From contig CAWDDW010000001.1 of the NCBI GenBank assembly GCA_963801185.1, positions 41,939 to 105,938 on the forward strand: a stretch of 64,000 nucleotides of DNA. Reading direction: 5' to 3'. Under the pieces are notes generated by a model, which had not been told where the DNA came from, did not search any database, and saw only the letters and a list, made by a program, of their open reading frames with translations. This document shows, one piece after another, positions 1 to 64,000 of this stretch; the stretch's first letter is position 1, and every line of letters starts with the position of its first letter. A program made the translations under genes and the position numbers. Origin of the DNA: an uncultured Acidimicrobiaceae bacterium (lineage in GTDB: Bacteria; Actinomycetota; Acidimicrobiia; Acidimicrobiales; Bog-793).

Positions 1-410
1 CGAAGGAGATCAACGCAGAGCGCCGCTCAGCGGTGCTCATCCTCACTGCGTTCAGCCAGCGCAACCTGATCGAGGAGGCCCGCGACGCGGGTGCGCTCGC
101 CTACCTCGTCAAGCCGTTCCAGCAAGAGGAACTGCTGCCGGCGATCGAGGTGGCACTCGGGCGTTTTGCCGAGATGCAGGCGCTCGAGGCCGAGAACGCC
201 GCTCTCGCCGACGACAAGCGGAGCCTCGAAGAGCAGTTGGAGACGCGGCGCTGGGTGGATCGGGCGAAGGGCAAGCTGATGGACGATCACCAGCTCTCGG
301 AGTCCCAGGCCTTCTCGTTCATCCAGCAGACGTCGATGAACCAGCGCACGACGATGCGCGAGGTGGCGAAGTCGGTGGTCGAGGGGTCGATCGCGCCCGA
401 GCCGAGCTGA
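1..410 (+). CDS. pdtaR: Response regulator with receiver and ANTAR RNA-binding output domains (PdtaR-like); 5' end lies outside the window
   Basis: The frame is open from nt 3. '..VLILTAFSQRNLIEEARDAGALAYLVKPF' is the end of a receiver domain. A coiled linker and ANTAR-type helices follow: 'LETRRWVDRAKGKLMDDHQLSESQAFSFIQQTSMNQRTTMREVAKSVV'. Stop is TGA 408-410. The position upstream of polA-rpsA matches the mycobacterial pdtaR neighbourhood as I recall it (not searched). Confidence 0.8.
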   Translation, partial: KEINAERRSAVLILTAFSQRNLIEEARDAGALAYLVKPFQQEELLPAIEVALGRFAEMQALEAENAALADDKRSLEEQLETRRWVDRAKGKLMDDHQLSESQAFSFIQQTSMNQRTTMREVAKSVVEGSIAPEPS

Positions 411-611
411 TCGCTGGGCGCCTGTCGCCGCGAAACATGCCCGCCGCCCACAAAGCGCAACAGGCGCGACACGTTCCTCGTCTCTGAGCCGCTTTTCACC
501 GATCTCACAGGCTTTACCCAGGTAGAGACGGTTAGAATTCCGACTGCGATCCGGACCACGCTCGCGCGCAAAGCGCGAAGAGCGCTCCGGAATGACCAAG
601 CAAAGGGTTGC

Positions 612-2081
612 ATGTTCCTGACCTATCTCCGACGTGAGCTCCGGCGGCGCGCCAAGCAGGCCATAGTCGTGGCGATCGGCCTCGCGATCGGGATTGGCCT
701 CGTCATGACCGTGTCGTCAGCCTCGGCCGGCGTGAAGACGGCACAGGGGGAGGTGCTCCACTCTCTCTACGGCGTCGGCACGGACATGACCGTCACGAAG
801 GCAGCGACGTTCGGCAGCGGGGGATTGCACTTTGGAGGCTTCGGAGGTGGGGCGACGTCCGGCACACGGCCTGCTGCTGGGACGAAGATCTCGCGCAACA
901 CCCTCACCCCGATCCCGGGGGAGGCGACGCTCCCTCAGAGCGACGTCTCCAAAGTGGCTCACCTGAAGGGTGTTGCGGCGGCGAGCGGCGGCCTCTCCCT
1001 AACCGACACGAGCTTCTCGGGCACGATCCCGAGCTTCGGCTCGGGAGGGTTCTCCTCAGGTGTGCGCCCGAACTTCAACATCAACTCGTTCACCGTGGAC
1101 GGCATCGAGGTGACCGGCTCGGGCTCCGGTATCGGGCCGCTCAGCAGCTCTCAGATCACGAAGGGGAGCTACTTCAAGTCCTCCCAGAACGACGCGGACG
1201 TGGCCGTAGTGAGCTCGACCTACGCCACTCAGCACAAGTTGGCGGTCGGGTCGAGCGTGGACATCACCGGCAAGAAGGTCGCGGTCATCGGCCTCGCCTC
1301 CGCCCCGACTTCGGCGGCTGACGTCTTTATCCCACTCGGCACGGCACAGAGGATCGCCGGGTTGAGGAACGACGTGACGATCATCTACGTCAGCGCGACC
1401 GGCGCTTCTACTGTCAACTCAGTCTCGTCGTCGGTGAAGAGCGCTCTCCCGACGGCCACTGTCACTACCTCTGCCAGTCTCGCGAGCGAGGTCACGGGCT
1501 CGCTCACGAGCGCCTCCAACCTGGCCACGAACTTAGGCAAGTGGTTGTCGATCCTGGCTCTCATCGTGGCGTTCCTGATCGCCGGGCTCTTGATGATGGC
1601 AGCTGTATCCCGCCGGGTGCAGGAGTTCGGGACGCTCAAGGCGATCGGTTGGCGGACGCGGCGCATCGTGGGGCAGGTAATGGGCGAGGGCGTGACTCTC
1701 GGCCTAGCCGGAGGTGTGATCGGCCTCGGGCTCGGCGTGGCTGGCTCGGCGATCGTGACCGCCATCTCGCCGTCGCTCACGGCCACGGTGGGGTCCACGT
1801 TCGCCACCGGCGGAGGCTTCGGTGGCTTCGGTGGCTTCGGCGGCGGGAGCTTCCCCGGCGCGGGATCAGGTTCGCGGCCGTCCGGTTCGGGTTTCTTCGG
1901 GGGACGGGGCGGGGCCGCTGCTGCGCACACGGTCATCGTCCACCTGACAGCACCGTTGCAGGGCGGCACCATTGGGCTCGCCGTTGCGCTGGCAGTCACC
2001 GGTGGCCTCGTGGCCGGCTTGTTCGGCTCCTGGAGGGCGGCTCGGCTCCGACCGGCTGCAGCGCTGAGGAGGGTCGAGTGA
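612..2081 (+). CDS. ABC transporter permease, FtsX/MacB type
   Basis: 489-aa ORF. It has an N-terminal TM 'AIVVAIGLAIGIGLVMTV' and a ~280-aa Ser/Thr/Gly-rich external domain. The C-terminal FtsX-type helices follow ('WLSILALIVAFLIAGLLMMAAVSRRVQEFGTLKAIGWRTRRIVGQVMGEG...'). Its ATPase gene lies directly downstream. Confidence 0.8.
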   Translation: MFLTYLRRELRRRAKQAIVVAIGLAIGIGLVMTVSSASAGVKTAQGEVLHSLYGVGTDMTVTKAATFGSGGLHFGGFGGGATSGTRPAAGTKISRNTLTPIPGEATLPQSDVSKVAHLKGVAAASGGLSLTDTSFSGTIPSFGSGGFSSGVRPNFNINSFTVDGIEVTGSGSGIGPLSSSQITKGSYFKSSQNDADVAVVSSTYATQHKLAVGSSVDITGKKVAVIGLASAPTSAADVFIPLGTAQRIAGLRNDVTIIYVSATGASTVNSVSSSVKSALPTATVTTSASLASEVTGSLTSASNLATNLGKWLSILALIVAFLIAGLLMMAAVSRRVQEFGTLKAIGWRTRRIVGQVMGEGVTLGLAGGVIGLGLGVAGSAIVTAISPSLTATVGSTFATGGGFGGFGGFGGGSFPGAGSGSRPSGSGFFGGRGGAAAAHTVIVHLTAPLQGGTIGLAVALAVTGGLVAGLFGSWRAARLRPAAALRRVE

Positions 2082-2141
2082 CCTCGACGACAAGGCTTGG
2101 GCGAGATACCTGCCGCCCCGTTATCCAGGAGAGCCCGAGAC

Positions 2142-2831
2142 ATGTATGAGCTAACCGAGGTGCGTAAGTTCTTCGATAAGAGCGGCCAGATCGTGCGCGC
2201 GCTCGACGGCGTCAATCTCACGATCGGCGACGGGGAGTTCCTCGCCGTCCAGGGCCCGACGGGGCAGGGCAAGTCGACGCTCTTGCAGCTGCTCGGTGGG
2301 CTCGACCGGCCGAGCACCGGTCAGGTGCTCTTCGACGGACGCGACCTGGCGAAGCTCGCAGAGGACGAGCTGGCGGACCTACGGGCCTCCGCCTTCGGGT
2401 TCGTGTTCCAGACGTTCAACCTGATCCCTACGTTGACCGCGCAAGAAAACGTCGAGACGGCTCTTGTCCCCCTGCACAAGACGGCGGCCGCACGCCGGCA
2501 AGCGGCGCACGACTCCCTGGCAGAGCTCGGCCTGGCGGACCGTGCGACCCATCTGCCCTCTGAGCTGTCCGGTGGACAACAACAGCGAGTCGCTATCGCT
2601 CGGGCGCTCGTGAAAGACCCCAAGGTGGTGCTCGCCGACGAGCCCACCGGGAACCTCGACGAGGAGACCCGCGACGAGATCGTGTCGCTCTTGGAAGGGC
2701 TCTGGCGCGACCGTGGCCTTACGCTCATCATCGTCACCCACGACAGCACGGTTGCTCGCCGTGCTGCCCGGATAGCGATCATGCGGGGCGGCAGGGTGAC
2801 GATCAAGAAACAACCCGAGCGCGTCGGCTGA
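2142..2831 (+). CDS. ABC transporter ATP-binding protein (MacB/LolD-like partner of the FtsX permease)
   Basis: Walker A 'GPTGQGKST', signature 'LSGGQQQRVAIARAL', Walker B 'VVLADEPTGNLD', H-loop 'IVTHD'. I chose ATG 2142, preceded by 'caggagag', over the track start at 2097. Confidence 0.9.
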   Translation: MYELTEVRKFFDKSGQIVRALDGVNLTIGDGEFLAVQGPTGQGKSTLLQLLGGLDRPSTGQVLFDGRDLAKLAEDELADLRASAFGFVFQTFNLIPTLTAQENVETALVPLHKTAAARRQAAHDSLAELGLADRATHLPSELSGGQQQRVAIARALVKDPKVVLADEPTGNLDEETRDEIVSLLEGLWRDRGLTLIIVTHDSTVARRAARIAIMRGGRVTIKKQPERVG

Positions 2832-2851
2832 CGCGCTTCGCCGTTTGGAAC

Positions 2852-3545
2852 TCAGGCGGGAACAGCCGAGATCACGAAGAGCTGGCGGCTGATGAGCGGC
2901 CCGAGCGCCACCGAGGCGCCGTCGATCTCGATCGTGAGGGTGCCGTCGGGCGCCTTCGAGGCCACCGTGGCGTAGACGCCGGGCAGGAAGCCGCTCTCGC
3001 TCAGGTACTCGAGTCGAGCCGGTGTCCACTTCGACCTGTTCGGTGATCCGGGCCAAGCGGACGCTGTCTCCCGGTGCCGACTCCGACAGCGGATGCTGGT
3101 CGCCGGCGACCTGGGGCGCCCCCGGGATCGGATTCCCGTGCGGGCACGTCGAGGGGTTGCCGAGGATCTCGACGAAACGAGCCTCCACCTCGTCGGAGAT
3201 CACGTGCTCCCACCGGCCAGCCTCGACATGGGCTTTGGCCCACGGCAGGCCGACGATGTCGACGAGGAAGCGCTCGGCGAGGCGGTGCTTGCGCACGACG
3301 CTCTCTGCACGGCCCCTCCCCTGAGGGGTCAGCTCGACGCCGCGGCCTCGTCGACCCACGTAGCCCTCGCCCTCGAGGCGGTGCACCATCTCCGAGACAG
3401 ATTGCGGGCTGTGGCCGAGCCGCTCGACGAGGCGCGCCTGGATGACGGGGACGCCCTCTTCCTCGAGGGAGTGAATGGTCTCGAGGTATTCCTCGAGCGG
3501 GGGATGGAATCCGTCGGGCGCCACTGTCGCGATCGTACCTACCAT
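2852..3545 (-). CDS. DtxR/IdeR/MntR-family metal-dependent transcriptional repressor; frame break near 3017-3023 as sequenced
   Basis: From ATG 3545 the sequence reads '..EEYLETIHSLEEEGVPVIQARLVERLGHSPQSVSEMVHRLEGEGYV..RKHRLAERFLVDIVGLPWAKAHVEAGRWEHVISDEVEARFVEILGNPSTCPHGNPIP..RLARITEQVEVDT'. The SH3-like C-terminus 'ARLEYLSESGFLPGVYATVASKAPDGTLTIEIDGASVALGPLISRQLFVISAVPA*' continues one base out of frame and stops at 2852-2854. The length is 694 nt = 3n+1, which gives about 230 aa if one base is removed. The 536-aa track ORF 2379..3989 is a read-through artefact. Confidence 0.8.
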
Positions 3546-3548
3546 GGC

Positions 3549-6356
3549 GTGGTGGCTCCCTACCTCCTCCTCGACGGGCACTCGCTCGCCTTCCGCGCCT
3601 GGTTCGCCCTCCAGGATGCCAACCTCGTCACCTCGTCGGGACAGGAGACCCAGGCGGTCTACGGCTTTGCCGGGATGCTCGGTCGCCTGCTCGAGGATCA
3701 CTCTCCCGCCGGCATGGCAGTCGCGTTCGACCTGAGTGGGCCGACGTTTCGCGACGCGATAGCGGCCGACTACAAAGCGGGCCGGGCGCCGACCCCGGAC
3801 ACTTTGCACGAGCAGGTCAACCTGATCCGGCGGATGGTGGAGCTGATGGGGGTCCCGGTGGTCGAGATCGCGGGCTACGAGGCGGACGACGTGATCGCCA
3901 CTCTTGCCACGCGCCTTGACCAAGCAGGTGAGGACGTCATCATCGTGACCGGCGACAGGGACTGCTACCAGCTCGTCCACGATCCCCACGTGCGCGTCCT
4001 GTACAACCGCCGCGGGGTCACCGACTACGTCCTCTACGACGAAGCCGGAATCGAGGAGAGAACGGGGGTGAGGCCGGAGCGGTACCCGTTTCTGGCGGCG
4101 TTGAGAGGCGACCCGTCCGACAACCTCCCCGGCGTGCCGGGAGTGGGGGAGAAGACGGCGGCCAAGCTGGTCAACTCATACGGCGACGTCGACTCTCTCT
4201 ACGCGCACCTGGCGGAGCTGACGCCGAAGCTGCACGCCTCGCTCGCCGAGAACGAGGGGAGAGTCCGCCAGAACTTCCAGATGACGCCGCTCGTCCGGGA
4301 CGTGCCCCTCGGGTGCGAGCTCTCCGACCTGCGCCTTGGCGGATCGGATCGGGAGGAGCTGAACAATCTCTTCACCCTTCTCGAGATCCGCGCGCCCCGG
4401 GAGCGCATCCTGAAGGCGCTCGACCGGTTGGAGCAGGGAGGTCCGGGAGCGGCTCTCGGATCGCCGGAGCGTGCGAGCGAGGCGCCCCGCCCCCAGGCGG
4501 TCCGGGTGGAAGTGCTCTCGGATGCCTCCGAGGCGCGGTCGGCTCTTGCGGAGCTCGCGGGGACGTCCGGGTCGATCGCCGTCGACCCGGCGTGGACGGG
4601 CCTGCCCGGGCGCTCCGAGCTCCTCGGGCTTGCCCTCAGTGGCCCCGTGGCCGATGACGGAGCAGGCTCCGGCTTGGTCGAGCGTGTCGTATTCTTCCTC
4701 CCCGCTCGGCTGTTCGGGGAAGTCCACCAGGAGCTCGGCGCGGTTCTCGGCACGGGGCCGGACGCGCCCCGGCGGGTCGTCGCGTTCAGGGCGAGAGAGC
4801 TCATGCGTGTTCTCATGCCACTCGGCTACGACATGACCGGCCTCGACCTCGACGTGGCGGTTGCGAGCTACCTCGTCGACCCGAGCGGGGGACAGACGAG
4901 CCTCGAGGCAATGGCCGGCACTCAAGGGCCGCAGGCTGCGGTCGCGGCGGGGACCCAGCTCGGCTTCGACGTCGCCGGAGAAGCGGCCCAGCCCTCGGTG
5001 GCCGAGGCGGCCGGCGCGCGAGCCGGCTTGCTCGCCGAAATTGCGCCGCGCCTTCGTTCAGAACTTCAGGAGAACGGCGCGGAGGAGCTCTACACGACGA
5101 TCGAGCGGCCGCTCATCCGCGTGCTGGCCAAGATGGAGATCGCCGGTGTCGCGGTCGACCGGGGCCGCCTCGAGCAGATAAATGCCGAGCTCACCTCGGA
5201 GTCAGAGCGCCTCGAAGCAGAGGTGCAGCGACTGGCGGGAGAGCCCTTCAGGGTCAACTCCACCCAGCAGCTGCGCCACGTCCTCTTCGAGGTGCTCGGC
5301 CTCACACCCCAGAAGAAGACGAAGACGGGATACTCGACAGATGCCCAGAGCCTTGAACGGCTTCGCGACGCGCACCCGATCATCGAGGCCCTGCTCTCCT
5401 ACCGAGAAGTCGAGAAACTCCGCTCCACCTACGGGACCGGCCTGCTCTCCGAAGTGGCGCCCGACGGCCGTATCCACGCGTCGTTCAACCAGACGGTGGC
5501 GAGGACGGGCCGGCTGTCGTCGGACCAGCCGAACCTGCACAACATCCCGGTCCGCTCCACACTCGGTCGCCAGTTCCGAGAGGCCTTCGTGCCCGGCGAG
5601 GGGTGTGAGCTCCTCGTGGCGGACTACGACCAGATCGAGCTGCGGGTGATAGCTCACCTGGCGGAGGACCCCGGTCTCATCGAGGCCTTCCGGACCGGGG
5701 TCGACATCCACAGCGTGACGGCTCAGCGAGTGTTCGGCGTCGACGCGGCCGGCGTCACCCCCCCGATGCGCTCCCGGGCGAAGATGATCTCCTACGGGCT
5801 CGCGTACGGCATGGAGGCGTACGGGCTGTCGCAGCGCCTCGCCATCCCGGTCGAGGAGGCCGCCGCGATCTTGAACCAGTACTTCATCGCCTTCCCGAAC
5901 GTGAAGGCGTACATGAACAGAACTGTGGCGGACGCTAGGGCCAAGGGGTACACAGAGACGCTCTTCGGTCGCCGCCGGTACCTACCGGAGCTGGGCTCTT
6001 CGAACTACCAGGTGCGCCAAGCCGCCGAGCGCCAGGCCATGAACGCCGGCATCCAAGGCCTCGCGGCGGACATCTTCAAGGTGGCCCTCGTGCGGTTGGA
6101 CCGAGCACTCTCGGACGGGGGCTTTGCCAGCAGGATCATCTTGCAGGTCCACGACGAGATCCTGACCGAGAACGTGCTGGCGGAGTCCGACGAGGTCGCC
6201 GCCCTGACCGAGGACGTGATGCGATCCGCCGCCGAGCTGTCGGTGCCGCTCGCGGTGCATGTCGCGCGAGGTCCGAGCTGGGCGTCGGCCAAGGACGGCG
6301 GCGGGTCTGTCGCCGAGGACATCGACGATCACGAAGACCTGGCCGCCGACTTCTGA
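3549..6356 (+). CDS. polA: DNA polymerase I
   Basis: 5'-nuclease N-terminus 'LLLDGHSLAFRAWFAL' and H3TH 'GVPGVGEKTAAKL'. Polymerase motifs are 'DYDQIELRVIAHL' (A), 'RSRAKMISYGLAYGM' (B) and 'QVHDEIL' (C). I propose the start at GTG 3549 or 3552. The first 456 nt of the 1087-aa track ORF are antisense to the DtxR-family gene. Confidence 0.93.
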   Translation: MVAPYLLLDGHSLAFRAWFALQDANLVTSSGQETQAVYGFAGMLGRLLEDHSPAGMAVAFDLSGPTFRDAIAADYKAGRAPTPDTLHEQVNLIRRMVELMGVPVVEIAGYEADDVIATLATRLDQAGEDVIIVTGDRDCYQLVHDPHVRVLYNRRGVTDYVLYDEAGIEERTGVRPERYPFLAALRGDPSDNLPGVPGVGEKTAAKLVNSYGDVDSLYAHLAELTPKLHASLAENEGRVRQNFQMTPLVRDVPLGCELSDLRLGGSDREELNNLFTLLEIRAPRERILKALDRLEQGGPGAALGSPERASEAPRPQAVRVEVLSDASEARSALAELAGTSGSIAVDPAWTGLPGRSELLGLALSGPVADDGAGSGLVERVVFFLPARLFGEVHQELGAVLGTGPDAPRRVVAFRARELMRVLMPLGYDMTGLDLDVAVASYLVDPSGGQTSLEAMAGTQGPQAAVAAGTQLGFDVAGEAAQPSVAEAAGARAGLLAEIAPRLRSELQENGAEELYTTIERPLIRVLAKMEIAGVAVDRGRLEQINAELTSESERLEAEVQRLAGEPFRVNSTQQLRHVLFEVLGLTPQKKTKTGYSTDAQSLERLRDAHPIIEALLSYREVEKLRSTYGTGLLSEVAPDGRIHASFNQTVARTGRLSSDQPNLHNIPVRSTLGRQFREAFVPGEGCELLVADYDQIELRVIAHLAEDPGLIEAFRTGVDIHSVTAQRVFGVDAAGVTPPMRSRAKMISYGLAYGMEAYGLSQRLAIPVEEAAAILNQYFIAFPNVKAYMNRTVADARAKGYTETLFGRRRYLPELGSSNYQVRQAAERQAMNAGIQGLAADIFKVALVRLDRALSDGGFASRIILQVHDEILTENVLAESDEVAALTEDVMRSAAELSVPLAVHVARGPSWASAKDGGGSVAEDIDDHEDLAADF

Positions 6357-6538
6357 GCTGGCCGGCGCAGGCTCTCATGGTCGCTCGGAACGAGCCTTCC
6401 TCCAGGTGGTATAGCCTTTCGTTGCGAGCGTGAGCTCTCCGCGAAGGTGCGCGCCGTGCCGACCTCGCCGAACTGTCAACCATCCATCTCCCGCCATGCC
6501 CGGGCGGCTTACTTCCCACTAGAGAGCGACTCGACCTG

Positions 6539-8053
6539 ATGTCCGTCACCACCCTTGCAACACCCACCCCAGACGATCCCCAGCGCTTCGGCTCCTTCGA
6601 TGCGATGGGGACGTACATCCCGATGCAGATCACCGAGGATGACCTGGGGGACCTCTCCCTCGAAGAGGCGATCGACCGCACGATCCACCCCTTCGACGAC
6701 GGCGACATCGTGAAGGGCACGGTCGTGAAGATCGACAAGGACGAGGTGCTGCTCGACATCGGCTTCAAGTCCGAGGGAGTCATCCCATCGCGCGAGCTCT
6801 CCATCCGCCACGACCTCGACCCGCACGAGGTCGTCGAGCTCGGCGAGGAGATCGAGGCCCTCGTCCTCCAGAAAGAGGACAAGGAAGGCCGTCTCATCAT
6901 GTCGAAAAAGCGCGCGCAGTACGAGCGCGCATGGGGTGACATCGAGCGGATCAAGGAATCGAGCGGCATCGTGAAGGGCCCGGTCATCGAGGTCGTCAAG
7001 GGTGGGCTCATCCTCGACATCGGCCTGCGGGGCTTCCTCCCGGCATCGCTCGTCGAGCTGCGCCGTGTCCGCGACCTTCAGCCCTACATCGGCCGCATCC
7101 TCGAGGCGAAGATCATCGAGCTCGACAAGAACCGCAACAACGTCGTGCTCTCGCGGCGGGCGTGGCTGGAAGAGACTCAGCGCGAGCAGCGCGGCGAGTT
7201 TCTTGTCAATCTCAAGCCCGGCGAGGTCCGCAAGGGCGTCGTCTCCTCGGTCGTCAACTTCGGCGCGTTCGTCGACCTCGGCGGCATGGACGGGCTCGTG
7301 CATGTGTCGGAGCTCTCCTGGAAGCACGTCGACCACCCTTCCTCGGTGGTCGCGGTCGGGGACGAGGTCACGGTGCAGGTGCTCGACGTCGACCTCGACA
7401 AAGAGCGGATCTCGCTCTCTCTCAAGGCGACCCAGGTCGACCCCTGGCAGGAGTTCGCCACGAACCACCGGATGGGCGAGCTCGTCTACGGTCGCATCAC
7501 GAAGCTGGTCCCCTTCGGTGCCTTCGTTCAGGTGGGCGACGGGATCGAAGGTCTCGTGCACATCTCCGAGATGGCAGCACACCACGTCGACCTTCCCGAG
7601 CAGGTGGTCTCGCCTGGTGAGGAGCTGTGGGTCAAGATCATCGACATCGATCTCCAACGCCGCCGGATCAGCTTGTCGATCAAGCAGGCGGCCGAGGGCG
7701 GCATCGTGGCCGAGGAGTACCAGGAGGCCTTCGGCGAGCACGCCTACGACGAGCAAGGCAACTACATCGGGTACGACTACTCGACCGAGTTCACGCCCGA
7801 GACGGAGGCCCAGGCGGCGTGGGCCGATTACCAGCCCGTGCCACCGGCGTCCGAGGGTTCCGAAGCCGGCGAGCAGGTGGACGTCGCAGCTGACGCTGTG
7901 GCTGGGACCGAGGTGGCAGCCGTCGCAGAAGCTGAGGTGATCGGCGAGCAGGCGGCGGAGACCGCGGAGGCGGCGGAGACCACCGAGGCGGCGGAGGAGC
8001 CTGCGCCGGTCGCTGACCCTCAGTCTTCCGGCGAGGCCGAGACCGAGAGCTAG
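6539..8053 (+). CDS. rpsA: 30S ribosomal protein S1
   Basis: Repeated S1 domains: 'GDIVKGTVVKIDKDEVLLDIGFKSEGVIPSRELS', 'GPVIEVVKGGLILDIGLRGFLPASL', 'GEVRKGVVSSVVNFGAFVDLGGMDGLVHVSELSW', 'GELVYGRITKLVPFGAFVQVGDGIEGLVHISEMA'. The tail is acidic and Ala/Glu-rich. The start could be an internal ATG (Met23 or Met29). Confidence 0.93.
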   Translation: MSVTTLATPTPDDPQRFGSFDAMGTYIPMQITEDDLGDLSLEEAIDRTIHPFDDGDIVKGTVVKIDKDEVLLDIGFKSEGVIPSRELSIRHDLDPHEVVELGEEIEALVLQKEDKEGRLIMSKKRAQYERAWGDIERIKESSGIVKGPVIEVVKGGLILDIGLRGFLPASLVELRRVRDLQPYIGRILEAKIIELDKNRNNVVLSRRAWLEETQREQRGEFLVNLKPGEVRKGVVSSVVNFGAFVDLGGMDGLVHVSELSWKHVDHPSSVVAVGDEVTVQVLDVDLDKERISLSLKATQVDPWQEFATNHRMGELVYGRITKLVPFGAFVQVGDGIEGLVHISEMAAHHVDLPEQVVSPGEELWVKIIDIDLQRRRISLSIKQAAEGGIVAEEYQEAFGEHAYDEQGNYIGYDYSTEFTPETEAQAAWADYQPVPPASEGSEAGEQVDVAADAVAGTEVAAVAEAEVIGEQAAETAEAAETTEAAEEPAPVADPQSSGEAETES

Positions 8054-8059
8054 ACGGAG

Positions 8060-8085
8060 AGGCGGGCCGCTCGGGCGGCACGCCT
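8060..8085. terminator. GC-rich hairpin between convergent rpsA and the opp ATPase gene; candidate bidirectional terminator
   Basis: 'aggcgggccgc tcgg gcggcacgcct' gives 10 bp of pairing with one G/A mismatch and a 4-nt loop. It lies in the 38-nt gap between stop codons at 8051-8053 (+) and 8092-8094 (-). There is no U-tract. Confidence 0.35.
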
Positions 8086-8091
8086 CAAGGT

Positions 8092-9120
8092 TCAGAACCC
8101 GGCGGCTGTGGCCTCCGTCGAGGCGGCCGCCCCGAGCGGGAAGTGGCAGGCCACGAAGTGGTCGGGCCCGATCTCCCGCATGATGGGCTCCTGCACGCCG
8201 CAGATCTCCTGTGCCCGAGGGCAACGCGTGCGGTATCGACAGCCGGAAGGCGGCGTGACCGAGGACGGCATCTCCGTCTGGGTCTCCTCCTCCATGGCGA
8301 ATGTGGTCGCTTGTCCTCCGGCACGCGAAAGCGCTCGGGACGATATGACACTCGCCATGAGCAGGGCACGGGAGTACGGATGGGAGGGCGAGGCGTAGAG
8401 GCTCTCGGCGCTCGCCACCTCACAGAGCTTGCCGAGGAACATCACGAGCACGCGGTCGCTTACGTTCTTCACCACGGCGAGGTCGTGCGAGATGAACACG
8501 AGGGTCAATCCGTAGCGACGTTTCATGTCCTCCAACAGGTTGAGGATCTGTGCCTGGACGGAAACGTCGAGGGCGGAGACGGGCTCGTCGCAGATGATGA
8601 CCCGTGGGTTCAGCATGAGAGCGCGTGCTATCGAGATCCGTTGGCACTGGCCGATCGAGAACTCGTACGGCCGCCGCCACGACACCGTGTCGTAGTCCAT
8701 GTTCACTTCGGACAACATGAGCCGCACCCGCTCGACCCTGTCCTCCTCAGAGCCCACGTCCCAGATCGCGAGCGGTTCCAGTACGAGCTGGGCGACGGTT
8801 CGCCTCGGATAGAGCGAGGAGATCGGGTCCTGGAAGATCACCTGGAGCTTGGTGCGGACCTGGCGCATCTCCTCGGAGGAGAGGCCGGTGAGGTCCACGC
8901 CTTCGAAGATCACCTTGCCGGACGTCGGCTTCGGCAGCTGCAAGAGGGCGCGGCCGGTCGTCGACTTCCCGCAGCCCGATTCGCCGACGATGCCTAGCGT
9001 CTCTCCCGGGTAGACATCGAAGCTGATGTCCGATACGGCGTGAACCTTCTGGCCACGCGGAGCGGGAAAGTCGACGACCAGATGCTCGACGGTTATCAGC
9101 GCCTGCTCGGCATCCCTCAT
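8092..9120 (-). CDS. Oligopeptide/dipeptide-type ABC transporter ATP-binding protein (OppF/DppF-like)
   Basis: Walker A 'GESGCGKST', signature 'SIGQCQRISIARAL', Walker B 'IICDEPVSALD'. The C-terminal Opp-type motif is 'PPSGCRYRTRCP...HFVACH'. I chose ATG 9120 ('MRDAEQALITVEHL'). The upstream 123 codons of the track ORF overlap the oppD-like gene. Confidence 0.88.
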   Translation of the reverse strand: MRDAEQALITVEHLVVDFPAPRGQKVHAVSDISFDVYPGETLGIVGESGCGKSTTGRALLQLPKPTSGKVIFEGVDLTGLSSEEMRQVRTKLQVIFQDPISSLYPRRTVAQLVLEPLAIWDVGSEEDRVERVRLMLSEVNMDYDTVSWRRPYEFSIGQCQRISIARALMLNPRVIICDEPVSALDVSVQAQILNLLEDMKRRYGLTLVFISHDLAVVKNVSDRVLVMFLGKLCEVASAESLYASPSHPYSRALLMASVISSRALSRAGGQATTFAMEEETQTEMPSSVTPPSGCRYRTRCPRAQEICGVQEPIMREIGPDHFVACHFPLGAAASTEATAAGF

Positions 9121-9145
9121 GTGTGCGGTGCCGGTTCCAGCCAAC

Positions 9146-10228
9146 TCAGACCACCCCCACGGCCGCGGGCACGCCGGCAGCCTGATTCTCTTCCAAGGCT
9201 CGGGTGCCCTCGGGCGTCCCGACTGGGTACCAACAGGCGAACCAGTGACGCGGCGCCTCGGCTGCACGCAGCGGCGGTTCTTCCTCGCGGCACTTCGGTT
9301 GCACGTACGGACAGCGCGGAGCAAAACGGCAGCCCTTCGGCAAGTTCGCCGGGTTCGGCGGGTTGCCCGCGATCGTGTGCAGACGCGTGTGGCTCGGGTT
9401 GGACAGCCGGGGTGCCGACTTGAGGAGCGCCTCTGTGTACGGCATGCGCATGTCCCGGAAGAGCGTCGTCGTAGGGGCACGCTCCACAACCTGCCCGGCG
9501 TACATCACGATCACGTCGTCGGACCGGCCGGTCACGACGCCGAGGTCGTGGGTGACGACGATGACCGACATGTAGCGCTCCTGCTGCAGCCTGTTGAGAA
9601 GGTCCAGGATCTGAGCCGACACCGTCACGTCGAGGCCGGTAGTCGGCTCGTCCGCAAGGAGCAGCTTCGGCCCGCAGGCGATGGCGGCCGCGATGACGAT
9701 CCGCTGGCACATCCCACCCGAGAATTGGTGCGGGTACCACCGCATCCGGTTCTCGGGTTCGGGGAGGCCGACCGAGCGGAAGAGCGAGATCGCCGTCTCG
9801 CGGGCGTCGTCCCGACTCATGGCGAGGTGGTAGCGGAGTGACTCGGTGATCTGGCGGCCGACGCGGACGACTGGGTTGAGCGACGTCGTCGGGTCCTGGA
9901 AGACCATCGAGATCTGGGCTCCCCACAGTCCGCGAAGCTCCGCCTGGGAGGCGTTCGTGAGATCTACGTCGCCGAAACGGACTCGCCCCTCCCGGATCAC
10001 GTTCTGCGCAGGGAGGAGGCCCATGATCGAGCGAGCGAGGACGGTCTTGCCGGATCCGGACTCGCCGACGAGAGCGAGCGTACGCCCTCGCTCGAGATCG
10101 AACGAGACGTCGTCCACGGACTTCACAAGGCCGTGACCCGTGTTGAAGTAAGTCTTGAGCCCTTCGACCTCAAGAAGCGGCCTGTCGTCGAGGTCGTCGA
10201 TCTCGCGGATGTGTCGCTTACGGCTCAC
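9146..10228 (-). CDS. Oligopeptide/dipeptide-type ABC transporter ATP-binding protein (OppD/DppD-like)
   Basis: 'GESGSGKTV', 'FSGGMCQRIVIAAAI', 'LLADEPTTGLD', and C-terminal 'PKGCRFAPRCP'. Confidence 0.9.
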   Translation of the reverse strand: MSRKRHIREIDDLDDRPLLEVEGLKTYFNTGHGLVKSVDDVSFDLERGRTLALVGESGSGKTVLARSIMGLLPAQNVIREGRVRFGDVDLTNASQAELRGLWGAQISMVFQDPTTSLNPVVRVGRQITESLRYHLAMSRDDARETAISLFRSVGLPEPENRMRWYPHQFSGGMCQRIVIAAAIACGPKLLLADEPTTGLDVTVSAQILDLLNRLQQERYMSVIVVTHDLGVVTGRSDDVIVMYAGQVVERAPTTTLFRDMRMPYTEALLKSAPRLSNPSHTRLHTIAGNPPNPANLPKGCRFAPRCPYVQPKCREEEPPLRAAEAPRHWFACWYPVGTPEGTRALEENQAAGVPAAVGVV

Positions 10229-11235
10229 AGTGCCCCCTGGCGCACGTCGAGGATGGACCGCAAGCGGTCCCCGACGAAGTTGATAGCGAGGATGAAGCTG
10301 AACATCGCAACGGCCGGCGCGAGGAGCAAGCCTAAGAACTGCGGCATCTCGTCGGTGCCGGACGCGATCATGTTGCCCCAGGTCGGTGTCGGGGGAGCCA
10401 CGGATTGACCGATGAAGGAGAGTGCACCTTCACCGACGATCGCCAAGGCAACGCCCACGAGCCCGTAGGTGATGGCCGACGGCAGGATGTCCGGGAGGAC
10501 GATCTTGAACAGTATGCGTGAGCGAGTAGAGCCGAGCGCTTGAGCCGCGAGGACGTACTCGCGCTGGCTGTACTCGATCGTGGCTGCCCTGACCACCCGG
10601 TAGAGCAGGGGCCACGCCACGATGGAGATGATGAGAACGATGTCGATCTCGGAGTGACCGAGATAAGAGACGATCACTAGTCCGAGCACGAGCGACGGGA
10701 ACGACAGGAACACGTTCGAGATGACCCCGAACACGCGGTCGATCGTGCCGCGGAAGTAGCCGGCGAGGACGCCGAGGAAGCCGCCCACGATCTGGGACAG
10801 CGCGATCGATACGAAGCCCACGACGAGCGACACCCGCGAGCCGTAGATCACGCGGGAGAGGAGGTCCCGCCCGATGTTGTCGCACCCGAGCAAGTGAGCA
10901 GCGCTCGGGTTCGAGTTGATGATGCAGTTGGCGTTGAGGGTGTCAGGGTTCTGGAGCGGGAGCACGCCGGCGAAGATGGCGGCGAGGATCCAGAGGACGA
11001 CCCAAACGACGGCCACCCAGAAGCCCCAACCGAGGCCCTTGTACCAAGCGCGACCCACCAGTAGCGCCGGTAGAGGTCTCGCCCGAAGGGTCGGGTCCTC
11101 CGCGAAGTCGGCCGGGATCACCCCCTGGCCCACCGCCGAGCTTGTCGCCGGCATCTCGAACGGCTCGTCCGACGTGAGATCGGTGAGACCGAGGAGGTCC
11201 TTCGAGATCAGATCAGGATCATGTTGTTCTGGCAC
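10225..11235 (-). CDS. Peptide ABC transporter permease (OppC/DppC-like)
   Basis: Polytopic protein. EAA-type loop 'EYVLAAQALGSTRSRILFKIVLPDILP'. It overlaps the stop of the preceding gene by 4 nt. Confidence 0.85.
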   Translation of the reverse strand: MPEQHDPDLISKDLLGLTDLTSDEPFEMPATSSAVGQGVIPADFAEDPTLRARPLPALLVGRAWYKGLGWGFWVAVVWVVLWILAAIFAGVLPLQNPDTLNANCIINSNPSAAHLLGCDNIGRDLLSRVIYGSRVSLVVGFVSIALSQIVGGFLGVLAGYFRGTIDRVFGVISNVFLSFPSLVLGLVIVSYLGHSEIDIVLIISIVAWPLLYRVVRAATIEYSQREYVLAAQALGSTRSRILFKIVLPDILPSAITYGLVGVALAIVGEGALSFIGQSVAPPTPTWGNMIASGTDEMPQFLGLLLAPAVAMFSFILAINFVGDRLRSILDVRQGAL

Positions 11236-12175
11236 GGCGCACCCTCGGATCGACCACGGTGTACAGGAAATCGATGAGCAGGTTCAGCAGGATGTAGACG
11301 ACGGCGACGAGGATCGTGATGATCTGCACGGTCGGGAAGTCGTCCTTCGCGACCGCTTGAGTCAGCTCGAAGCCGAGGCCGGTGAGGCCGAACACGACCT
11401 CAGCGATGATTGAACCGACGATTAGCGAGCCGATCTGGACCCCGCCGACGGTCATGACTGTGAAGGTGGACGGCCGGAAGGCGTGGCGGGCGAGGATGCG
11501 AGGCGTCGTGAGGCCCTTCGCCCGCGCCATCACTATGAAGTCCTCCTCCAAGGTGGCGATCATGTCAGCTCTGAGTAATCGCTGGTAGACAGCAATGGAC
11601 GCCGTGGCGATCGTCATGGACGGAAGGAACATCGTGTACAGGTTCGAGAAGGGGCTGGCCCAGATCGACGGGACGCTCGATCCTGCCCCGGGGAACCAGC
11701 TGAGCTTGATCGTGAAGAAGTACCGCAGCAAAGGCCCGATGATGAAGGCGGGCAGCGACAGGGTTGCGAAGCTCAGGGTCGTCGAGACCCGGTCGAAGAC
11801 TTTGTTCGGCCGAAGGGCGCTCCACATGGCCAGCGGTAGAGCGATCACGACGGCGAGGATCTGGCTGAAGATGACGAGCTCGAGCGTGATCGGGTACGAC
11901 GTCTTGAGCACGGTGGAGATCGGTTCGGGTGGTGCCGCCGAGTAGCCCAGCGTGCCGGAGAGGAGGTTTCCGAGCCAGTGGATGTAACGTGCGAAGAAAG
12001 GGTGGTTCAGGTAGAGGATGGCGGACTCCTGGTGGAGGCACGTAGCTCCGGAAGCCCCGCAGATCACCGCCGCTTCGCTTCCGGGCAGCTTCGACGTGAA
12101 GAAGAACGTCACGAACGTCACGAGCAGCAACGTGAGGATGAACTCTCCGACGCGACGCAGGAAGACCGTGCCCAA
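11219..12175 (-). CDS. Peptide ABC transporter permease (OppB/DppB-like)
   Basis: 'MGTVFLRRVGEFILTLLLVTFVTFFF' is a typical OppB N-terminus. EAA loop 'DFIVMARAKGLTTPRILARHAFRPS'. Confidence 0.85.
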   Translation of the reverse strand: MGTVFLRRVGEFILTLLLVTFVTFFFTSKLPGSEAAVICGASGATCLHQESAILYLNHPFFARYIHWLGNLLSGTLGYSAAPPEPISTVLKTSYPITLELVIFSQILAVVIALPLAMWSALRPNKVFDRVSTTLSFATLSLPAFIIGPLLRYFFTIKLSWFPGAGSSVPSIWASPFSNLYTMFLPSMTIATASIAVYQRLLRADMIATLEEDFIVMARAKGLTTPRILARHAFRPSTFTVMTVGGVQIGSLIVGSIIAEVVFGLTGLGFELTQAVAKDDFPTVQIITILVAVVYILLNLLIDFLYTVVDPRVRRARTT

Positions 12176-12304
12176 CGAAAACCCCCTTTCCGGCGTACCA
12201 ATGGTAGTTCTTGAGGGCCAGGTTGTACACGATCCAGCAGGTCGAAGCCGAAGCCCTTCGGATGGTCGGGGAGTCTTCCCGCCCGACGTTTCAGAGCTGG
12301 ATTG

Positions 12305-14016
12305 CTAGTCCAGCCAGACTTCCGTCGGCCAGACGGTGCCCGACAGCATCGACAGGCCGCGTGCGCCTGAAGGAGAGGTCGGGTTGTTCCAGTTCTGGAC
12401 GTTGGTCCGTGCGGCGACGTACCAGACGTCCCGGCCGTACCAGATGTAAGGCAGGTCCACCGCGAACCGCTTGGCGATGGTCTGGTAAGAGCTTTTTGCA
12501 CCGCCGGGTCGGTCGACTGCCGTGCCGTGTCGAGCGCCGTTTGGATGATCGAGTCCTCGTTGCCGGCGAAGTTGATCGGTCCAGCGGTCTTGGCCCAGAA
12601 GATGTAGTTGAGGTCAGGGTTCACGTTGGCGAACTGACGCCACACGAAGACCTGGAACTTCTTTATGAGCGCGTCGTTGATGAGGGCCGCTTGTTGGACC
12701 GTCGTGACGGCGACGTCGAATCCGGCCGCCTGCCACATCGTCTGCACCACGGAGGCGTCGGAGATGGACGTCGTCGTCGCAGTAGTCGTGTAGGTGATCG
12801 AGGGCTTCTTGCCGCCGTTCTTGGCGCTCCAGGCGGCGACGAGTGACTTCGCCTTGTTGAGGTTGAACGAGGGATAACCGGTGTCGGAGTAGTAGGGACT
12901 GGGCAAGGGGAAGGGTCCGGTCGTCGGCTTGACGATGTCCAGCCCGATCACGGTGTCGTACTCCTTCGGCTTCGTCGCGTACGCCAGCGCCTGGCGCAAC
13001 GTGATGTCCTGCATCACCGGATCCTGGCAGTTGATCATCGCAAAGACGCAGTCGGGCTCGCCCTGGGAGAGCTCGTTGTCTCCGATCGCCGTCAGCAGCT
13101 TGTTGTTCGAGATGTTCTCGATCGTGCGGTCGTCGTCGGTGTGCATCATCTGGATCGTGTTCGTCTGGAGGTAGGAGTAGCGCGTGTCGACATCCGGCTG
13201 AGGCTTGAACGTCCAGCTATCGAGGTAGGGCAGCCGGTTACCGAACTTGTCCTTGCGCCAGTAGTGCGGGTTGCGGGTCAAGGTGAAGTGCGATCCTGGC
13301 TCCCAGACCTGGTACACGAAGGGTCCCGTGCCAATCGGGTGCAGGTTGAGGACGCTCTCGCCCTTGGCGTACTGGGTCGGGGAGAACATGTACGCGACCT
13401 GGCCACCGATGTAGCCGGCAAGCCAGTAGTCGAAGGGCACCCATGGCGCCTCCATGTTCATGACGATCGTCCTCGGCCCGGTCTGGACGACGGCTCCGTC
13501 GGGATTCGAGATGTCCATGTAGTTCGTGAAGGCGAAGTTCGTGAGCGCCGACTTGAGGAACGCCTGCATGCAGAACTTGAGAGCTGCCCCGTCACAAGGC
13601 GTCCCGTCGTGGAAGAGGACGTCTTTTCGAACGGTGATCGTCCACTTCGTGTAGGTCGAATTGGGAACGATCGACTCCGCCAGGTACGGGGCGACGGTGC
13701 CGTCCTCGAGGATCATCGCAAGTGGGTCGTACACCGCGCGGGCGTAGCAGACTCCGGTCGAGTCGAAGTGCGCGTAGCTCGGGTCCATGCCGGTCTCTTC
13801 GGCTTCAGTCCCGAAGGAGAGTGCTCCCCCCATCTTCGGCTTCGCGGTCGATACCCCGACTTGGAGCGCCTTCTTCTTGGCAAGTGTCGACAACGGGGCT
13901 GAGCTCCCACTGCTGCCGCAAGCTTCGAGCAGCGTGCCTCCAAGGCCGGCTGCGCCCACCACAGCGCCTGCCTTCAGGCTGCCAGCAAGAAACTGACGAC
14001 GGTCGAAATTAGCCAC
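12305..14016 (-). CDS. Peptide/nickel-type ABC substrate-binding lipoprotein (SBP family 5); frame break near 12484-12500 as sequenced
   Basis: Tat-like signal 'RRQFLAG' plus lipobox 'LLEAC'. The family-5 body runs to '...ALDTARQSTDPAVQK'. The expected C-terminus 'YQTIAKRFAVDLPYIWYGRDVWYVAARTNVQNWNNPTSPSGARGLSMLSGTVWPTEVWLD*' is in the adjacent frame and stops at 12305-12307. The length is 1712 nt = 3n+2. A T5 run (12493-12497) sits at the junction. Confidence 0.8.
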
Positions 14017-14158
14017 GCCTTCCCCTCCCGTGAAATGTGTCGGTGATATTACGCCCGCGTCACCGGTTGCGGGTGGACTCCCGCATCATTTCCGCAGTTT
14101 TTCAGGAGTGCCGCCGTGACCTGGTTATTCATCGGGGTCGGAGCGGTACGATCCCCCG

Positions 14159-15775
14159 GTGCATGTTGACGAGCCGGGAGAAGGGCGAAACGACCCACGC
14201 TCGGTAGGCCCGAACACCACGCTCGCGAAGGCAGGCGTGGCCGTCGTGCTCGTGGTGGCGGTTGCGCTTAGATTCCTGACGAAGTCGCCACTCTGGCTGG
14301 ACGAGGCCTTGACCGTGAACATCGCGCGGGCGCCGCTCGGCGATATCGACGGACTGCTCAGACACGACGGCGCGCCGCCCCTCTACTACTTCCTCCTCCA
14401 CTTCTGGATGAAGGTCTTCGGCACGGGCGACGTCGCGTCCCGGTCGCTCTCGGGGGTGATCGGTGTCATCAACCTGCCGATCGCCTGGCTGACCGGTTAC
14501 CGGGTCGGCTCTCGCTGGTGGACGATCGAGGAGGCCTCGGGTGAGGAACGGCGTGCACGCGACGCGCGGGGCCGCGTCACCGCATGGTCGGTGACGCTTC
14601 TCCTCGCGAGCTCGCCGTTTGCCGTCTACTACGACACCGAAGCTCGCATGTACGGGCTCGTGCTGCTGCTCGGAACGCTCGGAGTGCTCGTGATCACCTC
14701 CTTGCTCCGCCGGCCTCGCTGGACCGGGTCGCTTGCTCTCGGGGTGGTCGCAGCCGGGCTCCTCTACAGCCACTACTGGGCGCTCTACGTGTGCGTGGTC
14801 AGTGGCGCGGGGGCGCTCTGGTGCGCGTGGAAGGGACCCTACGTGCGCGCTGCCCGCTATGTGCTGGCCGGTTTCGTGCTCGCAGCGGTCGCCTTTCTCC
14901 CATGGGTACCGACGTTCCTCTTCCAGGTGAGACATACCGGGACTCCTTGGGCAGCACCGGCCGGTGCCTCGGTGATCGTCTTCACCGTCACCCAGTTCGC
15001 GGGAGGAGCGACGGCGGTCGGCCGGACGCTCGCGCTCTTCTTCTTCTTCCTCGGGTTGCTTGCCATCTTCGGCAGCGCGTACGACCGCCGCCACGTACTG
15101 CTGGACCTCCGCTCCCGGCCGGGCGTGCGAATGCTTGCCGTCGCCGTGATCGCGACGCTCCTCGTCGCGATCATCGCCGGCAAGCTCTCGGGGAGCACGT
15201 TCGCCGATCGGTACACGTCGGTGATCGCCTTCCCCGCCCTGCTCGTGTTCGCCTACGGGCTGACAACGCTCGAGGATCCCCGCGTGCGCAACAGCGTGCT
15301 CGGCGTCGCTGTCCTCCTTGGCCTTGCCGCCTCTATACCCAACGCGACGATCATCCGGACCCAGGCCGGACAGGTGGCAGCGGCCATCTCGGCCGGCGCC
15401 CACCGCGGTGATGTGATCGCCTACTGCCCCGATCAGCTCGGCCCGTCGGTGAGCCGACTGATCGGCACCGAGTTCAGTCAGCTGACCTTCCCTCGCGACG
15501 CGCCACCACAGATCGTCGACTGGGTTGACTACATCGCGACTGTGAAGTCCGCCAGTACGTTCCGGTTCGCCCAGCTAGCGGAGAAGAGGGCCGCCGGCCA
15601 CACCATCTGGTACGTGATGGCGCCCGCTTACCAGGGATTCGACAACGACTGCCAGGACATCCTGATCGATCTCCGTGCTCATCGCGCAGTGGAGAACGTG
15701 GTCGCGAGCACGCCTGCCGACACACCCTTTGAGATATACGAAGGCATGTCCCTCTACCGGTTCACCGTGCGGTGA
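14159..15775 (+). CDS. Polytopic GT-C-type glycosyltransferase (GT39/PMT_2- or ArnT-like)
   Basis: 538 aa with many TM segments. The first loop 'PLWLDEALTVNIA...HDGAPPLYYFLLHFWMKVFG' resembles the acidic loop-1 motif of GT-C enzymes. The C-terminal ~130 aa are soluble. GTG start. Confidence 0.55.
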   Translation: MHVDEPGEGRNDPRSVGPNTTLAKAGVAVVLVVAVALRFLTKSPLWLDEALTVNIARAPLGDIDGLLRHDGAPPLYYFLLHFWMKVFGTGDVASRSLSGVIGVINLPIAWLTGYRVGSRWWTIEEASGEERRARDARGRVTAWSVTLLLASSPFAVYYDTEARMYGLVLLLGTLGVLVITSLLRRPRWTGSLALGVVAAGLLYSHYWALYVCVVSGAGALWCAWKGPYVRAARYVLAGFVLAAVAFLPWVPTFLFQVRHTGTPWAAPAGASVIVFTVTQFAGGATAVGRTLALFFFFLGLLAIFGSAYDRRHVLLDLRSRPGVRMLAVAVIATLLVAIIAGKLSGSTFADRYTSVIAFPALLVFAYGLTTLEDPRVRNSVLGVAVLLGLAASIPNATIIRTQAGQVAAAISAGAHRGDVIAYCPDQLGPSVSRLIGTEFSQLTFPRDAPPQIVDWVDYIATVKSASTFRFAQLAEKRAAGHTIWYVMAPAYQGFDNDCQDILIDLRAHRAVENVVASTPADTPFEIYEGMSLYRFTVR

Positions 15776-16938
15776 GCGCGAGGAGGGCAGGCACCAGCCG
15801 AGGGGTTGCAGTCACCGAGTCCGCGCGCGCGGCCATCTTGCCGTTCCTCGTCTCACGGGCGATCGTCCTCGGAGCTCTAGGTACGGCTCGCTTCCTCGTC
15901 GACGAGTTGCGCCCCTCGGCGGCGACCGCAGCAGGGGCTAGAGCCCTCGGGGCAAGCCACTCAGGCCTGCTCTCGTGGGACGCGTCGTGGTACCTGCGCA
16001 TCGCGGAGGTGGGATACGGGAGTTCCGGCAAGCAGGCGTTGCGTTTCTTCCCGTTGTTCCCGATCCTCGGCAGGGCCGTGGGCATGCTGCCGTTGGTGTC
16101 GGACCGAGCCGCGCTGGTCCTCCTCGCCAACGTGTTCGGGTTGATCGCCCTCGTCCTCCTGCACGCGCTCGTCTCTCGCGAGTCCCTCGGCCGGAGCACC
16201 CCGGAACGAACCGTCTGGCTCCTCTCGCTCTGGCCGGCTGCCTTCGTGCTCGTGATGGGTTACGCCGAGTCGCTGCTTTTGTGCCTGTCGATCGCCGCCT
16301 TCTTGTGCTGGCGGACGGGGCGCTGGTGGTGGTCCGTGATCCCAGCGCTTCTAGCAGGACTTTGTCGACCAGTCGGCATGCTGCTCGCCCTCCCTGCCCT
16401 GGTCGAGGCGATCGCGTGGTGGCGTTCGGACGGCCAGCGCTCGCTCGGCCCGGTGGCGAGCCGCCTGCTCGCGATCGTGGCTGCCCCGGCCGGGGCGGTC
16501 GCGTATCTGGCGTGGGTGGCGGCAACCACCGGCAGCTTCACCGAGCCGCTCACCGAGCAGACGTCTCGCGTGCACCGGGGAGGGATCGCCGATCCGGTCA
16601 CCACCCTGTTGCACGACGCGAAGGACCTCGTGCACGGCCAGCACCTCGGCACCGCGCTCCACGCCCCCTTCATGGTGGTGTTCCTCGTGCTCACCGTGTA
16701 CATATTCTTCCGGCTGCCGGCCTCCTATGGCTGGTACGCCGCTGCGACGATGGCGGTCGCCATCACCGCTCCCAACCTGGACTCGCTCGAGCGCTACGGC
16801 CTGGCCTGTTTCCCGCTCGCCATCGCGGCCGGATGCCTGACCGAGCGCACCCTCGCGCTGAGGCTGGTGCTGAGCGGGATGGGCGCGCTGCTGGCCGTCT
16901 TCTCGCTTCTGGCCTTCCTCGGCTTGTATGTGCCGTAG
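15772..16938 (+). CDS. Polytopic membrane protein, candidate GT-C mannosyltransferase (PIG-V-like)
   Basis: 388 aa and multi-TM. The motif 'SWDASWYLRIAEVGY' after TM1 is what I associate with PIG-V/Mannosyl_trans2-type proteins. The GTGA overlap with the upstream gene suggests translational coupling. Confidence 0.4.
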   Translation: MSARRAGTSRGVAVTESARAAILPFLVSRAIVLGALGTARFLVDELRPSAATAAGARALGASHSGLLSWDASWYLRIAEVGYGSSGKQALRFFPLFPILGRAVGMLPLVSDRAALVLLANVFGLIALVLLHALVSRESLGRSTPERTVWLLSLWPAAFVLVMGYAESLLLCLSIAAFLCWRTGRWWWSVIPALLAGLCRPVGMLLALPALVEAIAWWRSDGQRSLGPVASRLLAIVAAPAGAVAYLAWVAATTGSFTEPLTEQTSRVHRGGIADPVTTLLHDAKDLVHGQHLGTALHAPFMVVFLVLTVYIFFRLPASYGWYAAATMAVAITAPNLDSLERYGLACFPLAIAAGCLTERTLALRLVLSGMGALLAVFSLLAFLGLYVP

Positions 16939-16995
16939 ACGATCCGCGACCGGGTCATGAACCCCGGGCTCGCTCCGAGGTGGAACAATGGGGAC

Positions 16996-18496
16996 ATGCC
17001 AGTAGGTCCCGACGATTCGCGCGCGCCCGAGGGCGTCGTGGTCATCGGAGCGGGGCCGGCCGGCCTCACCGCGGCCTATGCGCTCGGGCGCCGGGGGGGT
17101 CGCTGCATCGTGGTCGAGGCGGACTCGGTCGTCGGTGGCATCTCACGGACGGCCGAGAGGGACGGATGGCGGTTCGACATCGGGGGCCACCGTTTCTTCA
17201 CGAAGGTCCGGGAAGTGGAGGAGCTGTGGCACGAGATCCTGGGGCCGGAGGACTTCCTGCTCCGCCCTCGCCTCAGCCGCATCTACCACGACGGGAAGTT
17301 CTTCGACTACCCGATCCAGATCGGGAACGCGCTCGAAGGGGCTCGGTCTCGTCGAGTCCTTCAAGTGCGGGGTGTCGTATGTCTGGGTCCGGATCAACCG
17401 GCCGAAGAACACCGACACCTTCGAAGGCTGGACCGCCTCCCGATTCGGCTGGAGGCTCTACAACAAGTTCTTCAAGACCTACACCGAGAAGGTCTGGGGA
17501 GTGCCCGCCACCGAGATCCAAGCCGACTGGGCTGCCCAGAGGATCAAGAACCTCTCGCTGTGGAAGGCGGTCCTCAACGCCCTCACGCCGCACAAGAAGA
17601 CGAGCATCACCTCTCTCATCGAGGAATTCGAGTACCCGAAGCTGGGTCCCGGCATGATGTGGGAACGCGCCACCGAGCTCGTGCGCGAGCAGGGCTCGGA
17701 AGTCAGGATGTCGGCGTGGGTGGTGCGGATCCGCCGGGAGGCCGGGAGAGCGGTGGCAGTCGAGGTGGAGTCTCCCGGGGGCGTTCGCACAGAGCTTGCC
17801 TGCGAGCACGTGGTCTCCTCGATGCCGCTGGCGGAGCTAGCGCTCGCCCTCGACCCTCCGGCTCCCGACGAGGTGCAACAAGCGGCCAAGGGCCTGCACT
17901 TCCGGGACTTCCTCACGGTTGCGCTCGTCGTGCCGAAGGATCGGGGCTTTCCCGACAACTGGATCTACGTGCACGACAAGGTGAAGCTCGGACGCATTCA
18001 GAACTTCGGCTCGTGGTCGCCGGAGATGGTGAAGGACGGACGGACCTGCCTCGGGCTCGAGTACTTCGTCTTCGAGGGAGACGAGCTCTGGACGATGGAT
18101 GACGAGGACCTCGTTGCCCTTGGCAAGCGGGAGATCGCCCAGATCGGTCTCATCCGGGAGGAGGACGTCGAGAAGGGGTACGTCGTGAGGATGCCGAAGG
18201 CCTATCCCGTGTACGACGGGGGTTACGAGGCCCGCGTCGAGACCATCCGGCGATTCCTCGATGCCGAGGTGCCGAACGTGCACCCCGTCGGACGTAACGG
18301 GATGCACCGCTACAACAACCAGGACCACTCCATGCTGACCGCCCTCCTCACGGTGGAGAACCTGTTCGGCGAGGACTATGACACGTGGTCGGTGAACGTC
18401 GAAGCGGAGTACCACGAGGAACAGGTCGGGCGAAAGGGTGCGGAGCATAAAGCCGGTACGGGGCGTTCGGCGCCGGTGGCGCCCGCCGAGGCGTGA
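16996..18496 (+). CDS. NAD(P)/FAD-dependent oxidoreductase (amine-oxidase/UDP-galactopyranose-mutase-like fold); frame break near 17335 as sequenced
   Basis: Dinucleotide fold 'VVVIGAGPAGLTAAYAL..VVEADSVVGG'. '...KFFDYPIQIGNAL' in the track ORF 16957..18102 continues as 'KGLGLVESFKCGVSYVWVRI...TYTEKVWGVPATEIQADWAAQRIKNLS...' in ORF 17078..18496. The length is 1501 nt = 3n+1. Confidence 0.7.
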
Positions 18497-19686
18497 GCAC
18501 TCCGTCGACGGAGCGGATCGCGGAGCTGGCTGAGGTGGCCGGGCTCCGCAGGGTGGCGATGGTCGCCTGGCGCGACCTCGGAGACCCCGAGGCTGGAGGA
18601 TCGGAGCTGCACGCTCACGAGATCGCCCGCCGTTGGGTCGACGCGGGCGTGGAAGTAGTCATGCGGACGTCGTCGGTTGCGGGCGAGCCGGAGCGGCTCG
18701 TGCGCGACGGTTACACGGCGATCCGCAGGTCCGGCCGTTACCAGGTGTTCGCGAGCGCTCCCTACGACATCATCCGAGGCCGCCTCGGCCCGTTAGACGG
18801 GCTTGTCGAGATCTGGAACGGGATGCCGTTCTTCAGCCCCGTCTGGGGGCGTTTCGGCCCGGCGATCCCACGGGTCACCTGGCTGCACCACGTGCATGCC
18901 GAGATGTGGAAGATGGTCTTGCCGCCGAAGCTGGCCACGATCGGCGAGACCATCGAGGCGAAGATCGCGCCGCCGATCTACCGCCGTACCCGCATTGTCA
19001 CGCTGTCGGAGTCGTCTCGGACCGAGATCCTCGAGATGCTCGGCCTGAGAGCTGAACGTGTGAGCGTCGTGCCGCCCGGTGTCGACAGCCGGTACTCGCC
19101 GGGAGGGAGCAAGAGCGCCAAGCCGTCGATCCTCGCGGTCGGGCGTCTCGTGCCGGTCAAGCGCTTCGATCGTCTCGTCAGGGGAGTCGCCGAGCTGCAC
19201 GAGCTCCGGGGCGACGTCGAGTGCGTGATCATCGGTGAGGGGGGCGAGCGCGAGGCGCTGGAACAGCTACGCCACGAGCTCGGCGCAGACTCCTACGTCC
19301 ACCTGCCGGGTCGGGTGCCGTCGGCCGACCTCGTCGACGCCTACCGCCGGGCGTGGGTGCTGGCGTCGACGTCGGTGCGCGAGGGCTGGGGCATGACGGT
19401 GAGCGAAGCGGCAGCATGCGGCACGCCAGCAGTGGCAAGCAGGATCGCCGGTCACCGCGATGTAGTGATCGAGGGACACACCGGTTTCCTCGCCGGCAGC
19501 CGGTCGGAGATGGTCGGCCACCTCGATGCGATCATCTCGGACGAGGGCTTGCGCGAACGGCTGTCGAAGGCAGCTCTCGACAGGGCCGCGGACTTGAGCT
19601 GGGATGCGACGGCCGAGGGCACGTTCGGTGTGCTCGCCGACGAAGCGACACGGATCCGATCAGGTTGGCGACGAGCACGCAGCTGA
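18493..19686 (+). CDS. Glycosyltransferase family 4 (GT-B fold)
   Basis: '...LVPVKRFD..' and the EX7E region 'REGWGMTVSEAAACGTPAVASRIAGHRDVVIEGHTGFL'. It overlaps the upstream stop by 4 nt. Confidence 0.8.
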   Translation: MSTPSTERIAELAEVAGLRRVAMVAWRDLGDPEAGGSELHAHEIARRWVDAGVEVVMRTSSVAGEPERLVRDGYTAIRRSGRYQVFASAPYDIIRGRLGPLDGLVEIWNGMPFFSPVWGRFGPAIPRVTWLHHVHAEMWKMVLPPKLATIGETIEAKIAPPIYRRTRIVTLSESSRTEILEMLGLRAERVSVVPPGVDSRYSPGGSKSAKPSILAVGRLVPVKRFDRLVRGVAELHELRGDVECVIIGEGGEREALEQLRHELGADSYVHLPGRVPSADLVDAYRRAWVLASTSVREGWGMTVSEAAACGTPAVASRIAGHRDVVIEGHTGFLAGSRSEMVGHLDAIISDEGLRERLSKAALDRAADLSWDATAEGTFGVLADEATRIRSGWRRARS

Positions 19687-21741
19687 GTGTCCGTGGGAGG
19701 CACCTTCCCGCCCTCGACGGGATACGCGCCCTCGCGATACTCGGAGTGTTCGCGTATCACCTCGGCTTCGGATGGGCGTCGGGTGGCTATCTCGGCGTCG
19801 ACCTCTTCTTCGTCCTGTCGGGGTTCCTCATCACGAGCCTGCTCGTCGAGGAGTGGCTCGAGACCAAGAAGATCGGGCTGGCGGCCTTCTGGGGCCGCCG
19901 TGCGCGCCGGTTGCTCCCGGGGCTGCTTCTCATGCTCGTCGTCCTCGGCGTGTACCTCGCTCTCTTCGGCCCGGGCCCGCTCGTCGATCTCCACGAGGTG
20001 CGGGACGACGCCATCGCCACCGTGCTGTACGTGGCCAACTGGCACCAGCTGTTCGCCCACCAGTCCTACTTCGACGAGTTCGCCGCTCCCTCTCCGCTCC
20101 AGCACACGTGGTCGCTCGGCATCGAGGAGCAGTTCTATCTCGTCTGGCCACTCGTAGTCGTCGGGCTGCTCGCTGTCGCTCGCGCGAAGTGGCGGGCGGC
20201 GGGGTGGACGGTCGCCTTGGCCGGTGGTGCTGCGTCGGCCGCCTGGATGGCTTGGCTGGCCGCCCACGGCGCATCTGACAATCGTCTGTACTACGGCTCG
20301 GACACTCGCCGCGTTCGACCTGCTCATCGGCGCGGCGCTGGCGTTCCTCGTCGTCGGCCGCGGACAGCCGGGCCGGCGTGCCAGGCGGCTTCTCTCGGTG
20401 GCAGCGCCTGTCGGTCTGGTCGTGCTCGGGCTGTTCTGGTGGCGCGGGGGAGGCTCTTCCGGCGCGCCAGGGCGCGGGATGTTCGAGTGGGGCTTCCTCG
20501 CGTGTGCCTGTGTGGCAGCCGTCGTCCTCGCGGACGTCCGGCAACACGCTCTCTCACCTCTCGGGAAGGTGCTGGCGCTCCCGCCGCTTCAGTTCATCGG
20601 GCAGATCTCCTATGAGCTCTACCTGTGGCATTGGCCCGTCATCTGCGAGCTCACTCCCACGCGGCTCGGCTTCGGGGGAGCAAAGCTCGACCTCGTCAGG
20701 GTGGCGGTCGCGTCCTTCCTCTCGGTTGCCAGCTATTACGCCATCGACCGGCCGGTCCGCAGGTGGGCGTTCAAGGGCTGGCCCATGCCTGTCCGAGTCC
20801 TGACAGCGCCGGCCGGCATGGTCGCGGCCTCGGTGATAATGGTCCTCGGCACCGTGCCTCCCGCGCTCGCCAGCCCTCCGCCCGTGGTCAGGATCACCGT
20901 GACGCGCGGGCCGAGCGTGCCAGGCGCAGGCCACATGTACGGAGGGCCGATCCACCTCGCAGAGACGCCCTCTCGGATCCATCCGCTTCGCATCATCATG
21001 TTCGGGGACTCGGTCATGCGGGACGATGCCACGTCGGTCGCCGCCGCCCTTCAGCCGACAGGTGTCGTCAACGTGAACGACGCCGGCTTCGACGGCTGGG
21101 GCTTCACGACGGACACCGGCTGGCGGCAGAACGTGCCAGGAGCGATCGAGAACGATCACGCGCAGCTCGTGATAGCTATGTGGAGCTTCGACAACGACTA
21201 CCTCATGACCCACCGTCAGCAGTACGTCGGATGGATGAGAGAGTTCGTGCACCTCGTCCTCAGCCAGCCCGGCGTGGACGGGCTCATCTTCGAGCAATTC
21301 CCGGCGCTCGGCCCGCCGTTGTACTCCAATCCCGTCGATGCCTCGACCAACGAAGCCGCCGTCAACGTCCCGGTCGACACCTGGAACAGCATCGTGCGGT
21401 CGATGGTCGCGATCGATCCCGAGCGGGTCATGTACCTGCCGCTCGGCTCAGCGGTCGAACGGGCCGGCCGTTACGAGCCCTGGCTGCCGCCCGGTGACGA
21501 GTGGTCACTGCCCTTGCAGAAGTGGGTCCGGGTCCGTATGGCGGACGCGGTTCACTTCTGCCCGGCGGGCGCGGCGCGCTACGCAGCTGCGCTCGTGACA
21601 GACCTCAGGTCCCTCTACCATCTGCCGGCCCCTCCGTCGGGCTGGTCGACGGGTTCTTGGACGGATGGGGCGCAGTTCACGGGGTCCGGTGCCTGCCCGG
21701 ACGACCACCCGCCCGATGCGGCCGCCGTGAGCGTCCGCTGA
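19665..21741 (+). CDS. Acyltransferase family 3 membrane protein with C-terminal SGNH-like domain; frame break near 20310 as sequenced
   Basis: AT3 motifs 'LDGIRALAILGVFAYH', 'GVDLFFVLSGFLIT' and 'HTWSLGIEEQFYLVWP'. '...RLYYGSDTR' (ORF 19353..20615) continues as 'AFDLLIGAALAFLV...FIGQISYELYLWHWP...' (ORF 20224..21741). The C-terminal domain carries 'IIMFGDSV'. The start is uncertain (TTG 19665 proposed). The length is 2077 nt = 3n+1. Confidence 0.72.
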
Positions 21742-21742
21742 C

Positions 21743-22363
21743 GTGATCGCGATCGGGCTCACCGGCGGCATCGGCTCCGGCAAGTCGACAGTGGCCTCGA
21801 TGCTCGTCGAGCGCGGGGCTGTCCTGATCGACGCGGACGTGCTGGCGCGCGAGGTGGTCGAGCCGGGCCGGAAGGCGTTCGCGGAAGTGAGGGAACGTTT
21901 CGGGGACGGGGTGCTCGCGCCCGACGGTTCCCTCGATCGCCAGGCGTTGGCCGCGATCGTCTTCGCCGACGAAGTGGCCCGGGCGGACCTCAACGCGATC
22001 GTCCACCCTGAGGTGGGACGGGAGATGTTCGAACGCATCTCCCATGAGGCCGGGACGGATCACGTCGTCATCCTCGATGTGCCGCTCCTCGCGGAAGGCG
22101 GGCGGGACCGTTACCCGGTGGCCGGGGTGCTCGTCGTCGATTGCCCGGTGGACCTGGCAATCGACCGTTTGGTGGCCCAGCGCGAGATGGACCGGGCCGA
22201 CGCCGAACGGCGGGTCGCGGCCCAGAGCTCCCGCGAGGATCGGTTGCGCGTTGCCGACTTCATCATCATGAACATGGGCAGCATGGACGAACTGCGAGAC
22301 ATGGTCGCCAGGGCCTGGGCCTGGATCGAGGGCCTTCGCTCGCAGGCGGGGTCAGCACCGTGA
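21743..22363 (+). CDS. coaE: Dephospho-CoA kinase
   Basis: 'IGLTGGIGSGKSTVASML...GAVLIDADVLAREVVEPG', followed by 'VHPEV' and 'VILDVPLL'. GTG start 2 nt after the upstream stop. Confidence 0.88.
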   Translation: MIAIGLTGGIGSGKSTVASMLVERGAVLIDADVLAREVVEPGRKAFAEVRERFGDGVLAPDGSLDRQALAAIVFADEVARADLNAIVHPEVGREMFERISHEAGTDHVVILDVPLLAEGGRDRYPVAGVLVVDCPVDLAIDRLVAQREMDRADAERRVAAQSSREDRLRVADFIIMNMGSMDELRDMVARAWAWIEGLRSQAGSAP

Positions 22364-22424
22364 GAGCGCCGTCGCCAGACGCCGTGTCGGCGCGCGTTGC
22401 CGCGGCGACCGGGGAAGACCGATA

Positions 22425-23099
22425 ATGCAGTCGATGGGATCGGGCCAGTCGTCGAAGGACAACCGTTCTGGCAAGTCGTCCGCGCAGGGCGCCGCCTGGT
22501 CCGACTGGTTGGCGAAGTCCGTTTGGTACGCCACCTCGACGCGCCCGGGAGCCCAGGGCGGCGTGCCCGGTCCCGGAAGGGATTACGGTCCCGGCTCGTC
22601 GGTCCGCGCGTCTGACGCCGAGCGATCAGAGGTGATCGACTCCCTCTCTCAGCACTTCGGGGAGGGCCGCCTCGATCAGGAAGAATTCGACGATCGGCTG
22701 CAGCGCGCCATGTCGGCCAAGACGAGAGGCGACCTCGTGCCGCTGCTCGTCGACCTCCCCACTACCCACACGGACGCCTCGCCGACCACACCCTCGGTGC
22801 GCCAGCGGTTGCGGAGACAGGTCGCAGGATTGGCTGCCGCCGTCTCGGCGCTGGTCGTCCTCGCGGTCGCCTGGCTGGTCCTCGCCCCTGGAGACGGGGC
22901 GAAGGGCTGGGCGATCTTTTTCCTCCTCGTGGCGGCGTACCTGCTCCGGCGCTTCAGCAAGAGCCGGCGGCGGCGCCTTCGCCACGAGCACCTCCACGAG
23001 CACGGGACGCCGCACTGGCACGGCCCGCACGGACGGGTACGAGTGGAGTTCGACGTTCGCCGCCTCGGCTCGGGCTCCGGCCGGTACGACCACCACTGA
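22425..23099 (+). CDS. DUF1707 (SHOCT-like) domain membrane protein
   Basis: '[52 protein letters not shown]' is followed by two TM helices and a His-rich tail. The true start may be downstream. Confidence 0.55.
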
Positions 23100-23155
23100 C
23101 CAGTCCTGCCTGGGCAGAGACGCCAACGCGCACCCTGTCGGTACCATCGAAACGG

Positions 23156-25242
<2,087 letters not shown>

Positions 25243-25244
25243 GC

Positions 25245-28140
25245 GTGGCAAATTTCCTCGTCATCCGAGGAGCTCGCGAGCACAACCTCAAGAACATCTC
25301 GCTCGAGCTGCCGCGCGAGCAGCTGATCGTCTTCACGGGGCTGTCGGGCTCGGGAAAGTCCTCGCTCGCGTTCGACACGATCTACGCCGAGGGCCAGAGA
25401 CGCTACGTCGAGTCGCTGTCCTCTTATGCCCGTCAGTTCCTCGGGCAGATGGACAAGCCGGACGTCGACTTCATCGAGGGCCTCTCGCCTGCCATCTCGA
25501 TCGACCAGAAGTCGGCCTCCCGCAATCCTCGCTCCACCGTCGGCACGGTCACGGAGATCTACGACTACCTGCGCCTCCTGTTCGCACGCATAGGTCAACC
25601 TCACTGCCCGAGCTGCGGTCGGACCGTCAGCCGGCAGAGCCCGCAGCAGATCGTCGACCGGGTGCTCCAGCTCAGTGACGGCACGCGCTTCCAGGTGCTC
25701 GCGCCCGTCGTGCGCGGGCGGAAGGGCGAGTACTCGTCACTCTTGGACGACCTCGCTAAGCAGGGATTCGCCCGGGTCCGCATCGACGGCAACGTCGTCG
25801 ACCTCGCCGAGCGGTCTGCGGTCGAGCTCGCCCGCTACGAGCAGCACACGATCGAGGTGGTGGTCGACCGGCTGGTGCGAAAGGACGGGATCGAGCGCCG
25901 GCTGACCGATTCCATCGAGACGGCGCTACGGCTGGGCGAGGGGATGGCGGAGATCCTCGTGGGGGGTGCTGCCCGAACCGCAGCCGCCGGCCGCGCCGAG
26001 GGCGATGCCGGCGAGGGAGCTGCGGTCGGCGATGGAGAGGAGACCCTCACCTTCTCCCAGCACCTGGCATGCACTTATTGCGGCATCTCGTTCGAGGAGC
26101 TGGCGCCCCGCAGCTTCTCGTTCAACTCGCCCTACGGTGCGTGCCCAGCTTGCAATGGGCTCGGCACCCGTTTCGAGGTCGACCCAGAAGCTCATCGTCC
26201 CGGACGCCGACCGCTCGATCGCGTCGGGAGCCATCTCGCCGTGGACGGGCGCGCGGACCGAGTACTTCTCACGGGTGTTGTTCGCCGTCGCCGATGCGTT
26301 CAAGATCGATCCGAAAAGGCCGTGGAGCAAGCTGACGAAAGCTCAGAAGAAGATCTTCCTGTTCGGTGCCGGCAAGACTAGGGTGCACATCCAGTACCGC
26401 AACCGCTACGGCACCCTCCGCAGTTACGACACGACGTTCGAAGGCGTGGTGCCGTGGCTGCAGCGGCGCCACTCCGAAGCGGAGTCGGACTGGCAGCGCG
26501 AGCAGATCGAGGGGTACATGCGGGAGGTACCCTGCCCGACTTGTGGCGGCACCCGGCTGAAGCCGGAGACACTCGCGGTAACGATCTCGGGTCGCAACAT
26601 CGCCGAGCTCTGCTCACTTTCGATCCGCGGTGCTCACGATCTGCTCGGCAGCCTGGAGCTGAGCGCTCGGGAGGAGATGATCGCCGCACGGGTCATGAAG
26701 GAGATCCGTGCACGCCTGCAGTTCCTCGTGGACGTCGGGCTCGACTATCTGAGCCTCGACCGCTCGGCGGCCACGCTCGCGGGTGGCGAGGCACAGCGGA
26801 TCCGGCTCGCGAGCCAGATCGGCTCGGGTCTGGTCGGAGTGCTCTACGTGCTCGACGAACCTTCGATCGGCCTTCACCAGCGCGACAACAAGAGGTTGAT
26901 CGAGACGCTCATCCGGCTCCGCGACCTCGGCAACACGGTCCTCGTGGTCGAGCACGACGAGGAGACCATCCGGGTGGCCGATCACATCGTCGACATCGGA
27001 CCTGGCGCGGGCGAGCACGGGGGAGAGGTGGTCTACTCAGGACCGCTGAAGGGGCTGATAGCAACGAAGAGCTCGATAACCGGCCAGTATCTCGCCGGCA
27101 AGCGCGAGATCGCCCTGCCGACGATGCGGCGCGAGCCTCGAGGTGAGTGGGTCACCATTAGAGGCGCCCGCGAGCACAACCTGAAGAACCTCGACGTCGA
27201 GCTGCCGCTCGGGTGCTTCGTTGCCGTGACCGGCGTGTCGGGCTCCGGCAAGTCGACGCTCGTGAACGACATCTTGCATCGCGCCCTCATGCAGCGGATC
27301 TACAAGTCCCGCGTCGTACCCGGGCGCCACAAGTCCATCGAGGGTGCCGAGGCGCTCGACAAGGTGATCGACATCGACCAGTCGCCGATCGGGAGGACCC
27401 CGAGGTCCAACCCGGCCACCTACTCCGGAGTCTTCGACCACATTCGCAAGCTCTTCAGCCAGACCTCGGAGGCGAGGTTGCGGGGCTATCAGCCCGGTCG
27501 TTTCTCCTTCAATGTCTCGGGGGGCCGGTGCGACGGCTGCGCCGGCGACGGCACGATCAAGATCGAGATGCACTTCCTGCCGGACGTGTACGTCCCCTGT
27601 GAGGTGTGCAAAGGGGCGCGGTACAACCGGGACACCCTCGAGGTGGCCTGGCGAGGGCGCAACATCGCGGAGGTGCTGGACCTCTCGTGCGAAGAGGCAC
27701 TCGAGTACTTCTCAGCACAGCCGGTGATCTCACGGCACCTGCAGACCCTGGTCGACGTCGGGCTGTCCTACGTGCGCCTCGGCCAGCCCGCTCCCACGCT
27801 GTCGGGCGGCGAGGCCCAACGAGTCAAGCTCGCGTCCGAGCTCTCGAAGCGCTCGACCGGGCGCACTTTGTACATCCTCGACGAGCCGACGACCGGCCTT
27901 CACTTCGAGGACGTCCGCAAGCTTCTCGGCGTGCTGCAGCGCCTCGTCGACAACGGGAACACCGTGTGCGTGATCGAGCACAACCTCGACGTCATAAAGT
28001 CGGCAGACTGGATCATCGACCTAGGGCCCGAGGGAGGCGACGGCGGGGGGATGATCATCGCGGAAGGCACTCCCGAGAAGGTCGCGAAGACCTCGGAGAG
28101 CTACACCGGTCAGTATCTCGAGGCCATGCTGGCCCGTTAG
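25245..28140 (+). CDS. uvrA: Excinuclease ABC subunit A; frame break near 26190 as sequenced
   Basis: The GTG 25245 start reads '[59 protein letters not shown]'. '...[16 protein letters not shown]' continues in the +1 frame as '[19 protein letters not shown]...' (track ORF 25966..28140). The second ATPase module carries '[11 protein letters not shown]' and '[12 protein letters not shown]'. The length is 2896 nt = 3n+1. Confidence 0.92.
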
Positions 28141-28147
28141 GAGCTTC

Positions 28148-28519
28148 ATGGCACACCGAATCGCAGGGCTCGATCACGTACAGCTCGCCATGCCGAGGGG
28201 CGAAGAGGCGGCCGCCGAGGCCTTCTACGGGGACTTGCTCGGCTTCGACGTCCTGCCCAAACCACCAGTGCTGGCGGCGCGGGGTGGCAGGTGGTTCGGC
28301 GCTGACGGCGGCAGAGTGCAGGTGCACCTCGGCGTCGAGGAGGAGTTCCGCCCAGCCAAGAAGGCTCACCCAGCACTGCTCGTCGATGGGCTGGACGAGC
28401 TCGTGGCTGTCCTGTCGGAGGCTGGTGTCACCGTCCGGTGGGACGACGACAACCCGGGAGTCCACCGCTGCTACGTCGACGACCCCTTCGGCAACCGGAT
28501 CGAGCTCGTCGCCGGCTGA
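28148..28519 (+). CDS. VOC-family (glyoxalase/bleomycin-resistance/dioxygenase fold) protein
   Basis: 123 aa. 'GLDHVQLAMPRGEEAAAEAFYGDLLGF' and '..DDPFGNRIELV' are typical VOC beta-alpha-beta-beta-beta modules. Confidence 0.75.
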   Translation: MAHRIAGLDHVQLAMPRGEEAAAEAFYGDLLGFDVLPKPPVLAARGGRWFGADGGRVQVHLGVEEEFRPAKKAHPALLVDGLDELVAVLSEAGVTVRWDDDNPGVHRCYVDDPFGNRIELVAG

Positions 28520-28542
28520 GGTGCCTTGACGACACCTCAGCC
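28514..28542. terminator. Perfect 10-bp hairpin between convergent genes; candidate bidirectional terminator
   Basis: 'ggctgaggtg' (28514-28523) pairs with 'cacctcagcc' (28533-28542) around a 9-nt loop. It spans the VOC stop codon (28517-28519) and ends 2 nt before the minus-strand stop (28544-28546). Confidence 0.4.
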
Positions 28543-28543
28543 G

Positions 28544-30124
28544 TCAGAAGGCCCCATGCCCCCTGAACACCCGGGCGGGCGTGTGCCAGAGGATCTTCAA
28601 GTCCCAGAGAAGCGACCACGACGCCACGTAGAGGTAGTCGAGGCGCTTCAGCTCGTCGTAGGACAGATGGCTCCGGCCCGAGATCTGCCACAAGCCGGTC
28701 ATCCCCGGCCGTACGTCGAAACGGCGGGCGGCAGATCCGGCTATCTGACTGGACTCTGCCGGAATGAACGGTCTTGGCCCGACGAGCGACATGTCGCCGC
28801 GCAACACGTTCAACAGCTGTGGGAGCTCGTCAAGACTCGACTTCCGTAAGAAGGCCCCGACCCTGGTCACTCGCGGATCGCCCCGCATCTTGAACAACGG
28901 ACCGTCCACCTCGTTCGCCTTCACCAGATCGGAATCGCCGCGGTGCTGCTCCGCATCCACGACCATCGTCCGAAGCTTCAGCATCGTGAAGGTCCGGCCG
29001 TTCTGGCCGACTCGCTGCTGACGGAAGAACACGGGACCCGGTGACGAGCGCTTCACCGCGATAGCGGCAGCTGCGAAGACAGGGCTCAAGATGACGACCG
29101 AGAGGGTCGCGAGCACGAGGTCGAACGTGCGCTTTGCCACCCGTGCGCCACGGCTCAGGCTACCCGGTGCCACGTCGATGATGGCAAGGCCCGCTATCTC
29201 CTTGACCGCGGAGCGCCATGAGAGGAGCTCGAAGTAGCGCGGCACGATCGAGATGGCGATGTCGGGCTTCAAGGATTGCAGTCGTTGGATGGCCTCGGCA
29301 GGATGCGTCCGCGAGAAGCTGACGATGACCTGGTCGACCGCGTGGTTGGCGCAGATGGTAGGCAGGTCGTCGATCGGCCCGAGCACTCCGGTGCCTGGAG
29401 CCGGGTCATCGTCGACGCACCCGACGACCGTGATGCGGGGGTCCCACGACAGGTAGCGCAGGAGATGCCCTGCCATCATGCCGCTCCCGACTATGAGGAC
29501 GCGGAAGTGCTCAACATCGGCCGCGCGCATCAGCGCCCGGGCGAGTGCCCGTCCCATCGGGACGGCGAGCGCGGCGATCGTCAGCGCAACCACGATCGTG
29601 ACCGGCGCGACCGACGATCGGGCCTCGAGGCCACCGAAGAGGTGATTGATACCGAGGACGAAACAGCTCGCAAATGCCAGCGCGTAAATGATGTCGCGCA
29701 GCTCGCTGAAGGTGTTGACCATCAACTGGCGGGGCCAGCGCGCGTACAGGCCGTTGGCCCAGAATGCGACGGCAGCCGCAAGCTGCAATAGCCCGCCGAG
29801 GATGAGATCGGGTATGAGGGCTGATCCCGACCCTGCCGGCGTCTGGTGGACGATCCGGACGGCCAAGATCTCACAGGCGCCGACGACCGCGAGATCTGCG
29901 ACGAAAAGTGCCACCCGTGGCCCGATGCGGGCCGCCCGGCCTGCTACGACTCCATCGGGTTCGGGGTGGCTGGCGGGCGGCGCTATCGCGAGTGGAATGC
30001 GTTCGCGACGCGTGCGGGGATCTATTCGATCGGCGTCACGAAATGCCTCCCGCCGATGGGGTCCCTGCAGCTCAGCCTCTCGTCTTGTCACTTTCCCCAG
30101 CCCCTCTTGAGCCCCGCGGAGCAC
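28544..30124 (-). CDS. Exopolysaccharide polyprenyl-phosphate glycosylphosphotransferase (WbaP/EpsB-type initiating sugar transferase)
   Basis: N-terminal TM block, Rossmann-like 'FRVLIVGSGMMAGHLLRYL', and a C-terminal bacterial sugar-transferase domain: 'FDLVLATLSVVILSPVF...PGPVFFRQQRVGQNGRTFTMLKLRTM...DELPQLLNVLRGDMSLVGPRP'. The start is uncertain. Confidence 0.88.
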   Translation of the reverse strand: MLRGAQEGLGKVTRREAELQGPHRREAFRDADRIDPRTRRERIPLAIAPPASHPEPDGVVAGRAARIGPRVALFVADLAVVGACEILAVRIVHQTPAGSGSALIPDLILGGLLQLAAAVAFWANGLYARWPRQLMVNTFSELRDIIYALAFASCFVLGINHLFGGLEARSSVAPVTIVVALTIAALAVPMGRALARALMRAADVEHFRVLIVGSGMMAGHLLRYLSWDPRITVVGCVDDDPAPGTGVLGPIDDLPTICANHAVDQVIVSFSRTHPAEAIQRLQSLKPDIAISIVPRYFELLSWRSAVKEIAGLAIIDVAPGSLSRGARVAKRTFDLVLATLSVVILSPVFAAAAIAVKRSSPGPVFFRQQRVGQNGRTFTMLKLRTMVVDAEQHRGDSDLVKANEVDGPLFKMRGDPRVTRVGAFLRKSSLDELPQLLNVLRGDMSLVGPRPFIPAESSQIAGSAARRFDVRPGMTGLWQISGRSHLSYDELKRLDYLYVASWSLLWDLKILWHTPARVFRGHGAF

Positions 30125-30387
30125 CTACTTCCTGCTCCGAAAAACTGCCGGTTATCTAGTGCTGCTCACGCTGAAACTAAGTTGGGGGCAAGACGGTGAA
30201 CATTACGTGGGCCGGATAGTACCATGGCCGCTCTTTTGAGCACCAGGGGTCTAGATCTCGCTTGGACAGACGCCGCCACAGGAGAGCGGATGGAGCCGTG
30301 TGATCGCTGTCGCCTATGCTTCGGAGCGTTCACCTCAGCGCGGGGGCACCGATGCGAGGACAGGCGTGAGGTCGAGGAGATTCGCCC

Positions 30388-31710
30388 GTGAAGGTTGCAG
30401 TGTTCGGTCTTGGCTACGTCGGCACCGTGACAGCGGCATGTCTTGCTGCTCGCGGCCACGACATCTGGGGGGTCGACATCGACGAGCACAAGGTTGCGAT
30501 GGTCGGCGATGGCCGCACTCCGGTGCTGGAGCCCGGTTTGGGGGAACTGATTGCCGACGCTGTCGCGAGCGGAGCGCTCCACGCGACGACGAGCGTTGCG
30601 GAGGCCCTCACCGGCGCCGAGGTCTCGATCGTCTGCGTTGGGACTCCCTCATCTGCCAATGGCGGCACCGACCTCAGCTTCGTCACGCGGGCGACAGAGG
30701 AGATCGCTCAAGTGTTGGCGGCAGCGCCAGAGGGCTCTCCGTTTCATGCGGTCGTCGTCCGGTCGACCGTCCCGCCCGGTACCGTCGACGAGATCGTGGC
30801 TCCAGTGCTCCGGGCCACCGGCGCTCGAGTCGGTACGGCGATGTGCCCCGAGTTCCTCCGCGAGGGCTCTGGAGTCGCAGACTTCTTTGACCCACCCTTC
30901 ACGGTCGTGGGAACCGGGGACCCGGACGTCGCGGAGCTCCTCTCGTCGCTGTTCGGGTTCCTCGACCAACCTGTGCGGGTCGTGGCCGTTCGGACAGCGG
31001 AGTCGCTCAAGTACGCCTGCAACGCCTTTCACGCCGTGAAGGTCGCCTTCGCGAACGAGATCGGTCGCGTCTTCCGTCCCCTTGGGATCGACTCTCGTGC
31101 GGTTATGGAGCTCTTCTGCGAGGACCGGCGCCTCAACATCTCGCCGAACTACCTTCGACCCGGCTTTGCGTTCGGCGGTCCATGCCTGCCGAAGGACCTG
31201 CGGTCACTTCTTCATTCGGCGCGGATGAGCAGCGTCGACCTTCCCTTGCTCGCCGGCGCGATGTCGTCGAACGAGCTCGTGCTCGCAGATGTCGTGAACC
31301 GCATCACCGCCGAGGGTGGTTATGGCGAGGGTGGCATGACAGTGGCTCTTCTCGGCCTGAGCTTCAAGATGTCGAGCGACGACCTGCGGGAGAGCCCGAG
31401 CGTGCGGTTGGCGGAGACGCTCATCGGCAAGGGCTACAGGGTGCGGATCCACGACCCGGTCGTGAAGCCGTCGCAGCTGATCGGGACGAACCGCCGCTAC
31501 GTCGAATCGAGGCTTCCTCACCTTCAGCACCTGCTGGCGGACAGCGCCTCGGAGGCTCTGGCGGGGGCGGAAGTCGCTGTGGTTTCCTCGTCGACCGAGC
31601 CCGTCATCGCAGCGCTGCTTGCCGCCGCCCCCTCGCGCATCTTGGATCTCACCGGTCGTCTCGGCGCCGGTGTCGAGGCCCTTCAAGGCTACGAAGGTGT
31701 CGGATGGTGA
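30388..31710 (+). CDS. Nucleotide-sugar 6-dehydrogenase, AlgD-like (probable GDP-mannose 6-dehydrogenase)
   Basis: 'MKVAVFGLGYVGTVTAACLAARGH', 'VCVGTPS', 'PEFLREG', 'YLRPGFAFGGPCLPKD', 'LGLSFKMSSDDLRESP', and C-terminal '..EGVGW'. It is colinear with Pseudomonas AlgD as I recall it. The substrate assignment is an inference. Confidence 0.75.
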   Translation: MKVAVFGLGYVGTVTAACLAARGHDIWGVDIDEHKVAMVGDGRTPVLEPGLGELIADAVASGALHATTSVAEALTGAEVSIVCVGTPSSANGGTDLSFVTRATEEIAQVLAAAPEGSPFHAVVVRSTVPPGTVDEIVAPVLRATGARVGTAMCPEFLREGSGVADFFDPPFTVVGTGDPDVAELLSSLFGFLDQPVRVVAVRTAESLKYACNAFHAVKVAFANEIGRVFRPLGIDSRAVMELFCEDRRLNISPNYLRPGFAFGGPCLPKDLRSLLHSARMSSVDLPLLAGAMSSNELVLADVVNRITAEGGYGEGGMTVALLGLSFKMSSDDLRESPSVRLAETLIGKGYRVRIHDPVVKPSQLIGTNRRYVESRLPHLQHLLADSASEALAGAEVAVVSSSTEPVIAALLAAAPSRILDLTGRLGAGVEALQGYEGVGW

Positions 31711-31729
31711 AGGTGCGTCATCTCTTCGG

Positions 31730-32979
31730 GTGGGGGACAGCGTGTCCAGCGGCAAGCACGTCCTGATCATCGTCCAGAACCTGCCGGTCCCCTTCGATCG
31801 GCGCGTCTGGCTCGAATGCCAAGCCCTTCGGGACGCTGGGTACGACGTTTCCGTCGTGTGCCCGAAGGGCCCTGGTGACCCAGGTCTCGAAGTGGTCGAT
31901 GGCGTGACCTTGTACAAGTACCGCCAGTACGCCGGGCGTGGGGGAGGGGTCGGTTACCTCCTCGAGTACGCCTATTCGTTCGGGGCAACCGCCGCCCTCG
32001 TGAGGCGAGCGTGGCGCCGGCAGCGCATCGACGTGCTCCAGGCGTGCAATCCGCCCGACATCTTCTGGCCTCTTGGGTTGCTCTTCCGGCTGCTCGGCCG
32101 TGGACGGTACGTGTTCGACCACCACGACTTGTGCCCCGAGCTGTACGAGTCGAGGTTCCCGACCGCCAATCGAGTGCCGTACTGGGGCCTTCGCGCCCTT
32201 GAGTGGTGCACGTTCCGCTCCGCCGACCGCGTCATCTCCACGAACTCGTCGTACCGCGAGATCGCCCTTCTACGCGGCGGGAAGCAGCCCCACGAAGTGA
32301 CCGTCGTGCGAACAGGACCGGATGCCGTGCGCCTCCAACGCACTGAGCCCGACCCCGAACTGCGCCGCGGCCGGCGCTTCCTCGTCGCCTACATCGGTGT
32401 GATGGGTCCTCAGGACGGAGTCGACGTCGTGGTCCGGACGGCGGCCAAGATCGTCCACGACTGGGCGAGGGATGACGTCAGCTTTGCCGTGATGGGCTCA
32501 GGAGACTGTTTCGACGAGCTCGTGGCTCTGAGAGACGACTCGGTCTCGGAGACTTCGTCGACTTCATGGGACGAGTCCCCGACGATGTCGTCAAGCGTGT
32601 CCTGTCGACCGCTGACGTCGGGTTGTCTCCTGACCGGAAGAATCCTCTGAACGACGTCTCGACGATGAACAAGACCATGGAGTACATGGCCTTCTCACTC
32701 CCAACTGTCGCATTCGACCTGCGGGAGACCAGAGTGTCGGCCGGAGAGGCCGCGGCGTACGCCGAGCCGAACGAAGTGGAGAGCTTCGCGAGCGTTCTGG
32801 TCGATCTGTTGGACGACGAGCCTCGACGGCGCTCGATGGGCAAGCTGGCACGGGCCAGGGTCGAAGAGGAGCTGGCCTGGACACATCAACGGGATGCGTT
32901 CGTCGGCGTATACGACGGACTGCTGGCCGACTCGCCGCGCGCTCGAGCGGTACCGGCGTCGTCAGCTCCGCGCGGCTGA
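31730..32979 (+). CDS. Glycosyltransferase family 4; frame break near 32539 as sequenced
   Basis: 'HVLIIVQNLPVPFDRRVWLECQALRDAGYDVSVVCP' is a typical N-terminus. '...CFDELVALRDD' (ORF 31619..32650) continues as 'LGLGDFVDFMGRVPDDVVKRVLSTADVGLSPD...' (ORF 32566..32979). The start is GTG 31730 or 31742. The length is 1250 nt = 3n+2. Confidence 0.75.
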
Positions 32980-32983
32980 TCCG

Positions 32984-34895
32984 ATGTGCGGGATCGCCGG
33001 CTGCTATCAGCAGCCCGACGGGATAGGGCTCGCCAAGGCGATGAGCGAGCGAATCGCTCACAGGGGCCCCGACGCGGAGGGCCTTCACTCCTACAGCGAC
33101 GAGCGGGTCACCGTGCAGCTTGCCCACCGGCGACTCTCCATCATCGACTTGACGAGTGCAGCGGATCAGCCGTTCTCCAAGGATGGACTGGTGCTCTCGT
33201 ACAACGGGGAGCTGTACAACTACCGAGAACTGAGGAACGAGCTCGCGGGCTCGGGGGTACGTTTCGTCACCGCGTCTGACACCGAAGTCGTGCTCGAGGC
33301 CTGGCGGCGATGGGGATGGCGAGCACTGACCCGCTTCCGGGGCATGTTCGCTTTCGCACTCCTCGACGAGAGGACAGGTCAGCTGTTCCTCGCTCGCGAC
33401 CAGCTCGGGATCAAGCCGCTCTATCTGTTGCGGCGAGATGACGGGGTGGTGTTCTCGTCGGAGTTGAGAGGGCTGGTCGCGGCGCTCGGAAGCGAGCTGC
33501 GGATCGATCCCTCCGCACTCGTGGCATCGATGCTCTACTACTGGGTGCCCGACCAGCGCTGTTCAATCCGCAACGTCGAGAAGCTGCCGCCGGGGACATG
33601 TGCCGAGGTCTCCCCCGATGGATCAGTCCAGACGCACTCGTACTGGGACATCCGGGAGGTCGCGTCCGAGGCCGCCGCCGGGCCGCCGTCGGACCTCCGG
33701 GCGGTGGTCGAGGAGTCGGTCACCGCCCATCTCGTTGCCGACGTACCGGTGTCGAGCTTCTTGAGCGGCGGGCTCGACTCGAGCATCATCACGGTCCTCG
33801 CCAAGCGGGCGAACCCGGAGGTCGACGCCTACACCATCGGATTCAGGCCCGAGGACAACCGCCTCGAGGCGATGCCGGACGACATGACCTACGCCCGCAA
33901 AGTCGCCGCCCGGTATGGCGTGACCATGCACGAGATCGAGATCGCCCCGGACATAGCCGACCTGCTCCCTCGCATCGTCGACATCCTCGACGAGCCGATC
34001 GGGGACCCGGCAGCGATCAACACTTACCTCATGTGCCAAGCCGCTCGCGACGCAGGAGTCAAGGTCGTCTTGTCGGGGATGGGTGCCGACGAGCTCTTCG
34101 GCGGCTATCGCAAGCATCTGGCCTGCGTCGTGGCTGCTCGTTACCAACGGCTGCCGGCGATCTTGCGGAAACGGGTCGTGGAGGGTGCCGTCGGCAGGCT
34201 TCCGGTCACTGCGTTTGGGCACGGGCTGCGTTACGTCCGCTGGTCCAAGCGGTTCCTCACGTTCGCAGAGCTCGGAGAAGAGGAGGCATTCCGCCGCAGT
34301 TACACCCTGTACGACCTGCCGGAAGCTCGCTGAGCTGATCAGCCCGGACCTGAGCGGCCACGTCGGCGAGATCGCAGATGAGCATCGCCAGATCTATAAG
34401 GACAACTCGCTCGGGGATCACGTGAACCGGATGTGCCTCGCGGATGCCCGGCTGTTCCTGCCAGGGCTCAACCTCGCTTACACCGATCGAGCAAGCATGG
34501 CCGCGTCCACTGAGGTCCGGGTGCCCTTCGTCGATCCCGACGTTGTACGAGCGGCGTTCTCATTCGGCGGGCCGCAGAAGGTCTCTGGGCGCAAAGGCAA
34601 GCTTCCGTTGAAGCGCGCAGCCGAGGCCTGGCTGCCCGAGGAGATCATCCACCGCCCGAAAGCGTCCTTCGGCGCGCCGTTGCGGGCGTGGATGGCTCAC
34701 GACCTAAGTTCGATGGTCGACGACGTGCTGTTGTCAGGCGAGCTCGTCTCGTCGGGCTTCCTCGATCGGCGACCGCTCGAGCGGCTAGTCGCCGACGATC
34801 GCTCGGGGCGGGAGGATCGCTCGAAGCAGCTCTGGCAACTGCTGACGATGGAGCTCTGGGTCCGCAACATGGGCGCCCAGGGCGTCACCACCTGA
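32984..34895 (+). CDS. Asparagine synthase (glutamine-hydrolysing)-family amidotransferase (AsnB/WbpS-like); frame break near 34325 as sequenced
   Basis: Ntn nucleophile start 'MCGIAG', then 'YNGELYNYRELR' and the PP-loop 'SFLSGGLDSS'. '...SYTLYDLPE' (stop 34333) continues in the +1 frame as 'LAELISPDL...MCLADARLFLPGLNLAYTDRASMAASTEVRVPFVD...'. The length is 1912 nt = 3n+1. Confidence 0.85.
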
Positions 34896-34977
34896 TGAGG
34901 CCGCTTCTCAGGCCGGAACGGCCGCCGACGATAGCGACGGTGGGGCGTGGACGGCAACACTCCCCGGAGGGAAGAGG

Positions 34978-37181
34978 ATGAAACAAGTCGCACAGAACTA
35001 CCGGACCGGTGAGCTGACGGTGCTCGACGTCCCGCCGCCGACGTGTCGTCCCGGTGGCATCCTCGTCCGATCGCTCTACTCGCTCATCTCGACCGGCACA
35101 GAGGTCATGAAGGTGAAAGAGGCAAGGCTCTCTCTCGCCGGCAAGGCACGGGCCCGTCCTGAACAGGTACGCCAAGTGGTTGACACCGTTGTGCAACAAG
35201 GGCCGAGGGCGACCTACAAGAAGGTGATGACGCGCCTCGACTCCTACACCCCCCTCGGCTACTCGCTCTGCGGGGTCGTCGCGGAAGTGGGCGAAGGTGC
35301 CGGCGAGTTCAGGGTGGGCCAGCTCGTGGCGTGCGCCGGGAACGAGCACGCGCTTCACTCGGAGGTCAACTGGGTACCTACCAATCTCTGCGTGCCGGTG
35401 CCTGATGGCGTGGACCCGAGGCAGGCTGCCTTCGCGACGGTGGGGGCCATCGCGATGCACGGCGTCCGGCGCTGCGAGGCCCAGCTCGGTGACACGGCGT
35501 GTGTCATAGGCCTCGGGTTAGTCGGGCAGCTGGCTGTGCAGCTGCTGGTCGCGTCAGGAGTCGTGGTGGTCGGCCTCGACCCGGTGGAGGACCGGTGCCT
35601 GTTGGCAGAGCGGGCGGGTGCGCTCGCGTCCGCGCCGCCGACCGCCGACGGGCTCGACCGGGTGGAGCGTGCCCTGTCGGAGGCAAGCGGCGGGCTCGGG
35701 GCCGATCACATCCTCCTCGTCGCCGGCGGGTCCTCGAACGAACCAGTCGAAGCTGCGGCAAGACTCGCCGCGACAGGGCCCGCGTCGTCGACATCGGCAA
35801 GATCCGCCTCGACCTTCCCTGGAACGCCTACTACGAGAAGGAGCTTGACGTCGTCTTCTCGCGCTCGTACGGCCCGGGGCGCTACGACGAGCGATACGAG
35901 CTCGACGGCATCGACTATCCAGCCGGCTACGTGCGGTGGACCGAACGAAGGAACCTCGGCTGCTTCGTCGACCTTCTCGCGAGGGATTCTCTCGACGTCG
36001 AGTCGCTCGTCTCCCACGTCTTCCCGGTCGAGCGTGCGGTCGAGGTGTACGACCGCTTGAGCTCGGGCGAGCTCGGTGGCGTAGGGCTGCTGTTCGAGTA
36101 CGGGCCCGGTGAGCCGCCCGTCTCGCCCGAGGGGCGAGGTGAGACGATGACCGCCGGGTCACCGCCACGGGCGAGTGAGCCGAAGATCTCGCCTCGACCG
36201 GGTGGGGGGGTCCCGGTGGCCGGTGACCGGGTCCGCCTCGGCTTCATCGGTGCTGGGAATTACGCCTCGTCGATGCTCCTCCCGGTGCTCGCGGCCGCCG
36301 AGAACGTCGAGCTCCGTCACGTCGCCACGACTCGCTCGCTGACGGCCATGAACGCCCAACGGCGCTTCGGATTTGCCACCGTGAGCACGGACTCGACCGA
36401 GGTGCTCGGAGACGACTCGCTCGACGCCGTCTTCATCGTGACCCGTCACCGCTCGCATGCAGGCCTCGTCTGCCGGGCCCTCGAGGCCGGCAAGGCCGTG
36501 TTCGTGGAGAAACCCCTGGCGCTGTCCCTCGAGGAGCTCGACCGGATCCTCGACGTCGTGAGAGAGACGGGCAACGACCGCCTCATGGTCGGCTTCAACC
36601 GGCGTTTTGCTCCGCTTCTCGTCGACATGCGGGCGAGGTTCGCGCGCCCCATGGCCGGTGCCGTCGCCCGTTACGCCGTCAACGCCGGCTCGCTCTCCCA
36701 TACGAGCTGGTATGCGGACGAGCAGGAGGGGACGCGGTTCGTCGGCGAGGGTGGCCACTTCATCGACACCCTGAGCTGGTGGCTGGGCGCCCGCCCGCGG
36801 GAGGTCTCGGCCCTGCAGGGTCGCGACGCGAACGACCTCATGATCAACCTTTCCTTCGACAACGGGGCGATCGCCAGCCTCGCCTATGTCACGAACGGGA
36901 GTCGCCGGTTCCCGAAGGAGGTCTTCGACACAAGCGCGGGAGGACGGTCGGCCCGACTCGACAACTTCCGCCGTGCGACCGTGTGGGGCGGCGCCCCACG
37001 CCGCACGCGGTGGAGCTTCGGAGCGGTGGACAAGGGTCAGCGTCACATGCTCGAGGCGTTCGTGGGCGCGGTGCGCACGGGTGAGCCGATGCCGATAGAT
37101 CTCTCCTCGCTGGTGGACACCACCCGTGCGACGCTCGCCGTGCGCGACAGCCAAGTCTCTGGGCGGTCCGAGGAGCTGTGA
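34978..37181 (+). CDS. Bi-domain oxidoreductase (Zn-ADH/MDR-like N-terminus fused to Gfo/Idh/MocA C-terminus); frame break near 35769 as sequenced
   Basis: MDR part: 'LYSLISTGTE...', 'CVIGLGLVGQLAVQLL'. '...NEPVEAAARLA' continues in the -1 frame as 'RDRARVVDIGKIRLDLPWNAYYEKEL...'. Gfo/Idh/MocA part: 'RLGFIGAGNYA' and 'AGKAVFVEKPLA'. The length is 2204 nt = 3n+2. Confidence 0.75.
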
Positions 37182-39184
37182 CCGAGGGACGCCTGTGGTG
37201 GTACGCCCACCGTCTCGGGCGCATGTCGCCGGAGGAGGTGGTCTGGAGAGCCCACGACCAGGTCCTGCGCAGGACCTGGTCGAGACGCCAGGTCCTCCCC
37301 TCCTCGCAGCCCCGGAGATCGGTGCGCGTGAAAGGCGCCCCGAAATTCGCCACGCCACTTCCTTCCGGCTGTCGCGACCGTATCCCCGCCGAGGTTCGAG
37401 AAGGACTCGTAGCGGCGGCCGACGAGCTGCTCAAAGGGAGGTGGGAGGTGCTCGGGGTGGTGAGGACGGACCTCGCCGACCCCGACTGGTTCTTTGACCC
37501 GGTCACCGGGCGGAGAGCGGCGTCCGAGAAATACGCCTTCAACATCAACCACCGGTCCGAGGCTGAGGTCGGCAACGTCAAGCAACTGTGGGAGCTGTCA
37601 AGGCTCCAGCACCTGACGGTGCTGGCTGGGGCCTTTTTCGCCAGCGGGGAGGAGGCCTACGCGGAGGCGGTCGCCGCTCAGCTGTCGTCATGGTGGGCCG
37701 AGAATCCTTTCCTCTCGGGCATCCACTGGACGAGCGGCATCGAGCTCGGCGAGCGGCTCATCTCCTGGGTGTGGATCCGGCGCCTTCTCGACGAGTGGCA
37801 AGGAGCGGCCGCGCTGTTCGAAGCGAATGTCGATGCACGAGAGCAGGTGTACTGGCACCAGCAGTACCTCGCCGCCTTCAGGAGCCGGGGCTCGTCCGCC
37901 AACAACCACGTGATCGCGGAGGCCGCCGGGCAGCTCGTCGCGAGCTGCGCCTTCGATTGGTTCGAGGAGAGTGAGAAGTGGCGTGTGAGCGCTGCATCCT
38001 TGCTCGAGGGCGAGCTGTGCCTTAACACCTTCCCGAGCGGGCTCAACCGTGAGCAGGCCTCGGAGTATCACGGATTCGTCATCGAGCTGGCGCTCCTTGC
38101 CGCGGTCGAGTGCGACGCGTGTGGTCATCCGCTCGGCCCTGCTACCTGGAGCTTGCTCGCGACGATGCTGGACTGCGCAGCTGCCGTCGTCGACCAACAG
38201 GGCAGGCCGCCGCGCCAAGGAGACGGCGACGGAGGGCGGGCGTTGCTGGTCGATCCACCGACGGTCGACCGTGAGGCCTCGCTTCTCGCCACAGGGGCAG
38301 CGCTGGTGCAACCGGCGTCGTGGTGGCCAGCGACACGCCCGACCGCCATGAGCGTCGTCGTCGGAGGGCTCAGCGGTCGTGCCAGAGAGATCGAACAGAG
38401 GACGCCGGAACGCCCATCGCACTTCGGAGACGCCGGTCTGACGCTCCTTCGTTCCACGCCACGGCCTGACCAACCGGAGATCTGGTGCCGCTGCGACGGA
38501 GGTCCGCATGGCTACCTGTCGATCGCGGCGCACGCGCACGCCGATGCACTCTCGGTAGAGGTTCGCTACGGGGGAGTGGACATACTCGCTGATCCGGGGA
38601 CCTACTGCTACCACGGTGAGGCGCCTTGGCGCCGCTACTTCCGCTCGACGCTCGCACACAACACCATCGAGCTCGCTGGCGAAGATCAGTCAGTGTCGGG
38701 CGGTCCCTTCCTCTGGCTCTCCTCAGCGCACACGACCGGTGTCGAGGTCCTACCCGACGGCGACGGCCGACCGGTGCGATGGGCCGGGCAGCACGACGGG
38801 TACGAGCGTCTCACGCCTCCCGCTCGACACCATCGCAGTGTGGAGCTCGACGATCTCGGGCGCCGCCTCGACATTGTCGACCGGATCGACAGTGCCGGCA
38901 CGCATGTCATCCGGATGGCGTTCCACCTCGGGCCGGCCGTGCAGGTGGTGCTCGAGGGAGCCGTCGCCGACCTCACCTGGAGCGTCGGCACTGTGAGCGC
39001 ATCGGCGAGATTCGAGCTTCCCGCGGAGCTCGACTGGACTGCTCATCGCGGTGAGTCAGAACCGGTCCTCGGATGGTACTCCGATCGCTTCGGGAGAAAG
39101 GAACCGTCTATCTCCTTGCTCGGGGAGGGTTGCGCGATTCCAGGTTCCAGCGAATTGACCAGCTCTATCACGTTCTCGCCGTAA
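37178..39184 (+). CDS. Heparinase II/III-family (alginate-lyase-like) protein with no signal peptide
   Basis: 668 aa. It has an alpha/alpha-toroid-like N-terminal half ('WELSRLQHL', 'WTSGIELGERLISW', 'NNHVIAEAAG') and a C-terminal 'HAHADALSVEVRYGGVDILADPGTYCYH'-type motif. The start overlaps the upstream stop by 4 nt. The family call is from memory of the motif pattern. Confidence 0.6.
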   Translation: MTEGRLWWYAHRLGRMSPEEVVWRAHDQVLRRTWSRRQVLPSSQPRRSVRVKGAPKFATPLPSGCRDRIPAEVREGLVAAADELLKGRWEVLGVVRTDLADPDWFFDPVTGRRAASEKYAFNINHRSEAEVGNVKQLWELSRLQHLTVLAGAFFASGEEAYAEAVAAQLSSWWAENPFLSGIHWTSGIELGERLISWVWIRRLLDEWQGAAALFEANVDAREQVYWHQQYLAAFRSRGSSANNHVIAEAAGQLVASCAFDWFEESEKWRVSAASLLEGELCLNTFPSGLNREQASEYHGFVIELALLAAVECDACGHPLGPATWSLLATMLDCAAAVVDQQGRPPRQGDGDGGRALLVDPPTVDREASLLATGAALVQPASWWPATRPTAMSVVVGGLSGRAREIEQRTPERPSHFGDAGLTLLRSTPRPDQPEIWCRCDGGPHGYLSIAAHAHADALSVEVRYGGVDILADPGTYCYHGEAPWRRYFRSTLAHNTIELAGEDQSVSGGPFLWLSSAHTTGVEVLPDGDGRPVRWAGQHDGYERLTPPARHHRSVELDDLGRRLDIVDRIDSAGTHVIRMAFHLGPAVQVVLEGAVADLTWSVGTVSASARFELPAELDWTAHRGESEPVLGWYSDRFGRKEPSISLLGEGCAIPGSSELTSSITFSP

Positions 39185-39428
39185 TCACCTATGGAGGTAC
39201 AGACACGCTGTGTGCGCAACACGATCCCATCCTGCCGATAACCCAGGCCGTAGCCGGCCCTGACACGCGCACGGTCTCGGTCAGAGCGGCATACTTATGA
39301 AGATGTCTTGCGTTTCCAGCCGGCATGTCTCCGCGCGGTGCCGGAAGGACTGGCATAGCTCCGTGAACTTCGCGCCGAAGACTCCTGCTCGCCTCGAGCT
39401 TCTCGGGCACGTCCGAGGGCGAAGAGCC

Positions 39429-40322
39429 ATGATGGAAGAGGCCGAGATTCAATCATTCTGGGAATCGCACCCTTGCGGTGACGAGCTCCTCGGCGGCCTC
39501 GACCGCGCGTTCGAGGGGAACTACATAGCGTTCTTCGACGCGTACGACAAGGCGAGGTACGAGCTCGAATCCCACATTCCCAACTGCCTCGACGCGCTCA
39601 ACGTCAACGACAGGAAGGTGCTTGAAATCGGCCTTGGCCAAGGTGCCGAGTCCGAGCAGCTCATCCGCAGAGGTGCCCACTGGACCGGACTCGACCTGAC
39701 CAGGGAAGCTGTAGCCAGGGTGAAGACGCGCCTGCAGATTCGGGGGTTGAGCTACGACGACATCTGGCAGGGTTCGGTTCTTCGAATCCCGGCTGCTGAC
39801 GACGCCTTCGACATCGTCTTCTCTCATGGCGTGCTTCATCACGTGCCGGACATCGGGGCAGCTCAGAGCGAGATTCAGCGCGTGCTCAAGCCGGACGGAC
39901 GGCTCGTCGTGATGCTCTACGCACGGCGGTCGCTGAACTACCAGGTCGCCATCAAAGTCATACGCCGCGCGGTACTCCTTGCAGCGTGGCCTCTGCGCAA
40001 GCACATCACCTCCGGCATTCTTGCTACTCATCTGCGCAACGCAGAAAGTGAGGGTCTCGCCCACTACTTGCGCCTCGATCGGTTTATTCACGCCAGCACC
40101 GATGGGCCGGCCAGTCCGTTCGCAAGGGTGTATGACCTGTCGGAAGTGCAACGTGACTTCAAGTCGTTTGAAATCTCCCGCTGGCATAAGCACTTCATGC
40201 ACGCGCCGCCACTCCCGGTCCACGGACTCCCCGGCGGCCGGCTGATGGGATGGCACCTCTGGGTCGAGATGTCCCCGCGTTCCGAGGAGGCTCGGTCGAA
40301 TGGGTCGAATCGCTCGCGCTGA
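39429..40322 (+). CDS. Class I SAM-dependent methyltransferase
   Basis: Motif I 'VLEIGLGQGAES', then 'FDIVFSHGVLHHVPD' and 'LKPDGRLVVM'. I chose ATG 39429 ('MMEEAEIQSFWESHPCG') rather than the track start at 39297. Confidence 0.8.
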   Translation: MMEEAEIQSFWESHPCGDELLGGLDRAFEGNYIAFFDAYDKARYELESHIPNCLDALNVNDRKVLEIGLGQGAESEQLIRRGAHWTGLDLTREAVARVKTRLQIRGLSYDDIWQGSVLRIPAADDAFDIVFSHGVLHHVPDIGAAQSEIQRVLKPDGRLVVMLYARRSLNYQVAIKVIRRAVLLAAWPLRKHITSGILATHLRNAESEGLAHYLRLDRFIHASTDGPASPFARVYDLSEVQRDFKSFEISRWHKHFMHAPPLPVHGLPGGRLMGWHLWVEMSPRSEEARSNGSNRSR

Positions 40323-40547
40323 CAAGCGGGTGCCAATGTTCGGGTGATGACCGGAGACCGAGATGTCATCCAATGCCTTACTTCCCAAAGACAAGCTGAG
40401 AGTCTCTTCGGGCGCGGAAGTGTTTAGACATCGTTGCCTAGATCCCGGAGCGGCGTACCTTCACGGACTCGTAGCGCCCGCCCAGACTTCGCGCGGGAGG
40501 TCGGCCGTGGACGCGCGGAAGCGCTCCGCGCCCGGCCGACAGTCCCG

Positions 40548-41813
40548 ATGACACCGGCTACGCCGGGTCGCTCAAGGCCGCGACTCGCGGTGGCGTCGGG
40601 GCCGACCGGGGTGTCCCCTATGACGGTCGCGGCGGCAGCTTCGGAACATTACGACCTGCTGTGGCTCGTGGATGAGAGCGGTCCCGACCTCAGCCTCCAC
40701 GTGGCGCTATTAGGGCGACTTGGCCGAGTCGTCGAGCTCGGTGGTCTGTCCGGCTCGGAGGCGGCTGCCGTCCTAGCGGACTATCGGCCGGACGGCATCG
40801 CGACCTTCCATGACTTCGGCATGGTAAAGCTGGCCGAGATCGCTGAGCAGCTCAATCTCCCGTTTCACAAGCCAGCGGTGGCGGAACGCCTGGTCGACAA
40901 GTACGCCCAGCGTGAGGCGCTCATGGCGGGCGGCCTCGCGGTGCCGCGCTACGCCCCCGTGCCGCTTGTCCTCGACGACGATGCCCTGGCTGCACTCGAG
41001 GCTCGTGTCGGCTTTCCGGCCGTGCTCAAGCCCAGGAGCGGGACAGGCAGCCGGTACGTAGTCTCGGTGCCGACCTCCGGCGCGCTGGTGGAAGCGCTGG
41101 TGCAGAGGCGCCGAGATGGCCGGAACGACCCCCTCCTCCTGGAGGAGTTCATCGGGGAGGCGACGTCGCGCGACGCCCAGATCGGAGACATCGTCTCGGT
41201 GGAGAGCTACGTGAGCGCCGGCCGCGTGAGCAACATCGCTGTCACTGGACGCTTCGCGTTCGCCGAGCCGTTCCGCGAGACCGGTAACTTCATTCCAGCG
41301 GACCTGCCGGAGGCCGAGCGGACGGAGGTGCTGCAGCTCGCGACGGAGGCAGCACGCGCGCTCGGGGTCGAGACCGGGTGCCTACACACCGAGATCAAAC
41401 GGACCAAGGAGGGACCGCGCCTCGTCGAGATCAACGGGAGACCTGGCGGCGGGATACCGCAGATGCTCGCCCGCGTTTCCGATCTAAACCTCTTCCACGT
41501 CGCCTTCCAGCTCGCGCTCGGTGAGTCGCTGCCCGACCGGGACGTGGTCCCGACCGGCCGCGTCGTCTACCGGGCCATCGTCCAGCCGCCCACCTCTGCA
41601 CACCGCGTCGTGAGTGTCCAAGGCCTGGAGACAGTCGCGGAGCTCCCCGGCGTCGAGGAGGTCATCTTGAATCGCGGCCCTGGTCGGGTTGTGGACTGGC
41701 GGAACGGCTACCTCGAGTTCGTCTTCCTCGTCGACGGGACCGTCGCCGACATCGACGAGCTCCGCGTGATCGACCGGCGGCTGCGTGACGCGGTCGTGAT
41801 CGTCTACGAGTAG
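40548..41813 (+). CDS. ATP-grasp domain protein (carboxylate-amine ligase type)
   Basis: 'DKYAQREALMAGGLAVPRY', 'GFPAVLKPRSGTGSRYV', 'LLLEEFIGE', 'CLHTEIKRTKEGPRLVEINGRPGGG'. The start is ATG 40548 or 40620. Confidence 0.75.
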   Translation: MTPATPGRSRPRLAVASGPTGVSPMTVAAAASEHYDLLWLVDESGPDLSLHVALLGRLGRVVELGGLSGSEAAAVLADYRPDGIATFHDFGMVKLAEIAEQLNLPFHKPAVAERLVDKYAQREALMAGGLAVPRYAPVPLVLDDDALAALEARVGFPAVLKPRSGTGSRYVVSVPTSGALVEALVQRRRDGRNDPLLLEEFIGEATSRDAQIGDIVSVESYVSAGRVSNIAVTGRFAFAEPFRETGNFIPADLPEAERTEVLQLATEAARALGVETGCLHTEIKRTKEGPRLVEINGRPGGGIPQMLARVSDLNLFHVAFQLALGESLPDRDVVPTGRVVYRAIVQPPTSAHRVVSVQGLETVAELPGVEEVILNRGPGRVVDWRNGYLEFVFLVDGTVADIDELRVIDRRLRDAVVIVYE

Positions 41814-41827
41814 CGTCTCTCGGCGAT

Positions 41828-43662
41828 ATGGAGTTCGAGGAGCCACAGGGGCGGGCGGTGGCAGTCTGGTTTGGCCCCGAGGAGTCCCCCCTGTTCGGCC
41901 TTGTGAATTCGGGTGGCCGGGACATCCGCGGCGCCGTCATCCTTTGTCCGCCGCTAGGTCGGGAAGAGAAGGATTGCTACTCAACTTTCGCTCAGCTGGC
42001 TGCTGCCCTTGCCCGGGTTGGATTTCTGGCGCTCCGCTTCGACTACCGCTCGACGGCGGACTCATTCGACCGCTCCAGCACCGACGACAGCGGATGCGGT
42101 CTCCTCGACGACGTCCGGAGTGCCATCGACTTCGTCCGCGACCTCGGAGCGCCCAGCGTCGCGCTGGTCGGGATGAGGATGGGCGCGCTTCTCGCGGGGC
42201 TCGTGAGCGCGACTGAGCCCGTGGAAGCCGTCGTGATGTGGGACCCGTGCTCAAGCGGGCACGCGTTCGTTCGCGAGCAGCGAATGCTCAGCCTGCGCAT
42301 CCCGGTCGACCACTCCGATACCGATCACATCCCGGACTTTCATCTCCCCGTGGCGATGTTGCGGGAGCTGTCGACGATGAAGATGGATGAGACGACTGCA
42401 TCGCTGGCGGGCCGAGTTCTCCTACTCACTCGAGACGACGGGCTGGAAGATCACCGGTTAGTCGGGCATCTCACGTCACCCCGCACAGAACACCGGAAGG
42501 TGGCCGGGCAGCCTGAACTGCTCGACCTTCCGACTCCCTTTCAGGTCGTTCCAGCGGAAACGGTGGCGCTGATTGCCTCATGGATTGACGCCGCGATGCC
42601 AGTCGTCACTCGTGCCGTCACGCTGCCGACGGCGGACGAGGTCACCGTACCCCTGCCACCCGCGAAGGACGATCGGCCCCGGTCGGAAGCGGGTCGCCCG
42701 ACGGCCGTGGTGGAACGCGCACTGCGATTGGGAAGCCTCGGGCTCTTCGCGATCTCGACAGAGCCAAACCGAGGTCATAAGGGACCGACCTGCATTTTCG
42801 TCAGCGTGGCGAACGAGCATCGCATCGGCCCTGGACGGCTCTGGGTGGAGCTCAGCCGCCGTCTTGCGGCGTATGGCTTCCACTCCGTCAGGCTCGACCT
42901 GAGTGGTTACGGCGACAGTCCAGCCCGTGGCGCTCCTCCGAGCGTCTACTCCATCTCCGCGGTGGACGACGTAGTCGAGGCCGCTCGTTCGCTTCGACCC
43001 GACGATCCCTCCGACGTGCTGTTGTTCGGCCTTTGCTTCGAGCGGGTACCACGTGCTGGAGGCGGCCACCCGCTTGCACCCTCGAGCCGTTTGCGCATTG
43101 AACCCAACCGTCTCGTTCTCGGCGCCGGAGACGCGATCCGGCTTGCCACCCGACCCCCGGCGCCGGTTCTTCCTTCCGCAAACGACGTTCAGCGCGAAGA
43201 AAGACAGCCCCTTGTCGTTTCGCCGAGTCGAGCAGCGCTATCCGGCGATCAAGTGGCTCGGGGCTCGCTTCCCCGTCTTCATGCTGAGGTTTCGTGGGAT
43301 CGGGCGGCGGGCGATCATACGGATGAGCCGACCCTACGAGACGTTGGTCTGGCTATCGGCAACCCGACCCGGGCACTCTCGCAGCGGACCCGCTCAGCAG
43401 GTCTCGGCGCTCGTTCGATCCGGCACGAACGTGTTGCTGATCTGTGGGCCGGACGAGATGCAGCCTTTCCGGCGCGCCACTGCGCGGTCCGAGTGGCCGG
43501 GAACACTTGAGCTTCGAGGTGATCCCTGCACTCGACCACGCGCTGCGTCGGCCCCGGGACCGAGACGAGGTGACCCGACTCATTCTCGAGCGTGCGCGCG
43601 AGTCTTTTCGAGCTGAGCGACGGGACCCTGCGGCTCGACGGACCACCCAGTCTCACGCTTGA
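41828..43662 (+). CDS. Tandem alpha/beta-hydrolase-fold protein; two frame breaks (~43037 and ~43500) as sequenced
   Basis: The N-terminal half reads '..AVILCPPLGREEKD...VALVGMRMGALLAG..'. The second half reads '..TCIFVSVANEHRIGPGRLWVELSRRLAAYGFHSVRLDLSGYGDS..VLLFGLC', then 'SSGYHVLEAATRLHPRAVCALNP..' (ORF 43053..43616), then 'EHLSFEVIPALDHALRRPRDRDEVTRLILE..' (ORF 43444..43662). The length is 1835 nt = 3n+2. Confidence 0.65.
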
Positions 43663-43858
43663 GCTGGTCGGCGGCGCATCTCTGACAATGCCCGAGCCTC
43701 ACTGCAATCGCGCCGGTTTCCCTACATCCGTCTGCGCCCGTGCCGGTCCACACCATGACGCTAGCCAGCGCCTAAGGTCCCCTGAGAAAATTGCTCAAGT
43801 CTCTCGCGTGGTGGGCCGATGAGTTTGAGGAAGCTTGCCTAGCCCTCGGAGGCAACAC

Positions 43859-46615
43859 ATGGAACGACGAAAGATTATTCGTCGTGGCACGCGGCTGACG
43901 CTGCTCGCGGCGGTCGCCGTCGTCACGCCTCTTGTCGCGTTCGGGCAGGCCTCTAACGCCTCTCTCACCTATGAGAGCCCTAGGCTCGCCGGACCAGCTC
44001 TGACGTTCGTCTCGACCAGCACCTCGACTCCTTCAACGGCGGTGCCGAAAGGGACTTCGAAGGGCGACGTGGTCGTCGTTGTCGTGGAAACCCTGGGCAC
44101 GAGCTCGGTCACCTGCCCAAACCCCTGGAAGCGAGTGCTGGACTCGACTAACGGCTCGAGGACGCGTCTCGCCGTCTGTCTCGAAGCCGATGCGGGGACC
44201 ATCACGCCTCCAGCGCTGGCTGTCAGCCCGGCGAGCCAGGTCTCGATGATCACCATGACGTTTTCCGGCGTGGCCGCCGAGCGGTCTGTCGTGAAAGATG
44301 CCGCGGCGAAAGGCGCCGTCTCCCCGAGCCTGTCTCTTCCCACCGGGCACGTCGCCCTCCTGTTCAGCGAGGGCATCAATCTGGCTTGGGCCCCGCCGAC
44401 CAAAGGCGCCTCCGACCTCAAGAGCAGGTTGAAGCCGCTCGAGACCGTGACCAATCCGGGGCTCTCGGAGATCAACGTGGCGAAAAGCCTCGACGCGAAC
44501 CCCGGTGCCACGCCGACCTTTACTTGGAGCGGGAGCCGCCCAGCACAAGCCCTCCTCTCAAGTACCTTGGCGCTCAGGGACGCCACGGATCCACCTCCCG
44601 TCACGACCACTACCACCTCCACGACGACTACGGTCCCACCGACCACAACATCCACCAGCACCACGTCGACCAGCACGACGACTTCCACCAGCACCACGTC
44701 CAGCACCTCGACGACGACTACCACAACGACGGCGCCCGGCGGCGGCGGTGCGCCAACCACACCCCCGGCCGAGATCTGCGGCAACTCGAGCGTGCTCGAC
44801 GGTCCATCGAAGGCCCCTGCCGGGGCAATCACCGTCCCTGCTGGCAACAACACGACTGCCGCATCGGATGGTGACTACGACAAAGCCGGGGCAACTTACT
44901 ACTTCGCTAAAGGCACGCACACCATCGAGACGCAGATCATCCCCGGCAAGAACTCGACATACATCGGGGCGCCAGGAGCGATCATCGATGGCGGGGGGTC
45001 CCAGAACGGGCAGTTCACCCAGACAGCGACAGGCGTCACAATCGAGTACCTCACGATCCAGAACTACTGGACGTCTGAAGCCCAGGACGTAGTCAACCCG
45101 GACGGCAGCACTGGGTGGAAGATCGAATACGACACCATCGGACCGAACGAGGCTGGCGAGCACGGCACCGGTCAGGACGATGATGGCGGCTACGGCCTCG
45201 GGATCGGCAGCAACGACACCGTCGAGTACAACTGCATCACGGGCAACTCAGAGGGTGGCTTCAACGCCGACGGCGGCAGGGGCAAACTTCTCACGGGTGT
45301 CACTATCTCCAACAACGAGATCAGCCAGAACGGGCTGGGAACCTACCCCGACGGCGGGAACAACCCGTACCACTGTGGCTGTTCGGGCGGGGGAAAGATC
45401 TTCTGGTCGCTCAACGTCACGTTCACAGACAACTACGTCCACAACAACTACAACGCTGGGATCTGGGCCGATTTCAACAACGCCGGGGCGAACATCTCCT
45501 ACAACTACATCTCCTCGAACTGGGGTGAAGGCATCTTCTACGAGGCGAGCTACAACGCCAACATCTCCGATAACACCCTTGTCGGGAATGGCTGGGCGTC
45601 TGACGGGGCGTGGCCGAGTGGGGGGGCATACCAGTGCTACAACGATGTGAGCTGCACCAACGGTCTCGGGCCGGTCACCGGTTCGGGCGGCGGCTTCCCC
45701 TATGGCGCAATCTATCTTCCGAGCTCGGGTGGGAACGGCAACATCCCATCCAACTACTCCGGTCATCTCTATGTCGAGAACAACGTGCTCACGAACAACT
45801 TCGGAGGCATCGTCGCCTACACCGATCCGACTCGGTTCTCGGGCGGACCATTCCAGTGCAACGCGCCCCTGCAGGACGCCAACTCGACCTATTACCAGAA
45901 CTGGGATCAGGAGCAGGCGAGCGACGCTGTCGTGAACGGGACCACCGCGGTCACCTCGGCCACCGGCTTTGAGACGTTCTTCCAGAACGGCACGAGCGGG
46001 CAGACCAGCACCTGCTCGAACCCCGGACCAGTCACGACCCCAACCGTCGGCATGTACGTCTACGGGACCGACATCCCTGCCGGCGACACGGTCGCTCGTG
46101 TCACGAGCGCCAACTCCATCACGCTAACTACCGCTGCGACCGGCAGCGGTACCGTCTCCATGACGCTGTCGACGCCGGGAGGGTGCGGCCTGTACGACCT
46201 GTACGGATCGTCGCCCGGCGCTATAACCGGATCACCCCCTGAGGACTATTTTGACAACTGCATCTGGGCTTCGACGAACCTGATCGTCTCAGGAAACCAG
46301 CTCAGTATGGCGTCAGGCTCGGTGACCGGCTGCACCTCGGCTGCGCTCTGCGGGGTCATAGCAGCTATCTCCTACGACGCCGGGATCGACGCATGGTGGC
46401 GTATCTACCAGCCGTACGAGGTGGACAACATTGCCGAGTCTGGCAGTTTGCTCGACAACGTATGGTCCGACAACACCTACACTTGGACCGGCACGGGAGG
46501 GTCGTCCGCCTGGCAGTTCGAAGCCGGCTCACAAGGTCGCTCTGGAAACGTTACCTTCTCCCAATGGCAATCATCGCCAAACAGTCAGGACGCCGGGAGC
46601 ACCTTCACGTCATAG
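43859..46615 (+). CDS. Secreted right-handed parallel beta-helix protein with a poly-Thr/Ser linker (polysaccharide lyase, hydrolase or epimerase-like)
   Basis: GGAGG lies 6 nt upstream of ATG 43859. Signal peptide 'MERRKIIRRGTRLTLLAAVAVVTPLVAFGQASNA'. The linker is 'PPPVTTTTTSTTTTVPPTTTSTSTTSTSTTTSTSTTSSTSTTTTTTTAPGGGG'. Repeated beta-helix rungs follow: 'VTISNNEISQNG', 'NNYNAGIWADFNNAGANISYNYISSNWGEGIFYEASYNANISDNTLVGNGW', 'LYVENNVLTNNFGGIVAY'. Confidence 0.7.
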   Translation: MERRKIIRRGTRLTLLAAVAVVTPLVAFGQASNASLTYESPRLAGPALTFVSTSTSTPSTAVPKGTSKGDVVVVVVETLGTSSVTCPNPWKRVLDSTNGSRTRLAVCLEADAGTITPPALAVSPASQVSMITMTFSGVAAERSVVKDAAAKGAVSPSLSLPTGHVALLFSEGINLAWAPPTKGASDLKSRLKPLETVTNPGLSEINVAKSLDANPGATPTFTWSGSRPAQALLSSTLALRDATDPPPVTTTTTSTTTTVPPTTTSTSTTSTSTTTSTSTTSSTSTTTTTTTAPGGGGAPTTPPAEICGNSSVLDGPSKAPAGAITVPAGNNTTAASDGDYDKAGATYYFAKGTHTIETQIIPGKNSTYIGAPGAIIDGGGSQNGQFTQTATGVTIEYLTIQNYWTSEAQDVVNPDGSTGWKIEYDTIGPNEAGEHGTGQDDDGGYGLGIGSNDTVEYNCITGNSEGGFNADGGRGKLLTGVTISNNEISQNGLGTYPDGGNNPYHCGCSGGGKIFWSLNVTFTDNYVHNNYNAGIWADFNNAGANISYNYISSNWGEGIFYEASYNANISDNTLVGNGWASDGAWPSGGAYQCYNDVSCTNGLGPVTGSGGGFPYGAIYLPSSGGNGNIPSNYSGHLYVENNVLTNNFGGIVAYTDPTRFSGGPFQCNAPLQDANSTYYQNWDQEQASDAVVNGTTAVTSATGFETFFQNGTSGQTSTCSNPGPVTTPTVGMYVYGTDIPAGDTVARVTSANSITLTTAATGSGTVSMTLSTPGGCGLYDLYGSSPGAITGSPPEDYFDNCIWASTNLIVSGNQLSMASGSVTGCTSAALCGVIAAISYDAGIDAWWRIYQPYEVDNIAESGSLLDNVWSDNTYTWTGTGGSSAWQFEAGSQGRSGNVTFSQWQSSPNSQDAGSTFTS

Positions 46616-46663
46616 TCCATAATGGACCTGGACGGCCGTGTCTCGTTCTCAGCCACGGCGCGA

Positions 46664-46671
46664 TGTTTCGC
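46664..46671. repeat. Left copy of the 8-bp target-site duplication TGTTTCGC
   Basis: This octamer is identical to 48096-48103 and directly abuts the IS terminal inverted repeat. Confidence 0.85.
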
Positions 46672-46694
46672 GGCGCTACGCGAATGAGTGGGGA
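46672..46694. repeat. IS terminal inverted repeat at the transposase 3' side
   Basis: 'ggcgctacgcgaatgagtgggga'. The transposase stop codon (46676-46678) lies inside it. Confidence 0.8.
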
Positions 46695-47983
46695 GGACTC
46701 GTCCGGATCCTCGGTGGTGAGGGACGCCGCGGCCAGCTGACACCGCCGGTGTGGAGCAACACCCTGAGTCGGTAGTGGCTGAAGGTTCGAAAGCCGTTCC
46801 CGGCCCGCTTCACCTTCTTCACACAGAGGTTCATCGCTTCGGTCGGTCCGTTCGAGGCGCCGGTGCGGTGGTGGTTCAAGATCTCCTCGCGCCATCGCTT
46901 GAGGGTGTGACCGAGCGAGCGGATCTCGGCCACCTCGTCCTCGAGACAGCCGGCGATCGCCTTGTCGAGAAGGAGGGCAGCGGTCTCGAGATCGTCGGTG
47001 AGATAGACGTCGCGGACCGACTCCTTCGCGAGCCAGGCACCGAGGAGCTCGTCGTTCGGGTCGCCCATCCTGAGGCCGAGCATCATCCGGTCGTGGCCTT
47101 TCTCGTCGAGGCGCTCGGCCCCCGACAAGAGCAGCTTCCGGATCTTGTAGAGCGGATCGCCTTTCCTGCCGCGGTGCCCGGTCAGCTCGTTCTGGACCCG
47201 TCGTCGCACCTTGTCGACACAGCGGTTGGCGACCCGGACGACATGGAACGGATCGGCGACCCGCACGACATGGTCAAGGTGCGGGCTGAGCCCCGCCCGG
47301 TAGCTCTCGGCCAGGTCGGTCGCGACGACGCCGATGCCACCGAGCCACGCCGGATCGGCTCCGGCACACCATCTCCGCAGGTCAGCGGCAGTGTTCCCCT
47401 GCAAGATGTCGATCACCTTGTGACGCTCGAGATCGACGAGGCCAGTCGCGTACAGCGTGCGGTGCGTGCGGTTCGCCTTCAAGAAGGAGGTCTCGTCGAC
47501 ACCGAGCGAGGAGACCTCGCCGACGCGGTCCGGGTCGTCGACAAGGGGACGGCCGTGCCGCTCGACGGCCGACATCACGGTCCACCAGCAGACCCCGAGC
47601 TCGTCGGCGAGCCCGCTCACGGGCCGTGCGAGCTCACCGACCTGGCGACAGGCCTCCTCGCCGACGCGTACGGTGAGCACGGCCCGCTCCGGTACGTGCT
47701 CGGAGGTCTCGGTCCAGGTGCGCGTCGGGCACTCGCGCATCCCACAGCGCCAGCGGCGCTTCGACCACACAAGGCGCGTCGGGCGACCGAAGCAGGCGAG
47801 ATCCCGGATCTCGAGGCGCATGCGGTCGTGCGCTTCGGCCTTCACACCACATGCTGTGCACCACGCCGCGACGTCGAGCGTCTCGATCGAGATGACGACT
47901 TCCGACTCGGTCTCGTGCACACCAGTGATGCGGAAGCCGCGCAGTCCAAGGATCGCTTCCGCGAAGCCAGTACCGTCGTGCAT
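46676..47983 (-). CDS. ISL3-family transposase
   Basis: N-terminal zinc-ribbon/HTH region '..CTACGVKAEAHDRMRLEIRDLACFGRPTRLVWSKRRWRC..C', and catalytic core '..LGVDETSF...TLYATGLVDLERHKVIDILQGNTAADLRRW...VATDLAESYRAG...VADPFHVVRVANRCVDKVRRRVQNE'. Confidence 0.9.
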   Translation of the reverse strand: MHDGTGFAEAILGLRGFRITGVHETESEVVISIETLDVAAWCTACGVKAEAHDRMRLEIRDLACFGRPTRLVWSKRRWRCGMRECPTRTWTETSEHVPERAVLTVRVGEEACRQVGELARPVSGLADELGVCWWTVMSAVERHGRPLVDDPDRVGEVSSLGVDETSFLKANRTHRTLYATGLVDLERHKVIDILQGNTAADLRRWCAGADPAWLGGIGVVATDLAESYRAGLSPHLDHVVRVADPFHVVRVANRCVDKVRRRVQNELTGHRGRKGDPLYKIRKLLLSGAERLDEKGHDRMMLGLRMGDPNDELLGAWLAKESVRDVYLTDDLETAALLLDKAIAGCLEDEVAEIRSLGHTLKRWREEILNHHRTGASNGPTEAMNLCVKKVKRAGNGFRTFSHYRLRVLLHTGGVSWPRRPSPPRIRTSPPHSFA

Positions 47984-48072
47984 GTCAGAGGTCCCTCCCG
48001 TTGATGTCGTCGAACAACAGCAACGATGGCGGGGCCTCTGGCCGCGTTGGTGGATGGTCGGTTAGCTCACGA

Positions 48073-48095
48073 TCCCCACTTCAACGCGAAGCGCC
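48073..48095. repeat. IS terminal inverted repeat at the transposase 5' side
   Basis: Plus strand 'tccccacttcaacgcgaagcgcc' is the reverse complement of 'ggcgcttcgcgttgaagtgggga'. Confidence 0.8.
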
Positions 48096-48103
48096 TGTTT
48101 CGC
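48096..48103. repeat. Right copy of the 8-bp target-site duplication TGTTTCGC
   Basis: Identical to 46664-46671. Confidence 0.85.
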
Positions 48104-48178
48104 TGAGCAATCCGCTGCCGGTCGCAGGACCACCACTCAGCCCTGGTGTGCCGGGCGAACTGCGAGGCGTGACAACTG

Positions 48179-49405
48179 TCACGAGGTCAGCGGGTGTTGT
48201 AAATCGGACGTTGAGGCACTGGTCACGAGGAGCGACGCAGCGACTGCTAGGTCCAGGATGTAGGTCGACGCATCGCCTAGCCCCACTTCGGTATACGAGG
48301 CGATTAGGCAATACGTAATAATGAACAAAGCCAGCGCACGCGTGGGACCTCGAGCTCTCGTGAGCGCAATCCCTAGCAGCACCAACAGCGAGAGACCGAC
48401 GAGAATGTCCCCCACCAGCCCTTGGGTCTCGTATACGGCGAGCCAGCTGCTGTCGATCGACAACCCCTGAAAGGAGTCGTTCGAGAGCCCGAAGCCGAAG
48501 AGAGTTTGCGACTTCGTGCGTGGCGCGTTCACGAGTGCGTGCCACACGACCGTACGACCGCTCAAGTCGGTGAAGCTTGTCCCACTCTCTCCCCGCTCGA
48601 ACCAGTGTGAGAGTACGGGTGCAAAGGCTACGGCGACGACTGCACCGGTCACCAGAACCACCGCCAAGGCACGTCGGACCCGGCGACGAGTGAGAAAGAG
48701 ACTCAAGCCAGCGACCAAGATGCCGACCACCATGGCCACGAGGGCGGTCCGAGTGTGGGTGAGGATAAGTATTACCGCGGAGATACTTCCCAGAACGAGC
48801 GCTCGGTTGCGACTAATGAGGTGGCAGAACCACAACACGGTCGCAAGTCCGCCCGCCACGGCCGCATAATGAGCGAGCTGAGGGGAGACCACTGGCCACA
48901 CTGCCCCAACGAGCCGCCCCGACCCAAGCGCCTTTCCCGGCGAGATGACGATGCCAATTGCCGACACGATCACGATACCCATCAAGCATCGAAACTGATT
49001 GCGCAGTATCAGCAAGTCGCTGCGACCCCACCACGGAGTCAACAACCACAAGGTGCTGAGGAAGCCGAGGAGCCGAAATGCCCGGTAGATCGAACCGAAG
49101 TGAAGTGTATCCAGTGTTGAGAGCAACGACAGGGCCGCGAGCAGGGTGAAGATAAAAAGAAACATGTTCGGCCTGATGACGGCGCGGCGATTGACGGATA
49201 GTGCGAGCACCAAGGCCATCCAGAGGGAAGCCTGCGTCATCAGCTTGCCTGCCGTATCGGAGACATTGATCACTGCCAGTCCCGGGACGTACGCGAGCAC
49301 GTTGAAGAACAGCAAGGTCCAGACCGCTCCGATCCTCCTCCGTGCGGAACGCTCGGTCAGGTCCTCCTGGGCCGCTCCAGCGTGCGATTGAGCGAGGGTG
49401 TTCAC
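48179..49405 (-). CDS. O-antigen polymerase/ligase-family membrane protein (Wzy-like)
   Basis: 408 aa with about 10-12 TM helices. 'LILTHTRTALVAMVVGILVAG' is a Wzy_C-type motif. A larger external loop reads 'WFERGESGTSFTDLSGRTVVWHALVN...LFGFGLSN'. GTG start. Confidence 0.65.
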   Translation of the reverse strand: MNTLAQSHAGAAQEDLTERSARRRIGAVWTLLFFNVLAYVPGLAVINVSDTAGKLMTQASLWMALVLALSVNRRAVIRPNMFLFIFTLLAALSLLSTLDTLHFGSIYRAFRLLGFLSTLWLLTPWWGRSDLLILRNQFRCLMGIVIVSAIGIVISPGKALGSGRLVGAVWPVVSPQLAHYAAVAGGLATVLWFCHLISRNRALVLGSISAVILILTHTRTALVAMVVGILVAGLSLFLTRRRVRRALAVVLVTGAVVAVAFAPVLSHWFERGESGTSFTDLSGRTVVWHALVNAPRTKSQTLFGFGLSNDSFQGLSIDSSWLAVYETQGLVGDILVGLSLLVLLGIALTRARGPTRALALFIITYCLIASYTEVGLGDASTYILDLAVAASLLVTSASTSDLQHPLTS

Positions 49406-51018
49406 GACCTGAACACGCTGGCAGGTTCGCCGTGCGCGCCTTGAGCCAGGGACTCATGGCGCATCGCCGATGCATCCTCGGTTGGCCGACCCAAACTCTC
49501 GTCGTCCCTGTCCGCTCCGACGACCAGAACCGAGTCGAGCTGACAACCCGCGGCGCGGATCATCTCCGCCGCAGCGCGCAACTTGACGGCGTTCGATCGT
49601 CCCGTCGACACGACCAGGACGACCTCGCTCGCCCAAGCAGCGAGTTGCGCGGCTCCGAGGGCCGGGTCGAGCGTTGCCAACACGAGTACAAGCTCCACCG
49701 AGCGTGACATCTTGTTCGGTCCGTCGCCGAACGGCGAGTCAAATGGTAAGCCGGCGGCGGTCTTTCCGTCCGCCGAATCCAACAGAGACTCATCAGGGGC
49801 AACCAACACCGAAATCGGCGTAACCGAACGCGGTCCTCTTTCGCCAACGGCTCGGCTTGGAGCATCACGGAGCAAGCGGGCGAGCAGGGCACCCTCAGAG
49901 AGGTCGATCACTCCTACGTGTGTACCCTCGTCCGCCAACCTACTGGCGAGGTATCCGACGAACACCGCTGAGGCCTCTAGGCTGTCGACCGCGACGACAC
50001 CCAACGTCATCCGCCCGCCGGCCGGGCTCAGCTTCTTACGTAAGAATCCCGCCGATAACCGGACAGCTCTGTCGGGCTTGCGAAGTTGCCGCCGAAGCCG
50101 ACGAAGACGCAGCCATCTTGGATTCCTGAATCGATGCACGCTGAGCTCGACAGGGGAATCGAGAACCGTCGCGAACTCTTCGCGCCGACGGACGCGATCT
50201 GACGTGATCGTGGAGACAGCCACCCAACCGAGCCCGAGAATCCAGCCGCCCAGGAGTCCGATGGCTCCGTCCTTCGCAAATGGCTTGAGGTGCGAGTGCG
50301 GGGCAAGCAGGCCCGGCTGCAGGATGGTGCTACCCGCATTGACAGATGCCGCCGAAGAGGCGTTTTGCTGGATCGTCTGGGCCAGCGCGGCCAGCTGGTT
50401 GCTCTCTGCGGCGAGTTCTGCTGCGAGCTCCACCCCCGATGAGGAGCCACGAACTGGACCTGCAGCGGCGATCTCCTTCCGCAAGGTGTCGATCTGCGAC
50501 TGCAGCCCAGCCTCAGCGGCCTGGATCGACCTAGTCACGGCATCGGTCTGCCGCTCGAGCTGATGAGCGCGGACCAGGAGGAAGGCGGTCGCGACAGCGT
50601 TTACCTTGCGCACCGCGCCAGTTGCTGACGGCGCAGTGGCCTTGATTTGAAGCAACTCACTACTCAGCGAGAGCCCGCTGTACTGCGACAGCAGCTGCGC
50701 TGCCGTCTCGTGCCCACCAAGTTGGCGGACGGCCTGATCGGCGACGGCCTCGGTCTGGAGGAGCGTGACATCGTTGAGCATGGCGTCGACCGGGTTTAAC
50801 GCAGGGTTGTGGCTCAAGTACAGCAGGGTCGTAGCCGAGTATCCGAGCGGCACAGCTATCGGTAGCGCTAGACCAACGGCGAGACCGACCGCGGCCGTGA
50901 GGAGCCATAAGCGGCGTCTTCGCCGCAGCTCGCGCACGATTGCCCGGATGCTGATGAGACCCTCCGTGAGCACTGCAGGGGCTTGTGACTCGTCCGAGTC
51001 GCCCTCACCGCGCTGCAT
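49402..51018 (-). CDS. Polysaccharide co-polymerase (Wzz/PCP)-like protein with a degenerate BY-kinase-like C-terminal domain
   Basis: The Wzz-type N-terminus reads 'IRAIVRELRRRRRLWLLTAAVGLAVGLALPIAV'. A coiled-coil periplasmic segment and a second TM 'GAIGLLGGWILGLGWVAVSTI' follow. The C-terminal P-loop-NTPase-like fold ('LGVVAVDSLEASAVFVGYLA..VGVIDLS..LVLVLATLDP..VVLVVSTGRS') lacks GxxxxGK[ST]. I chose ATG 51018. Confidence 0.6.
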   Translation of the reverse strand: MQRGEGDSDESQAPAVLTEGLISIRAIVRELRRRRRLWLLTAAVGLAVGLALPIAVPLGYSATTLLYLSHNPALNPVDAMLNDVTLLQTEAVADQAVRQLGGHETAAQLLSQYSGLSLSSELLQIKATAPSATGAVRKVNAVATAFLLVRAHQLERQTDAVTRSIQAAEAGLQSQIDTLRKEIAAAGPVRGSSSGVELAAELAAESNQLAALAQTIQQNASSAASVNAGSTILQPGLLAPHSHLKPFAKDGAIGLLGGWILGLGWVAVSTITSDRVRRREEFATVLDSPVELSVHRFRNPRWLRLRRLRRQLRKPDRAVRLSAGFLRKKLSPAGGRMTLGVVAVDSLEASAVFVGYLASRLADEGTHVGVIDLSEGALLARLLRDAPSRAVGERGPRSVTPISVLVAPDESLLDSADGKTAAGLPFDSPFGDGPNKMSRSVELVLVLATLDPALGAAQLAAWASEVVLVVSTGRSNAVKLRAAAEMIRAAGCQLDSVLVVGADRDDESLGRPTEDASAMRHESLAQGAHGEPASVFRS

Positions 51019-52089
51019 GTGCTTAGAAGAATTGCCACTCAAGTGTTGCCCCACTTCGGGTCGAGACGCATGACGAGGACTGCAAATTACCGCTCGGATG
51101 CAGGAGCATCGTATCGGGTCCGCCACTTGGACGAGAAGCTCGCCAAGATCGTGCAACGCGCGCTGGCACCGAGTGCCAAGTCTCGCCGACAGCGCGTCGG
51201 GCAGGCTCAAACGATAGGCGAAGCTCCCATGGGCGTGCAGCCCGACGTGGGGGGCCACGTCGCGTCATCTGCCCCACCTTTACGCAAACCGCGCCGGTAA
51301 TCTTCCTCTTGGCGTGCTCTCCCAGTTCTGTAACTGCCGACCCTGAACACCGTCAGCTCCTTACGAGGAGGTGGTGTTATCTCGTCTTTTCTCGGCGCAG
51401 TTCATGTGGCTGGGCGAATGATCAGGGTTATGATGCCGACGTCGAGGCACCTATCGGAAAGATCATCAAGTGCGAGGCGACCCGGAGCACGACAACCCAG
51501 CCGCAACCCACGACCATGCGTCTGGGACACGCGCGGTAGTGGGGCCCGACCGATCAGGTGCCCGCGAGTGGAAGCGCTTACACACCACCTCAACGCGGTG
51601 CTTGGCAATGCGTCGACGGGCTCGCATACACGAACTATTAGAACCTCTTCCCTCGGTTCATGTCGTTCGCGTTGTACGCATGCGATTCCTCGCAGTCGAA
51701 GAGGAGTGTCTCTATCCCTTTATTTTCAACAGCGGTACTTTTCTCTCCGAAGTGCCATCGGTACTCTTCTTGCTTGCCTCCTTCTTAGCTGATCTCTACC
51801 CGGACTCGACCGCCGCCAGGCGCGATCCTCGTCGCCGTCTGGGCTGCCTGCGATGGGCGAAGCACCGCGATGTGTCCGAGGGTACCCCGATGCACTCAAT
51901 CGAGTGCTCGTTGATGCCTGCGAGGCAATCGGGCGTCTCTCGATCGATTCGCCCTCTCTCGGCCCATGTCCCATCTTCGACGCGACGATCATTCGGCTGT
52001 CGGCTGTGAGGCACGAACCGGGGGGGGCGTCGAGTCGAAGGAAGCGACGCGGCAGGATTGAGTTCGGCAACGTCGGGGGTTTGCTCGGA

Positions 52090-53382
52090 ATGACCCCAGA
52101 TGCCACTCGGCGGGCTGGCATCACAATGGCGGACCAATGTGTCGCATCGGCGTCCAACTTTGTGGTCGGCGTGTTTGTTGCCCGCATCGCTGGAGCTGCC
52201 GGGCTCGGCGCCTTCTCGCTCGCCTACGCCTGCTGGATCCTGATGACCAACGTGCACCGATCGCTCATCACCGATCCAATGGCAATCACCAATGACGCTC
52301 GGAAGCAGGAGAGGGAAACTACGCTCAGGCGGGGATTCGCGGCGGAGATAGTTCTTGGCCTTGCCGCGACCGTCGTGTTCGCGATTGCAGGCGCCTTCTT
52401 GTACTTCCTTGGGCAACGCACGTTCGGGGTTGCGATGCTGGCGATGGCGCCGTGGATCGCCTGCCTTGACCTGCAGGACTATTGGCGGTGGATCGGTTTC
52501 ATGCAGGGAACGCCCACCAAGTCGCTTCTCAATGACACAGTCTTCGATTGTGCGCAGGCCATAGCGTTCGCCGCGGTGTTCGTGACTGGCTCTCAGTCGG
52601 TGTTTGCGGTGGTTTCCGCATGGGGTTTTGCGGCGATGGTTGCCACGGTCTACGGCCTGCGACAGTTTGGGGTCCGGCCGAGCCTCAAGGGCGGTCTGTC
52701 GCTGCTGAGAGAGCGGTGGCACATGAGCAAGTGGCTGGCGGGATCAGCCTTGACGGGTTGGGGCGGGTCGCAACTTTATCTCGTCGTCGTCGCAGCGATT
52801 CTGGGGCCGGCAGCTCTTGGCGGTCTGAAGGCAGCACAGAACCTTGTGAGCGGGCCAACCTCGGTCGTCATTCATGCAGGCGGAAGCTTCGGGCTCCCCG
52901 AGGCCGCGCGTGCTCTCGAAGACCGAGGATGGCCGGGTCTACGACGGGTCTCCTGGCTGATCTCAGGCGCAGGCCTCATGAGTATCGGCGTATTCGGGAC
53001 CATCGTCCTCTTCGCTGGCAGAACCCTGCTCGGTGTGATCTACGGTCCGTCCTTCGCACAGTACGAGCCCGCAGCGCAGCTGTTTGCAGCGGCGTTCGTG
53101 ATCACCGGGTTCGGACTTGGGCCTATTCTCGTGTTGAAGGCGACGAAGCGGACCCGGGCACTGATGCACTGGAACGTTGCCACCCTGATTGTTACGTCCC
53201 CGTTGGTGGCGATTTTCGCGATCGCCTGGCAGGTTACCGGAGCGGCTGCCGGACTAGTCGTCAGCGGGCTCTTCTCCCTTGCCCTTCTGCTCTACTACCA
53301 GAGATCCGCCCGCAAGGTGGCGCAAGAGACACCAACCTACCCTGTCACGGGCGCTGACTCAGTCACAGAAATTCGGTCGTAG
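52090..53382 (+). CDS. Wzx-type oligosaccharide flippase (polysaccharide biosynthesis protein, MOP superfamily)
   Basis: About 12 TM helices. The N-terminus 'ADQCVASASNFVVGVFVARIAGAAGLGAFSLAYACW' and 'RERWHMSKWLAGSALTGWGGSQLYLVVVAAILGPAALGGLKAAQNL' are typical of the family. I chose ATG 52090. Confidence 0.72.
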   Translation: MTPDATRRAGITMADQCVASASNFVVGVFVARIAGAAGLGAFSLAYACWILMTNVHRSLITDPMAITNDARKQERETTLRRGFAAEIVLGLAATVVFAIAGAFLYFLGQRTFGVAMLAMAPWIACLDLQDYWRWIGFMQGTPTKSLLNDTVFDCAQAIAFAAVFVTGSQSVFAVVSAWGFAAMVATVYGLRQFGVRPSLKGGLSLLRERWHMSKWLAGSALTGWGGSQLYLVVVAAILGPAALGGLKAAQNLVSGPTSVVIHAGGSFGLPEAARALEDRGWPGLRRVSWLISGAGLMSIGVFGTIVLFAGRTLLGVIYGPSFAQYEPAAQLFAAAFVITGFGLGPILVLKATKRTRALMHWNVATLIVTSPLVAIFAIAWQVTGAAAGLVVSGLFSLALLLYYQRSARKVAQETPTYPVTGADSVTEIRS

Positions 53383-53651
53383 CGCAACCCGCTCGTCACC
53401 ATGGAGACGAGGAGACCCGTTCGTCCTCTTGCTTGAACGACCCACGGAACAGGGCAGGTTCATGTAGGGCGCCACTCCTGGAGCTACCGGCGTTCGGACA
53501 ACCGACGCGGCTGAAGGTGGAACAGAGTGTGAACCGCCCCGATCCGTCTGGACACCCGGACCGTCATGCCCCGAGTATGCTCCGCTGTGCCCCTTGTTCA
53601 CGGTGGGCGTCCTCTGGCGCGTGATCCCGCACCCGAAGTCTGGGAGAACCT

Positions 53652-54842
53652 GTGAGCTCATCTGACAACATCGCTATCCTCCTTTGTCGGAACTGCGAGC
53701 CTGGAGCCGGCTCGGAAGGTGGCGTCGGTTGGCTGTGGGCGAAGGCAGCTACCGAGGTGGCGAGTGTGATTCTGGTGACCCACGCAAATCAGAGGAGCAA
53801 GCTAGACCCGGCTATCGCTGAACTCGGATTGAACATCACTGTGGAATACGTGGAAGACACGCGAGTCGCTCGCGCATTAGGGCGGGGCAATCACCTCGGT
53901 GCAATTGCTTATATTATTTGGCAGGCGCGATCTGGTGCCGTAGTACGGCGTTATGAGCGGTCACACAAGGTGGGAGTGGTTCACCACCTGACTTGGGCCT
54001 CGGACTCGCTACCCTCGGCGCTGTTGGCCTCGAGGGCTCCAATCAGAGTCTGGGGACCGGTCGGCGGCTCAACGAGGACGCCCTTCAGCCTCTACCGCTA
54101 CCTCAGCCTGCGGGGAAAGGTTAGCGAAGTGTCTCGTGACGTCGTCAACGGAACGATGCGCCTTGTCTGGGGCACGCTACTTGACCGCCACGCGACGCTC
54201 GTTGTCGCTCTCAATCATGATGTCGTCGCCCGCTGGAAGGGTGGCCCGACGCCTGTCGTAGTGGCATCTAACACTGCGTTGGAATCCTCCGAACTCGCCT
54301 CCGAAAGCGCAGGCGTGCCAGCATTTGCTCCAGATCGCCGCCGCACGGCGCTATTCGTCGGCCGGTTGATCCCGTGGAAGGGACTCCTTCTAGCGCTGGA
54401 AAGCCTGCGATACGCGCCAGACTGGCACCTCGTGGTCTTCGGCGATGGCTACGAGAGAGCAACGGCGACGGCGAGAGCGCATCGAATGGGTGTCTTGGAC
54501 CGGGTCGACTTTCGGGGCCAAGTCGAGCGTTGCGAGGTCATGTCCGCCTTTCGTGATGCGGACGCGCTCCTGTTCCCTAGCTTCCACGATTCCTCGCCGT
54601 GGACGGTCGGCGAAGCTTCCGCGCTCGGGTGTCCGGTCATCTGTTTGGACATGGGAGGACCACCCCTTCAGGCGGGGCCTAACGGCTACGTGGTGCCCGC
54701 CAAGCCAGGGGCGACGCTCGCCCGGCGGATTGGCCAGCGCCTTCAGAGCCTTGACGGCCGCGGCCAGCCACACGACTCGCTGACCGCCGAGCGGTTGCCT
54801 GACCTTCTCCAGTCTTGGTACAGCGGGTTGCACGGTGACTAA
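53652..54842 (+). CDS. Glycosyltransferase (GT4-like, GT-B fold)
   Basis: 'RRTALFVGRLIPWKGLLLALESL', '..LVVFGDGYER', and 'ADALLFPSFHDSSPWTVGEASALGCPVICLDMGGP'. GTG start preceded by 'gggaga'. Confidence 0.7.
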   Translation: MSSSDNIAILLCRNCEPGAGSEGGVGWLWAKAATEVASVILVTHANQRSKLDPAIAELGLNITVEYVEDTRVARALGRGNHLGAIAYIIWQARSGAVVRRYERSHKVGVVHHLTWASDSLPSALLASRAPIRVWGPVGGSTRTPFSLYRYLSLRGKVSEVSRDVVNGTMRLVWGTLLDRHATLVVALNHDVVARWKGGPTPVVVASNTALESSELASESAGVPAFAPDRRRTALFVGRLIPWKGLLLALESLRYAPDWHLVVFGDGYERATATARAHRMGVLDRVDFRGQVERCEVMSAFRDADALLFPSFHDSSPWTVGEASALGCPVICLDMGGPPLQAGPNGYVVPAKPGATLARRIGQRLQSLDGRGQPHDSLTAERLPDLLQSWYSGLHGD

Positions 54843-55280
54843 GAGATGTCACCTTTGCATGGCAAGGTCAGGCCCTACGCATCAGCACTAGCGACGAGGC
54901 ACGGTCGCAGGAGCATGCGGAGGTGACCCCCTAGAGCGAGATTCCGACTCTGAGGCCGTGCGCTATCGTCGTCCACCGCGACGGGTGCTCGTCGCCCTAC
55001 TCAGCGACCACCGTACGGGCAGCCTGCTCTCACACAAGGGCGGGAGCGGCGAGGGATCCGGGGCCGATTCAATCGTTATATTGTTGAGCCAATGCAGTAT
55101 TCGCTGTCTTTGCCTGGTGCCCATGCCATGAATTGGATCACGGCGATCTCGAGCGACCCACACCGACCTTGCAAGGAATCGTCAAACACGGCGATGCTGC
55201 CGACGACGCGACGAACGGCAGCGTCGATCTCCGGTTGACGCTGCCGGCGGCCGAGACCTTGACCCAAGAAGAGGCGGAGC

Positions 55281-56903
55281 GTGCAAGAGCAAGTTGTAAG
55301 CCTAAAAAACGTTATTCGAATAATCCGCCGGCGGCCACGGATTCTCGTGGCTCTCTCGCTTGTTGGTTGCATGGTCGGTCTGGGGTACGTGCTGCTCGTG
55401 CCCGCGATGTCGTCTGCTACCTCGCTAGTTCTTCTGTCGCCGTCCGGCACAACAATCACGGGTCAACCCACCCAAGACGTGAACACCGACGTCGAGGTTG
55501 TCCTCAGCGAGGCCGTGCTTGGCCCCGCCGCGCGGGCCGCAGGCATCACACAGAGCTACGCCGAGCTGCAACACCAGATCTCCGCGGTAGCTGTAACACC
55601 TGACCTACTCCAGATTACGGCGCTGGCGAAGACACCTCACCAGGCGGAAGCAGTCGCCAACCATGTGGCCGAGAGCTTTGTCCAATATTCAGCTGGCTCC
55701 GCCGTGCTGGCTAACGACGTGGTCTTGGGGCTGGAGAGGGAAGCCTCTGATCTCCAGCACGAGGTCAACGCCACCGAGGCTGAGATCAAGACAACCACGG
55801 CTCGTTTACAGAAGGAAGGGCCGACGTCGTCACAGGGGCAAAGTGATACCAAGCTGCTCAGTGACCTGAGCGGAGCAGCTCAGAGCTACCAGCTGCAGCT
55901 GGACGTCGTCCAGAACGAGATTGCGCAGGACAAGCTGGACAGCGGGAGCGTAGGCGCGACCTCCCAGGTGCTCGAAGCCGCCAACATCGCGACTAGTCCA
56001 TCGCGCCTTCGGATGCCCGAGTACATCGCCCTCGGCATCCTCGGCGGCCTGCTAGTTGGCGCCTTCCTCTCATACGCAACCGGACGCCGTGATCGACGGC
56101 TTCGTAGCCGTGAAGGCATCGCTGCAGCCACGGGGGCCTACGTGTTGCAGTCACTACCGTCTGTACGCCGAAGGAAGGCAGATGACTGGCTCGCGATGTT
56201 CGAGGAGTGGGTGCCCAGTGTCTCCGAAAGGGCTCGGCTCCGCCGATTGCTTGGGGCACTTGGCTTCTCGTTGACTGACGCGCCATTCCAGCACGCCTTG
56301 CCCTCCGCGTCGGGCAGCGAACCATCTCAGGAACTCTTGTCGTGGTCAATTGGCGGGTCGGACATCGATATCATAGTGGTCGCGCTAGCAGGCGATCGGG
56401 CCTCTCTCGGCGTTGCCCCGGAGATCGCCATCTTCGTTGCACTTCAGGGTGTTCCCGTTGAATTCGTGGTCGCGAGCGAAGACGATTCGGTAGAGGCGAT
56501 GAGGTTGGCGTGCGCGGCGCGTGTTCGCAAGCAAGAAGGGCCACGGGAGAGGTTGATCACTCGCGACGCTCCGGCCGATTCCGATCTCGGCAGGCGGACG
56601 ATCGTGACGCTCGTGGTGATTGATCCGTTGAAGGTCGACCGCGCGGATTGGAACAACAGCGGGCCAAACCACGGGACCAGGGCGAATGAGACCGTGTTGG
56701 CTGTGTCGGCTGGCTACGCTCTGCCGGATGAGCTTGCTGGTGTAGCCGAGGTTCTCCTGGGTTATCACTATCCAATCAGCGGCATCGTGGTCGTGGATCC
56801 CGACCCAGCCGACGAGACCACAGGCGGAGCGCCTGAGAGCAGGGCCCGTCATGCTCGAGGCATGGGTATTCCGGAGGAATCGCCCGATAGGCTGCTCGAC
56901 TGA
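55281..56903 (+). CDS. Second PCP/Wzz-like protein with a degenerate kinase-like C-terminal domain (paralogue of 49402..51018)
   Basis: 'LKNVIRIIRRRPRILVALSLVGCMVGLGYVLLVP', a coiled-coil segment ('LQHEVNATEAEIKTTTARLQKE'), and a second TM 'YIALGILGGLLVGAFLSY'. The C-terminal domain ('IDIIVVALAGDRASLGVAPEIAIFVA..IVTLVVIDP..TVLAVSAGY..') has no Walker A lysine. Confidence 0.6.
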   Translation: MQEQVVSLKNVIRIIRRRPRILVALSLVGCMVGLGYVLLVPAMSSATSLVLLSPSGTTITGQPTQDVNTDVEVVLSEAVLGPAARAAGITQSYAELQHQISAVAVTPDLLQITALAKTPHQAEAVANHVAESFVQYSAGSAVLANDVVLGLEREASDLQHEVNATEAEIKTTTARLQKEGPTSSQGQSDTKLLSDLSGAAQSYQLQLDVVQNEIAQDKLDSGSVGATSQVLEAANIATSPSRLRMPEYIALGILGGLLVGAFLSYATGRRDRRLRSREGIAAATGAYVLQSLPSVRRRKADDWLAMFEEWVPSVSERARLRRLLGALGFSLTDAPFQHALPSASGSEPSQELLSWSIGGSDIDIIVVALAGDRASLGVAPEIAIFVALQGVPVEFVVASEDDSVEAMRLACAARVRKQEGPRERLITRDAPADSDLGRRTIVTLVVIDPLKVDRADWNNSGPNHGTRANETVLAVSAGYALPDELAGVAEVLLGYHYPISGIVVVDPDPADETTGGAPESRARHARGMGIPEESPDRLLD

Positions 56904-57095
56904 GTCGACCGATATCACGGAGCCGCAACGCGTGTCACTGCTTTCGACCGGCGTCTTACACTCGCTTACGTTATGGTCGCCGCTTCAACGCGGATAGCGC
57001 TCAAACATCCGCGCGTCGTCTACGTAAAGCCAGTGCTCGCGGTGCAGGAATGCCAGTAGCGCTTGCTCGTGCCAGCCCGATACCATTGCGGGCTG

Positions 57096-57953
57096 ATGGC
57101 AGATCAGCCGCCCTCTCGGCCCCTCGAGACCACTGTGGCCGGTCTCGAATCGCGTGCTCGGACCGTTCTACCAACGAGTGACTCGTTCGTGGTGGGTGCG
57201 TCGTTGCCGCGAGACGACTCCTCGTTCAAGGAGCGCTATCGACGAATCAACGACTCACGAGGCGGCGGGTTCCTCTACTCGAGAGTTGTCAGCGAACGCG
57301 GCGGAATGATCATCGCCGCGATCAGTGAACCGTTGGGTGTGCACCCCACGGTGCTGACCTTCGCGAATCTAGTCTTCGGCGTGACAGGCAGTCTGGTGGT
57401 GACGCTGGGGGCCGGCGCACGTGCCATCTCCGTCACTGGATTTGTCGGACTCGTCCTTTGGCAGCTTGCCTACTGCTTCGACTGCGCGGACGGCCAGCTC
57501 GCGCGGGCGACCGGCAAGACAACGCCAGGTGGTGCCGTCTTGGACCCACTCATCGACGAAGTGGTTCAAACGTCTGTACTCGTTGCCTTGATCAGCGTCA
57601 TTGTTCATTTCAGTCATCCACCAATATGGGTAGTGGTCGTTATCGTAGCGGCATGGTGGATCAACTTCTTCATCTTCCTTCTCAAGACGAACGACGAAAG
57701 TGCGGTACCTTCCCTGCTTCCATCACTCTCCTTTGCCATCCAAAGCGTCAAGCTAATCCGCGATTATGGCTTCCTAGCTCTGGTACTCGGTGCATGGGTG
57801 ACGTTTGTTCCGAAAACGCTTATCTACCCGGTTGTGGCTATCACGGCCATTAACGTGCTACTGTCAGGTGGAACCATGGTGAAGGCAGCTCAAATGAGCT
57901 TTCGAGCGACGGCCAATTATCCCCGCAGCAGTGCCAAAGAACGGGTGCCGTGA
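57096..57953 (+). CDS. CDP-alcohol phosphatidyltransferase-family membrane protein
   Basis: Signature D-x2-D-G-x2-A-R...G-x3-D-x3-D is present as 'CFDCADGQLARATGKTTPGGAVLDPLIDEV'. Several TM helices. I chose ATG 57096. Confidence 0.8.
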   Translation: MADQPPSRPLETTVAGLESRARTVLPTSDSFVVGASLPRDDSSFKERYRRINDSRGGGFLYSRVVSERGGMIIAAISEPLGVHPTVLTFANLVFGVTGSLVVTLGAGARAISVTGFVGLVLWQLAYCFDCADGQLARATGKTTPGGAVLDPLIDEVVQTSVLVALISVIVHFSHPPIWVVVVIVAAWWINFFIFLLKTNDESAVPSLLPSLSFAIQSVKLIRDYGFLALVLGAWVTFVPKTLIYPVVAITAINVLLSGGTMVKAAQMSFRATANYPRSSAKERVP

Positions 57954-58193
57954 ATCACCCTGTCCTCGGCGTCGCCGTCCGCCCACATCGTCGGTCTTTC
58001 GCGACGGGGGAGGGAGATCGAGCTAGGGCTGAAATCGATGATCTTGATGGCCACGCCTACGGAAGGCTACGTAAATGGTGATTCAACCTACGATGACTAA
58101 CTTCAAAGTCGATGTGACGATTCTGAGTTCGCAGAAGGGCTTAGGTCTTCCACCGAGACTATCGTTGGTGTTGGCGAATCCCCCCATGCAGTC

Positions 58194-58589
58194 TTGAATA
58201 ACGCGGAGCGCGATCCCGTGATGCTGGCGGACTCTTCCCGTTGTGAAGAAGGTGACTATCTGTTTAAGTTCGAGGACGAGAAGTTGCTAATGTATGGTAA
58301 GGATCTTCGCGGAGCTGATATATCGGGGGAGTACGTCGGGATAGCGATGATTAGGCGAGAGTTTCAAAATATCTTTCTTGGTAAACTCCAGTCGCTTATT
58401 GATGCGCAGCAGCATTCGCTATGGTGGGAGGATGTTCTCTACTCGCTGATAGCCGAAGAACGAGACGTGTATGTGAAGGATATAACAGGTTTATTTTGGT
58501 CGGAAATAGACTTTATCGAAGACTACAGGAGGATTACTGAATACAGGCATGAGAGCGGTGCCTCACGAGCTTCACGTGTCGGTCCGTAG
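58194..58589 (+). pseudogene. C-terminal fragment of a LicC-like nucleotidyl(cytidylyl)transferase; N-terminal Rossmann/G-x-G-x-R-L part is absent
   Basis: The 131-aa ORF (TTG start in the track) aligns by eye only to the C-terminal half of LicC-type enzymes: 'GEYVGIAMI..', '..HSLWWEDVLYSLIAEERDVYVKDITGLFWSEIDFIEDYRRI'. The frame upstream is closed by TAA at 58098-58100, and no GxGxRL motif is encoded in 57954-58193. The segment is low in GC (26/60 at 58261-58320). Confidence 0.5.
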
Positions 58590-58845
58590 CGATGCCAAGA
58601 TGTTCCAAGGCCGCGCATGGCCGACGGTAGCGCTGGAGTGGCCGGGATCGTGGTCGATAGATAGAGACGTGCCTAGACTGAATGAGCGCGTCCGGGTGGA
58701 CCGGTGCGTGGGACCAGACGAGCGGTGAGGGAGTTTTCGCCGACTGACGGGTGAGGGAGTGCGGGTGAGTGAACTAGAGACGGCCTCGAGTAATGGACGA
58801 GGTGATCTCCGGCGCTTCCTTAGGGAGACGGCGGGGCACGTGAGT

Positions 58846-59796
58846 ATGAGTTTAAATGTGGGGAGACGGTGGTCAAGGGCTGAGCGGCAACCTGAGACAC
58901 CGGTATCGCTCGACAAGCTTTCCCTGAATGCGATCATACCGACCTGGTGCGAGGAGGACATTATCGCTTCAACTGTCGCGAACGCTTTCACGCAGGGTTG
59001 CCAACGCGTCTTCATCGTTGATAATGACAGTCCTGACGGCACAACTGCGGAAGCGAGGAAGGCCGGGGCCGAGATCGCGTGCGTCTACCATACGGAGTAC
59101 TGGCTGGAGTCTCGGAAGAGGGCCGAGATTGTTGAGGTAATGCAGGCTGCGTGGAGAGACAGCGGGGCAGACCACGTTTGGTGGATGCTGTGCGACGCTG
59201 ACGAGTTTCCGCACGGTCCCCAAGGACTCACCATCGCCGAGTACCTCTCAACTCTCGATCGCCGCTTTCGAGTAGTCGGCGCTCGCGTCTTCAATCACTT
59301 CCCGTCGGGTGAACCCGCGAACGTCCCCGGGCGCCATCCTCTGGAGTTTCAACCGCTGTGTCAGGAGGTGAGAGTGGCCTGGTGTTCGCTGCGCCATTGG
59401 AAGCATCCACTCATCCGTTGGGACGCTGACGGCATTCCAATCTGGCCAAAGTTCGGGTTTCACAGCGTCGAGGCGAACGCTCGCGTGATCGAACCGGTTG
59501 AGGGCATCTATCTTCACCACTTTCAGTACCGCGAGCGAGATGCCACCGTGGAGCGACTTCGGAACCTGTGCGGAGCGCGGGGTGAGGAGCCTGCTCGCTC
59601 TTCGGTAATCGACTCATGGGGTCGGGTGGGCTCGGATGCGCAGGCGCGATACGCAAACCTCGAGGATCTCTACGCAGGTCGGTGGACTCAGGTCGAGCGG
59701 CCGACGGTCTGGGGGCGGAAACGGGGTGTCCAACCAAGGCCTTGGAAGGACCAAGTGCCGGCGATCGATGTCGCCGTGGCGAAGTGGTACATCTAG
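58846..59796 (+). CDS. Glycosyltransferase, GT2-like (GT-A fold)
   Basis: 'LNAIIPTWCEEDIIASTVANAFTQGCQRVFIVDNDSPDGT' and the DxD-like 'CDADEF'. ATG 58846 is proposed as the start. The subfamily is uncertain. Confidence 0.6.
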   Translation: MSLNVGRRWSRAERQPETPVSLDKLSLNAIIPTWCEEDIIASTVANAFTQGCQRVFIVDNDSPDGTTAEARKAGAEIACVYHTEYWLESRKRAEIVEVMQAAWRDSGADHVWWMLCDADEFPHGPQGLTIAEYLSTLDRRFRVVGARVFNHFPSGEPANVPGRHPLEFQPLCQEVRVAWCSLRHWKHPLIRWDADGIPIWPKFGFHSVEANARVIEPVEGIYLHHFQYRERDATVERLRNLCGARGEEPARSSVIDSWGRVGSDAQARYANLEDLYAGRWTQVERPTVWGRKRGVQPRPWKDQVPAIDVAVAKWYI

Positions 59797-60117
59797 GTGT
59801 AGGGCGAGTCCCGCATGTGCCTGTTCTCAGCGATCGCTGGTCTTCTCCAGGATGGGATCGGAACTTTCGGCACAGCGGCGACCTCTGACGATGCGCTTCG
59901 CGTGACCCAGATACCTCTCTCCGATTCAAGCAGGCGATCCTCGATCTCTCGTTGTTTGCGTCGATAGGGCTTGTTGGGTCCGGTGGATAGCGCCCGTGCA
60001 GAGAAGTAGGATGACTACTGATGCGAGGGAGCGGAGTGGTCCTGGGCGGCGATTCCGTGGCGGCCCCCGATGCGAAGTCGACAGTTCGGCTACCACTTAC
60101 AACCGGCTCCTTGATTC

Positions 60118-60729
60118 ATGAGAGTTCTCTTGAGTAGCTCACCAGCACGCCGGGACGGATTGACGCTCACACGGCGAAGTGGCTTCTCGCGCCCCGGAAT
60201 TCTCCTCGATCGGGACGGCACGATCATCGTCGACCATGGATACGTCGGCTCGGTCGAACGCGTGGAGTTCATCCAGGGGGCACCGGAAGCGATCGCTGAG
60301 TTCAATCGGGCCAAGATCCCAGTCGCTGTAGTGACGAATCAGGCCGGTGTCGCCCGAGGGTTGTACGGCCTCGACGACGTCGAGCTGGTGCACGACCACA
60401 TCGCCGACCACCTGGCTCAGCACGGGGCGCACGTCGACCTGTTCCTCTACTGTCCGTACCATCCCGACGGGATCGTGGAGGCCTTTGCTCGCTCGAGCGA
60501 GGATCGTAAACCTAGGCCGGGCATGGCCAAGGCTGCGGCTGAGGCGCTCAACCTGGATCTCAGCTCGTCCTGGGTCGTCGGTGATCGACCGGAGGATATA
60601 GGGCTCGCGGCCGCCGTGGGAGCGTCAGCGATCTATATAGGACATGGCGTCGAAACGCGTGCTGGTGTCTGGTCGTTTCCGAGCCTTGCCGCTGCGGCTT
60701 CGTTCATCCTGGAGCGAATCTCGCTATGA
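60118..60729 (+). CDS. gmhB: D-glycero-D-manno-heptose 1,7-bisphosphate phosphatase (HAD-IIIA)
   Basis: 'ILLDRDGTIIVDHGYV', 'VVTNQAGVARG', 'CPYHP..........RKPRPGM', 'SWVVGDRPEDI'. Confidence 0.8.
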   Translation: MRVLLSSSPARRDGLTLTRRSGFSRPGILLDRDGTIIVDHGYVGSVERVEFIQGAPEAIAEFNRAKIPVAVVTNQAGVARGLYGLDDVELVHDHIADHLAQHGAHVDLFLYCPYHPDGIVEAFARSSEDRKPRPGMAKAAAEALNLDLSSSWVVGDRPEDIGLAAAVGASAIYIGHGVETRAGVWSFPSLAAAASFILERISL

Positions 60730-61400
60730 GCTCCCACCGCGATTCCCGGACCCCTGTTCCACCGGCCCTGCGCACGCCACCGAAGTTCCCCATCAGGCGC
60801 TATGACAGCGCGGGCTCGTACCTCGACGAATACATCAAGGAGTCCGCCCGGGCGGCAAGCTCGATCGCACCGGTAGAGCTCGACCGGGCTGCTGCGATCC
60901 TGCTCGAGGCGTACGCGCGCTGTACTGGCGTCTTCTCGTGCGGGAATGGGGGATCGGCGTCGATCGCGAACCACCTTCAGTGCGACCACTTGAAGGGGAT
61001 ACGGACGGAGACGGACCTGTCGCCCCGCGTCGTAAGCCTTAGCAGCAACATCGAGCTCCTGACCGCGATCGCGAATGACATCACCTTCGAAGACGTCTTC
61101 GTATACCAGCTGCAGTCGCAGTCCCGGCCAGGCGACGTGCTCGTCGCCATCTCGTCATCGGGTCGCTCGCCGAACATCGTCCGGGCCCTTGCGTGGGCAC
61201 GCGATCACGACCTCCGCACGATCGCCCTCACCGGCTTCGACGGAGGGGATGCCAAGGCGTTGGCAGAGGTCTCCATCCATGTCGACTGCGCAAACTACGG
61301 CGTCGTCGAGGACATGCACCAGGCCGTCATGCACGCTTTGGCACAGTACATCCGGCAGTCGCGTATGACGGTGGACGTAATCTCGTCAACTACATTCTGA
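60726..61400 (+). CDS. gmhA: Phosphoheptose (sedoheptulose-7-phosphate) isomerase, SIS domain
   Basis: 'FSCGNGGSASIANHLQCD', 'GDVLVAISSSGRSPNIVRAL', 'LTGFDGG', 'EDMHQAVMH'. It overlaps gmhB by 4 nt. Confidence 0.8.
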   Translation: MSSHRDSRTPVPPALRTPPKFPIRRYDSAGSYLDEYIKESARAASSIAPVELDRAAAILLEAYARCTGVFSCGNGGSASIANHLQCDHLKGIRTETDLSPRVVSLSSNIELLTAIANDITFEDVFVYQLQSQSRPGDVLVAISSSGRSPNIVRALAWARDHDLRTIALTGFDGGDAKALAEVSIHVDCANYGVVEDMHQAVMHALAQYIRQSRMTVDVISSTTF

Positions 61401-61484
61401 ATCATGGCAGCCGCAGAGGCGGAGCGAGGTGTGACGCAAGGTCACCGCGCTCCCATGATTCCGGAGCGAAGTCGGCAGGATCAC

Positions 61485-62633
61485 ATGCGCGTGGCGATCA
61501 ACCTGTTGACCGACGACCCGGCCAACCCCTCGGGTGCCCACTGGTTCTGGACCCGCGTGATACCCGAGATGGCGGGGCGCCTCGAGTCCGGTGAAGAGCT
61601 GCACCTGCTCGTGAGCCCGAAGTCGCGGCACCTGCACCAGGACTACGGGCCGAATGTCTCATTCATCACCTATCCGTGGTCGAACGAACGGCGCAACCTG
61701 CGTACGCTCAGCGAGCACCTCTACTCGCCCGTGCGATTGCCGCTCAGTCACATCGACGTCCTCAACACCCTGATGGCACCGCTTGTGAACCCCACTTGGT
61801 CGCTCGTCATCCACATGAAGACGATGCACGCTTTCACAGCTCCCGATTCGGTCGCGCCATTGGCTCGCGCCTATCGTCGAATGAACTACCCCCGCTCCGC
61901 CCGACTCGCGGACGCGATCATCATCAACTCAATGAGCTTGCGCTCCGAGATCGACCAGTATCTGCGGGTGGACCCTCGCAAGCTTCGGCTGATCTATGAG
62001 GCGGTCGACCACGACCTTTTCAAGCAGGGCGACGCGTCTGCGGCTCGCGCCCTCGTGGCATCAGCCGGCGTCACGAAGCCATTCGTCCTCTTCGTTTCCT
62101 CGCTCTGGCCGTACAAGAATTGTGACGGGTTGCTTCGGGCCTGGGCTCGAGCCAGGGACGGTCTCGGCGACCGTCAACTGGCGATAGTCGGTCCGGGACG
62201 TGACGAAAAGTATGTCGCTCAGCTGCACGCTCTTGCCGAGGAGCTCGGAATCTCAAGCGATGTCGTGTGGGTAGGGGGCGTCCCCCTCGAGGAGACCGCC
62301 CGCTTCTACCAAGCGGCCGACGTCTTCGTGTATCCCTCATTCACCGAGACCTTTGGGCTTCCAATCCTTGAGGCAATGGCATGCGGCTGCCCGGTCGTGA
62401 CCTCAGACAGGAGCGCCATGCCGGAGATCGCCGGTGGAGCGGCAGTCCTCTCCGACCCCACTGATCCGGCCTCCATCGCCCGCGCGATCGTCGATGCGGT
62501 CGGGTCTGGAGCTGGGCGCCTGCGCGAGCAGGGACTCAAGCGGGCCCGCGAATTCACATGGAGTGCGACTGCCGCCTCCACCCTGGACGTATACCGCGAG
62601 GTCGCCGAGCGCCGGCGGGCTCGAGCTCGATGA
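61485..62633 (+). CDS. Glycosyltransferase family 4
   Basis: 'MRVAINLLTD', 'PFVLFVSSLWPYKN', and the EX7E region 'ETFGLPILEAMACGCPVVTSDRSAMPEIAGGAAVL'. Confidence 0.8.
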   Translation: MRVAINLLTDDPANPSGAHWFWTRVIPEMAGRLESGEELHLLVSPKSRHLHQDYGPNVSFITYPWSNERRNLRTLSEHLYSPVRLPLSHIDVLNTLMAPLVNPTWSLVIHMKTMHAFTAPDSVAPLARAYRRMNYPRSARLADAIIINSMSLRSEIDQYLRVDPRKLRLIYEAVDHDLFKQGDASAARALVASAGVTKPFVLFVSSLWPYKNCDGLLRAWARARDGLGDRQLAIVGPGRDEKYVAQLHALAEELGISSDVVWVGGVPLEETARFYQAADVFVYPSFTETFGLPILEAMACGCPVVTSDRSAMPEIAGGAAVLSDPTDPASIARAIVDAVGSGAGRLREQGLKRAREFTWSATAASTLDVYREVAERRRARAR

Positions 62634-63742
62634 AGATCCTCGTCACCGGGGGCGCTGGGTTCATCGGCTCACACACGTGCGACCGGTTGCTCGCGCTCGG
62701 GCACGACGTATTCGTCCTCGACGCCCTCACTCCGCCGGTCCACCGGGGCGGCGCGCCCGCGTACCTCAGCCGGGAGGTCGAGTTCTACGAGGGCGACGTC
62801 TGCAACCGAGACCTCGTGAGGAACCTCCTTCGCCGCGTCGACGCCGTCTACCACTTCGCCGCCCACCAGGACTATCTGCCCGACTTCTCACGATTCTCCG
62901 ACGTGAACGTCGTCTCGACAGCCCTGCTCTACGAGATCATCGTCGCCGAGCGCCTCGATCTGGCCCGCGTCGTGGTGGCCTCATCGCAGGCGGCCATGGG
63001 TGAAGGGCTCTACCGGTGCGTGATCGACGGTGAACAGCTCCCCGGTATGCGCCCTGAGACGGCTCTAGCAGCGGGTCAATGGGACATTCCTTGCCCCGCG
63101 TGCGGCGGACCTCTCGAGATGGAGTCGACACCGGAACGAGTATCCAATCCGCAGAACGCGTACGGCATGTCGAAGCTCGGCGAGGAGATGGTCGCCGTCA
63201 ATCTCGGGCGCCGCTACGGTATCCCGACCGTCGCCCTCCGCTACAGCATCGTCCAAGGCCCGCGCCAGTCAGTCTTCAACGCCTACTCGGGCGCCTGTCG
63301 CATCTTCTGCTTGAGTTACTTGCAGGGCGTGGCTCCGACCCTCTACGAAGACGGTGCGGCGATCCGGGACTACGTCAATATCGACGACGTGGTGGACGCC
63401 AATATTCTTGTCTTGGAGGACGACCGCGCCACCGGGCGGGTCTTCAACGTCGGAGGCGGCCAGCCGGTCACGACCCGCGAATTCGCGGACATCGTGATGC
63501 ACCAGTACGGCTCAGGCCAGCAGGGCATGGTGACGGGTGAGTATCGCTTCGGCGACACGCGCCACATACTCTCCGACATCGCTGCCCTCGGTTCCCTCGG
63601 GTGGACGCCGCGGCGCACTCCTGTGGAATCGGTGGCCGCATACGCAGCCTGGCTCGACGGCATCCAAGGCCTTGATGGGGTCCTGGCCGAGGCGAACGCC
63701 CAGATGCGAGCCCTTGGGGTCGTCCGGAAGGCCGGAGGGTGA
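62630..63742 (+). CDS. NAD-dependent nucleotide-sugar epimerase/dehydratase (extended SDR)
   Basis: 'MKILVTGGAGFIGSH', catalytic 'YGMSKLGEE' (YxxxK), and an unusual insert containing 'CPACGG'. ATGA overlap with the upstream stop. Confidence 0.8.
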   Translation: MKILVTGGAGFIGSHTCDRLLALGHDVFVLDALTPPVHRGGAPAYLSREVEFYEGDVCNRDLVRNLLRRVDAVYHFAAHQDYLPDFSRFSDVNVVSTALLYEIIVAERLDLARVVVASSQAAMGEGLYRCVIDGEQLPGMRPETALAAGQWDIPCPACGGPLEMESTPERVSNPQNAYGMSKLGEEMVAVNLGRRYGIPTVALRYSIVQGPRQSVFNAYSGACRIFCLSYLQGVAPTLYEDGAAIRDYVNIDDVVDANILVLEDDRATGRVFNVGGGQPVTTREFADIVMHQYGSGQQGMVTGEYRFGDTRHILSDIAALGSLGWTPRRTPVESVAAYAAWLDGIQGLDGVLAEANAQMRALGVVRKAGG

Positions 63743-64000
63743 AGGCCTTCCTCCTCGCGGCCGGGGTCGGCAGCCGCCTGAGGCCGATCACCGACACGAT
63801 CCCGAAGTGTATGCTGCCGATCGGCGACCGACCCTTGCTCGACATCTGGTTGGACGCCTTTGAGCACTCGGGCGTCGACGAGGTTCTCGTCAACCTTCAC
63901 CACTTACCGGGCGTCGTAGAGCGCCATATCGGCGCGCGCAGTTCACCCCCGGCGGTCCGGACGTTCTTCGAGCCGGAGCTGCTCGGCAGCGCCGGCACTC
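63739..64000 (+). CDS. Sugar-phosphate nucleotidyltransferase (HddC / mannose-1-phosphate guanylyltransferase-like); 3' end lies outside the window
   Basis: GTG 63739 overlaps the epimerase stop (GTGA). I translated it myself: 'VKAFLLAAGVGSRLRPITDTIPKCMLPIGDRPLLDIWLDAFEHSGVDEVLVNLHH..', which carries the G-x-G-x-R-L-x-P-x-T motif. It is not in the ORF track because no stop falls before the window end. Confidence 0.75.
   Translation, partial: MKAFLLAAGVGSRLRPITDTIPKCMLPIGDRPLLDIWLDAFEHSGVDEVLVNLHHLPGVVERHIGARSSPPAVRTFFEPELLGSAGT

Follow-up and report, generated by a model that had tools for sequence, protein, structure and literature searches.

A widespread five-gene cassette of an actinobacterial surface-glycan locus and its candidate lyase-fold uronate C5-epimerase

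The window (the whole analysed stretch of 64,000 nucleotides) contains a Wzx/Wzy-type surface-glycan locus of an Acidimicrobiales-like actinobacterium, and within this locus a five-gene operon. The operon encodes, in this order, an AlgD-like dehydrogenase, a GT4 glycosyltransferase, an AsnB-type amidotransferase (AsnB), a bi-domain oxidoreductase (BiDom) and a heparinase-like protein (Hep). The reading that we favour, with a probability of roughly 0.45, is that Hep acts as a cytoplasmic lyase-fold C5-epimerase, BiDom inverts C3 and AsnB amidates the carboxylate. The initial annotation had considered AsnB, BiDom and Hep as a trio; these three make up the distal part of the operon. Its description of them as consecutive, including their positions and domains, was borne out by Pfam and, for the MDR domain of BiDom, by PDB matches and Foldseek. 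The genes of the operon are:

30388..31710, plus strand: nucleotide-sugar 6-dehydrogenase, GDP-mannose 6-dehydrogenase (AlgD)-like, with three UDPG_MGDP_dh domains
31670..32979, plus strand: GT4 glycosyltransferase, with Glyco_transf_4 and Glycos_transf_1 halves in two frames
32984..34895, plus strand: AsnB-type glutamine amidotransferase, with GATase_6/7 and Asn_synthase domains
34978..37181, plus strand: BiDom, with an N-terminal MDR (ADH_N/ADH_zinc_N) and a C-terminal Gfo/Idh/MocA part (Pfam)
37178..39184, plus strand: Hep, 668 aa, intact, without signal peptide, with Hepar_II_III_N and Hepar_II_III_C domains

The AsnB gene starts 4 nt past the GT4 stop, and the BiDom and Hep genes overlap by 4 nt (GTGA); the coupling of the genes was confirmed. 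An AlgD-like enzyme upstream of the trio had also been noted before, and this assignment held: the dehydrogenase is 44% identical over its full length to the P. aeruginosa GDP-mannose 6-dehydrogenase (371 bits versus 232 for the best UDP-glucose dehydrogenase), and among PDB entries it matches AlgD best (1mfz, E 7e-110, 44% identity across 417 columns); inspection of the alignment by eye showed the GFAFGGxCLPKD motif. The product of the enzyme would be GDP-D-mannuronic acid, the substrate being assigned from the 44% identity only.

The co-occurrence of these genes was analysed in 66 related genome loci, each with at least 8 kb upstream. GT4 was present in 64/66, BiDom in 63/66, AsnB in 57/66 and the dehydrogenase in 46/66 loci, and the module genes were collinear, on one strand and in one order. 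The complete series from dehydrogenase to Hep was found in 43 of the 66 loci and GT4-AsnB-BiDom-Hep in 13, while variant loci were without AsnB only or without BiDom only. This recurrence is far beyond chance, in agreement with the initial annotation; the trio as a unit, however, was not upheld. The Hep gene is most constantly accompanied by GT4, and in other phyla the recurring core consists of dehydrogenase, GT4 and Hep, with BiDom and AsnB as accessories. The core genes adjoin in Shinella, Rhizobium, Deinococcus, Sulfuricaulis and a Bacillota MAG (39-49% identity for the dehydrogenase, 42-46% for the GT4 orthologues and 32-36% for Hep), and a Cocleimonas MAG and locus L094 show the same Pfam arrangement. 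The gene order Hep-dehydrogenase-GT4 occurs in several phyla. BiDom was missing from all 11 contexts examined from other phyla, which indicates that Hep can work without BiDom and that their pairing is clade-limited, and weighs against the favoured reading. One of the modules is flanked by a ManC gene. 'Cellulase family' genes were observed in the Shinella and Rhizobium loci.

Hep starts with MTEGRLWWYAHRLGRMSPEE. An N-terminal hydrophobic segment was found neither in Hep nor in its 334 full-length homologues, consistent with the earlier statement that Hep has no signal peptide, and the protein is predicted to be cytoplasmic. By sequence and fold, its closest solved relatives are PL12 heparinase III enzymes (HepC; 4mmh, 5jmd, 4fnv), with which it has the two-domain alpha/alpha-toroid and beta-sandwich fold in common at 14-17% identity; the NCBIfam HepC model was matched with 43 bits, against a cut-off of 700. 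The suggested active-site comparison with lyases and epimerases showed that N243/H244, Y297 and H452 of Hep align with the catalytic Asn240, Tyr294 and His424 of HepIII, and that these residues are invariant even in a homologue alignment with 37% mean identity. They are equally the residues of a true lyase, which counts against the epimerase reading. Unlike PL12 heparinase III, Hep lacks a signal peptide, stands in a biosynthetic and not a catabolic context, and is not expected to act on a sulfated glycosaminoglycan. In human DS-epimerase 1 (DSE, 6hzn), a structural match to Hep with E 4e-10, a lyase-type fold serves abstraction and re-addition of the C5 proton as proposed for Hep, although DSE, 11% identical to Hep, resides in the eukaryotic Golgi lumen and works on long chains. 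A Pfam domain 'DSE-like_N' is now named in bacterial paralogues adjoining Hep genes. The uronate C5-epimerases AlgG/AlgE have a beta-helix fold, unlike Hep, and Agl32 has a single alpha-helical domain, also a fold other than that of Hep (PMC13308652). From these comparisons we infer that Hep is a lyase-fold uronate C5-epimerase.

The ADH_N and ADH_zinc_N matches of BiDom were both under the Pfam cut-off when its broken N-terminal fragment was scanned alone, and the MDR fold was confirmed by PDB sequence matches and by Foldseek of the halves. EKP and GGHFID motifs were seen by eye. Its neighbours in sequence and structure include many enzymes with sugar C3 dehydrogenase or 3-ketoreductase activity: WbpB, KijD10, levoglucosan dehydrogenase, DgpA, GenD2/KanD2 and the NAD-dependent sulfoquinovosidase 8qc6. 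Structurally, the MDR half best matches alcohol/polyol dehydrogenases. BiDom may invert C3 via a 3-keto intermediate. By eye, the MDR domain has STGTE where a Cys...GHE pattern was expected, so that the classical catalytic-zinc ligands are apparently missing; as zinc-free MDRs are often ene-reductases, a different BiDom chemistry would fit as well.

The N-terminal fragment of AsnB alone scored 365 bits with TIGR01536 (cut-off 267), and an N-terminal Cys (start MCGIAG) and an SGGLDSS loop were seen by eye. Among NCBIfam models it most resembles that of the XrtA/PEP-CTERM amidotransferase, with a score under the cut-off. In its Gln-dependent architecture, and in lying next to sugar 6-dehydrogenase and GT4 genes, AsnB resembles at the family level the WbpS/WbtH-type AsnB homologues of O-antigen loci, which serve uronamide formation. 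In one homologue (P0307) AsnB is fused to a Hep-like domain. The putative role of AsnB is amidation of the uronate C6 carboxylate.

The locus contains the following further genes:

28544..30124, minus strand: polyprenyl-phosphate sugar transferase, with Bac_transf (Pfam E 9e-66) and CoA_binding_3
39429..40322, plus strand: SAM-dependent methyltransferase, Methyltransf_11/25
40590..41813, plus strand: ATP-grasp ligase, ATP-grasp_4, 407 aa in the public record
41828..43662, plus strand: double alpha/beta-hydrolase with weak likeness to exosortase-associated hydr2/hydr1
43859..46615, plus strand: large secreted right-handed beta-helix protein, Beta_helix/NosD, with an N-terminal hydrophobic stretch seen by eye
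46676..47983, minus strand: ISL3-family transposase (DDE_Tnp_ISL3, E 1e-51), inserted inside the glycan locus
48179-49405, minus strand: Wzy_C polymerase/ligase-like protein
49402-51258, minus strand: Wzz-like protein
51853-53382, plus strand: Wzx flippase

The Wzy_C-like, Wzz-like and Wzx genes (48179..53382) show that the locus uses a Wzx/Wzy-type route, and about 40 related loci carry Wzz-like and Wzy_C homologues downstream of Hep. The sugar transferase probably primes the glycan pathway and shares 43% identity with the small sugar transferase encoded in the Ralstonia eps operon. The methyltransferase is an accessory that few relatives have, with tblastn matches in 7 of the other loci. The ATP-grasp ligase, an accessory of the window locus without a match in the other loci compared, is a possible second carboxylate-amide-forming enzyme. 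The beta-helix protein, for which a homologous ORF cluster was found in 22/82 loci, may be a glycanase, lyase or epimerase acting at the polymer level.

In the proposed pathway, the dehydrogenase would form GDP-D-mannuronic acid and GT4 would put ManA on the lipid-linked repeat unit. Hep would take the C5 proton beside the carboxylate, like lyases and dermatan-sulfate epimerase, and return it to the other face to give the L-gulo configuration; this re-addition is proposed because O4 is without a good leaving group. The Gfo/Idh/MocA domain of BiDom would then oxidise the C3 hydroxyl and the MDR domain would reduce the ketone from the opposite face to give L-galacto, and AsnB would adenylate the C6 carboxylate and convert it to the amide. 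L-gulo is the 5-epimer and L-galacto the 3,5-epimer of D-manno, as in GDP-mannose 3,5-epimerase. The order of the steps and the substrate level (nucleotide sugar or lipid-linked glycan) are left unfixed in the scheme. To our knowledge, neither L-GalA nor L-GalA amide is a described component of actinobacterial glycans, which speaks against the scheme. The interpretation in the initial annotation was partly supported overall: its outline of epimerisation, oxidation or reduction and final amidation fits all findings, and the mechanism is kept as a proposal.

The net 3,5-epimerisation would be the change needed to convert D-ManNAcA to its 3,5-epimer L-GalNAcA, which is present in both Ralstonia and Acinetobacter polymers. 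In the eps (EPS I) operon of Ralstonia solanacearum (CP047137.1), wecB and wecC are followed by a BiDom gene, a 'heparinase' gene and a GT4-like gene. GRB31_19125 ('Gfo/Idh/MocA family oxidoreductase') has the MDR and Gfo parts and is 38% identical to BiDom over the full length, and GRB31_19120 ('heparinase') is 24% identical to Hep with the NNH, Y, H..ADAL and HNT motifs kept; their genes overlap by 4 nt, like the pair in the window. Both loci have a manno-uronate-forming dehydrogenase upstream and a Bac_transf-type primer. The Ralstonia dehydrogenase, however, is WecC (UDP-ManNAc), accompanied by WecB, whereas that of the window is AlgD-like; the eps operon is without AsnB, and its Hep is only a distant relative. 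The Ralstonia polymer structure is known (GalNAc, L-GalNAcA and a Bac derivative). Ralstonia solanacearum EPS contains alpha-L-GalNAcA (PMC11200240).

Judged by a published domain table, the BiDom and Hep pair equals WeeE/WeeF (GnlA/GnlB) of Acinetobacter. GnlA/WeeE has ADH_N, Rossmann and GH188-like (Gfo-like) parts, its best PDB match covering only about 40% of the protein, and GnlB/WeeF has a Hepar_II_III_C domain and is PL12-like, with 4fnv as the best match. WeeE/WeeF of the A. venetianus RAG-1 emulsan locus were postulated to make UDP-L-GalNAcA (PMC9676051), and are the GnlA/GnlB of A. baumannii K loci, encoded by neighbouring genes (Acinetobacter preprint supplement). A 2026 Acinetobacter preprint stated that the heparinase fold of GnlB hints at 'a different functional role'. 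The Acinetobacter context differs from the window in being UDP-ManNAcA-based and without an AsnB partner. The earlier view that the trio has no assigned reaction is therefore modified for BiDom and Hep, the assigned reaction being a postulate. We know of no member of the Hep-like or BiDom families with a known activity.

The same C5, C3 and amidation chemistry might act on a soluble nucleotide sugar, so that GT4 would receive a GDP-L-hexuronic acid, or the amide of one, made from GDP-D-ManA, and we regard this as rather unlikely. In loci of this kind, sugar-tailoring genes mostly act at the nucleotide-sugar level, the enzymes in question are all cytoplasmic, and the Hep-dehydrogenase-GT4 gene order in several phyla would fit. 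A soluble nucleotide sugar was also the postulate of Nakar and Gutnick for WeeE/WeeF (PMC9676051). However, the lyase-fold relatives with solved structures all have a long cleft in which oligo- or polysaccharide chains are bound, and a Wzx-Hep fusion (P0254) and the constant partnership with GT4 favour membrane-bound, lipid-linked substrates. Lipid-linked cell-wall precursors are known to be amidated by AsnB-type enzymes.

Somewhat less probable still is that Hep is a genuine lyase which cuts the polymer of the locus, as AlgL does during alginate synthesis, to control chain length, clear mislocalised polymer or recycle stalled lipid-linked intermediates. The full PL12-like fold with conserved catalytic Asn, Tyr and His, a GDP-ManA-based pathway as for alginate, and the 'cellulase family' genes mentioned above speak for it, and polysaccharide operons often carry a cognate glycanase. 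Yet the 334 homologues are without signal peptide or anchor, while a Wzy-pathway polymer lies outside the membrane, and the 59-62% identity of Hep across actinobacterial families is very high for a polymer-specific depolymerase. The Hep-AsnB fusion and the translational coupling of the Hep gene to an oxidoreductase gene also argue against a lyase, and the secreted beta-helix protein is a better glycanase candidate.

It is improbable that Hep carries out a 4,5-elimination to a 4-deoxy-4,5-unsaturated uronate, of which the zinc-free MDR domain would reduce the conjugated double bond and the Gfo domain adjust a neighbouring hydroxyl, yielding a 4-deoxy or otherwise reduced hexuronic acid or its amide. 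Ralstonia and Acinetobacter polymers from loci with the pair hold L-GalNAcA and not 4-deoxy sugars, hydroxide leaves poorly from C4, and the MDR half best matches alcohol/polyol dehydrogenases structurally. In favour of such an elimination are the retained lyase-type active site of Hep, the lack of an obvious catalytic-zinc motif in the MDR domain and its weak matches to quinone-oxidoreductase-type MDRs (TIGR02824, 3iup, 9kuj); amidation or adenylation by AsnB would moreover improve the enoate as a hydride acceptor.

In the window copy, the frames of GT4 (1-nt deletion at 32539), AsnB (1-nt insertion at 34323) and BiDom (1-nt deletion at 35769) are broken; the initial annotation had missed this for the two trio genes concerned. 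In the JGI public record of the same contig (L090), which is 99.96% identical to the window and, as a short-read contig, stops at about window position 46765, GT4, AsnB, BiDom and Hep are unbroken (436, 636, 734 and 668 aa). Because the genes are intact there, the breaks were treated as errors of this sequence version and not as decay. The methyltransferase is 297 aa long in the public record, its longer ORF in the window stemming from an inserted T at 39400, and the double alpha/beta-hydrolase gene is broken in the window by two inserted bases (43037 and 43513). That the locus is decaying, with AsnB, BiDom and GT4 as pseudogenes and the trio without current function in the organism, would explain the three single-base frameshifts but is hardly credible, since all three genes are unbroken in the JGI record, all eight differences between window and record lie within GAGCTC/CTCGAG or GCGCGC motifs and break uvrA-type housekeeping genes too, and the coding sequence on either side of each break is 80-91% identical to orthologues.

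The enzyme pair of the window recurs in Ralstonia and Acinetobacter loci for the rare sugar L-GalNAcA, whose biosynthetic route is a postulate. The five-gene cassette is widespread; it would serve a cell-surface polysaccharide by making and attaching a sugar acid, which it probably also re-shapes by epimerisation and subsequent amidation.

The surface-glycan locus extends from 28.5 kb to the window end. The window has a G+C content of ∼65%, and its genes are similar to counterparts in Acidimicrobiales MAGs. The GC3 signal did not suffice to delimit genes. The coordinates, the domain calls and the quoted N-terminus of the heparinase-like protein in the initial annotation were all correct.

Genes of the surface-glycan locus (window coordinates)
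28544-30124 (-): Bac_transf priming transferase
30388-31710: nucleotide-sugar 6-dehydrogenase
31670-32979: GT4 glycosyltransferase (GT4)
32984-34895: AsnB-type amidotransferase (AsnB)
34978-37181: bi-domain MDR + Gfo/Idh/MocA oxidoreductase (BiDom)
37178-39184: heparinase II/III-like protein, 668 aa (Hep)
39429-40322: methyltransferase
40590-41813: ATP-grasp ligase
41828-43662: double alpha/beta-hydrolase
43859-46615: secreted beta-helix protein, ∼920 aa (Beta_helix/NosD, right-handed)
46676-47983 (-): ISL3-family transposase
48179 onward: Wzy_C, Wzz-like, Wzx and more glycosyltransferases

The methyltransferase, the ATP-grasp ligase and the fused double alpha/beta-hydrolase directly follow Hep (39429-43662). 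Among the loci compared, the ATP-grasp gene was present only in the window locus, and the methyltransferase and the hydrolase matched few others; the hydrolase weakly resembled exosortase-associated hydr2 and hydr1. The ATP-grasp ligase could join an amine or an amino acid to a carboxylate. The ISL3 transposase splits the glycan locus, with the beta-helix gene on one side and the Wzy/Wzz/Wzx genes on the other. Of 82 loci, 22 have a homologue of the beta-helix protein close to the module. As the right-handed beta-helix fold is common to the AlgG/AlgE mannuronan epimerases and many glycanases, this protein could modify or depolymerize a ManA-based glycan at the polymer level.

Clustered at 50%, the Hep family comprised 13,230 representatives with E ≤ 1e-3, of which 2,312 reached E ≤ 1e-30, and its conservation was high, with 59-62% identity over hundreds of proteins. 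The AF2 model of Hep (pLDDT 80.6, pTM 0.87) had the two-domain (alpha/alpha)-toroid and beta-sandwich fold of PL12, and the best Foldseek matches were 4mmh, 5jmd and 4fnv (PL12 heparinase III; E 2e-19 to 6e-17). These were followed by PL35, PL33, PL15, PL17 and PL21 lyases and by human dermatan-sulfate epimerase 1 (6hzn, DSE), which ranked 35th, after many lyases (E 3.8e-10, TM 0.52). The catalytic residues of P. heparinus HepIII, Asn240, Tyr294 and His424, aligned to N243/H244, Y297 and H452 of Hep, and one offset, 24, fitted all three. These residues were invariant in two alignments of Hep homologues (A1 and A2), even at 37% mean identity. The structure comparison proposed in the initial annotation thus yielded the PL12 fold and the aligned Asn/Tyr/His residues, but it failed to separate lyase from epimerase, as the active site fits both alike. 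Unlike the PL12 HepC equivalog, Hep scored only 42.7 bits against NF045573 (cut-off 700), and the match covered residues 137-308 only. In agreement with the earlier statement that Hep lacks a signal peptide, a signal-peptide-like N-terminal hydrophobic segment was found in none of 334 full-length homologues.

A scan of the species-genome collection with the Hep alignment as query matched at least 600 stretches, at least 590 of which encode a Hep relative. The best 80 of these matched loci were mostly from Actinomycetota, including cultured Kribbella, Trebonia, Pedococcus and Nocardioides. Trebonia kvetii, Nocardioides koreensis and Streptomyces sp. KN37 are, with Kribbella spp., among the cultured carriers. 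Neighbors were counted in 66 of the best-matching loci, those with at least 8 kb upstream of Hep: GT4 was present in 64/66, BiDom in 63/66, AsnB in 57/66 and the dehydrogenase in 46/66, always collinear with Hep. The commonest pattern was dehydrogenase-GT4-AsnB-BiDom-Hep (43/66 loci); AsnB alone was missing in six loci and BiDom alone in one. The AsnB/BiDom/Hep trio that had been singled out from the sequence therefore does recur, but the unit is larger than a trio. Unbiased clustering of all ORFs resulted in the same picture and placed Wzz-like, Wzy_C and an unannotated ∼430-aa gene 3' of Hep in ∼40 loci. This ∼430-aa conserved protein (14412-15773 in locus L001, with homologues in ∼39 loci) had no Pfam match and is encoded just downstream of Hep.

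The upstream dehydrogenase had been called AlgD-like, and this held. Its best solved relative by far was the P. aeruginosa GDP-mannose 6-dehydrogenase 1mfz, with 44% full-length identity and E 7e-110, compared with only E 1e-67 for 3vtf, and the catalytic Cys motifs aligned (GFAFGGPCLPKD to GFAFGGSCLPKD). We infer that its product is GDP-mannuronic acid. AsnB contained GATase and Asn_synthase domains (Pfam), and the MCGIAG start with its N-terminal Cys and the SGGLDSS PP-loop were recognized by eye. It scored 365 bits against TIGR01536 (cut-off 267). Against TIGR03108, the XrtA/PEP-CTERM amidotransferase, it scored 346 and 107 bits in two fragments (cut-off 817). As these scores were far under the cut-off and no exosortase gene was found among the window genes scanned, the PEP-CTERM/exosortase link suggested by NCBIfam names was rejected. 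Both halves of BiDom are Rossmann dehydrogenases. In the Gfo half the EKP and GGHxxD motifs are retained (by eye), and many of its neighbors are sugar C3 dehydrogenases or 3-ketoreductases. The MDR half is similar to alcohol/polyol dehydrogenases but seemingly lacks the catalytic-zinc ligands.

Outside the actinobacterial clade, 11 contexts were compared. Hep directly adjoined a dehydrogenase-GT4 pair in seven of them. In five of these seven (Shinella, Rhizobium, Deinococcus, Sulfuricaulis and a Bacillota MAG) the identity was at orthologue level (dehydrogenase 39-49%, GT4 42-46%); a Cocleimonas MAG and locus L094 had the same arrangement by Pfam. BiDom was present in none of the 11, and AsnB or CapK-like adenylating enzymes were frequent neighbors of Hep. 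Because the dehydrogenase, GT4 and Hep are shared by 7/11 contexts from other phyla and BiDom by 0/11, the first three are the old core of the module, with AsnB and BiDom as add-ons. Two fusions were encountered: an AsnB + Hep-like protein of 1311 aa (P0307; 9001-12936 of locus L086, NCBI MAG) and a Wzx-type flippase + Hep-like protein of 1208 aa (P0254, ENA contig), in which a simple hydropathy count gave only six clear segments. Each was found in one cluster, so a gene-calling artefact is possible.

Other layouts were also observed. In anammox-type Planctomycetes (Jettenia and a relative; L087 7029-11076 and L086 6984-12936), a distant Hep paralogue precedes the Hep-like gene, with CapK_C adenylating enzymes and GT4s nearby and no adjacent dehydrogenase-GT4 pair; the L087 paralogue consists of DSE-like_N and Hepar_II_III_C (Pfam). 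In two Azotimanducaceae-like loci (L092 and L093) the neighbors of the Hep-like gene are WecB, acyltransferases, a fusion with polysaccharide deacetylase and a sulfotransferase, and no sugar 6-dehydrogenase is recognizable within 8 kb. The Hep family is therefore not bound to a single pathway layout.

The trio had been described as uncharacterized, which does not wholly apply. For the adjacent genes gnlA and gnlB of Acinetobacter K loci, which correspond to weeE and weeF in the emulsan locus of RAG-1 (AJ243431), synthesis of UDP-L-GalNAcA has been postulated (K-locus papers of 2022 and 2026; PMC9676051 and a preprint). GnlA is composed of ADH_N, Rossmann and Gfo-like parts, and GnlB is a PL12-like Hepar_II_III_C protein with 4fnv as best match (2026 preprint supplementary table). 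Compared by this published domain table, BiDom and Hep of the window have the same architectures. No Acinetobacter homologue was found via the clusters of low-GC representatives, which held only Brocadia and KSB1 names.

A plasmid search with BiDom matched 131 Ralstonia megaplasmids at the eps operon. There the order is tyrosine kinase, WecB, WecC, transporters, glycosyltransferase, acyltransferase, BiDom and 'heparinase', followed by a GT4-like gene, a sugar transferase, an acetyltransferase and an aminotransferase. The BiDom and 'heparinase' genes, GRB31_19125 and GRB31_19120, overlap by 4 nt, exactly as BiDom and Hep do in the window. The Ralstonia proteins were compared with those of the window or with the nearest intact orthologues of the latter: BiDom was 38% identical over the full length, the 'heparinase' 24% identical with the motifs retained, and the GT4-like gene 29% identical. 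The dehydrogenase of the window differs from that of the eps operon in being AlgD-like (371 bits); it scored only 134 bits to the WecC-type 4r16 and is 30% identical to the Ralstonia WecC. WecB is absent from the window locus. The 3,5-epimer of D-manno is L-galacto and the 5-epimer is L-gulo. Two independent L-GalNAcA loci thus provide D-ManNAcA and each contain exactly one lyase-fold protein, a candidate for C5, and one double dehydrogenase, a candidate for C3. A passage of PMC11200240, citing Orgambide 1991, gives alpha-L-GalNAcA as a constituent of the R. solanacearum GMI1000 polysaccharide.

From these gene facts and homologies the following chemical steps may be proposed. GDP-ManA would be made and ManA transferred by GT4; Hep would then abstract a proton as lyases do, but invert C5 instead of eliminating, BiDom would invert C3 through a 3-keto intermediate, and AsnB would amidate C6. 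In the boldest reading, the Hep family would fill the place of a cytoplasmic uronate C5-epimerase that has been missing in bacteria: a polysaccharide-lyase fold would have been recruited to biosynthesis, which alone would lead to L-gulo-uronic and with BiDom to L-galacto-uronic acids. Carriers of Hep only, such as Rhizobium rhizoryzae, Shinella and Deinococcus aetherius, would be expected to have L-GulA. We consider this reading tentative, with a probability of roughly 0.4. The bacterial uronosyl C5-epimerases identified so far have other folds only (2026 review). The archaeal C5-epimerase Agl32 has another fold as well and a single domain (PMC13308652), and was rejected as a counterpart of Hep.

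Of the alternatives, the same chemistry (C5 and C3 epimerization and amidation) acting on the nucleotide sugar, the form in which the gnlA/gnlB product is postulated, is unlikely but the strongest. That Hep is a true AlgL-like lyase is somewhat less probable still. Its nearest structural matches are lyases, but, unlike exported catabolic PL12 enzymes, it carries no signal and its gene is embedded in a biosynthetic operon. As a true lyase, Hep would be an accessory of the usual kind in polysaccharide loci. Elimination by Hep followed by ene-reduction, which the lyase-type active site would also accommodate, seems improbable.

A single base in each of AsnB, BiDom and GT4 splits the gene over two frames in the supplied window sequence, which could be taken for gene decay; we reject this reading as extremely improbable, because JGI's public version of this contig (L090) has the genes intact. 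In this record the Hep protein is identical, the DNA is 99.96% identical to window 27179-46765, and uvrA (964 aa), GT4 (436), AsnB (636) and BiDom (734) are unbroken. The eight differences, six single-base indels and two substitutions (32539, 34323, 35630, 35769, 39400, 43037, 43513 and 43593), all lie within or beside GAGCTC/CTCGAG or GCGCGC palindromes. The short-read JGI contig stops at the ISL3 element, beyond which the window continues, and an identical truncated BiDom ORF is present in a 186-kb ENA contig. The window looks like a long-read assembly with motif-specific, perhaps methylation-linked, base-calling errors, which hints at SacI/XhoI-like and GCGC-type methylation in the organism. 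We thus read the breaks as sequence errors and the three genes as functional. In the window uvrA is also in two overlapping frames (24792-26381 and 25966-28140), and long overlapping minus-strand ORFs at ∼8.1-14.1 kb resemble further frame breaks.

The observation of the initial annotation was confirmed, and its scheme of uronate epimerization and amidation is partly supported and can be sharpened: the module is a putatively ManA-based, AsnB-bearing variant around the BiDom and Hep pair previously, if tentatively, tied to L-GalNAcA. Full-text searches gave no description of the Hep module ('II/III' is unsearchable as text), and nothing usable was found on the cell-wall sugars of Kribbella. Reports on the Pseudomonas Pap cluster and on Bacteroidetes O-glycosylation were set aside as irrelevant to the module.

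Many bacterial capsules, O-antigens and exopolysaccharides contain L-configured uronic acids, for example L-GalNAcA, L-GulNAcA or L-IdoA; some of these polymers serve virulence, as in Ralstonia, Acinetobacter and Pseudomonas. Hep is a concrete, testable candidate for the formation of such acids: it is conserved, cytoplasmic and lyase-fold, travels with a uronate-forming dehydrogenase and GT4, and is present in L-GalNAcA loci. If true, the C5-epimerase reading would explain how L-GalNAcA and related L-uronic acids arise in the Ralstonia and Acinetobacter polymers, and perhaps in those of Pseudomonas aeruginosa O10/O19 and Vibrio, and it would predict an L-hexuronamide, so far undescribed, in actinobacterial surface glycans. 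Its confirmation would make sugar configuration callable from sequence in serotype-prediction schemes, would provide a second bacterial lyase scaffold turned epimerase and would move the very large 'alginate lyase family protein' annotation class from degradation to biosynthesis.

Follow-up and report, generated by a model that had tools for sequence, protein, structure and literature searches.

Three genes lie between a heparinase II/III-like gene (37178-39184) and a beta-helix gene in the window, i.e. the whole 64-kb stretch of DNA that was analyzed (Table 1). This layout, with all three genes on the + strand as an earlier note had described, was confirmed by ORF coordinates and Pfam. The genes encode a methyltransferase (MT), an ATP-grasp ligase (AG) and a tandem alpha/beta-hydrolase (HYD), with 14 nt between the stop codon of AG and the start of HYD. 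The longest ORF of AG covers 40434-41813 and the corresponding record of a sister assembly starts at GTG 40590 (407 aa), but the start is likely to be ATG 40548, because homologue alignments begin there. The conserved EPS block upstream comprises genes for UDP-glucose dehydrogenase (UGDH), a GT4 glycosyltransferase, an AsnB-like amidotransferase, a bi-domain (ADH_zinc + GFO/IDH) oxidoreductase and the heparinase II/III-like protein.

Table 1. Features of the three-gene span and its surroundings in the window
Feature	Coordinates	Strand	Basis
Conserved EPS block, UDP-glucose dehydrogenase to heparinase II/III-like	30388..39184	+	Pfam; intact in L001
MT, class I SAM-dependent methyltransferase, 297 aa	39429..40322	+	Pfam Methyltransf_11
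AG, ATP-grasp ligase, L-amino-acid-ligase type, 421 aa from ATG 40548	40548..41813	+	Pfam ATP-grasp_4
HYD, tandem alpha/beta-hydrolase, true product 610 aa	41828..43662	+	sister assembly, NCBIfam, AF2
HYD N-terminal domain, predicted pseudo-hydrolase, residues ~1-256	41828..42595	+	family residue counts
HYD C-terminal domain, predicted active half, residues ~293-610	42704..43662	+	family residue counts
Artefactual extra T, GCTCGAGC motif, directly 3' of Cys403 codon; first HYD frameshift	43037..43037	+	
Artefactual extra T, GAGCTCGAG motif; second HYD frameshift	43513..43513	+	
Secreted right-handed beta-helix protein	43835..46615	+	Pfam Beta_helix

At 1835 nt, the HYD span is not divisible by 3. 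Its frame is broken twice in the window, where the longest ORF reaches only 560 aa (41828-43510). HYD is intact in the sister assembly GCA_052143955.1 (locus L001), whose identity to the window is 99.95% across 16.2 kb; removal of T43037 and T43513 from the window yields exactly this 610-aa protein (P0121). All differences between the window and L001 (8/8) fall within GAGCTC, CTCGAG or GCGCGC, motifs that make up ~2.5% of the aligned region. Upstream, the GT4, AsnB-like and oxidoreductase genes also contain artefactual frameshifts (32538, 34323 and 35768). Because all differences lie in those motifs, we attribute the frameshifts in HYD and upstream of it to systematic base-calling errors, not to pseudogenization. 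The earlier description of a 611-aa protein with two hydrolase halves was right in substance, as both halves of the intact protein match alpha/beta-hydrolase models.

MT matched Methyltransf_11 with 78.4 bits (cutoff 21.2) and has 2882 homologues, those in Acidimicrobiales MAGs being 62-75% identical. All three MT-homologue neighborhoods inspected (3/3) were EPS loci without AG or HYD. Conversely, no MT homologue was found in 81 AG-anchored or 80 HYD-anchored loci (0/81 and 0/80; 161 loci in total). The MT-AG-HYD trio, which had been proposed as one candidate module, is thus not a conserved module, and the span falls into two parts: a member of a methyltransferase family that regularly occurs in Acidimicrobiales EPS loci, and the AG-HYD pair. 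MT is a stand-alone SAM methyltransferase of the polysaccharide locus, where it probably methylates a sugar.

AlphaFold2 predicted that HYD consists of two alpha/beta-hydrolase domains (pLDDT 82.5, pTM 0.84). Residues 20-150 best matched the NCBIfam model hydr2_PEP and residues 305-428 hydr1_PEP, both named 'exosortase A system-associated' by NCBIfam, though with scores far under the curated cutoffs (70 bits vs 202.75 and 61 bits vs 168.45). It had been stated that none of the three proteins resembles a standard EPS component; this is wrong for two of them, MT being a regular EPS member and the HYD halves resembling the PEP hydrolases. The XrtA/PEP-CTERM EPS cassette contains hydrolase 2 (TIGR03101) and hydrolase 1 (TIGR03100), the best matches of the N- and C-terminal HYD halves, respectively, together with an acyl-CoA ligase (TIGR03098) and an acyl carrier protein (ACP). 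Its two hydrolases are separate proteins, whereas they are fused in HYD, and it does not include AG. The window yielded no ACP, no such ligase and no exosortase. In Shinella, a HYD relative lies in an EPS cluster with a flippase, glycosyltransferases, an AsnB-like gene, an ACP and an adenylate-forming enzyme for which TIGR03098 is the best model. We know of no function assigned to the XrtA hydrolase/ligase/ACP cassette in the NCBIfam/TIGRFAM descriptions.

We counted the residues at the catalytic positions in 200 non-identical members of the HYD family. At the nucleophile position of the N-terminal half, HYD has Arg117 (codon 42176-42178), and the family has Arg in 182/200 and Ser in 0/200; the putative His position is Gln228 (Gln in 176/200). 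Because Arg replaces the nucleophile, this half is predicted from its sequence to be a catalytically dead alpha/beta-hydrolase domain. Family invariants in this half are G115, R117, G119 and W138-D139-P140. The C-terminal half, by contrast, keeps a Cys-His-Glu triad and is predicted to be active. At its nucleophile position, Cys403 (43034-43036), 178 members have Cys and 22 have Ser, i.e. Cys or Ser in 200/200. His570 (43537-43539) is kept in 178/181, and at the acid position, Glu543 (43455-43457), 136 members have Glu and 41 have Asp. The homologues from Rhizobium, Mycetohabitans, Tsukamurella and Shinella likewise keep the equivalents of Cys403 and His570. Since the sequence has no signal peptide, HYD is predicted to be cytoplasmic. 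Its structural neighbors in the PDB are ordinary esterases, lipases and feruloyl esterases, and are silent on transfer versus hydrolysis.

The genome context of HYD links it to carrier proteins and to glycan genes. Of 41 metagenome loci with a length of 9 kb or more, 18 had a carrier protein, 13 a loader and 20 glycan genes. HYD homologues on annotated replicons usually lie near an amino acid--[acyl-carrier-protein] ligase (aa:CP ligase; within 25 kb in 35/55, within 10 kb in 25). An operon of ACP, acyl-CoA dehydrogenase-like, aa:CP ligase, DUF1839, GH2 and HYD genes is found in Azospirillum and Mycetohabitans; Rhizobium has the same operon with a GT4 gene inserted between GH2 and HYD. The EPS operon that contains HYD in Tsukamurella also has genes for a priming transferase, glycosyltransferases, a flippase-like protein, an ACP, an aa:CP ligase and a phosphopantetheinyl transferase. 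HYD is fused to a carrier-protein domain in one protein (P0189) and to GT4 in three others (P0146, P0148 and P0230). Furthermore, the UGDH-GT4-AsnB block adjoins HYD in three other loci (L085, L102 and L122), its proteins being 65-75% identical to those of the window; the oxidoreductase and heparinase of the block are also present in L085 and L102. The HYDs of these loci belong to three subclades (47%, 46% and 34% identity, respectively). Since L102, an orthologous EPS locus, has HYD without AG, AG is dispensable for the role of HYD there.

In the 64-kb window itself, neither tblastn nor family HMMs nor Pfam scans, which covered gene-like ORFs of at least 200 aa, detected a carrier protein, phosphopantetheinyl transferase, aa:CP ligase or adenylation enzyme. 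The closest relatives of the AG-HYD pair do have an aa:CP ligase (matching NF005479 with 388 bits, over the cutoff) along with its carrier protein, and the relatives' adenylation enzyme (L003) scored 214 bits on a DltA subfamily model, below the 476-bit cutoff. SerRS-like amino acid:[carrier-protein] ligases are attributed to Mocibob et al. 2010 in PMC9437257, where their biological role is reported as unknown. The link of HYD with these ligases is therefore one of shared context, not of shared known function.

AG is an ATP-grasp enzyme of the L-amino-acid-ligase type. It matched Pfam ATP-grasp_4 (E = 2.8e-10), and its family profile matched BL00235 (3VOT; 2.8e-36, residues 70-421) and BacD (4e-23). 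The AF2 model (pLDDT 90.2) had YwfE/BacD as its top Foldseek match (TM 0.86). The likeness to BL00235, BacD/YwfE (3VMM/3WNZ) and RizA (4WD3) holds for the full-length profile and for the fold, including the C-terminal domain, and the catalytic H-T-E and E-x-N-x-R-x-G-G motifs are kept; within the AG family, H-T-E, E-x-N-G-R and G-G-G are invariant. Identity to these ligases is, however, only ~17-22%, and the Pfam LAL_C2 match (18.9) is under the gathering score of 29.4. They also differ in setting, a dipeptide-antibiotic cluster as opposed to an EPS locus with a tandem-hydrolase partner. In the literature searched, no characterized member of the AG or HYD family was found.

Among the 81 AG-anchored loci, 60 contained HTS/MetA-like genes, 57 MetY-like genes, 57 NAD_binding_9, 43 an adenylation enzyme and 38 a carrier protein, while each glycan-gene probe query matched at most 3/81. 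AG homologues neighbor carrier proteins, a flavoprotein and genes of MetA/MetY type, and they occur mainly outside glycan loci, an outcome that the earlier note had named as counting against its proposal. Outside its own clade, AG almost never lies in glycan loci; since it is found with MetA/MetY-like genes there, its role may be in a small-molecule pathway. HYD immediately downstream of AG is confined to AG's own clade; elsewhere AG rarely adjoins HYD (2/83). In the five closest AG relatives (~58-61% identity), the AG and HYD matches are 16-46 nt apart (5/5 loci), and a beta-helix gene follows in 4/5 (L002, L003, L006 and L091). The beta-helix protein of the window is 40-46% identical to those downstream of HYD in L002 and L003, and in L086 a beta-helix gene lies directly downstream of HYD.

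The best explanation of these findings, which we hold tentatively and at a little under even chances, is that MT is separate and that AG-HYD derives from a widespread cassette acting on carrier-protein-tethered amino acids, in which HYD would transfer an (amino)acyl group to a glycan and AG would build the substituent. Regarding donor, acceptor, reaction direction (transfer vs hydrolysis) and AG substrates, we infer the following. Cys403 of HYD would accept an acyl or aminoacyl group that a thioester donor carries; in relatives, this donor would be a phosphopantetheinyl carrier protein, loaded by an aa:CP ligase or a DltA-like adenylation enzyme. HYD, acting as an alpha/beta-hydrolase-fold acyltransferase, would then pass the group onto a hydroxyl or amine of a lipid-linked, uronic-acid-containing repeat unit before export. 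AG most likely couples two amino acids, carboxylate to amino group, and would thereby make or extend the amino-acid substituent.

Such a pathway would have analogues. In Dlt D-alanylation, the adenylation enzyme DltA charges the small carrier protein DltC with an amino acid, which is then esterified to a cell-envelope glycopolymer, and the proposed pathway would likewise lead from a carrier-loaded amino acid to an envelope glycopolymer. Dlt transfer, however, takes place outside the membrane and relies on DltB (MBOAT) and DltD rather than on a Cys-type tandem alpha/beta-hydrolase. Homoserine O-acetyltransferase (MetX), PHA synthase (PhaC) and the mycolyltransferase Ag85 are alpha/beta-hydrolase-fold acyltransferases that use thioester donors; before transfer to a hydroxyl, their elbow nucleophile, which is Cys in PhaC, binds the acyl group covalently. 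HYD shares their fold and, by analogy, would share their mechanism. PDB searches gave no specific sequence or fold match of HYD to MetX, PhaC or Ag85, and HYD has an additional N-terminal domain, predicted to be dead.

We considered the possibility that HYD is a true hydrolase, an esterase or thioesterase, and that AG acts independently. Its targets would be acyl or aminoacyl groups of the polymer, which it would remove, or carrier-bound intermediates, which it would edit or release. The nearest solved folds agree with this, alpha/beta-hydrolase-fold thioesterases are the usual partners of carrier proteins, and HYD stands alone in glycan loci, without a carrier protein within 10 kb, in 13/41. 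Yet the fusions of HYD to GT4 and to a carrier protein suit build-up better than clean-up, the Cys nucleophile found in 89% of the members is typical of thioester-transfer chemistry, as in PhaC, and HYD is predicted to be cytoplasmic. We therefore regard hydrolysis as unlikely.

Alternatively, AG-HYD might be a leftover or satellite of a peptide-like small-molecule pathway, with an incidental position beside EPS genes and a diffusible metabolite as product. The parts of such a pathway would be MetA/MetY-like enzymes, a flavoprotein and aminoacyl carrier proteins. The composition of the 81 AG loci, with their scarcity of glycan genes, fits this idea, and the closest solved relatives of AG make dipeptides or dipeptide antibiotics. 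But in the AG clade of the window the whole cassette adjoins beta-helix, flippase or GT4 genes, HYD has independent links to glycan genes, through fusions and in many lineages, and all family-invariant residues are kept in AG and HYD. This makes the idea somewhat less likely still.

The earlier note had proposed AG as the enzyme that activates a hexuronate at its C6 carboxylate and amide-links an amino acid to it, with HYD and MT adding ester or methyl groups as parts of one module. The UDP-glucose dehydrogenase leads one to expect uronic acids in this locus, and there is a precedent: the C-terminal domain of Cj1438 (Cj1438C), from the capsule of Campylobacter jejuni, is an ATP-dependent glucuronate amidoligase of the ATP-grasp type in a uronic-acid-making polysaccharide locus (PMC11800379). 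Cj1438C, the sole characterized uronate amidoligase, is however TupA-like (PMC11800379), whereas AG is a stand-alone, full-length L-amino-acid-ligase homologue without a match to the TupA Pfam family at the E-value limit of the Pfam scan. In addition, glycan loci rarely hold AG homologues, the orthologous EPS loci L085, L102 and L122 lack AG, MT never co-occurs elsewhere with AG or HYD, and the block contains an AsnB-like amidotransferase, a more conventional candidate for uronamide formation. Uronate amidation is therefore probably not the job of AG, and the complete proposal is improbable. What stands of it is the placing of the genes in a uronic-acid locus and acyl or aminoacyl decoration as the best reading for HYD; the module and uronate amidation do not.

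Finally, that the genes are decaying pseudogenes, currently functionless, is very improbable: HYD and several neighbors are frameshifted in the window and an ISL3 transposase lies 60 nt downstream of the beta-helix gene, but every gene is intact in the sister assembly, confinement of the differences to three palindromic motifs is a signature of systematic sequencing error, even uvrA looks split in the window, and the corrected HYD is identical to P0121.

AG and HYD thus probably belong to a widespread, uncharacterized carrier-protein pathway, often encoded beside sugar-polymer genes, that would put amino-acid or acyl groups onto the polymer.

Three plus-strand genes were located between the heparinase-like gene and the gene for a secreted beta-helix protein, as the earlier note had described: a methyltransferase gene (MT), an ATP-grasp ligase gene (AG) and a tandem alpha/beta-hydrolase gene (HYD). 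The end of HYD could be reached only via two frame changes, the longest open reading frame in the window encoding 560 residues. We compared the window with a locus (L001) from a sister assembly, GCA_052143955.1, which is 99.95% identical over 16.2 kb and in which every gene of the stretch is intact, including a HYD of 610 residues (P0121). The eight differing positions comprise six 1-nt indels and two substitutions, and they frameshift the GT4, AsnB-like, oxidoreductase and HYD genes. Without exception, these positions fall within GAGCTC, CTCGAG or GCGCGC palindromes, a set of motifs accounting for about 2.5% of the region, and removal of T43037 and T43513 from the window gave a HYD protein identical to the sister copy. 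This confinement to three palindromes, together with the identity of the restored protein, indicates base-calling error and confirms the observation of HYD. Judging from the sequence comparison, the frameshifts are systematic errors at specific, probably methylated, motifs, and gene decay is excluded; the pattern hints that the source organism methylates the GAGCTC, CTCGAG and GCGCGC sites. The first artefactual insertion in HYD directly follows the Cys403 codon, which we regard as a coincidence. The intact P0121 was the HYD sequence used for the analysis.

Features of the window and of related loci (window positions unless a locus is named)
Feature	Position	Strand	Remarks
Opp-type oligopeptide/dipeptide ABC transporter	8092-14016	-	two ATPases, two permeases, family-5 binding protein
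uvrA, two overlapping ORFs	24792-26381; 25966-28140		
Conserved EPS block	30388-39184		UDP-glucose dehydrogenase, GT4, AsnB-like, bi-domain (ADH_zinc + GFO/IDH) oxidoreductase, heparinase II/III-like
Differences from L001	32538, 34323, 35630, 35768, 39400, 43037, 43513, 43593		
Heparinase II/III-like gene	37178-39184		upstream of MT
MT	39429-40322	+	class I SAM methyltransferase, 297 aa
AG	40548-41813	+	421 aa from ATG 40548; longest ORF 40434-41813; start set by homologue alignment
HYD	41828-43662	+	start 14 nt past AG stop codon
Beta-helix gene	43835-46615		secreted; Thr/Ser/Pro-rich linker
ISL3-family transposase	46676-47983	-	between beta-helix gene and Wzy/Wzz genes
Beta-helix genes, L002	15386-19495		three tandem copies
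Beta-helix gene, L003	11822-13288		
Beta-helix gene, L086	12062-14551		
HYD-GT4 fusion P0146	L085 10001-12640		
HYD-GT4 fusion P0148	L084 2874-6017		

Elsewhere in the window, uvrA is split in two and uvrB is apparently short at its C-terminal end, and the GAGCTTCGAG string at 25222 is similar to the error sites found elsewhere. These breaks are probably further artefactual frameshifts, in a region (23156-28140) that the reference sequence does not cover.

The window (GC about 65%) carries housekeeping genes before about 28.5 kb (polA, rpsA, the Opp-type ABC transporter, coaE, uvrB and uvrA) and from there onward a long exopolysaccharide (EPS) locus with a priming sugar transferase, UDP-glucose dehydrogenase (UGDH), several GT4/GT2 glycosyltransferases, an AsnB-like amidotransferase, a bi-domain oxidoreductase, a heparinase II/III-like protein, Wzy, Wzz, a flippase and chain-length determinants. 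The heparinase-like protein is encoded within the conserved biosynthetic block, and the ISL3-family transposase interrupts the EPS locus. The Opp-type transporter, about 26 kb upstream of AG, is probably unrelated housekeeping. A scan of 38900-44000 for promoters and terminators, which says little on high-GC DNA, found none.

MT has a SAM-binding Rossmann-type domain (Methyltransf_11, 78.4 bits versus a Pfam cutoff of 21.2). Searches of the PDB and NCBIfam matched this generic core only, with no substrate-specific family or structure, and sugar O-methylation is a reasonable guess. Thousands of homologues, 62-75% identical, occur in Acidimicrobiales metagenome-assembled genomes, a conservation far above that of AG and HYD, whose next relatives are 58-61% identical. 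In the three loci sampled for its genomic context, MT always lies among Wzy, Wzz, heparinase-like, bi-domain oxidoreductase, beta-helix, GT4 and priming-transferase genes, with neither AG nor HYD found there, and it was found in none of 81 AG-anchored and none of 80 HYD-anchored loci. MT is thus an EPS-locus gene and not a partner of AG and HYD, and the three genes do not form the single polymer-decorating module that the earlier note had proposed.

By sequence and modelled fold, AG belongs with the L-amino acid ligases as a homologue, and ligase activity is predicted. A profile (A1) built from 18 diverse homologues matched L-amino acid ligases of known structure over nearly the whole length, C-terminal domain included: BL00235 (3VOT) with E = 2.8e-36 over positions 70-421, BacD/YwfE at about 1e-23, and also RizA. 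The best structural match of the AlphaFold2 model (pLDDT 90.2) was YwfE/BacD (Foldseek, 3WNZ, TM 0.86, E = 1.3e-26). The motifs H-T-E and E-x-N-G-R-x-G-G-G are invariant in the 18 homologues (H266, T267, E268, E280, N282, G283, R284 and G286-288), and these catalytic and Mg-binding motifs align with HTE...EVGARIGG of BL00235. AG shares with these ligases the ATP-grasp fold, full-length similarity and catalytic motifs, but its Pfam LAL_C2 score, 18.9 bits, is under the gathering score of 29.4; PF18603 matches are precomputed for many of its homologues. Among annotated plasmids, the best match to AG was only 38% identical (Streptomyces megaplasmids).

Scanning one genome per species, we found 583 AG relatives; the best 80 of these, almost all from soil or peat metagenome-assembled genomes of Acidimicrobiia and other Actinomycetota, were used for counting. 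For both AG and HYD, each scan gave more than 500 relatives, of which the best 80 entered the neighbourhood counts, with ±10 kb flanks and many truncated contigs; the counts are lower bounds because they are based on tblastn or crude GC3-based ORF calls. Within 10 kb in the 81 AG-anchored loci, we found a MetA-like homoserine O-acyltransferase in at least 60, a MetY-like PLP enzyme and a NAD_binding_9 flavoprotein of about 600 residues in at least 57 each, a DltA-like adenylation enzyme in at least 43, a carrier protein in at least 38, the tandem hydrolase in at least 36 and a phosphopantetheinyl transferase in at least 28. Probes for glycan genes (heparinase-like, UGDH, GT4s, AsnB, beta-helix) each hit 0-3 of the 81. 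Since these neighbourhoods are rich in MetA and MetY and poor in glycan genes, homologues of AG lie mainly outside glycan loci at the family level, which for AG goes against the decoration module proposed in the earlier note.

Proximity of AG to EPS genes is confined to the window's own clade. In its five relatives (about 58-61% identity), the aligned match to HYD always comes 16-46 nt after that to AG; four of the loci have a beta-helix gene downstream and three have flippase or GT4 genes. In the remaining 83 AG loci, HYD adjoins AG in two and a MetA-like gene does so in 55, and the company of the wider family suggests a small-molecule pathway related to homoserine or methionine. The AG-anchored loci L007-L083 (for example L031, L034, L044, L062, L067 and L068) carry a conserved and apparently undescribed Acidimicrobiia cassette of luciferase-like monooxygenase, ATP-grasp, MetA-like, MetY-like, NAD_binding_9 flavoprotein (about 600 residues), aldo-keto reductase, tandem hydrolase, adenylation enzyme and GNAT genes. 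A secreted beta-helix gene follows HYD in every close relative with enough flank, and its product may belong functionally with AG and HYD.

The description of HYD as a protein with two hydrolase halves was borne out by the intact sister copy and by its AlphaFold2 model, which contains two alpha/beta-hydrolase domains (pLDDT 82.5, pTM 0.84). No signal peptide was found. The best NCBIfam models for the halves are hydr2_PEP followed by hydr1_PEP ('exosortase A system-associated' hydrolases). However, the scores against TIGR03101 and TIGR03100 were 70.0 and 61.2, versus cutoffs of 202.75 and 168.45, and whereas the exosortase A-associated pair is encoded by two separate adjacent genes beside an ACP and an acyl-CoA ligase, in HYD the halves are fused into 610 residues; we therefore did not assign HYD to these hydrolases. 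No ACP or AMP-ligase was found in the window, both being present in some HYD relatives, and there was no exosortase among the Pfam-scanned ORFs of the 64-kb window.

Among 200 non-identical family members, the N-terminal half has Arg117 at the nucleophile elbow in 182 and serine in none, and Gln228 occupies the putative histidine position in 176. At the C-terminal elbow, position 403 is Cys in 178 and Ser in 22 of the 200; His570 is kept in 178 of 181, and position 543 is Glu or Asp in 177 of 200. The C-terminal half is accordingly a predicted active Cys-His-Glu domain with its triad at the canonical positions, and, with nucleophile and histidine missing from the N-terminal half, HYD would consist of a dead domain and a Cys-His-Glu domain. 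Distant homologues on annotated replicons keep the Cys and His, and the N-half Ser is absent from them. The family (747 representatives at E ≤ 1e-30 after clustering at 50% identity) extends to Acidimicrobiia, Mycobacteriales, rhizobia, Azospirillum, relatives of Burkholderia and others.

Four lines of evidence link HYD with glycans, and three (fusion, metagenome loci, replicons) with carrier-bound amino acids. HYD is fused to a GT4 glycosyltransferase in P0146, P0148 and P0230. In Tsukamurella, it is the last gene of an EPS operon with a priming transferase, a phosphopantetheinyl transferase, an ACP, an amino acid--[acyl-carrier-protein] ligase (aa:CP ligase), four glycosyltransferases and a flippase-like gene; in Shinella, it lies among a flippase, glycosyltransferases, AsnB, an ACP and an adenylate-forming enzyme that scores best against the exosortase-associated ligase model. 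Glycan genes are present in 20 of 41 HYD metagenome loci, 13 of these 20 having no carrier protein nearby. The most informative of these observations is the window's block: proteins 65-75% identical to its UGDH, GT4 and AsnB are encoded in L085, L102 and L122, each time next to a HYD, and its oxidoreductase and heparinase-like gene are also in L085 and L102; several uncultured Acidimicrobiia share the block of all five with 59-75% protein identity (the window, L085, L102, L122 and L087). The HYDs of L085, L102 and L122 are 47%, 46% and 34% identical to that of the window and belong to three subclades, and no AG, MT or carrier protein was found in these loci. As the same block stands beside divergent HYDs with no AG, HYD is by itself a recurrent part of this EPS pathway, to which AG has been added in the window's lineage. 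Longer multi-domain forms of HYD also occur, with representatives of about 1060-1184 residues (P0386, P0429, P0447 and P0479).

As to carrier proteins, HYD is fused with a carrier-protein domain in P0189, and HYD metagenome loci of at least 9 kb contain a carrier protein in 18 of 41 cases and a loader (an aa:CP ligase or adenylation enzyme) in 13 of 41. Among annotated HYD-bearing replicons (plasmids and chromids of cultured bacteria), 35 of 55 have an aa:CP ligase within 25 kb of HYD and 25 have one within 10 kb. Such loci include those of Rhizobium sp. NLR16a p3 (L170), Mycetohabitans endofungorum (L171), Tsukamurella tyrosinosolvens (L172) and Azospirillum lipoferum 4B (L176). An operon of ACP, acyl-CoA-dehydrogenase-like, aa:CP ligase, DUF1839, GH2 and HYD genes occurs in Azospirillum and Mycetohabitans, and the Rhizobium version has a GT4 gene inserted between GH2 and HYD. 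A further group of HYD loci (L112-L115) combines a FAAL-like ligase with an ACP and a distant PLP decarboxylase. Unlike these cassettes, the window yielded neither an aa:CP ligase nor a carrier protein (tblastn, and two family HMMs for the carrier protein); the close relatives L002 and L006 have both. In L084 and L085, small ORFs just ahead of the HYD-GT4 fusions were considered as carrier proteins and rejected, since the G-x-T/D-S motif is missing and the ORFs seem spurious, and a 'conserved' small-ORF cluster (c18) from a first clustering proved to be antisense noise.

We tentatively favor, at somewhat less than an even chance, a reading in which HYD is an alpha/beta-hydrolase-fold acyltransferase acting on a lipid-linked repeat unit and AG makes the substituent. 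A thioester donor would pass its aminoacyl or acyl group to Cys403, and HYD would hand this group on to the cytoplasmic lipid-linked repeat unit made by the neighbouring glycosyltransferases, AG, as an amino-acid ligase, making or lengthening the amino-acid substituent. The analysis established gene structures, folds, residue conservation, fusions and neighbourhood counts; the donor, the acceptor, transfer as opposed to hydrolysis and the substrates of AG are inferred. Against this reading, no carrier protein or loader was found in the window, the wider AG family suggests a small-molecule pathway, and in the orthologous locus L102 HYD functions without AG.

The PDB neighbours of the HYD model are generic esterases and lipases; that HYD is purely hydrolytic we consider unlikely. 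The company kept by the wider AG family bears on the possibility that AG-HYD is an incidental remnant of a small-molecule cassette, which the recurrence of HYD in EPS loci makes quite doubtful. The uronate-amidating role for AG advanced in the earlier note is very improbable: the characterized uronate amidoligase, the C-terminal domain of C. jejuni Cj1438, is a TupA-like ATP-grasp (PMC11800379), and we found no second one in the literature, whereas AG has no ATPgrasp_TupA match at E ≤ 0.01 (Pfam), is of the L-amino acid ligase type and lacks a conserved association with glycan loci. Finally, that the MT/AG/HYD stretch consists of pseudogenes is scarcely credible and was rejected, the genes being intact in L001, the differences palindrome-confined and the corrected HYD a match to its sister.

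We rate the AG-HYD pair, whose context overlaps that of aa:CP ligase systems, as a variant of a known but uncharacterized kind. The 'biological role ... remains unknown' for aa:CP ligases according to a 2022 review (PMC9437257). Our literature search, which was incomplete in coverage, found no link to glycans or HYD for exosortase hydrolases, aa:CP ligase operons, DUF1839, Atu2573 or bll0957, and no paper joining aa:CP ligases, HYD and glycan synthesis, which is no proof of novelty. As a speculative and rather unlikely extension, the HYD family could be the missing downstream enzyme of aa:CP ligase systems (their role reported unknown since 2010), moving the aminoacyl group from the carrier protein to the glycan or glycolipid of the adjacent or fused GT4, AG having replaced or complemented the loader in the window's lineage; this would give amino acids or dipeptides a carrier-independent route onto a uronic-acid exopolysaccharide.

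For the window by itself, the gain is smaller: there is no three-gene module, and the apparent pseudogenes are artefacts. The double link of HYD, with aminoacyl carrier proteins and with glycosyltransferases, supplies a specific hypothesis, open to test, for two systems that have long lacked an assignment, and culturable carriers of the operon (Tsukamurella, Azospirillum, Rhizobium and Mycetohabitans) make the question accessible to experiment. A confirmed function would join the 'exosortase-associated hydrolases', the aa:CP ligases and the EPS loci of uncultured soil bacteria, and, if the favored reading is right, the HYD family would be a general device for adding amino-acid or acyl groups to bacterial surface polysaccharides.

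Follow-up and report, generated by a model that had tools for sequence, protein, structure and literature searches.

Gene content of the locus

The window (here the whole 64-kb stretch of DNA that was analysed, from an uncultured Acidimicrobiales-related actinobacterium) carries a polysaccharide cluster in which Wzy, Wzx, and the initiating transferase are each encoded once, and which also contains glycosyltransferases. An earlier note on this DNA had described two open reading frames as PCP/Wzz-like co-polymerases with kinase-like C-terminal domains, and both were found where it had placed them (genes A and B). The genes of the window that are relevant here are as follows:

28544..30124, minus strand: initiating phosphoglycosyl transferase (Pfam Bac_transf, E=9e-66), marking the start of the polysaccharide cluster
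37178..39184, plus strand: heparinase II/III-like gene (Pfam)
46676..47983, minus strand: ISL3 transposase (Pfam DDE_Tnp_ISL3, E=1e-51), adjoining the Wzy gene in the rearranged part of the cluster
48179..49405, minus strand: Wzy-type polymerase (Pfam Wzy_C), with a GTG start that overlaps the stop of gene A by 4 nt
49402..51018, minus strand: gene A, 538 aa, A-type co-polymerase fused to a predicted BY-pseudokinase domain
51853..53382, plus strand: Wzx-type flippase (Pfam Polysacc_synt_3), the sole flippase of the cluster
55281..56903, plus strand: gene B, 540 aa, B-type co-polymerase fused to a more degenerate predicted BY-pseudokinase domain

The open reading frame of gene A extends upstream to a GTG at 51258 (618 aa); the call of 538 aa is supported because homologue alignments start near the ATG at 51018. 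The order of an A-type gene followed by a Wzy gene was also found in five related loci (L001, L005, L008, L010, and L011). The ISL3 transposase is absent from the syntenic locus L001, and a JGI contig with the same genes as the window ends at this transposase. The A-B pair is split in the window by rearrangement, and since 4 kb separates the two genes, which lie on different strands, co-translation does not occur in this case.

Architecture of the two co-polymerases

Hydropathy scans and Wzz matches bear out the common PCP/Wzz-like architecture that had been claimed for both proteins, i.e., two transmembrane (TM) helices that flank a short coiled-coil outside the membrane, followed by a C-terminal domain (C-domain) in the cytoplasm. 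Protein A belongs to the Pfam Wzz family (PF02706), with a score of 30 bits against a cut-off of 25.5 (E=6.5e-7); protein B scored 18.4 bits, under the same cut-off, and gave partial matches to the NCBIfam chain-length-determinant models TIGR03007 and TIGR01006. The TM helices of B lie at about aa 19-46 (TM1) and at aa 245-268 (TM2) according to the hydropathy scan, and those of A are:

50833..50913, minus strand: TM1 of A, aa 36-62, with a basic RRRRR stretch before it (hydropathy scan and sequence)
50206..50268, minus strand: TM2 of A, aa 251-271 (hydropathy scan), with a conserved juxtamembrane segment directly after it

Between the two TM helices, weak coiled-coil-type Pfam matches were detected. 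The juxtamembrane segment of A, DRVRRREEFATVLDSPVELSV, shows the highest conservation within the family. In the profile search against PDB sequences it was aligned to the part of the CapAB chimera that comes from CapA, its C-terminal activator peptide; the juxtamembrane segment of B also aligns with this peptide. The outer domain is variable in length among B-type proteins, with the coiled coil absent in three relatives (P0024-26) and in Kribbella. The closest homologues of B (~440 aa, 54% coverage) had at one point seemed to lack the C-domain, and this reading was rejected as the missing part consists of ~70 aa of the outer coiled coil.

The C-domains are predicted to adopt the BY-kinase fold

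Searches with single sequences against Pfam, NCBIfam, and PDB sequences matched neither C-domain of A and B, and a Pfam scan of all 22 A-type homologues returned Wzz only, with the C-domain unmatched; the C-domain family as a whole matches no Pfam or NCBIfam model. The A-family C-domain profile, searched against PDB sequences, found CapAB (E=1.6e-5) and then BceF and Soj, and the B-family profile had no match among the same sequences. AlphaFold2 (AF2) models were built on shallow alignments (16 and 11 sequences) and reached a mean pLDDT of 77-78 (76.7 for A and 78.4 for B), both with a confident core. For each model the best Foldseek matches were exclusively BY-kinases, with a probability of 1.00, TM-scores of 0.5-0.6, and modest E-values of about 1e-5 (CapAB, Wzc, and BceF for A; CapAB, Wzc, Etk, and BceF for B), and other P-loop NTPases reached TM-scores of 0.23-0.38. 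As judged from the predicted structures, and for A also from the sequence profile, both C-domains have the BY-kinase fold, as the earlier note had suspected from their strand patterns; B is tied to kinases through its homology to A and through its predicted structure only. Comparing either family profile with one genuine kinase (P0044) by hhalign gave a weak match with a consistent aligned region.

The paralogy of A and B was likewise confirmed. BLASTP aligned only aa 17-314 of A with B (24% identity, E=8e-9), the identity of B to A being 24% over aa 1-322, and the homology of the C-domains was recovered by profile-profile comparison (hhalign probability 98%, E=1.7e-13, 214 columns), with the B-family C-domain model matching residues 433-517 of A (E=1.4e-9). 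The E-x2-R-x2-R oligomerisation motif of BY-kinases (helix alpha-2), as read from the alignment to CapB EKFRGIRSNI, has kept its last Arg alone in both proteins (GFLRKKL in A and ARLRRLL in B).

Loss of catalytic motifs across the family

The positions at which BY-kinases carry their catalytic motifs are occupied in A and B as follows:

49963..49986, minus strand: degenerate Walker A position of A, DSLEASAV, aa 345-352, after the first beta-strand of the domain
49903..49905, minus strand: Asp372 of A, corresponding to the first Asp of Walker A' (VGVIDLS), invariant in the A-type alignment
49663..49671, minus strand: Walker B-like LDP of A, aa 450-452
49489..49512, minus strand: C-terminal motif DRDDESLG of A (D-x-x-D-x-S-x-G), family-specific, located where BY-kinases begin their tyrosine tail
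56388..56411, plus strand: degenerate Walker A position of B, AGDRASLG, aa 370-377, after strand E95-102 of the AF2 model
56619..56627, plus strand: Walker B-like IDP of B, aa 447-449, with D448 nearly invariant in the B-type alignment
56802..56825, plus strand: C-terminal motif DPADETTG of B (D-x-x-D-x-T-x-G), with D511 and G515 invariant in the B-type alignment

The absence of Walker A at DSLEASAV and AGDRASLG, first noticed in the two sequences themselves, holds by position in the HMM alignment and predicted structure, and it extends to the whole family. In A, the stretch opposite the GAGKS of CapB is two residues shorter than a P-loop and has neither Gly nor Lys. The pattern Gx4GK[ST] occurs in none of 148 family representatives, and GK[ST] in none of the 11 B-type members that were aligned. 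After beta-1, Walker A is likewise missing from the 22 A-type homologues and from 80 + 70 metagenomic open reading frames (the 70 being B-type; 150 relatives in all). Two sets of candidate motifs were rejected. The sole GK[ST] of A (GKT, aa 418-420) belongs to an insert that is variable and modelled with low confidence, and relatives with 59% identity do not share it; matches to [AG]x4GK[ST] in 7 of the 80 relatives all lie elsewhere than after beta-1, four of them in a VVTAGKS strand-turn that corresponds to VVRAGKT of genuine kinases and three in variable regions.

Of Walker A' (D-x-D-x-R), A keeps the first Asp alone, at a position conserved in 100% of the 148 representatives, and B has no Asp at that position (EFVVASEDDS). 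The Walker B-like strands (LATLDP in A and VVIDP in B) conserve Asp and Pro (among A-family representatives, 93% have the D and 98% the P), with a spacing unlike the DTPP of the D-x-x-P motif. The absence of a C-terminal tyrosine cluster, noted earlier, was borne out, as the tails of A and B contain no tyrosine and those of all relatives examined 0-1. Where the tyrosine tail of BY-kinases would begin, the family has D-x-x-D-x-S-x-G, in which D and G are found in 100% and S in 93% of the 148 representatives. Having lost the phosphate-binding loop by deletion or replacement, and lacking the tyrosine cluster, the C-domains of A and B are, from their sequences, almost certainly unable to autophosphorylate, and they probably do not bind nucleotide; with the Walker A' Asp and Walker B Asp-Pro kept in the A family, they might still bind some ligand or metal. 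A and B fit the definition of BY pseudokinases, i.e., a BY-kinase fold (here a predicted one) with neither Walker motifs nor a tyrosine tail (PMC12004946), and in both the pseudokinase domain is covalently fused to the PCP-2 membrane part, which agrees with the association with co-polymerases used in the same work.

Clustered at 50% identity, the family comprises at least 941 representatives, of which 502 match at E<=1e-30, and its C-domains share invariant Asp, Trp (W462 in A), and D-x-x-D-x-S-x-G positions. When homologues were searched for a third time, now with the profile of the C-domain, most matches were fragments and little was gained, and a genome scan with a single-protein query matched one Acidimicrobiales MAG. 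That the C-domains are decaying, functionless remnants of kinases would explain why the catalytic motifs are gone and why the B domain cannot be detected by sequence against the PDB; however, hundreds of diverged members retain the full-length domain, its invariant residues, and the family-specific motif, and the AF2 models have a confident core, which makes such decay barely credible.

Search for a kinase and a phosphatase

No separate kinase gene was found within the 64-kb window, as the earlier note had also reported: its Walker A proteins are UvrA, UvrB, CoaE, and an ABC ATPase only, and tblastn with a genuine actinobacterial BY-kinase domain gave no match to it. Nor was a kinase detected in 92 related loci, and Pfam annotation gave no phosphatase, neither LMW-PTP nor PHP, for the window or for the 10 loci with annotated genes. 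These results bear on the possibility that a genuine BY-kinase/phosphatase pair, with genes in another part of the genome, has the C-domains as its regulated targets or its partners, or that the C-domains bind nucleotide in a non-canonical way. Eukaryotic pseudokinases are often paired with active kinases (discussed in PMC12004946), one relative (P0044) is a fused PCP protein with a genuine BY-kinase domain, and the retained Asp residues of Walker A' and Walker B in the A family would also fit. Against this stand the missing kinase and phosphatase genes in the loci searched, the tyrosine-free tails, and a shortened P-loop with no Gly or Lys, as well as the presence of BY-kinases in just 37 of 168 actinobacterial genomes (PMC4007543) and the function of Myxococcus EcpK, which is independent of active kinases (PMC12004946). 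We thus consider an active kinase partner, or non-canonical nucleotide binding, improbable.

A- and B-type genes form a conserved tandem

In 73 of 80 metagenome loci, the A-type gene is immediately preceded by a B-type gene. The 80 loci represent one A-type subfamily retrieved with two peptide patterns and are therefore not an unbiased sample, and only two of them had adequate upstream sequence and yet no tandem. Where the junction could be scored, the two genes overlap by 4 nt (GTGA) in 34 of 38 loci. The same tandem was found in L005, L008, L009, L010, and the cultured Kribbella sp. GL6 (L011, CP190129.1), and a more divergent B-A pair in Streptomyces (L012). A heparinase II/III-like gene, also present in the window, is located directly upstream of the tandem in 24 of the 27 testable metagenome loci and in L005, L009, and L011. 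An A-type gene with no B-type gene was seen in L071, L074, and the P0017 contig, so the A-type protein may be able to work alone.

The earlier suggestion that the two proteins function together gains strong comparative support from these gene arrangements, as nearly all related loci examined have the two genes next to each other and coupled in translation. Since the two types stand side by side in nearly all of these actinobacterial loci, they probably act as a kinase-independent pair. A different explanation is that A and B form independent homo-oligomers that compete for the single Wzy and set two chain-length modes, like WzzB/FepE or Wzz1/Wzz2 in Gram-negative bacteria. Dual Wzz systems competing for Wzy are established (PMC4182512). 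Two divergent co-polymerases beside one Wzy and one Wzx would suit such competition, and so would the variable length of the B-type outer domain, which could give different length settings, and the loci in which the A-type gene is alone. But the known dual-Wzz genes are usually unlinked and sporadically carried, whereas the fixed order and 4-nt overlap of the B-A tandem are typical of subunits made in fixed proportion, and the tandem recurs in Kribbella, which is distant from the Acidimicrobiales-related source of the window. Competing homo-oligomers are therefore rather unlikely in our view.

A proposed pseudokinase scaffold shared by two co-polymerases

Overall, we consider it likely that A and B are two co-polymerases of one Wzx/Wzy pathway, which share a pseudokinase scaffold and assemble into a mixed ring. 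Each protein resembles a CapA fused to a CapB, with two helices, a short outer helical domain, a juxtamembrane activator-like segment, and a domain with the predicted BY-kinase fold. The pseudokinase domains may serve as a cytoplasmic oligomerisation scaffold that holds the co-polymerase ring together and couples it to the Wzy polymerase with no need for phosphorylation cycles. We propose that A-type and B-type proteins would sit in one mixed ring, not in two separate rings, because their genes form an ancient pair that is almost always adjacent and translationally coupled; the A-B heteromer is thus suggested by gene arrangement. A stronger version of this model, which we put forward more tentatively as a possibility, is that many Actinomycetota make their Wzy-dependent polysaccharide by means of an obligate hetero-oligomeric co-polymerase ring of two ancient paralogues (e.g., alternating A and B), with a permanent, phosphorylation-free cytoplasmic ring of dead kinases, in which the conserved, acidic D-x-x-D-x-[ST]-x-G would stand between subunits instead of a phosphotyrosine tail. 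If so, these proteins would constitute a separate subfamily of co-polymerases that follows an assembly logic of its own.

In current models of capsule and exopolysaccharide assembly, cycles of tyrosine phosphorylation open and close the co-polymerase ring, and pseudokinase versions of co-polymerases have been recognised recently, in Gram-negative bacteria. Our findings extend the pseudokinase idea to the single-membrane Actinomycetota, a minority of which encode genuine BY-kinases (PMC4007543). Inheritance of two different pseudokinase co-polymerases as a coupled pair leads to the testable prediction of a mixed ring, and experiments are feasible since the pair occurs in cultured Kribbella and, in a more divergent version, in cultured Streptomyces.

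Comparison with known systems

BY pseudokinases have already been described, namely EcpK, HfsB, and fused proteobacterial variants (PMC12004946) as well as PssP2 (PMC4182512), so what is new in the A/B pair is that it is actinobacterial, fused, and paired. EcpK of Myxococcus xanthus and HfsB of Caulobacter crescentus, like A and B, have a BY-kinase fold with no Walker motifs or tyrosine tail; each binds its co-polymerase (EpsV and HfsA, respectively) at the cytoplasmic end, and both are proposed to act as scaffolds that work independently of phosphorylation and are needed for Wzx/Wzy-dependent synthesis (PMC12004946). These two are separate polypeptides, one per pathway, whereas A and B are fused proteins, with two distinct paralogous fusions per pathway.

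PssP2 of Rhizobium leguminosarum and the proteobacterial proteins SMc01795, Mlr8439, and VV1_2305 (PCP-2 fused to a BY pseudokinase; Cuthbertson et al. 2009 as cited in PMC12004946) share with A and B the combination of a two-helix co-polymerase and a kinase-like domain lacking Walker motifs and tyrosine cluster in one polypeptide. They belong to double-membrane hosts, have large periplasmic domains, and operate with an outer-membrane exporter, in contrast to the short outer domains of A and B in Actinomycetota. PssP2 lacks any kinase motif, binds both PssP and the PssT polymerase, and has an effect on chain length (PMC4182512). Like A and B, it coexists with a second co-polymerase, PssP; however, PssP retains its Walker motifs, and the pssP2 gene is not part of the Pss-I cluster, where pssP is located (PMC4182512), whereas A and B are both pseudokinases and the B-A genes form a fixed overlapping tandem.

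CapA/CapB of Staphylococcus aureus (PDB 3BFV, 2VED, 4JLV) is the best structural match for both C-domains and, for A, also the best sequence match, and its outer domain is short, as in A and B and in other single-membrane bacteria. CapB differs in being a separate protein and a catalytically active one, which has all three Walker motifs (A, A', and B) and a tyrosine cluster and works with the CapC phosphatase. Wzc/Etk of Escherichia coli (PCP-2a; PDB 3LA6, 7NHR, 3CIO) shares the fused architecture and the same cytoplasmic fold with A and B. Unlike them, Wzc is active, cycles with the Wzb phosphatase, contacts Wza through a large periplasmic domain, and forms a homo-octamer, and its octameric ring, held through the kinase domains, provides the model for the scaffold that we propose for A and B.

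Paralogy and architecture of the two co-polymerases

The two Wzz-type co-polymerases (PCPs) of the window, A and B, are encoded by the following genes:

49402-51018, minus strand: gene A, 538 aa
55281-56903, plus strand: gene B, 540 aa

The reading frame of A is open as far as a GTG at 51258, the start used by one public gene call, and all A homologues start near the ATG at 51018. Proteins identical to A or B were found in metagenome assemblies only, with Acidimicrobiales MAGs as the nearest named relatives. The architecture that the earlier note assigned to both genes (basic stretch, TM1, outer segment, TM2, and cytoplasmic domain) was borne out, as each protein has two hydrophobic helices (aa 36-62 and 251-271 in A; about aa 19-46 and 245-268 in B) with basic residues on their cytoplasmic side. 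A lies above the Pfam Wzz threshold and B below it, with partial matches of B to chain-length-determinant models of NCBIfam. BLASTP aligned A with B over the membrane and outer part only (24% identity, E=8e-9), while profile-profile comparison linked their C-terminal regions (98% probability, E=1.7e-13, 214 columns) and the B-family C-domain model alone matched residues 433-517 of A (E=1.4e-9). Together, these matches show that A and B, which the earlier note had called paralogues, are paralogous along their entire length.

Many B-type proteins (about 405-440 aa; e.g., P0024-P0026 and Kribbella locus L011, 10001-11224) have an outer coiled coil ~70 residues shorter than that of the window's B; A-type proteins always keep theirs. 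In most B-type proteins the C-terminal tail is basic and contains a recurrent L-P-T-x-L-x-G motif (B-family alignments A2/A4), and the tail of the window's B is acidic instead (IPEESPDRLLD).

A kinase-like fold with missing catalytic features

Single-sequence searches of Pfam, NCBIfam, and PDB recognised neither C-domain. The best match of a 16-sequence A-type C-domain profile was the S. aureus CapA/CapB chimera (2VED, 3BFV; E=1.6e-5), in which the juxtamembrane segment of A aligned with the CapA activator peptide, followed by CapA2B2, BceF, and Soj. AlphaFold2 C-domain models, built from shallow alignments, had mean pLDDT of 76.7 and 78.4 and pTM of 0.76 and 0.78 for A and B, respectively, with low confidence limited to one insert and the tail. 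Foldseek searches of the PDB placed CapAB, Wzc, and BceF (and Etk for B) at the top of both lists with probability 1.00, TM of 0.5-0.6, and modest E-values; other P-loop NTPases (MeaB, FlhF, and SRP) reached TM of 0.23-0.38. Both C-domains thus have a BY-kinase (bacterial tyrosine kinase, Wzc/CapB type) fold, and the proposed kinship with P-loop NTPases stands.

Following the first strand, where the earlier note had seen no Walker A, the sequence is DSLEASAV in A (aa 345-352) and AGDRASLG in B (aa 370-377); opposite the CapB Walker A (GAGKS), the A stretch is two residues shorter and has no Gly or Lys. Walker A was likewise lacking after the first strand in all 22 A-type homologues and 11 aligned B-type members, in 148 representatives of 50% identity clusters, and in metagenomic ORFs of both types (80 A-type, 70 B-type). 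Seven metagenomic A-types have [AG]x4GK[ST] at other positions, three in variable regions and four in a VVTAGKS turn, which corresponds to the VVRAGKT segment of genuine kinases. A GKT at aa 418-420 of A was rejected as a Walker A, as it is unconserved and sits in a loop that is variable and modelled with low confidence. Two elements are retained in the A family, namely the first Asp of Walker A' (D372, 100%) and a Walker B-like L-D-P; B keeps the Walker B-like element only, not that Asp. Of the ring-contact motif E-x2-R-x2-R, the last Arg alone remains. The tails hold 0-1 tyrosine, in line with the reported absence of a tyrosine cluster, and directly after the last strand, where the tyrosine tail of kinases begins, both families share D-x-x-D-x-[ST]-x-G. 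Judged from these alignments, the catalytic motifs are missing from both proteins and throughout the family, and the C-domains are probably unable to bind ATP. Both proteins lack the marks of an active BY-kinase and have those of a BY pseudokinase fused to a co-polymerase.

Searched against 1.84 billion proteins, the A-type C-domain profile found 941 cluster representatives at E<=0.001 (502 at E<=1e-30), mostly of 500-600 aa with the domain at a constant position and several positions invariant. The family is large and under selection, and its size and invariant positions rule out a decaying relic.

The window also bore out the reported absence of a separate kinase gene, as its Walker-A proteins are all UvrA, UvrB, CoaE, or ABC ATPases. 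A tblastn search with P0044, a genuine actinobacterial fused BY-kinase (GEGKT, DAPP, and a YGYGYGYG tail), gave no match in the window or in any of 92 related loci, and neither the window nor the annotated genes of 10 related loci include a phosphatase family of the LMW-PTP or PHP type. A trans-acting kinase encoded elsewhere in the genome is a lesser rival of the mechanism proposed below.

The polysaccharide gene cluster

The window (G+C 62-69%) encodes polA, rpsA, coaE, uvrB, and uvrA before the cluster, which begins with:

28544-30124, minus strand: initiating phosphoglycosyl transferase

The cluster extends beyond the window end and, on a JGI contig with identical genes, ends ~1.4 kb outside it after two heptose-activation genes. 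The cluster encodes two co-polymerases alongside a single Wzy, a single Wzx, and a single initiating transferase, from which we conclude that A and B serve the same pathway. CDP-alcohol phosphatidyltransferase and heptose pathway genes (window 57063-57953 and 60118-61400; related locus L002, 15735-17422), with SIS isomerase and HAD phosphatase genes in the window and nucleotidyltransferase and GHMP kinase genes just outside, hint at a heptose-containing, possibly phosphodiester-linked polymer. The lower G+C (0.58-0.63 vs 0.65-0.69 elsewhere) and lower GC3 of genes at 48000-60000 suggest that the variable half of the locus was exchanged.

Elsewhere in the window, uvrA is apparently split over two overlapping frames (24792-28140, plus strand), with the first Walker A in ORF 24792-26381 and the DNA-binding and second ATPase parts in ORF 25966-28140, which points to a frameshift or to misassembly. 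Another 538-aa ORF of high GC3 (14159-15775, plus strand), flanked by an oligopeptide-transporter operon and a mannosyltransferase-like gene, matched neither Pfam nor the A or B C-domain models.

A conserved tandem, separated in the window

Four MAG contigs picked via A-type homologues all have a second co-polymerase gene immediately before the A-type gene, its stop overlapping the A-type start, and in three of them Wzy comes next. C-domain-family HMMs assigned all upstream genes to the B-type (E=1e-36 to 1e-70) and all downstream genes to the A-type (E<1e-77). B, A, Wzy is also the gene order in the complete Kribbella sp. GL6 genome, and in Streptomyces sp. NPDC048172 two adjacent co-polymerases with degenerate C-domains form a pair that is more divergent. 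When metagenomes were scanned with an alignment of one A-type subfamily, giving a sample biased to that subfamily, 73 of the 80 loci found had a B-type gene immediately before the A-type gene and on its strand; five of the remaining seven have <=212 nt of upstream sequence, leaving L071 and L074 as the only loci with adequate sequence and no B-type gene. The B stop and A start overlap as GTGA in 34/38 loci (those with an A match from residue 1), and the pair is immediately preceded by a heparinase II/III-like gene in 24 of the 27 loci where this could be tested. The homologue of that gene in the window is:

37178-39184: heparinase II/III-like gene

By gene order and family assignment, the B-type/A-type tandem is conserved. 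One metagenome locus, L037 (1-2322), has the A-type gene and the last part of the B-type gene in a single open frame; the cause could be a natural fusion of B with A or an artefact of sequencing. A conserved actinobacterial block (UDP-glucose dehydrogenase, GT4 glycosyltransferase, AsnB-like amidotransferase, ADH/GFO oxidoreductase, and heparinase II/III-like protein) occurs at window 30388-39184, in L011 (1381-9925), and in L012, L006, and L009, and in relatives is followed directly by the B-A-Wzy genes, which puts a lyase-like protein beside the chain-length machinery.

The pair is split apart in the window and in the relatives closest to it: A keeps its 4-nt overlap with Wzy, B lies 4 kb off on the opposite strand, and protein accession numbers place the two nine genes apart in three related MAG assemblies. 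The gene order around A is unlike that of relatives, and one nearby feature is:

46676-47983, minus strand: ISL3 transposase, between a beta-helix gene and Wzy

This transposase marks the exact end of a JGI contig whose neighbouring genes are identical, and the insertion is absent from the syntenic Acidimicrobiales locus L001.

Proposed mechanism and comparison with known systems

Since gene order is fixed, start and stop overlap, and the A/B split is old, we favour a mixed assembly in which A and B would join. In the main rival, two independent rings would set two modes of chain length, like the dual-Wzz systems treated in PMC4182512; loci with an A-type gene alone keep this rival alive. The C-domains would serve as a phosphorylation-independent scaffold, by analogy with EcpK and HfsB, stand-alone BY pseudokinases proposed to act in this way (PMC12004946).

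These results confirm the original observation of two PCP/Wzz-like paralogues with kinase-like C-domains and no Walker A lysine, and support their reading as paired pseudo-kinase co-polymerases. A literature search of incomplete coverage found no published description of this family in actinobacteria or of its occurrence in pairs; recent work on Actinoplanes calls similar proteins simply Wzz (PMC13390465). Fused proteobacterial BY pseudokinase variants are listed by Cuthbertson et al. (as given in PMC12004946), and PssP2 of Rhizobium, without any kinase motifs, interacts with both PssP, a co-polymerase, and PssT, the polymerase (PMC4182512). The general concept of a BY pseudokinase is thus already known, and what is new is the actinobacterial, fused, and paired form, which is open to experiment as cultured hosts exist.
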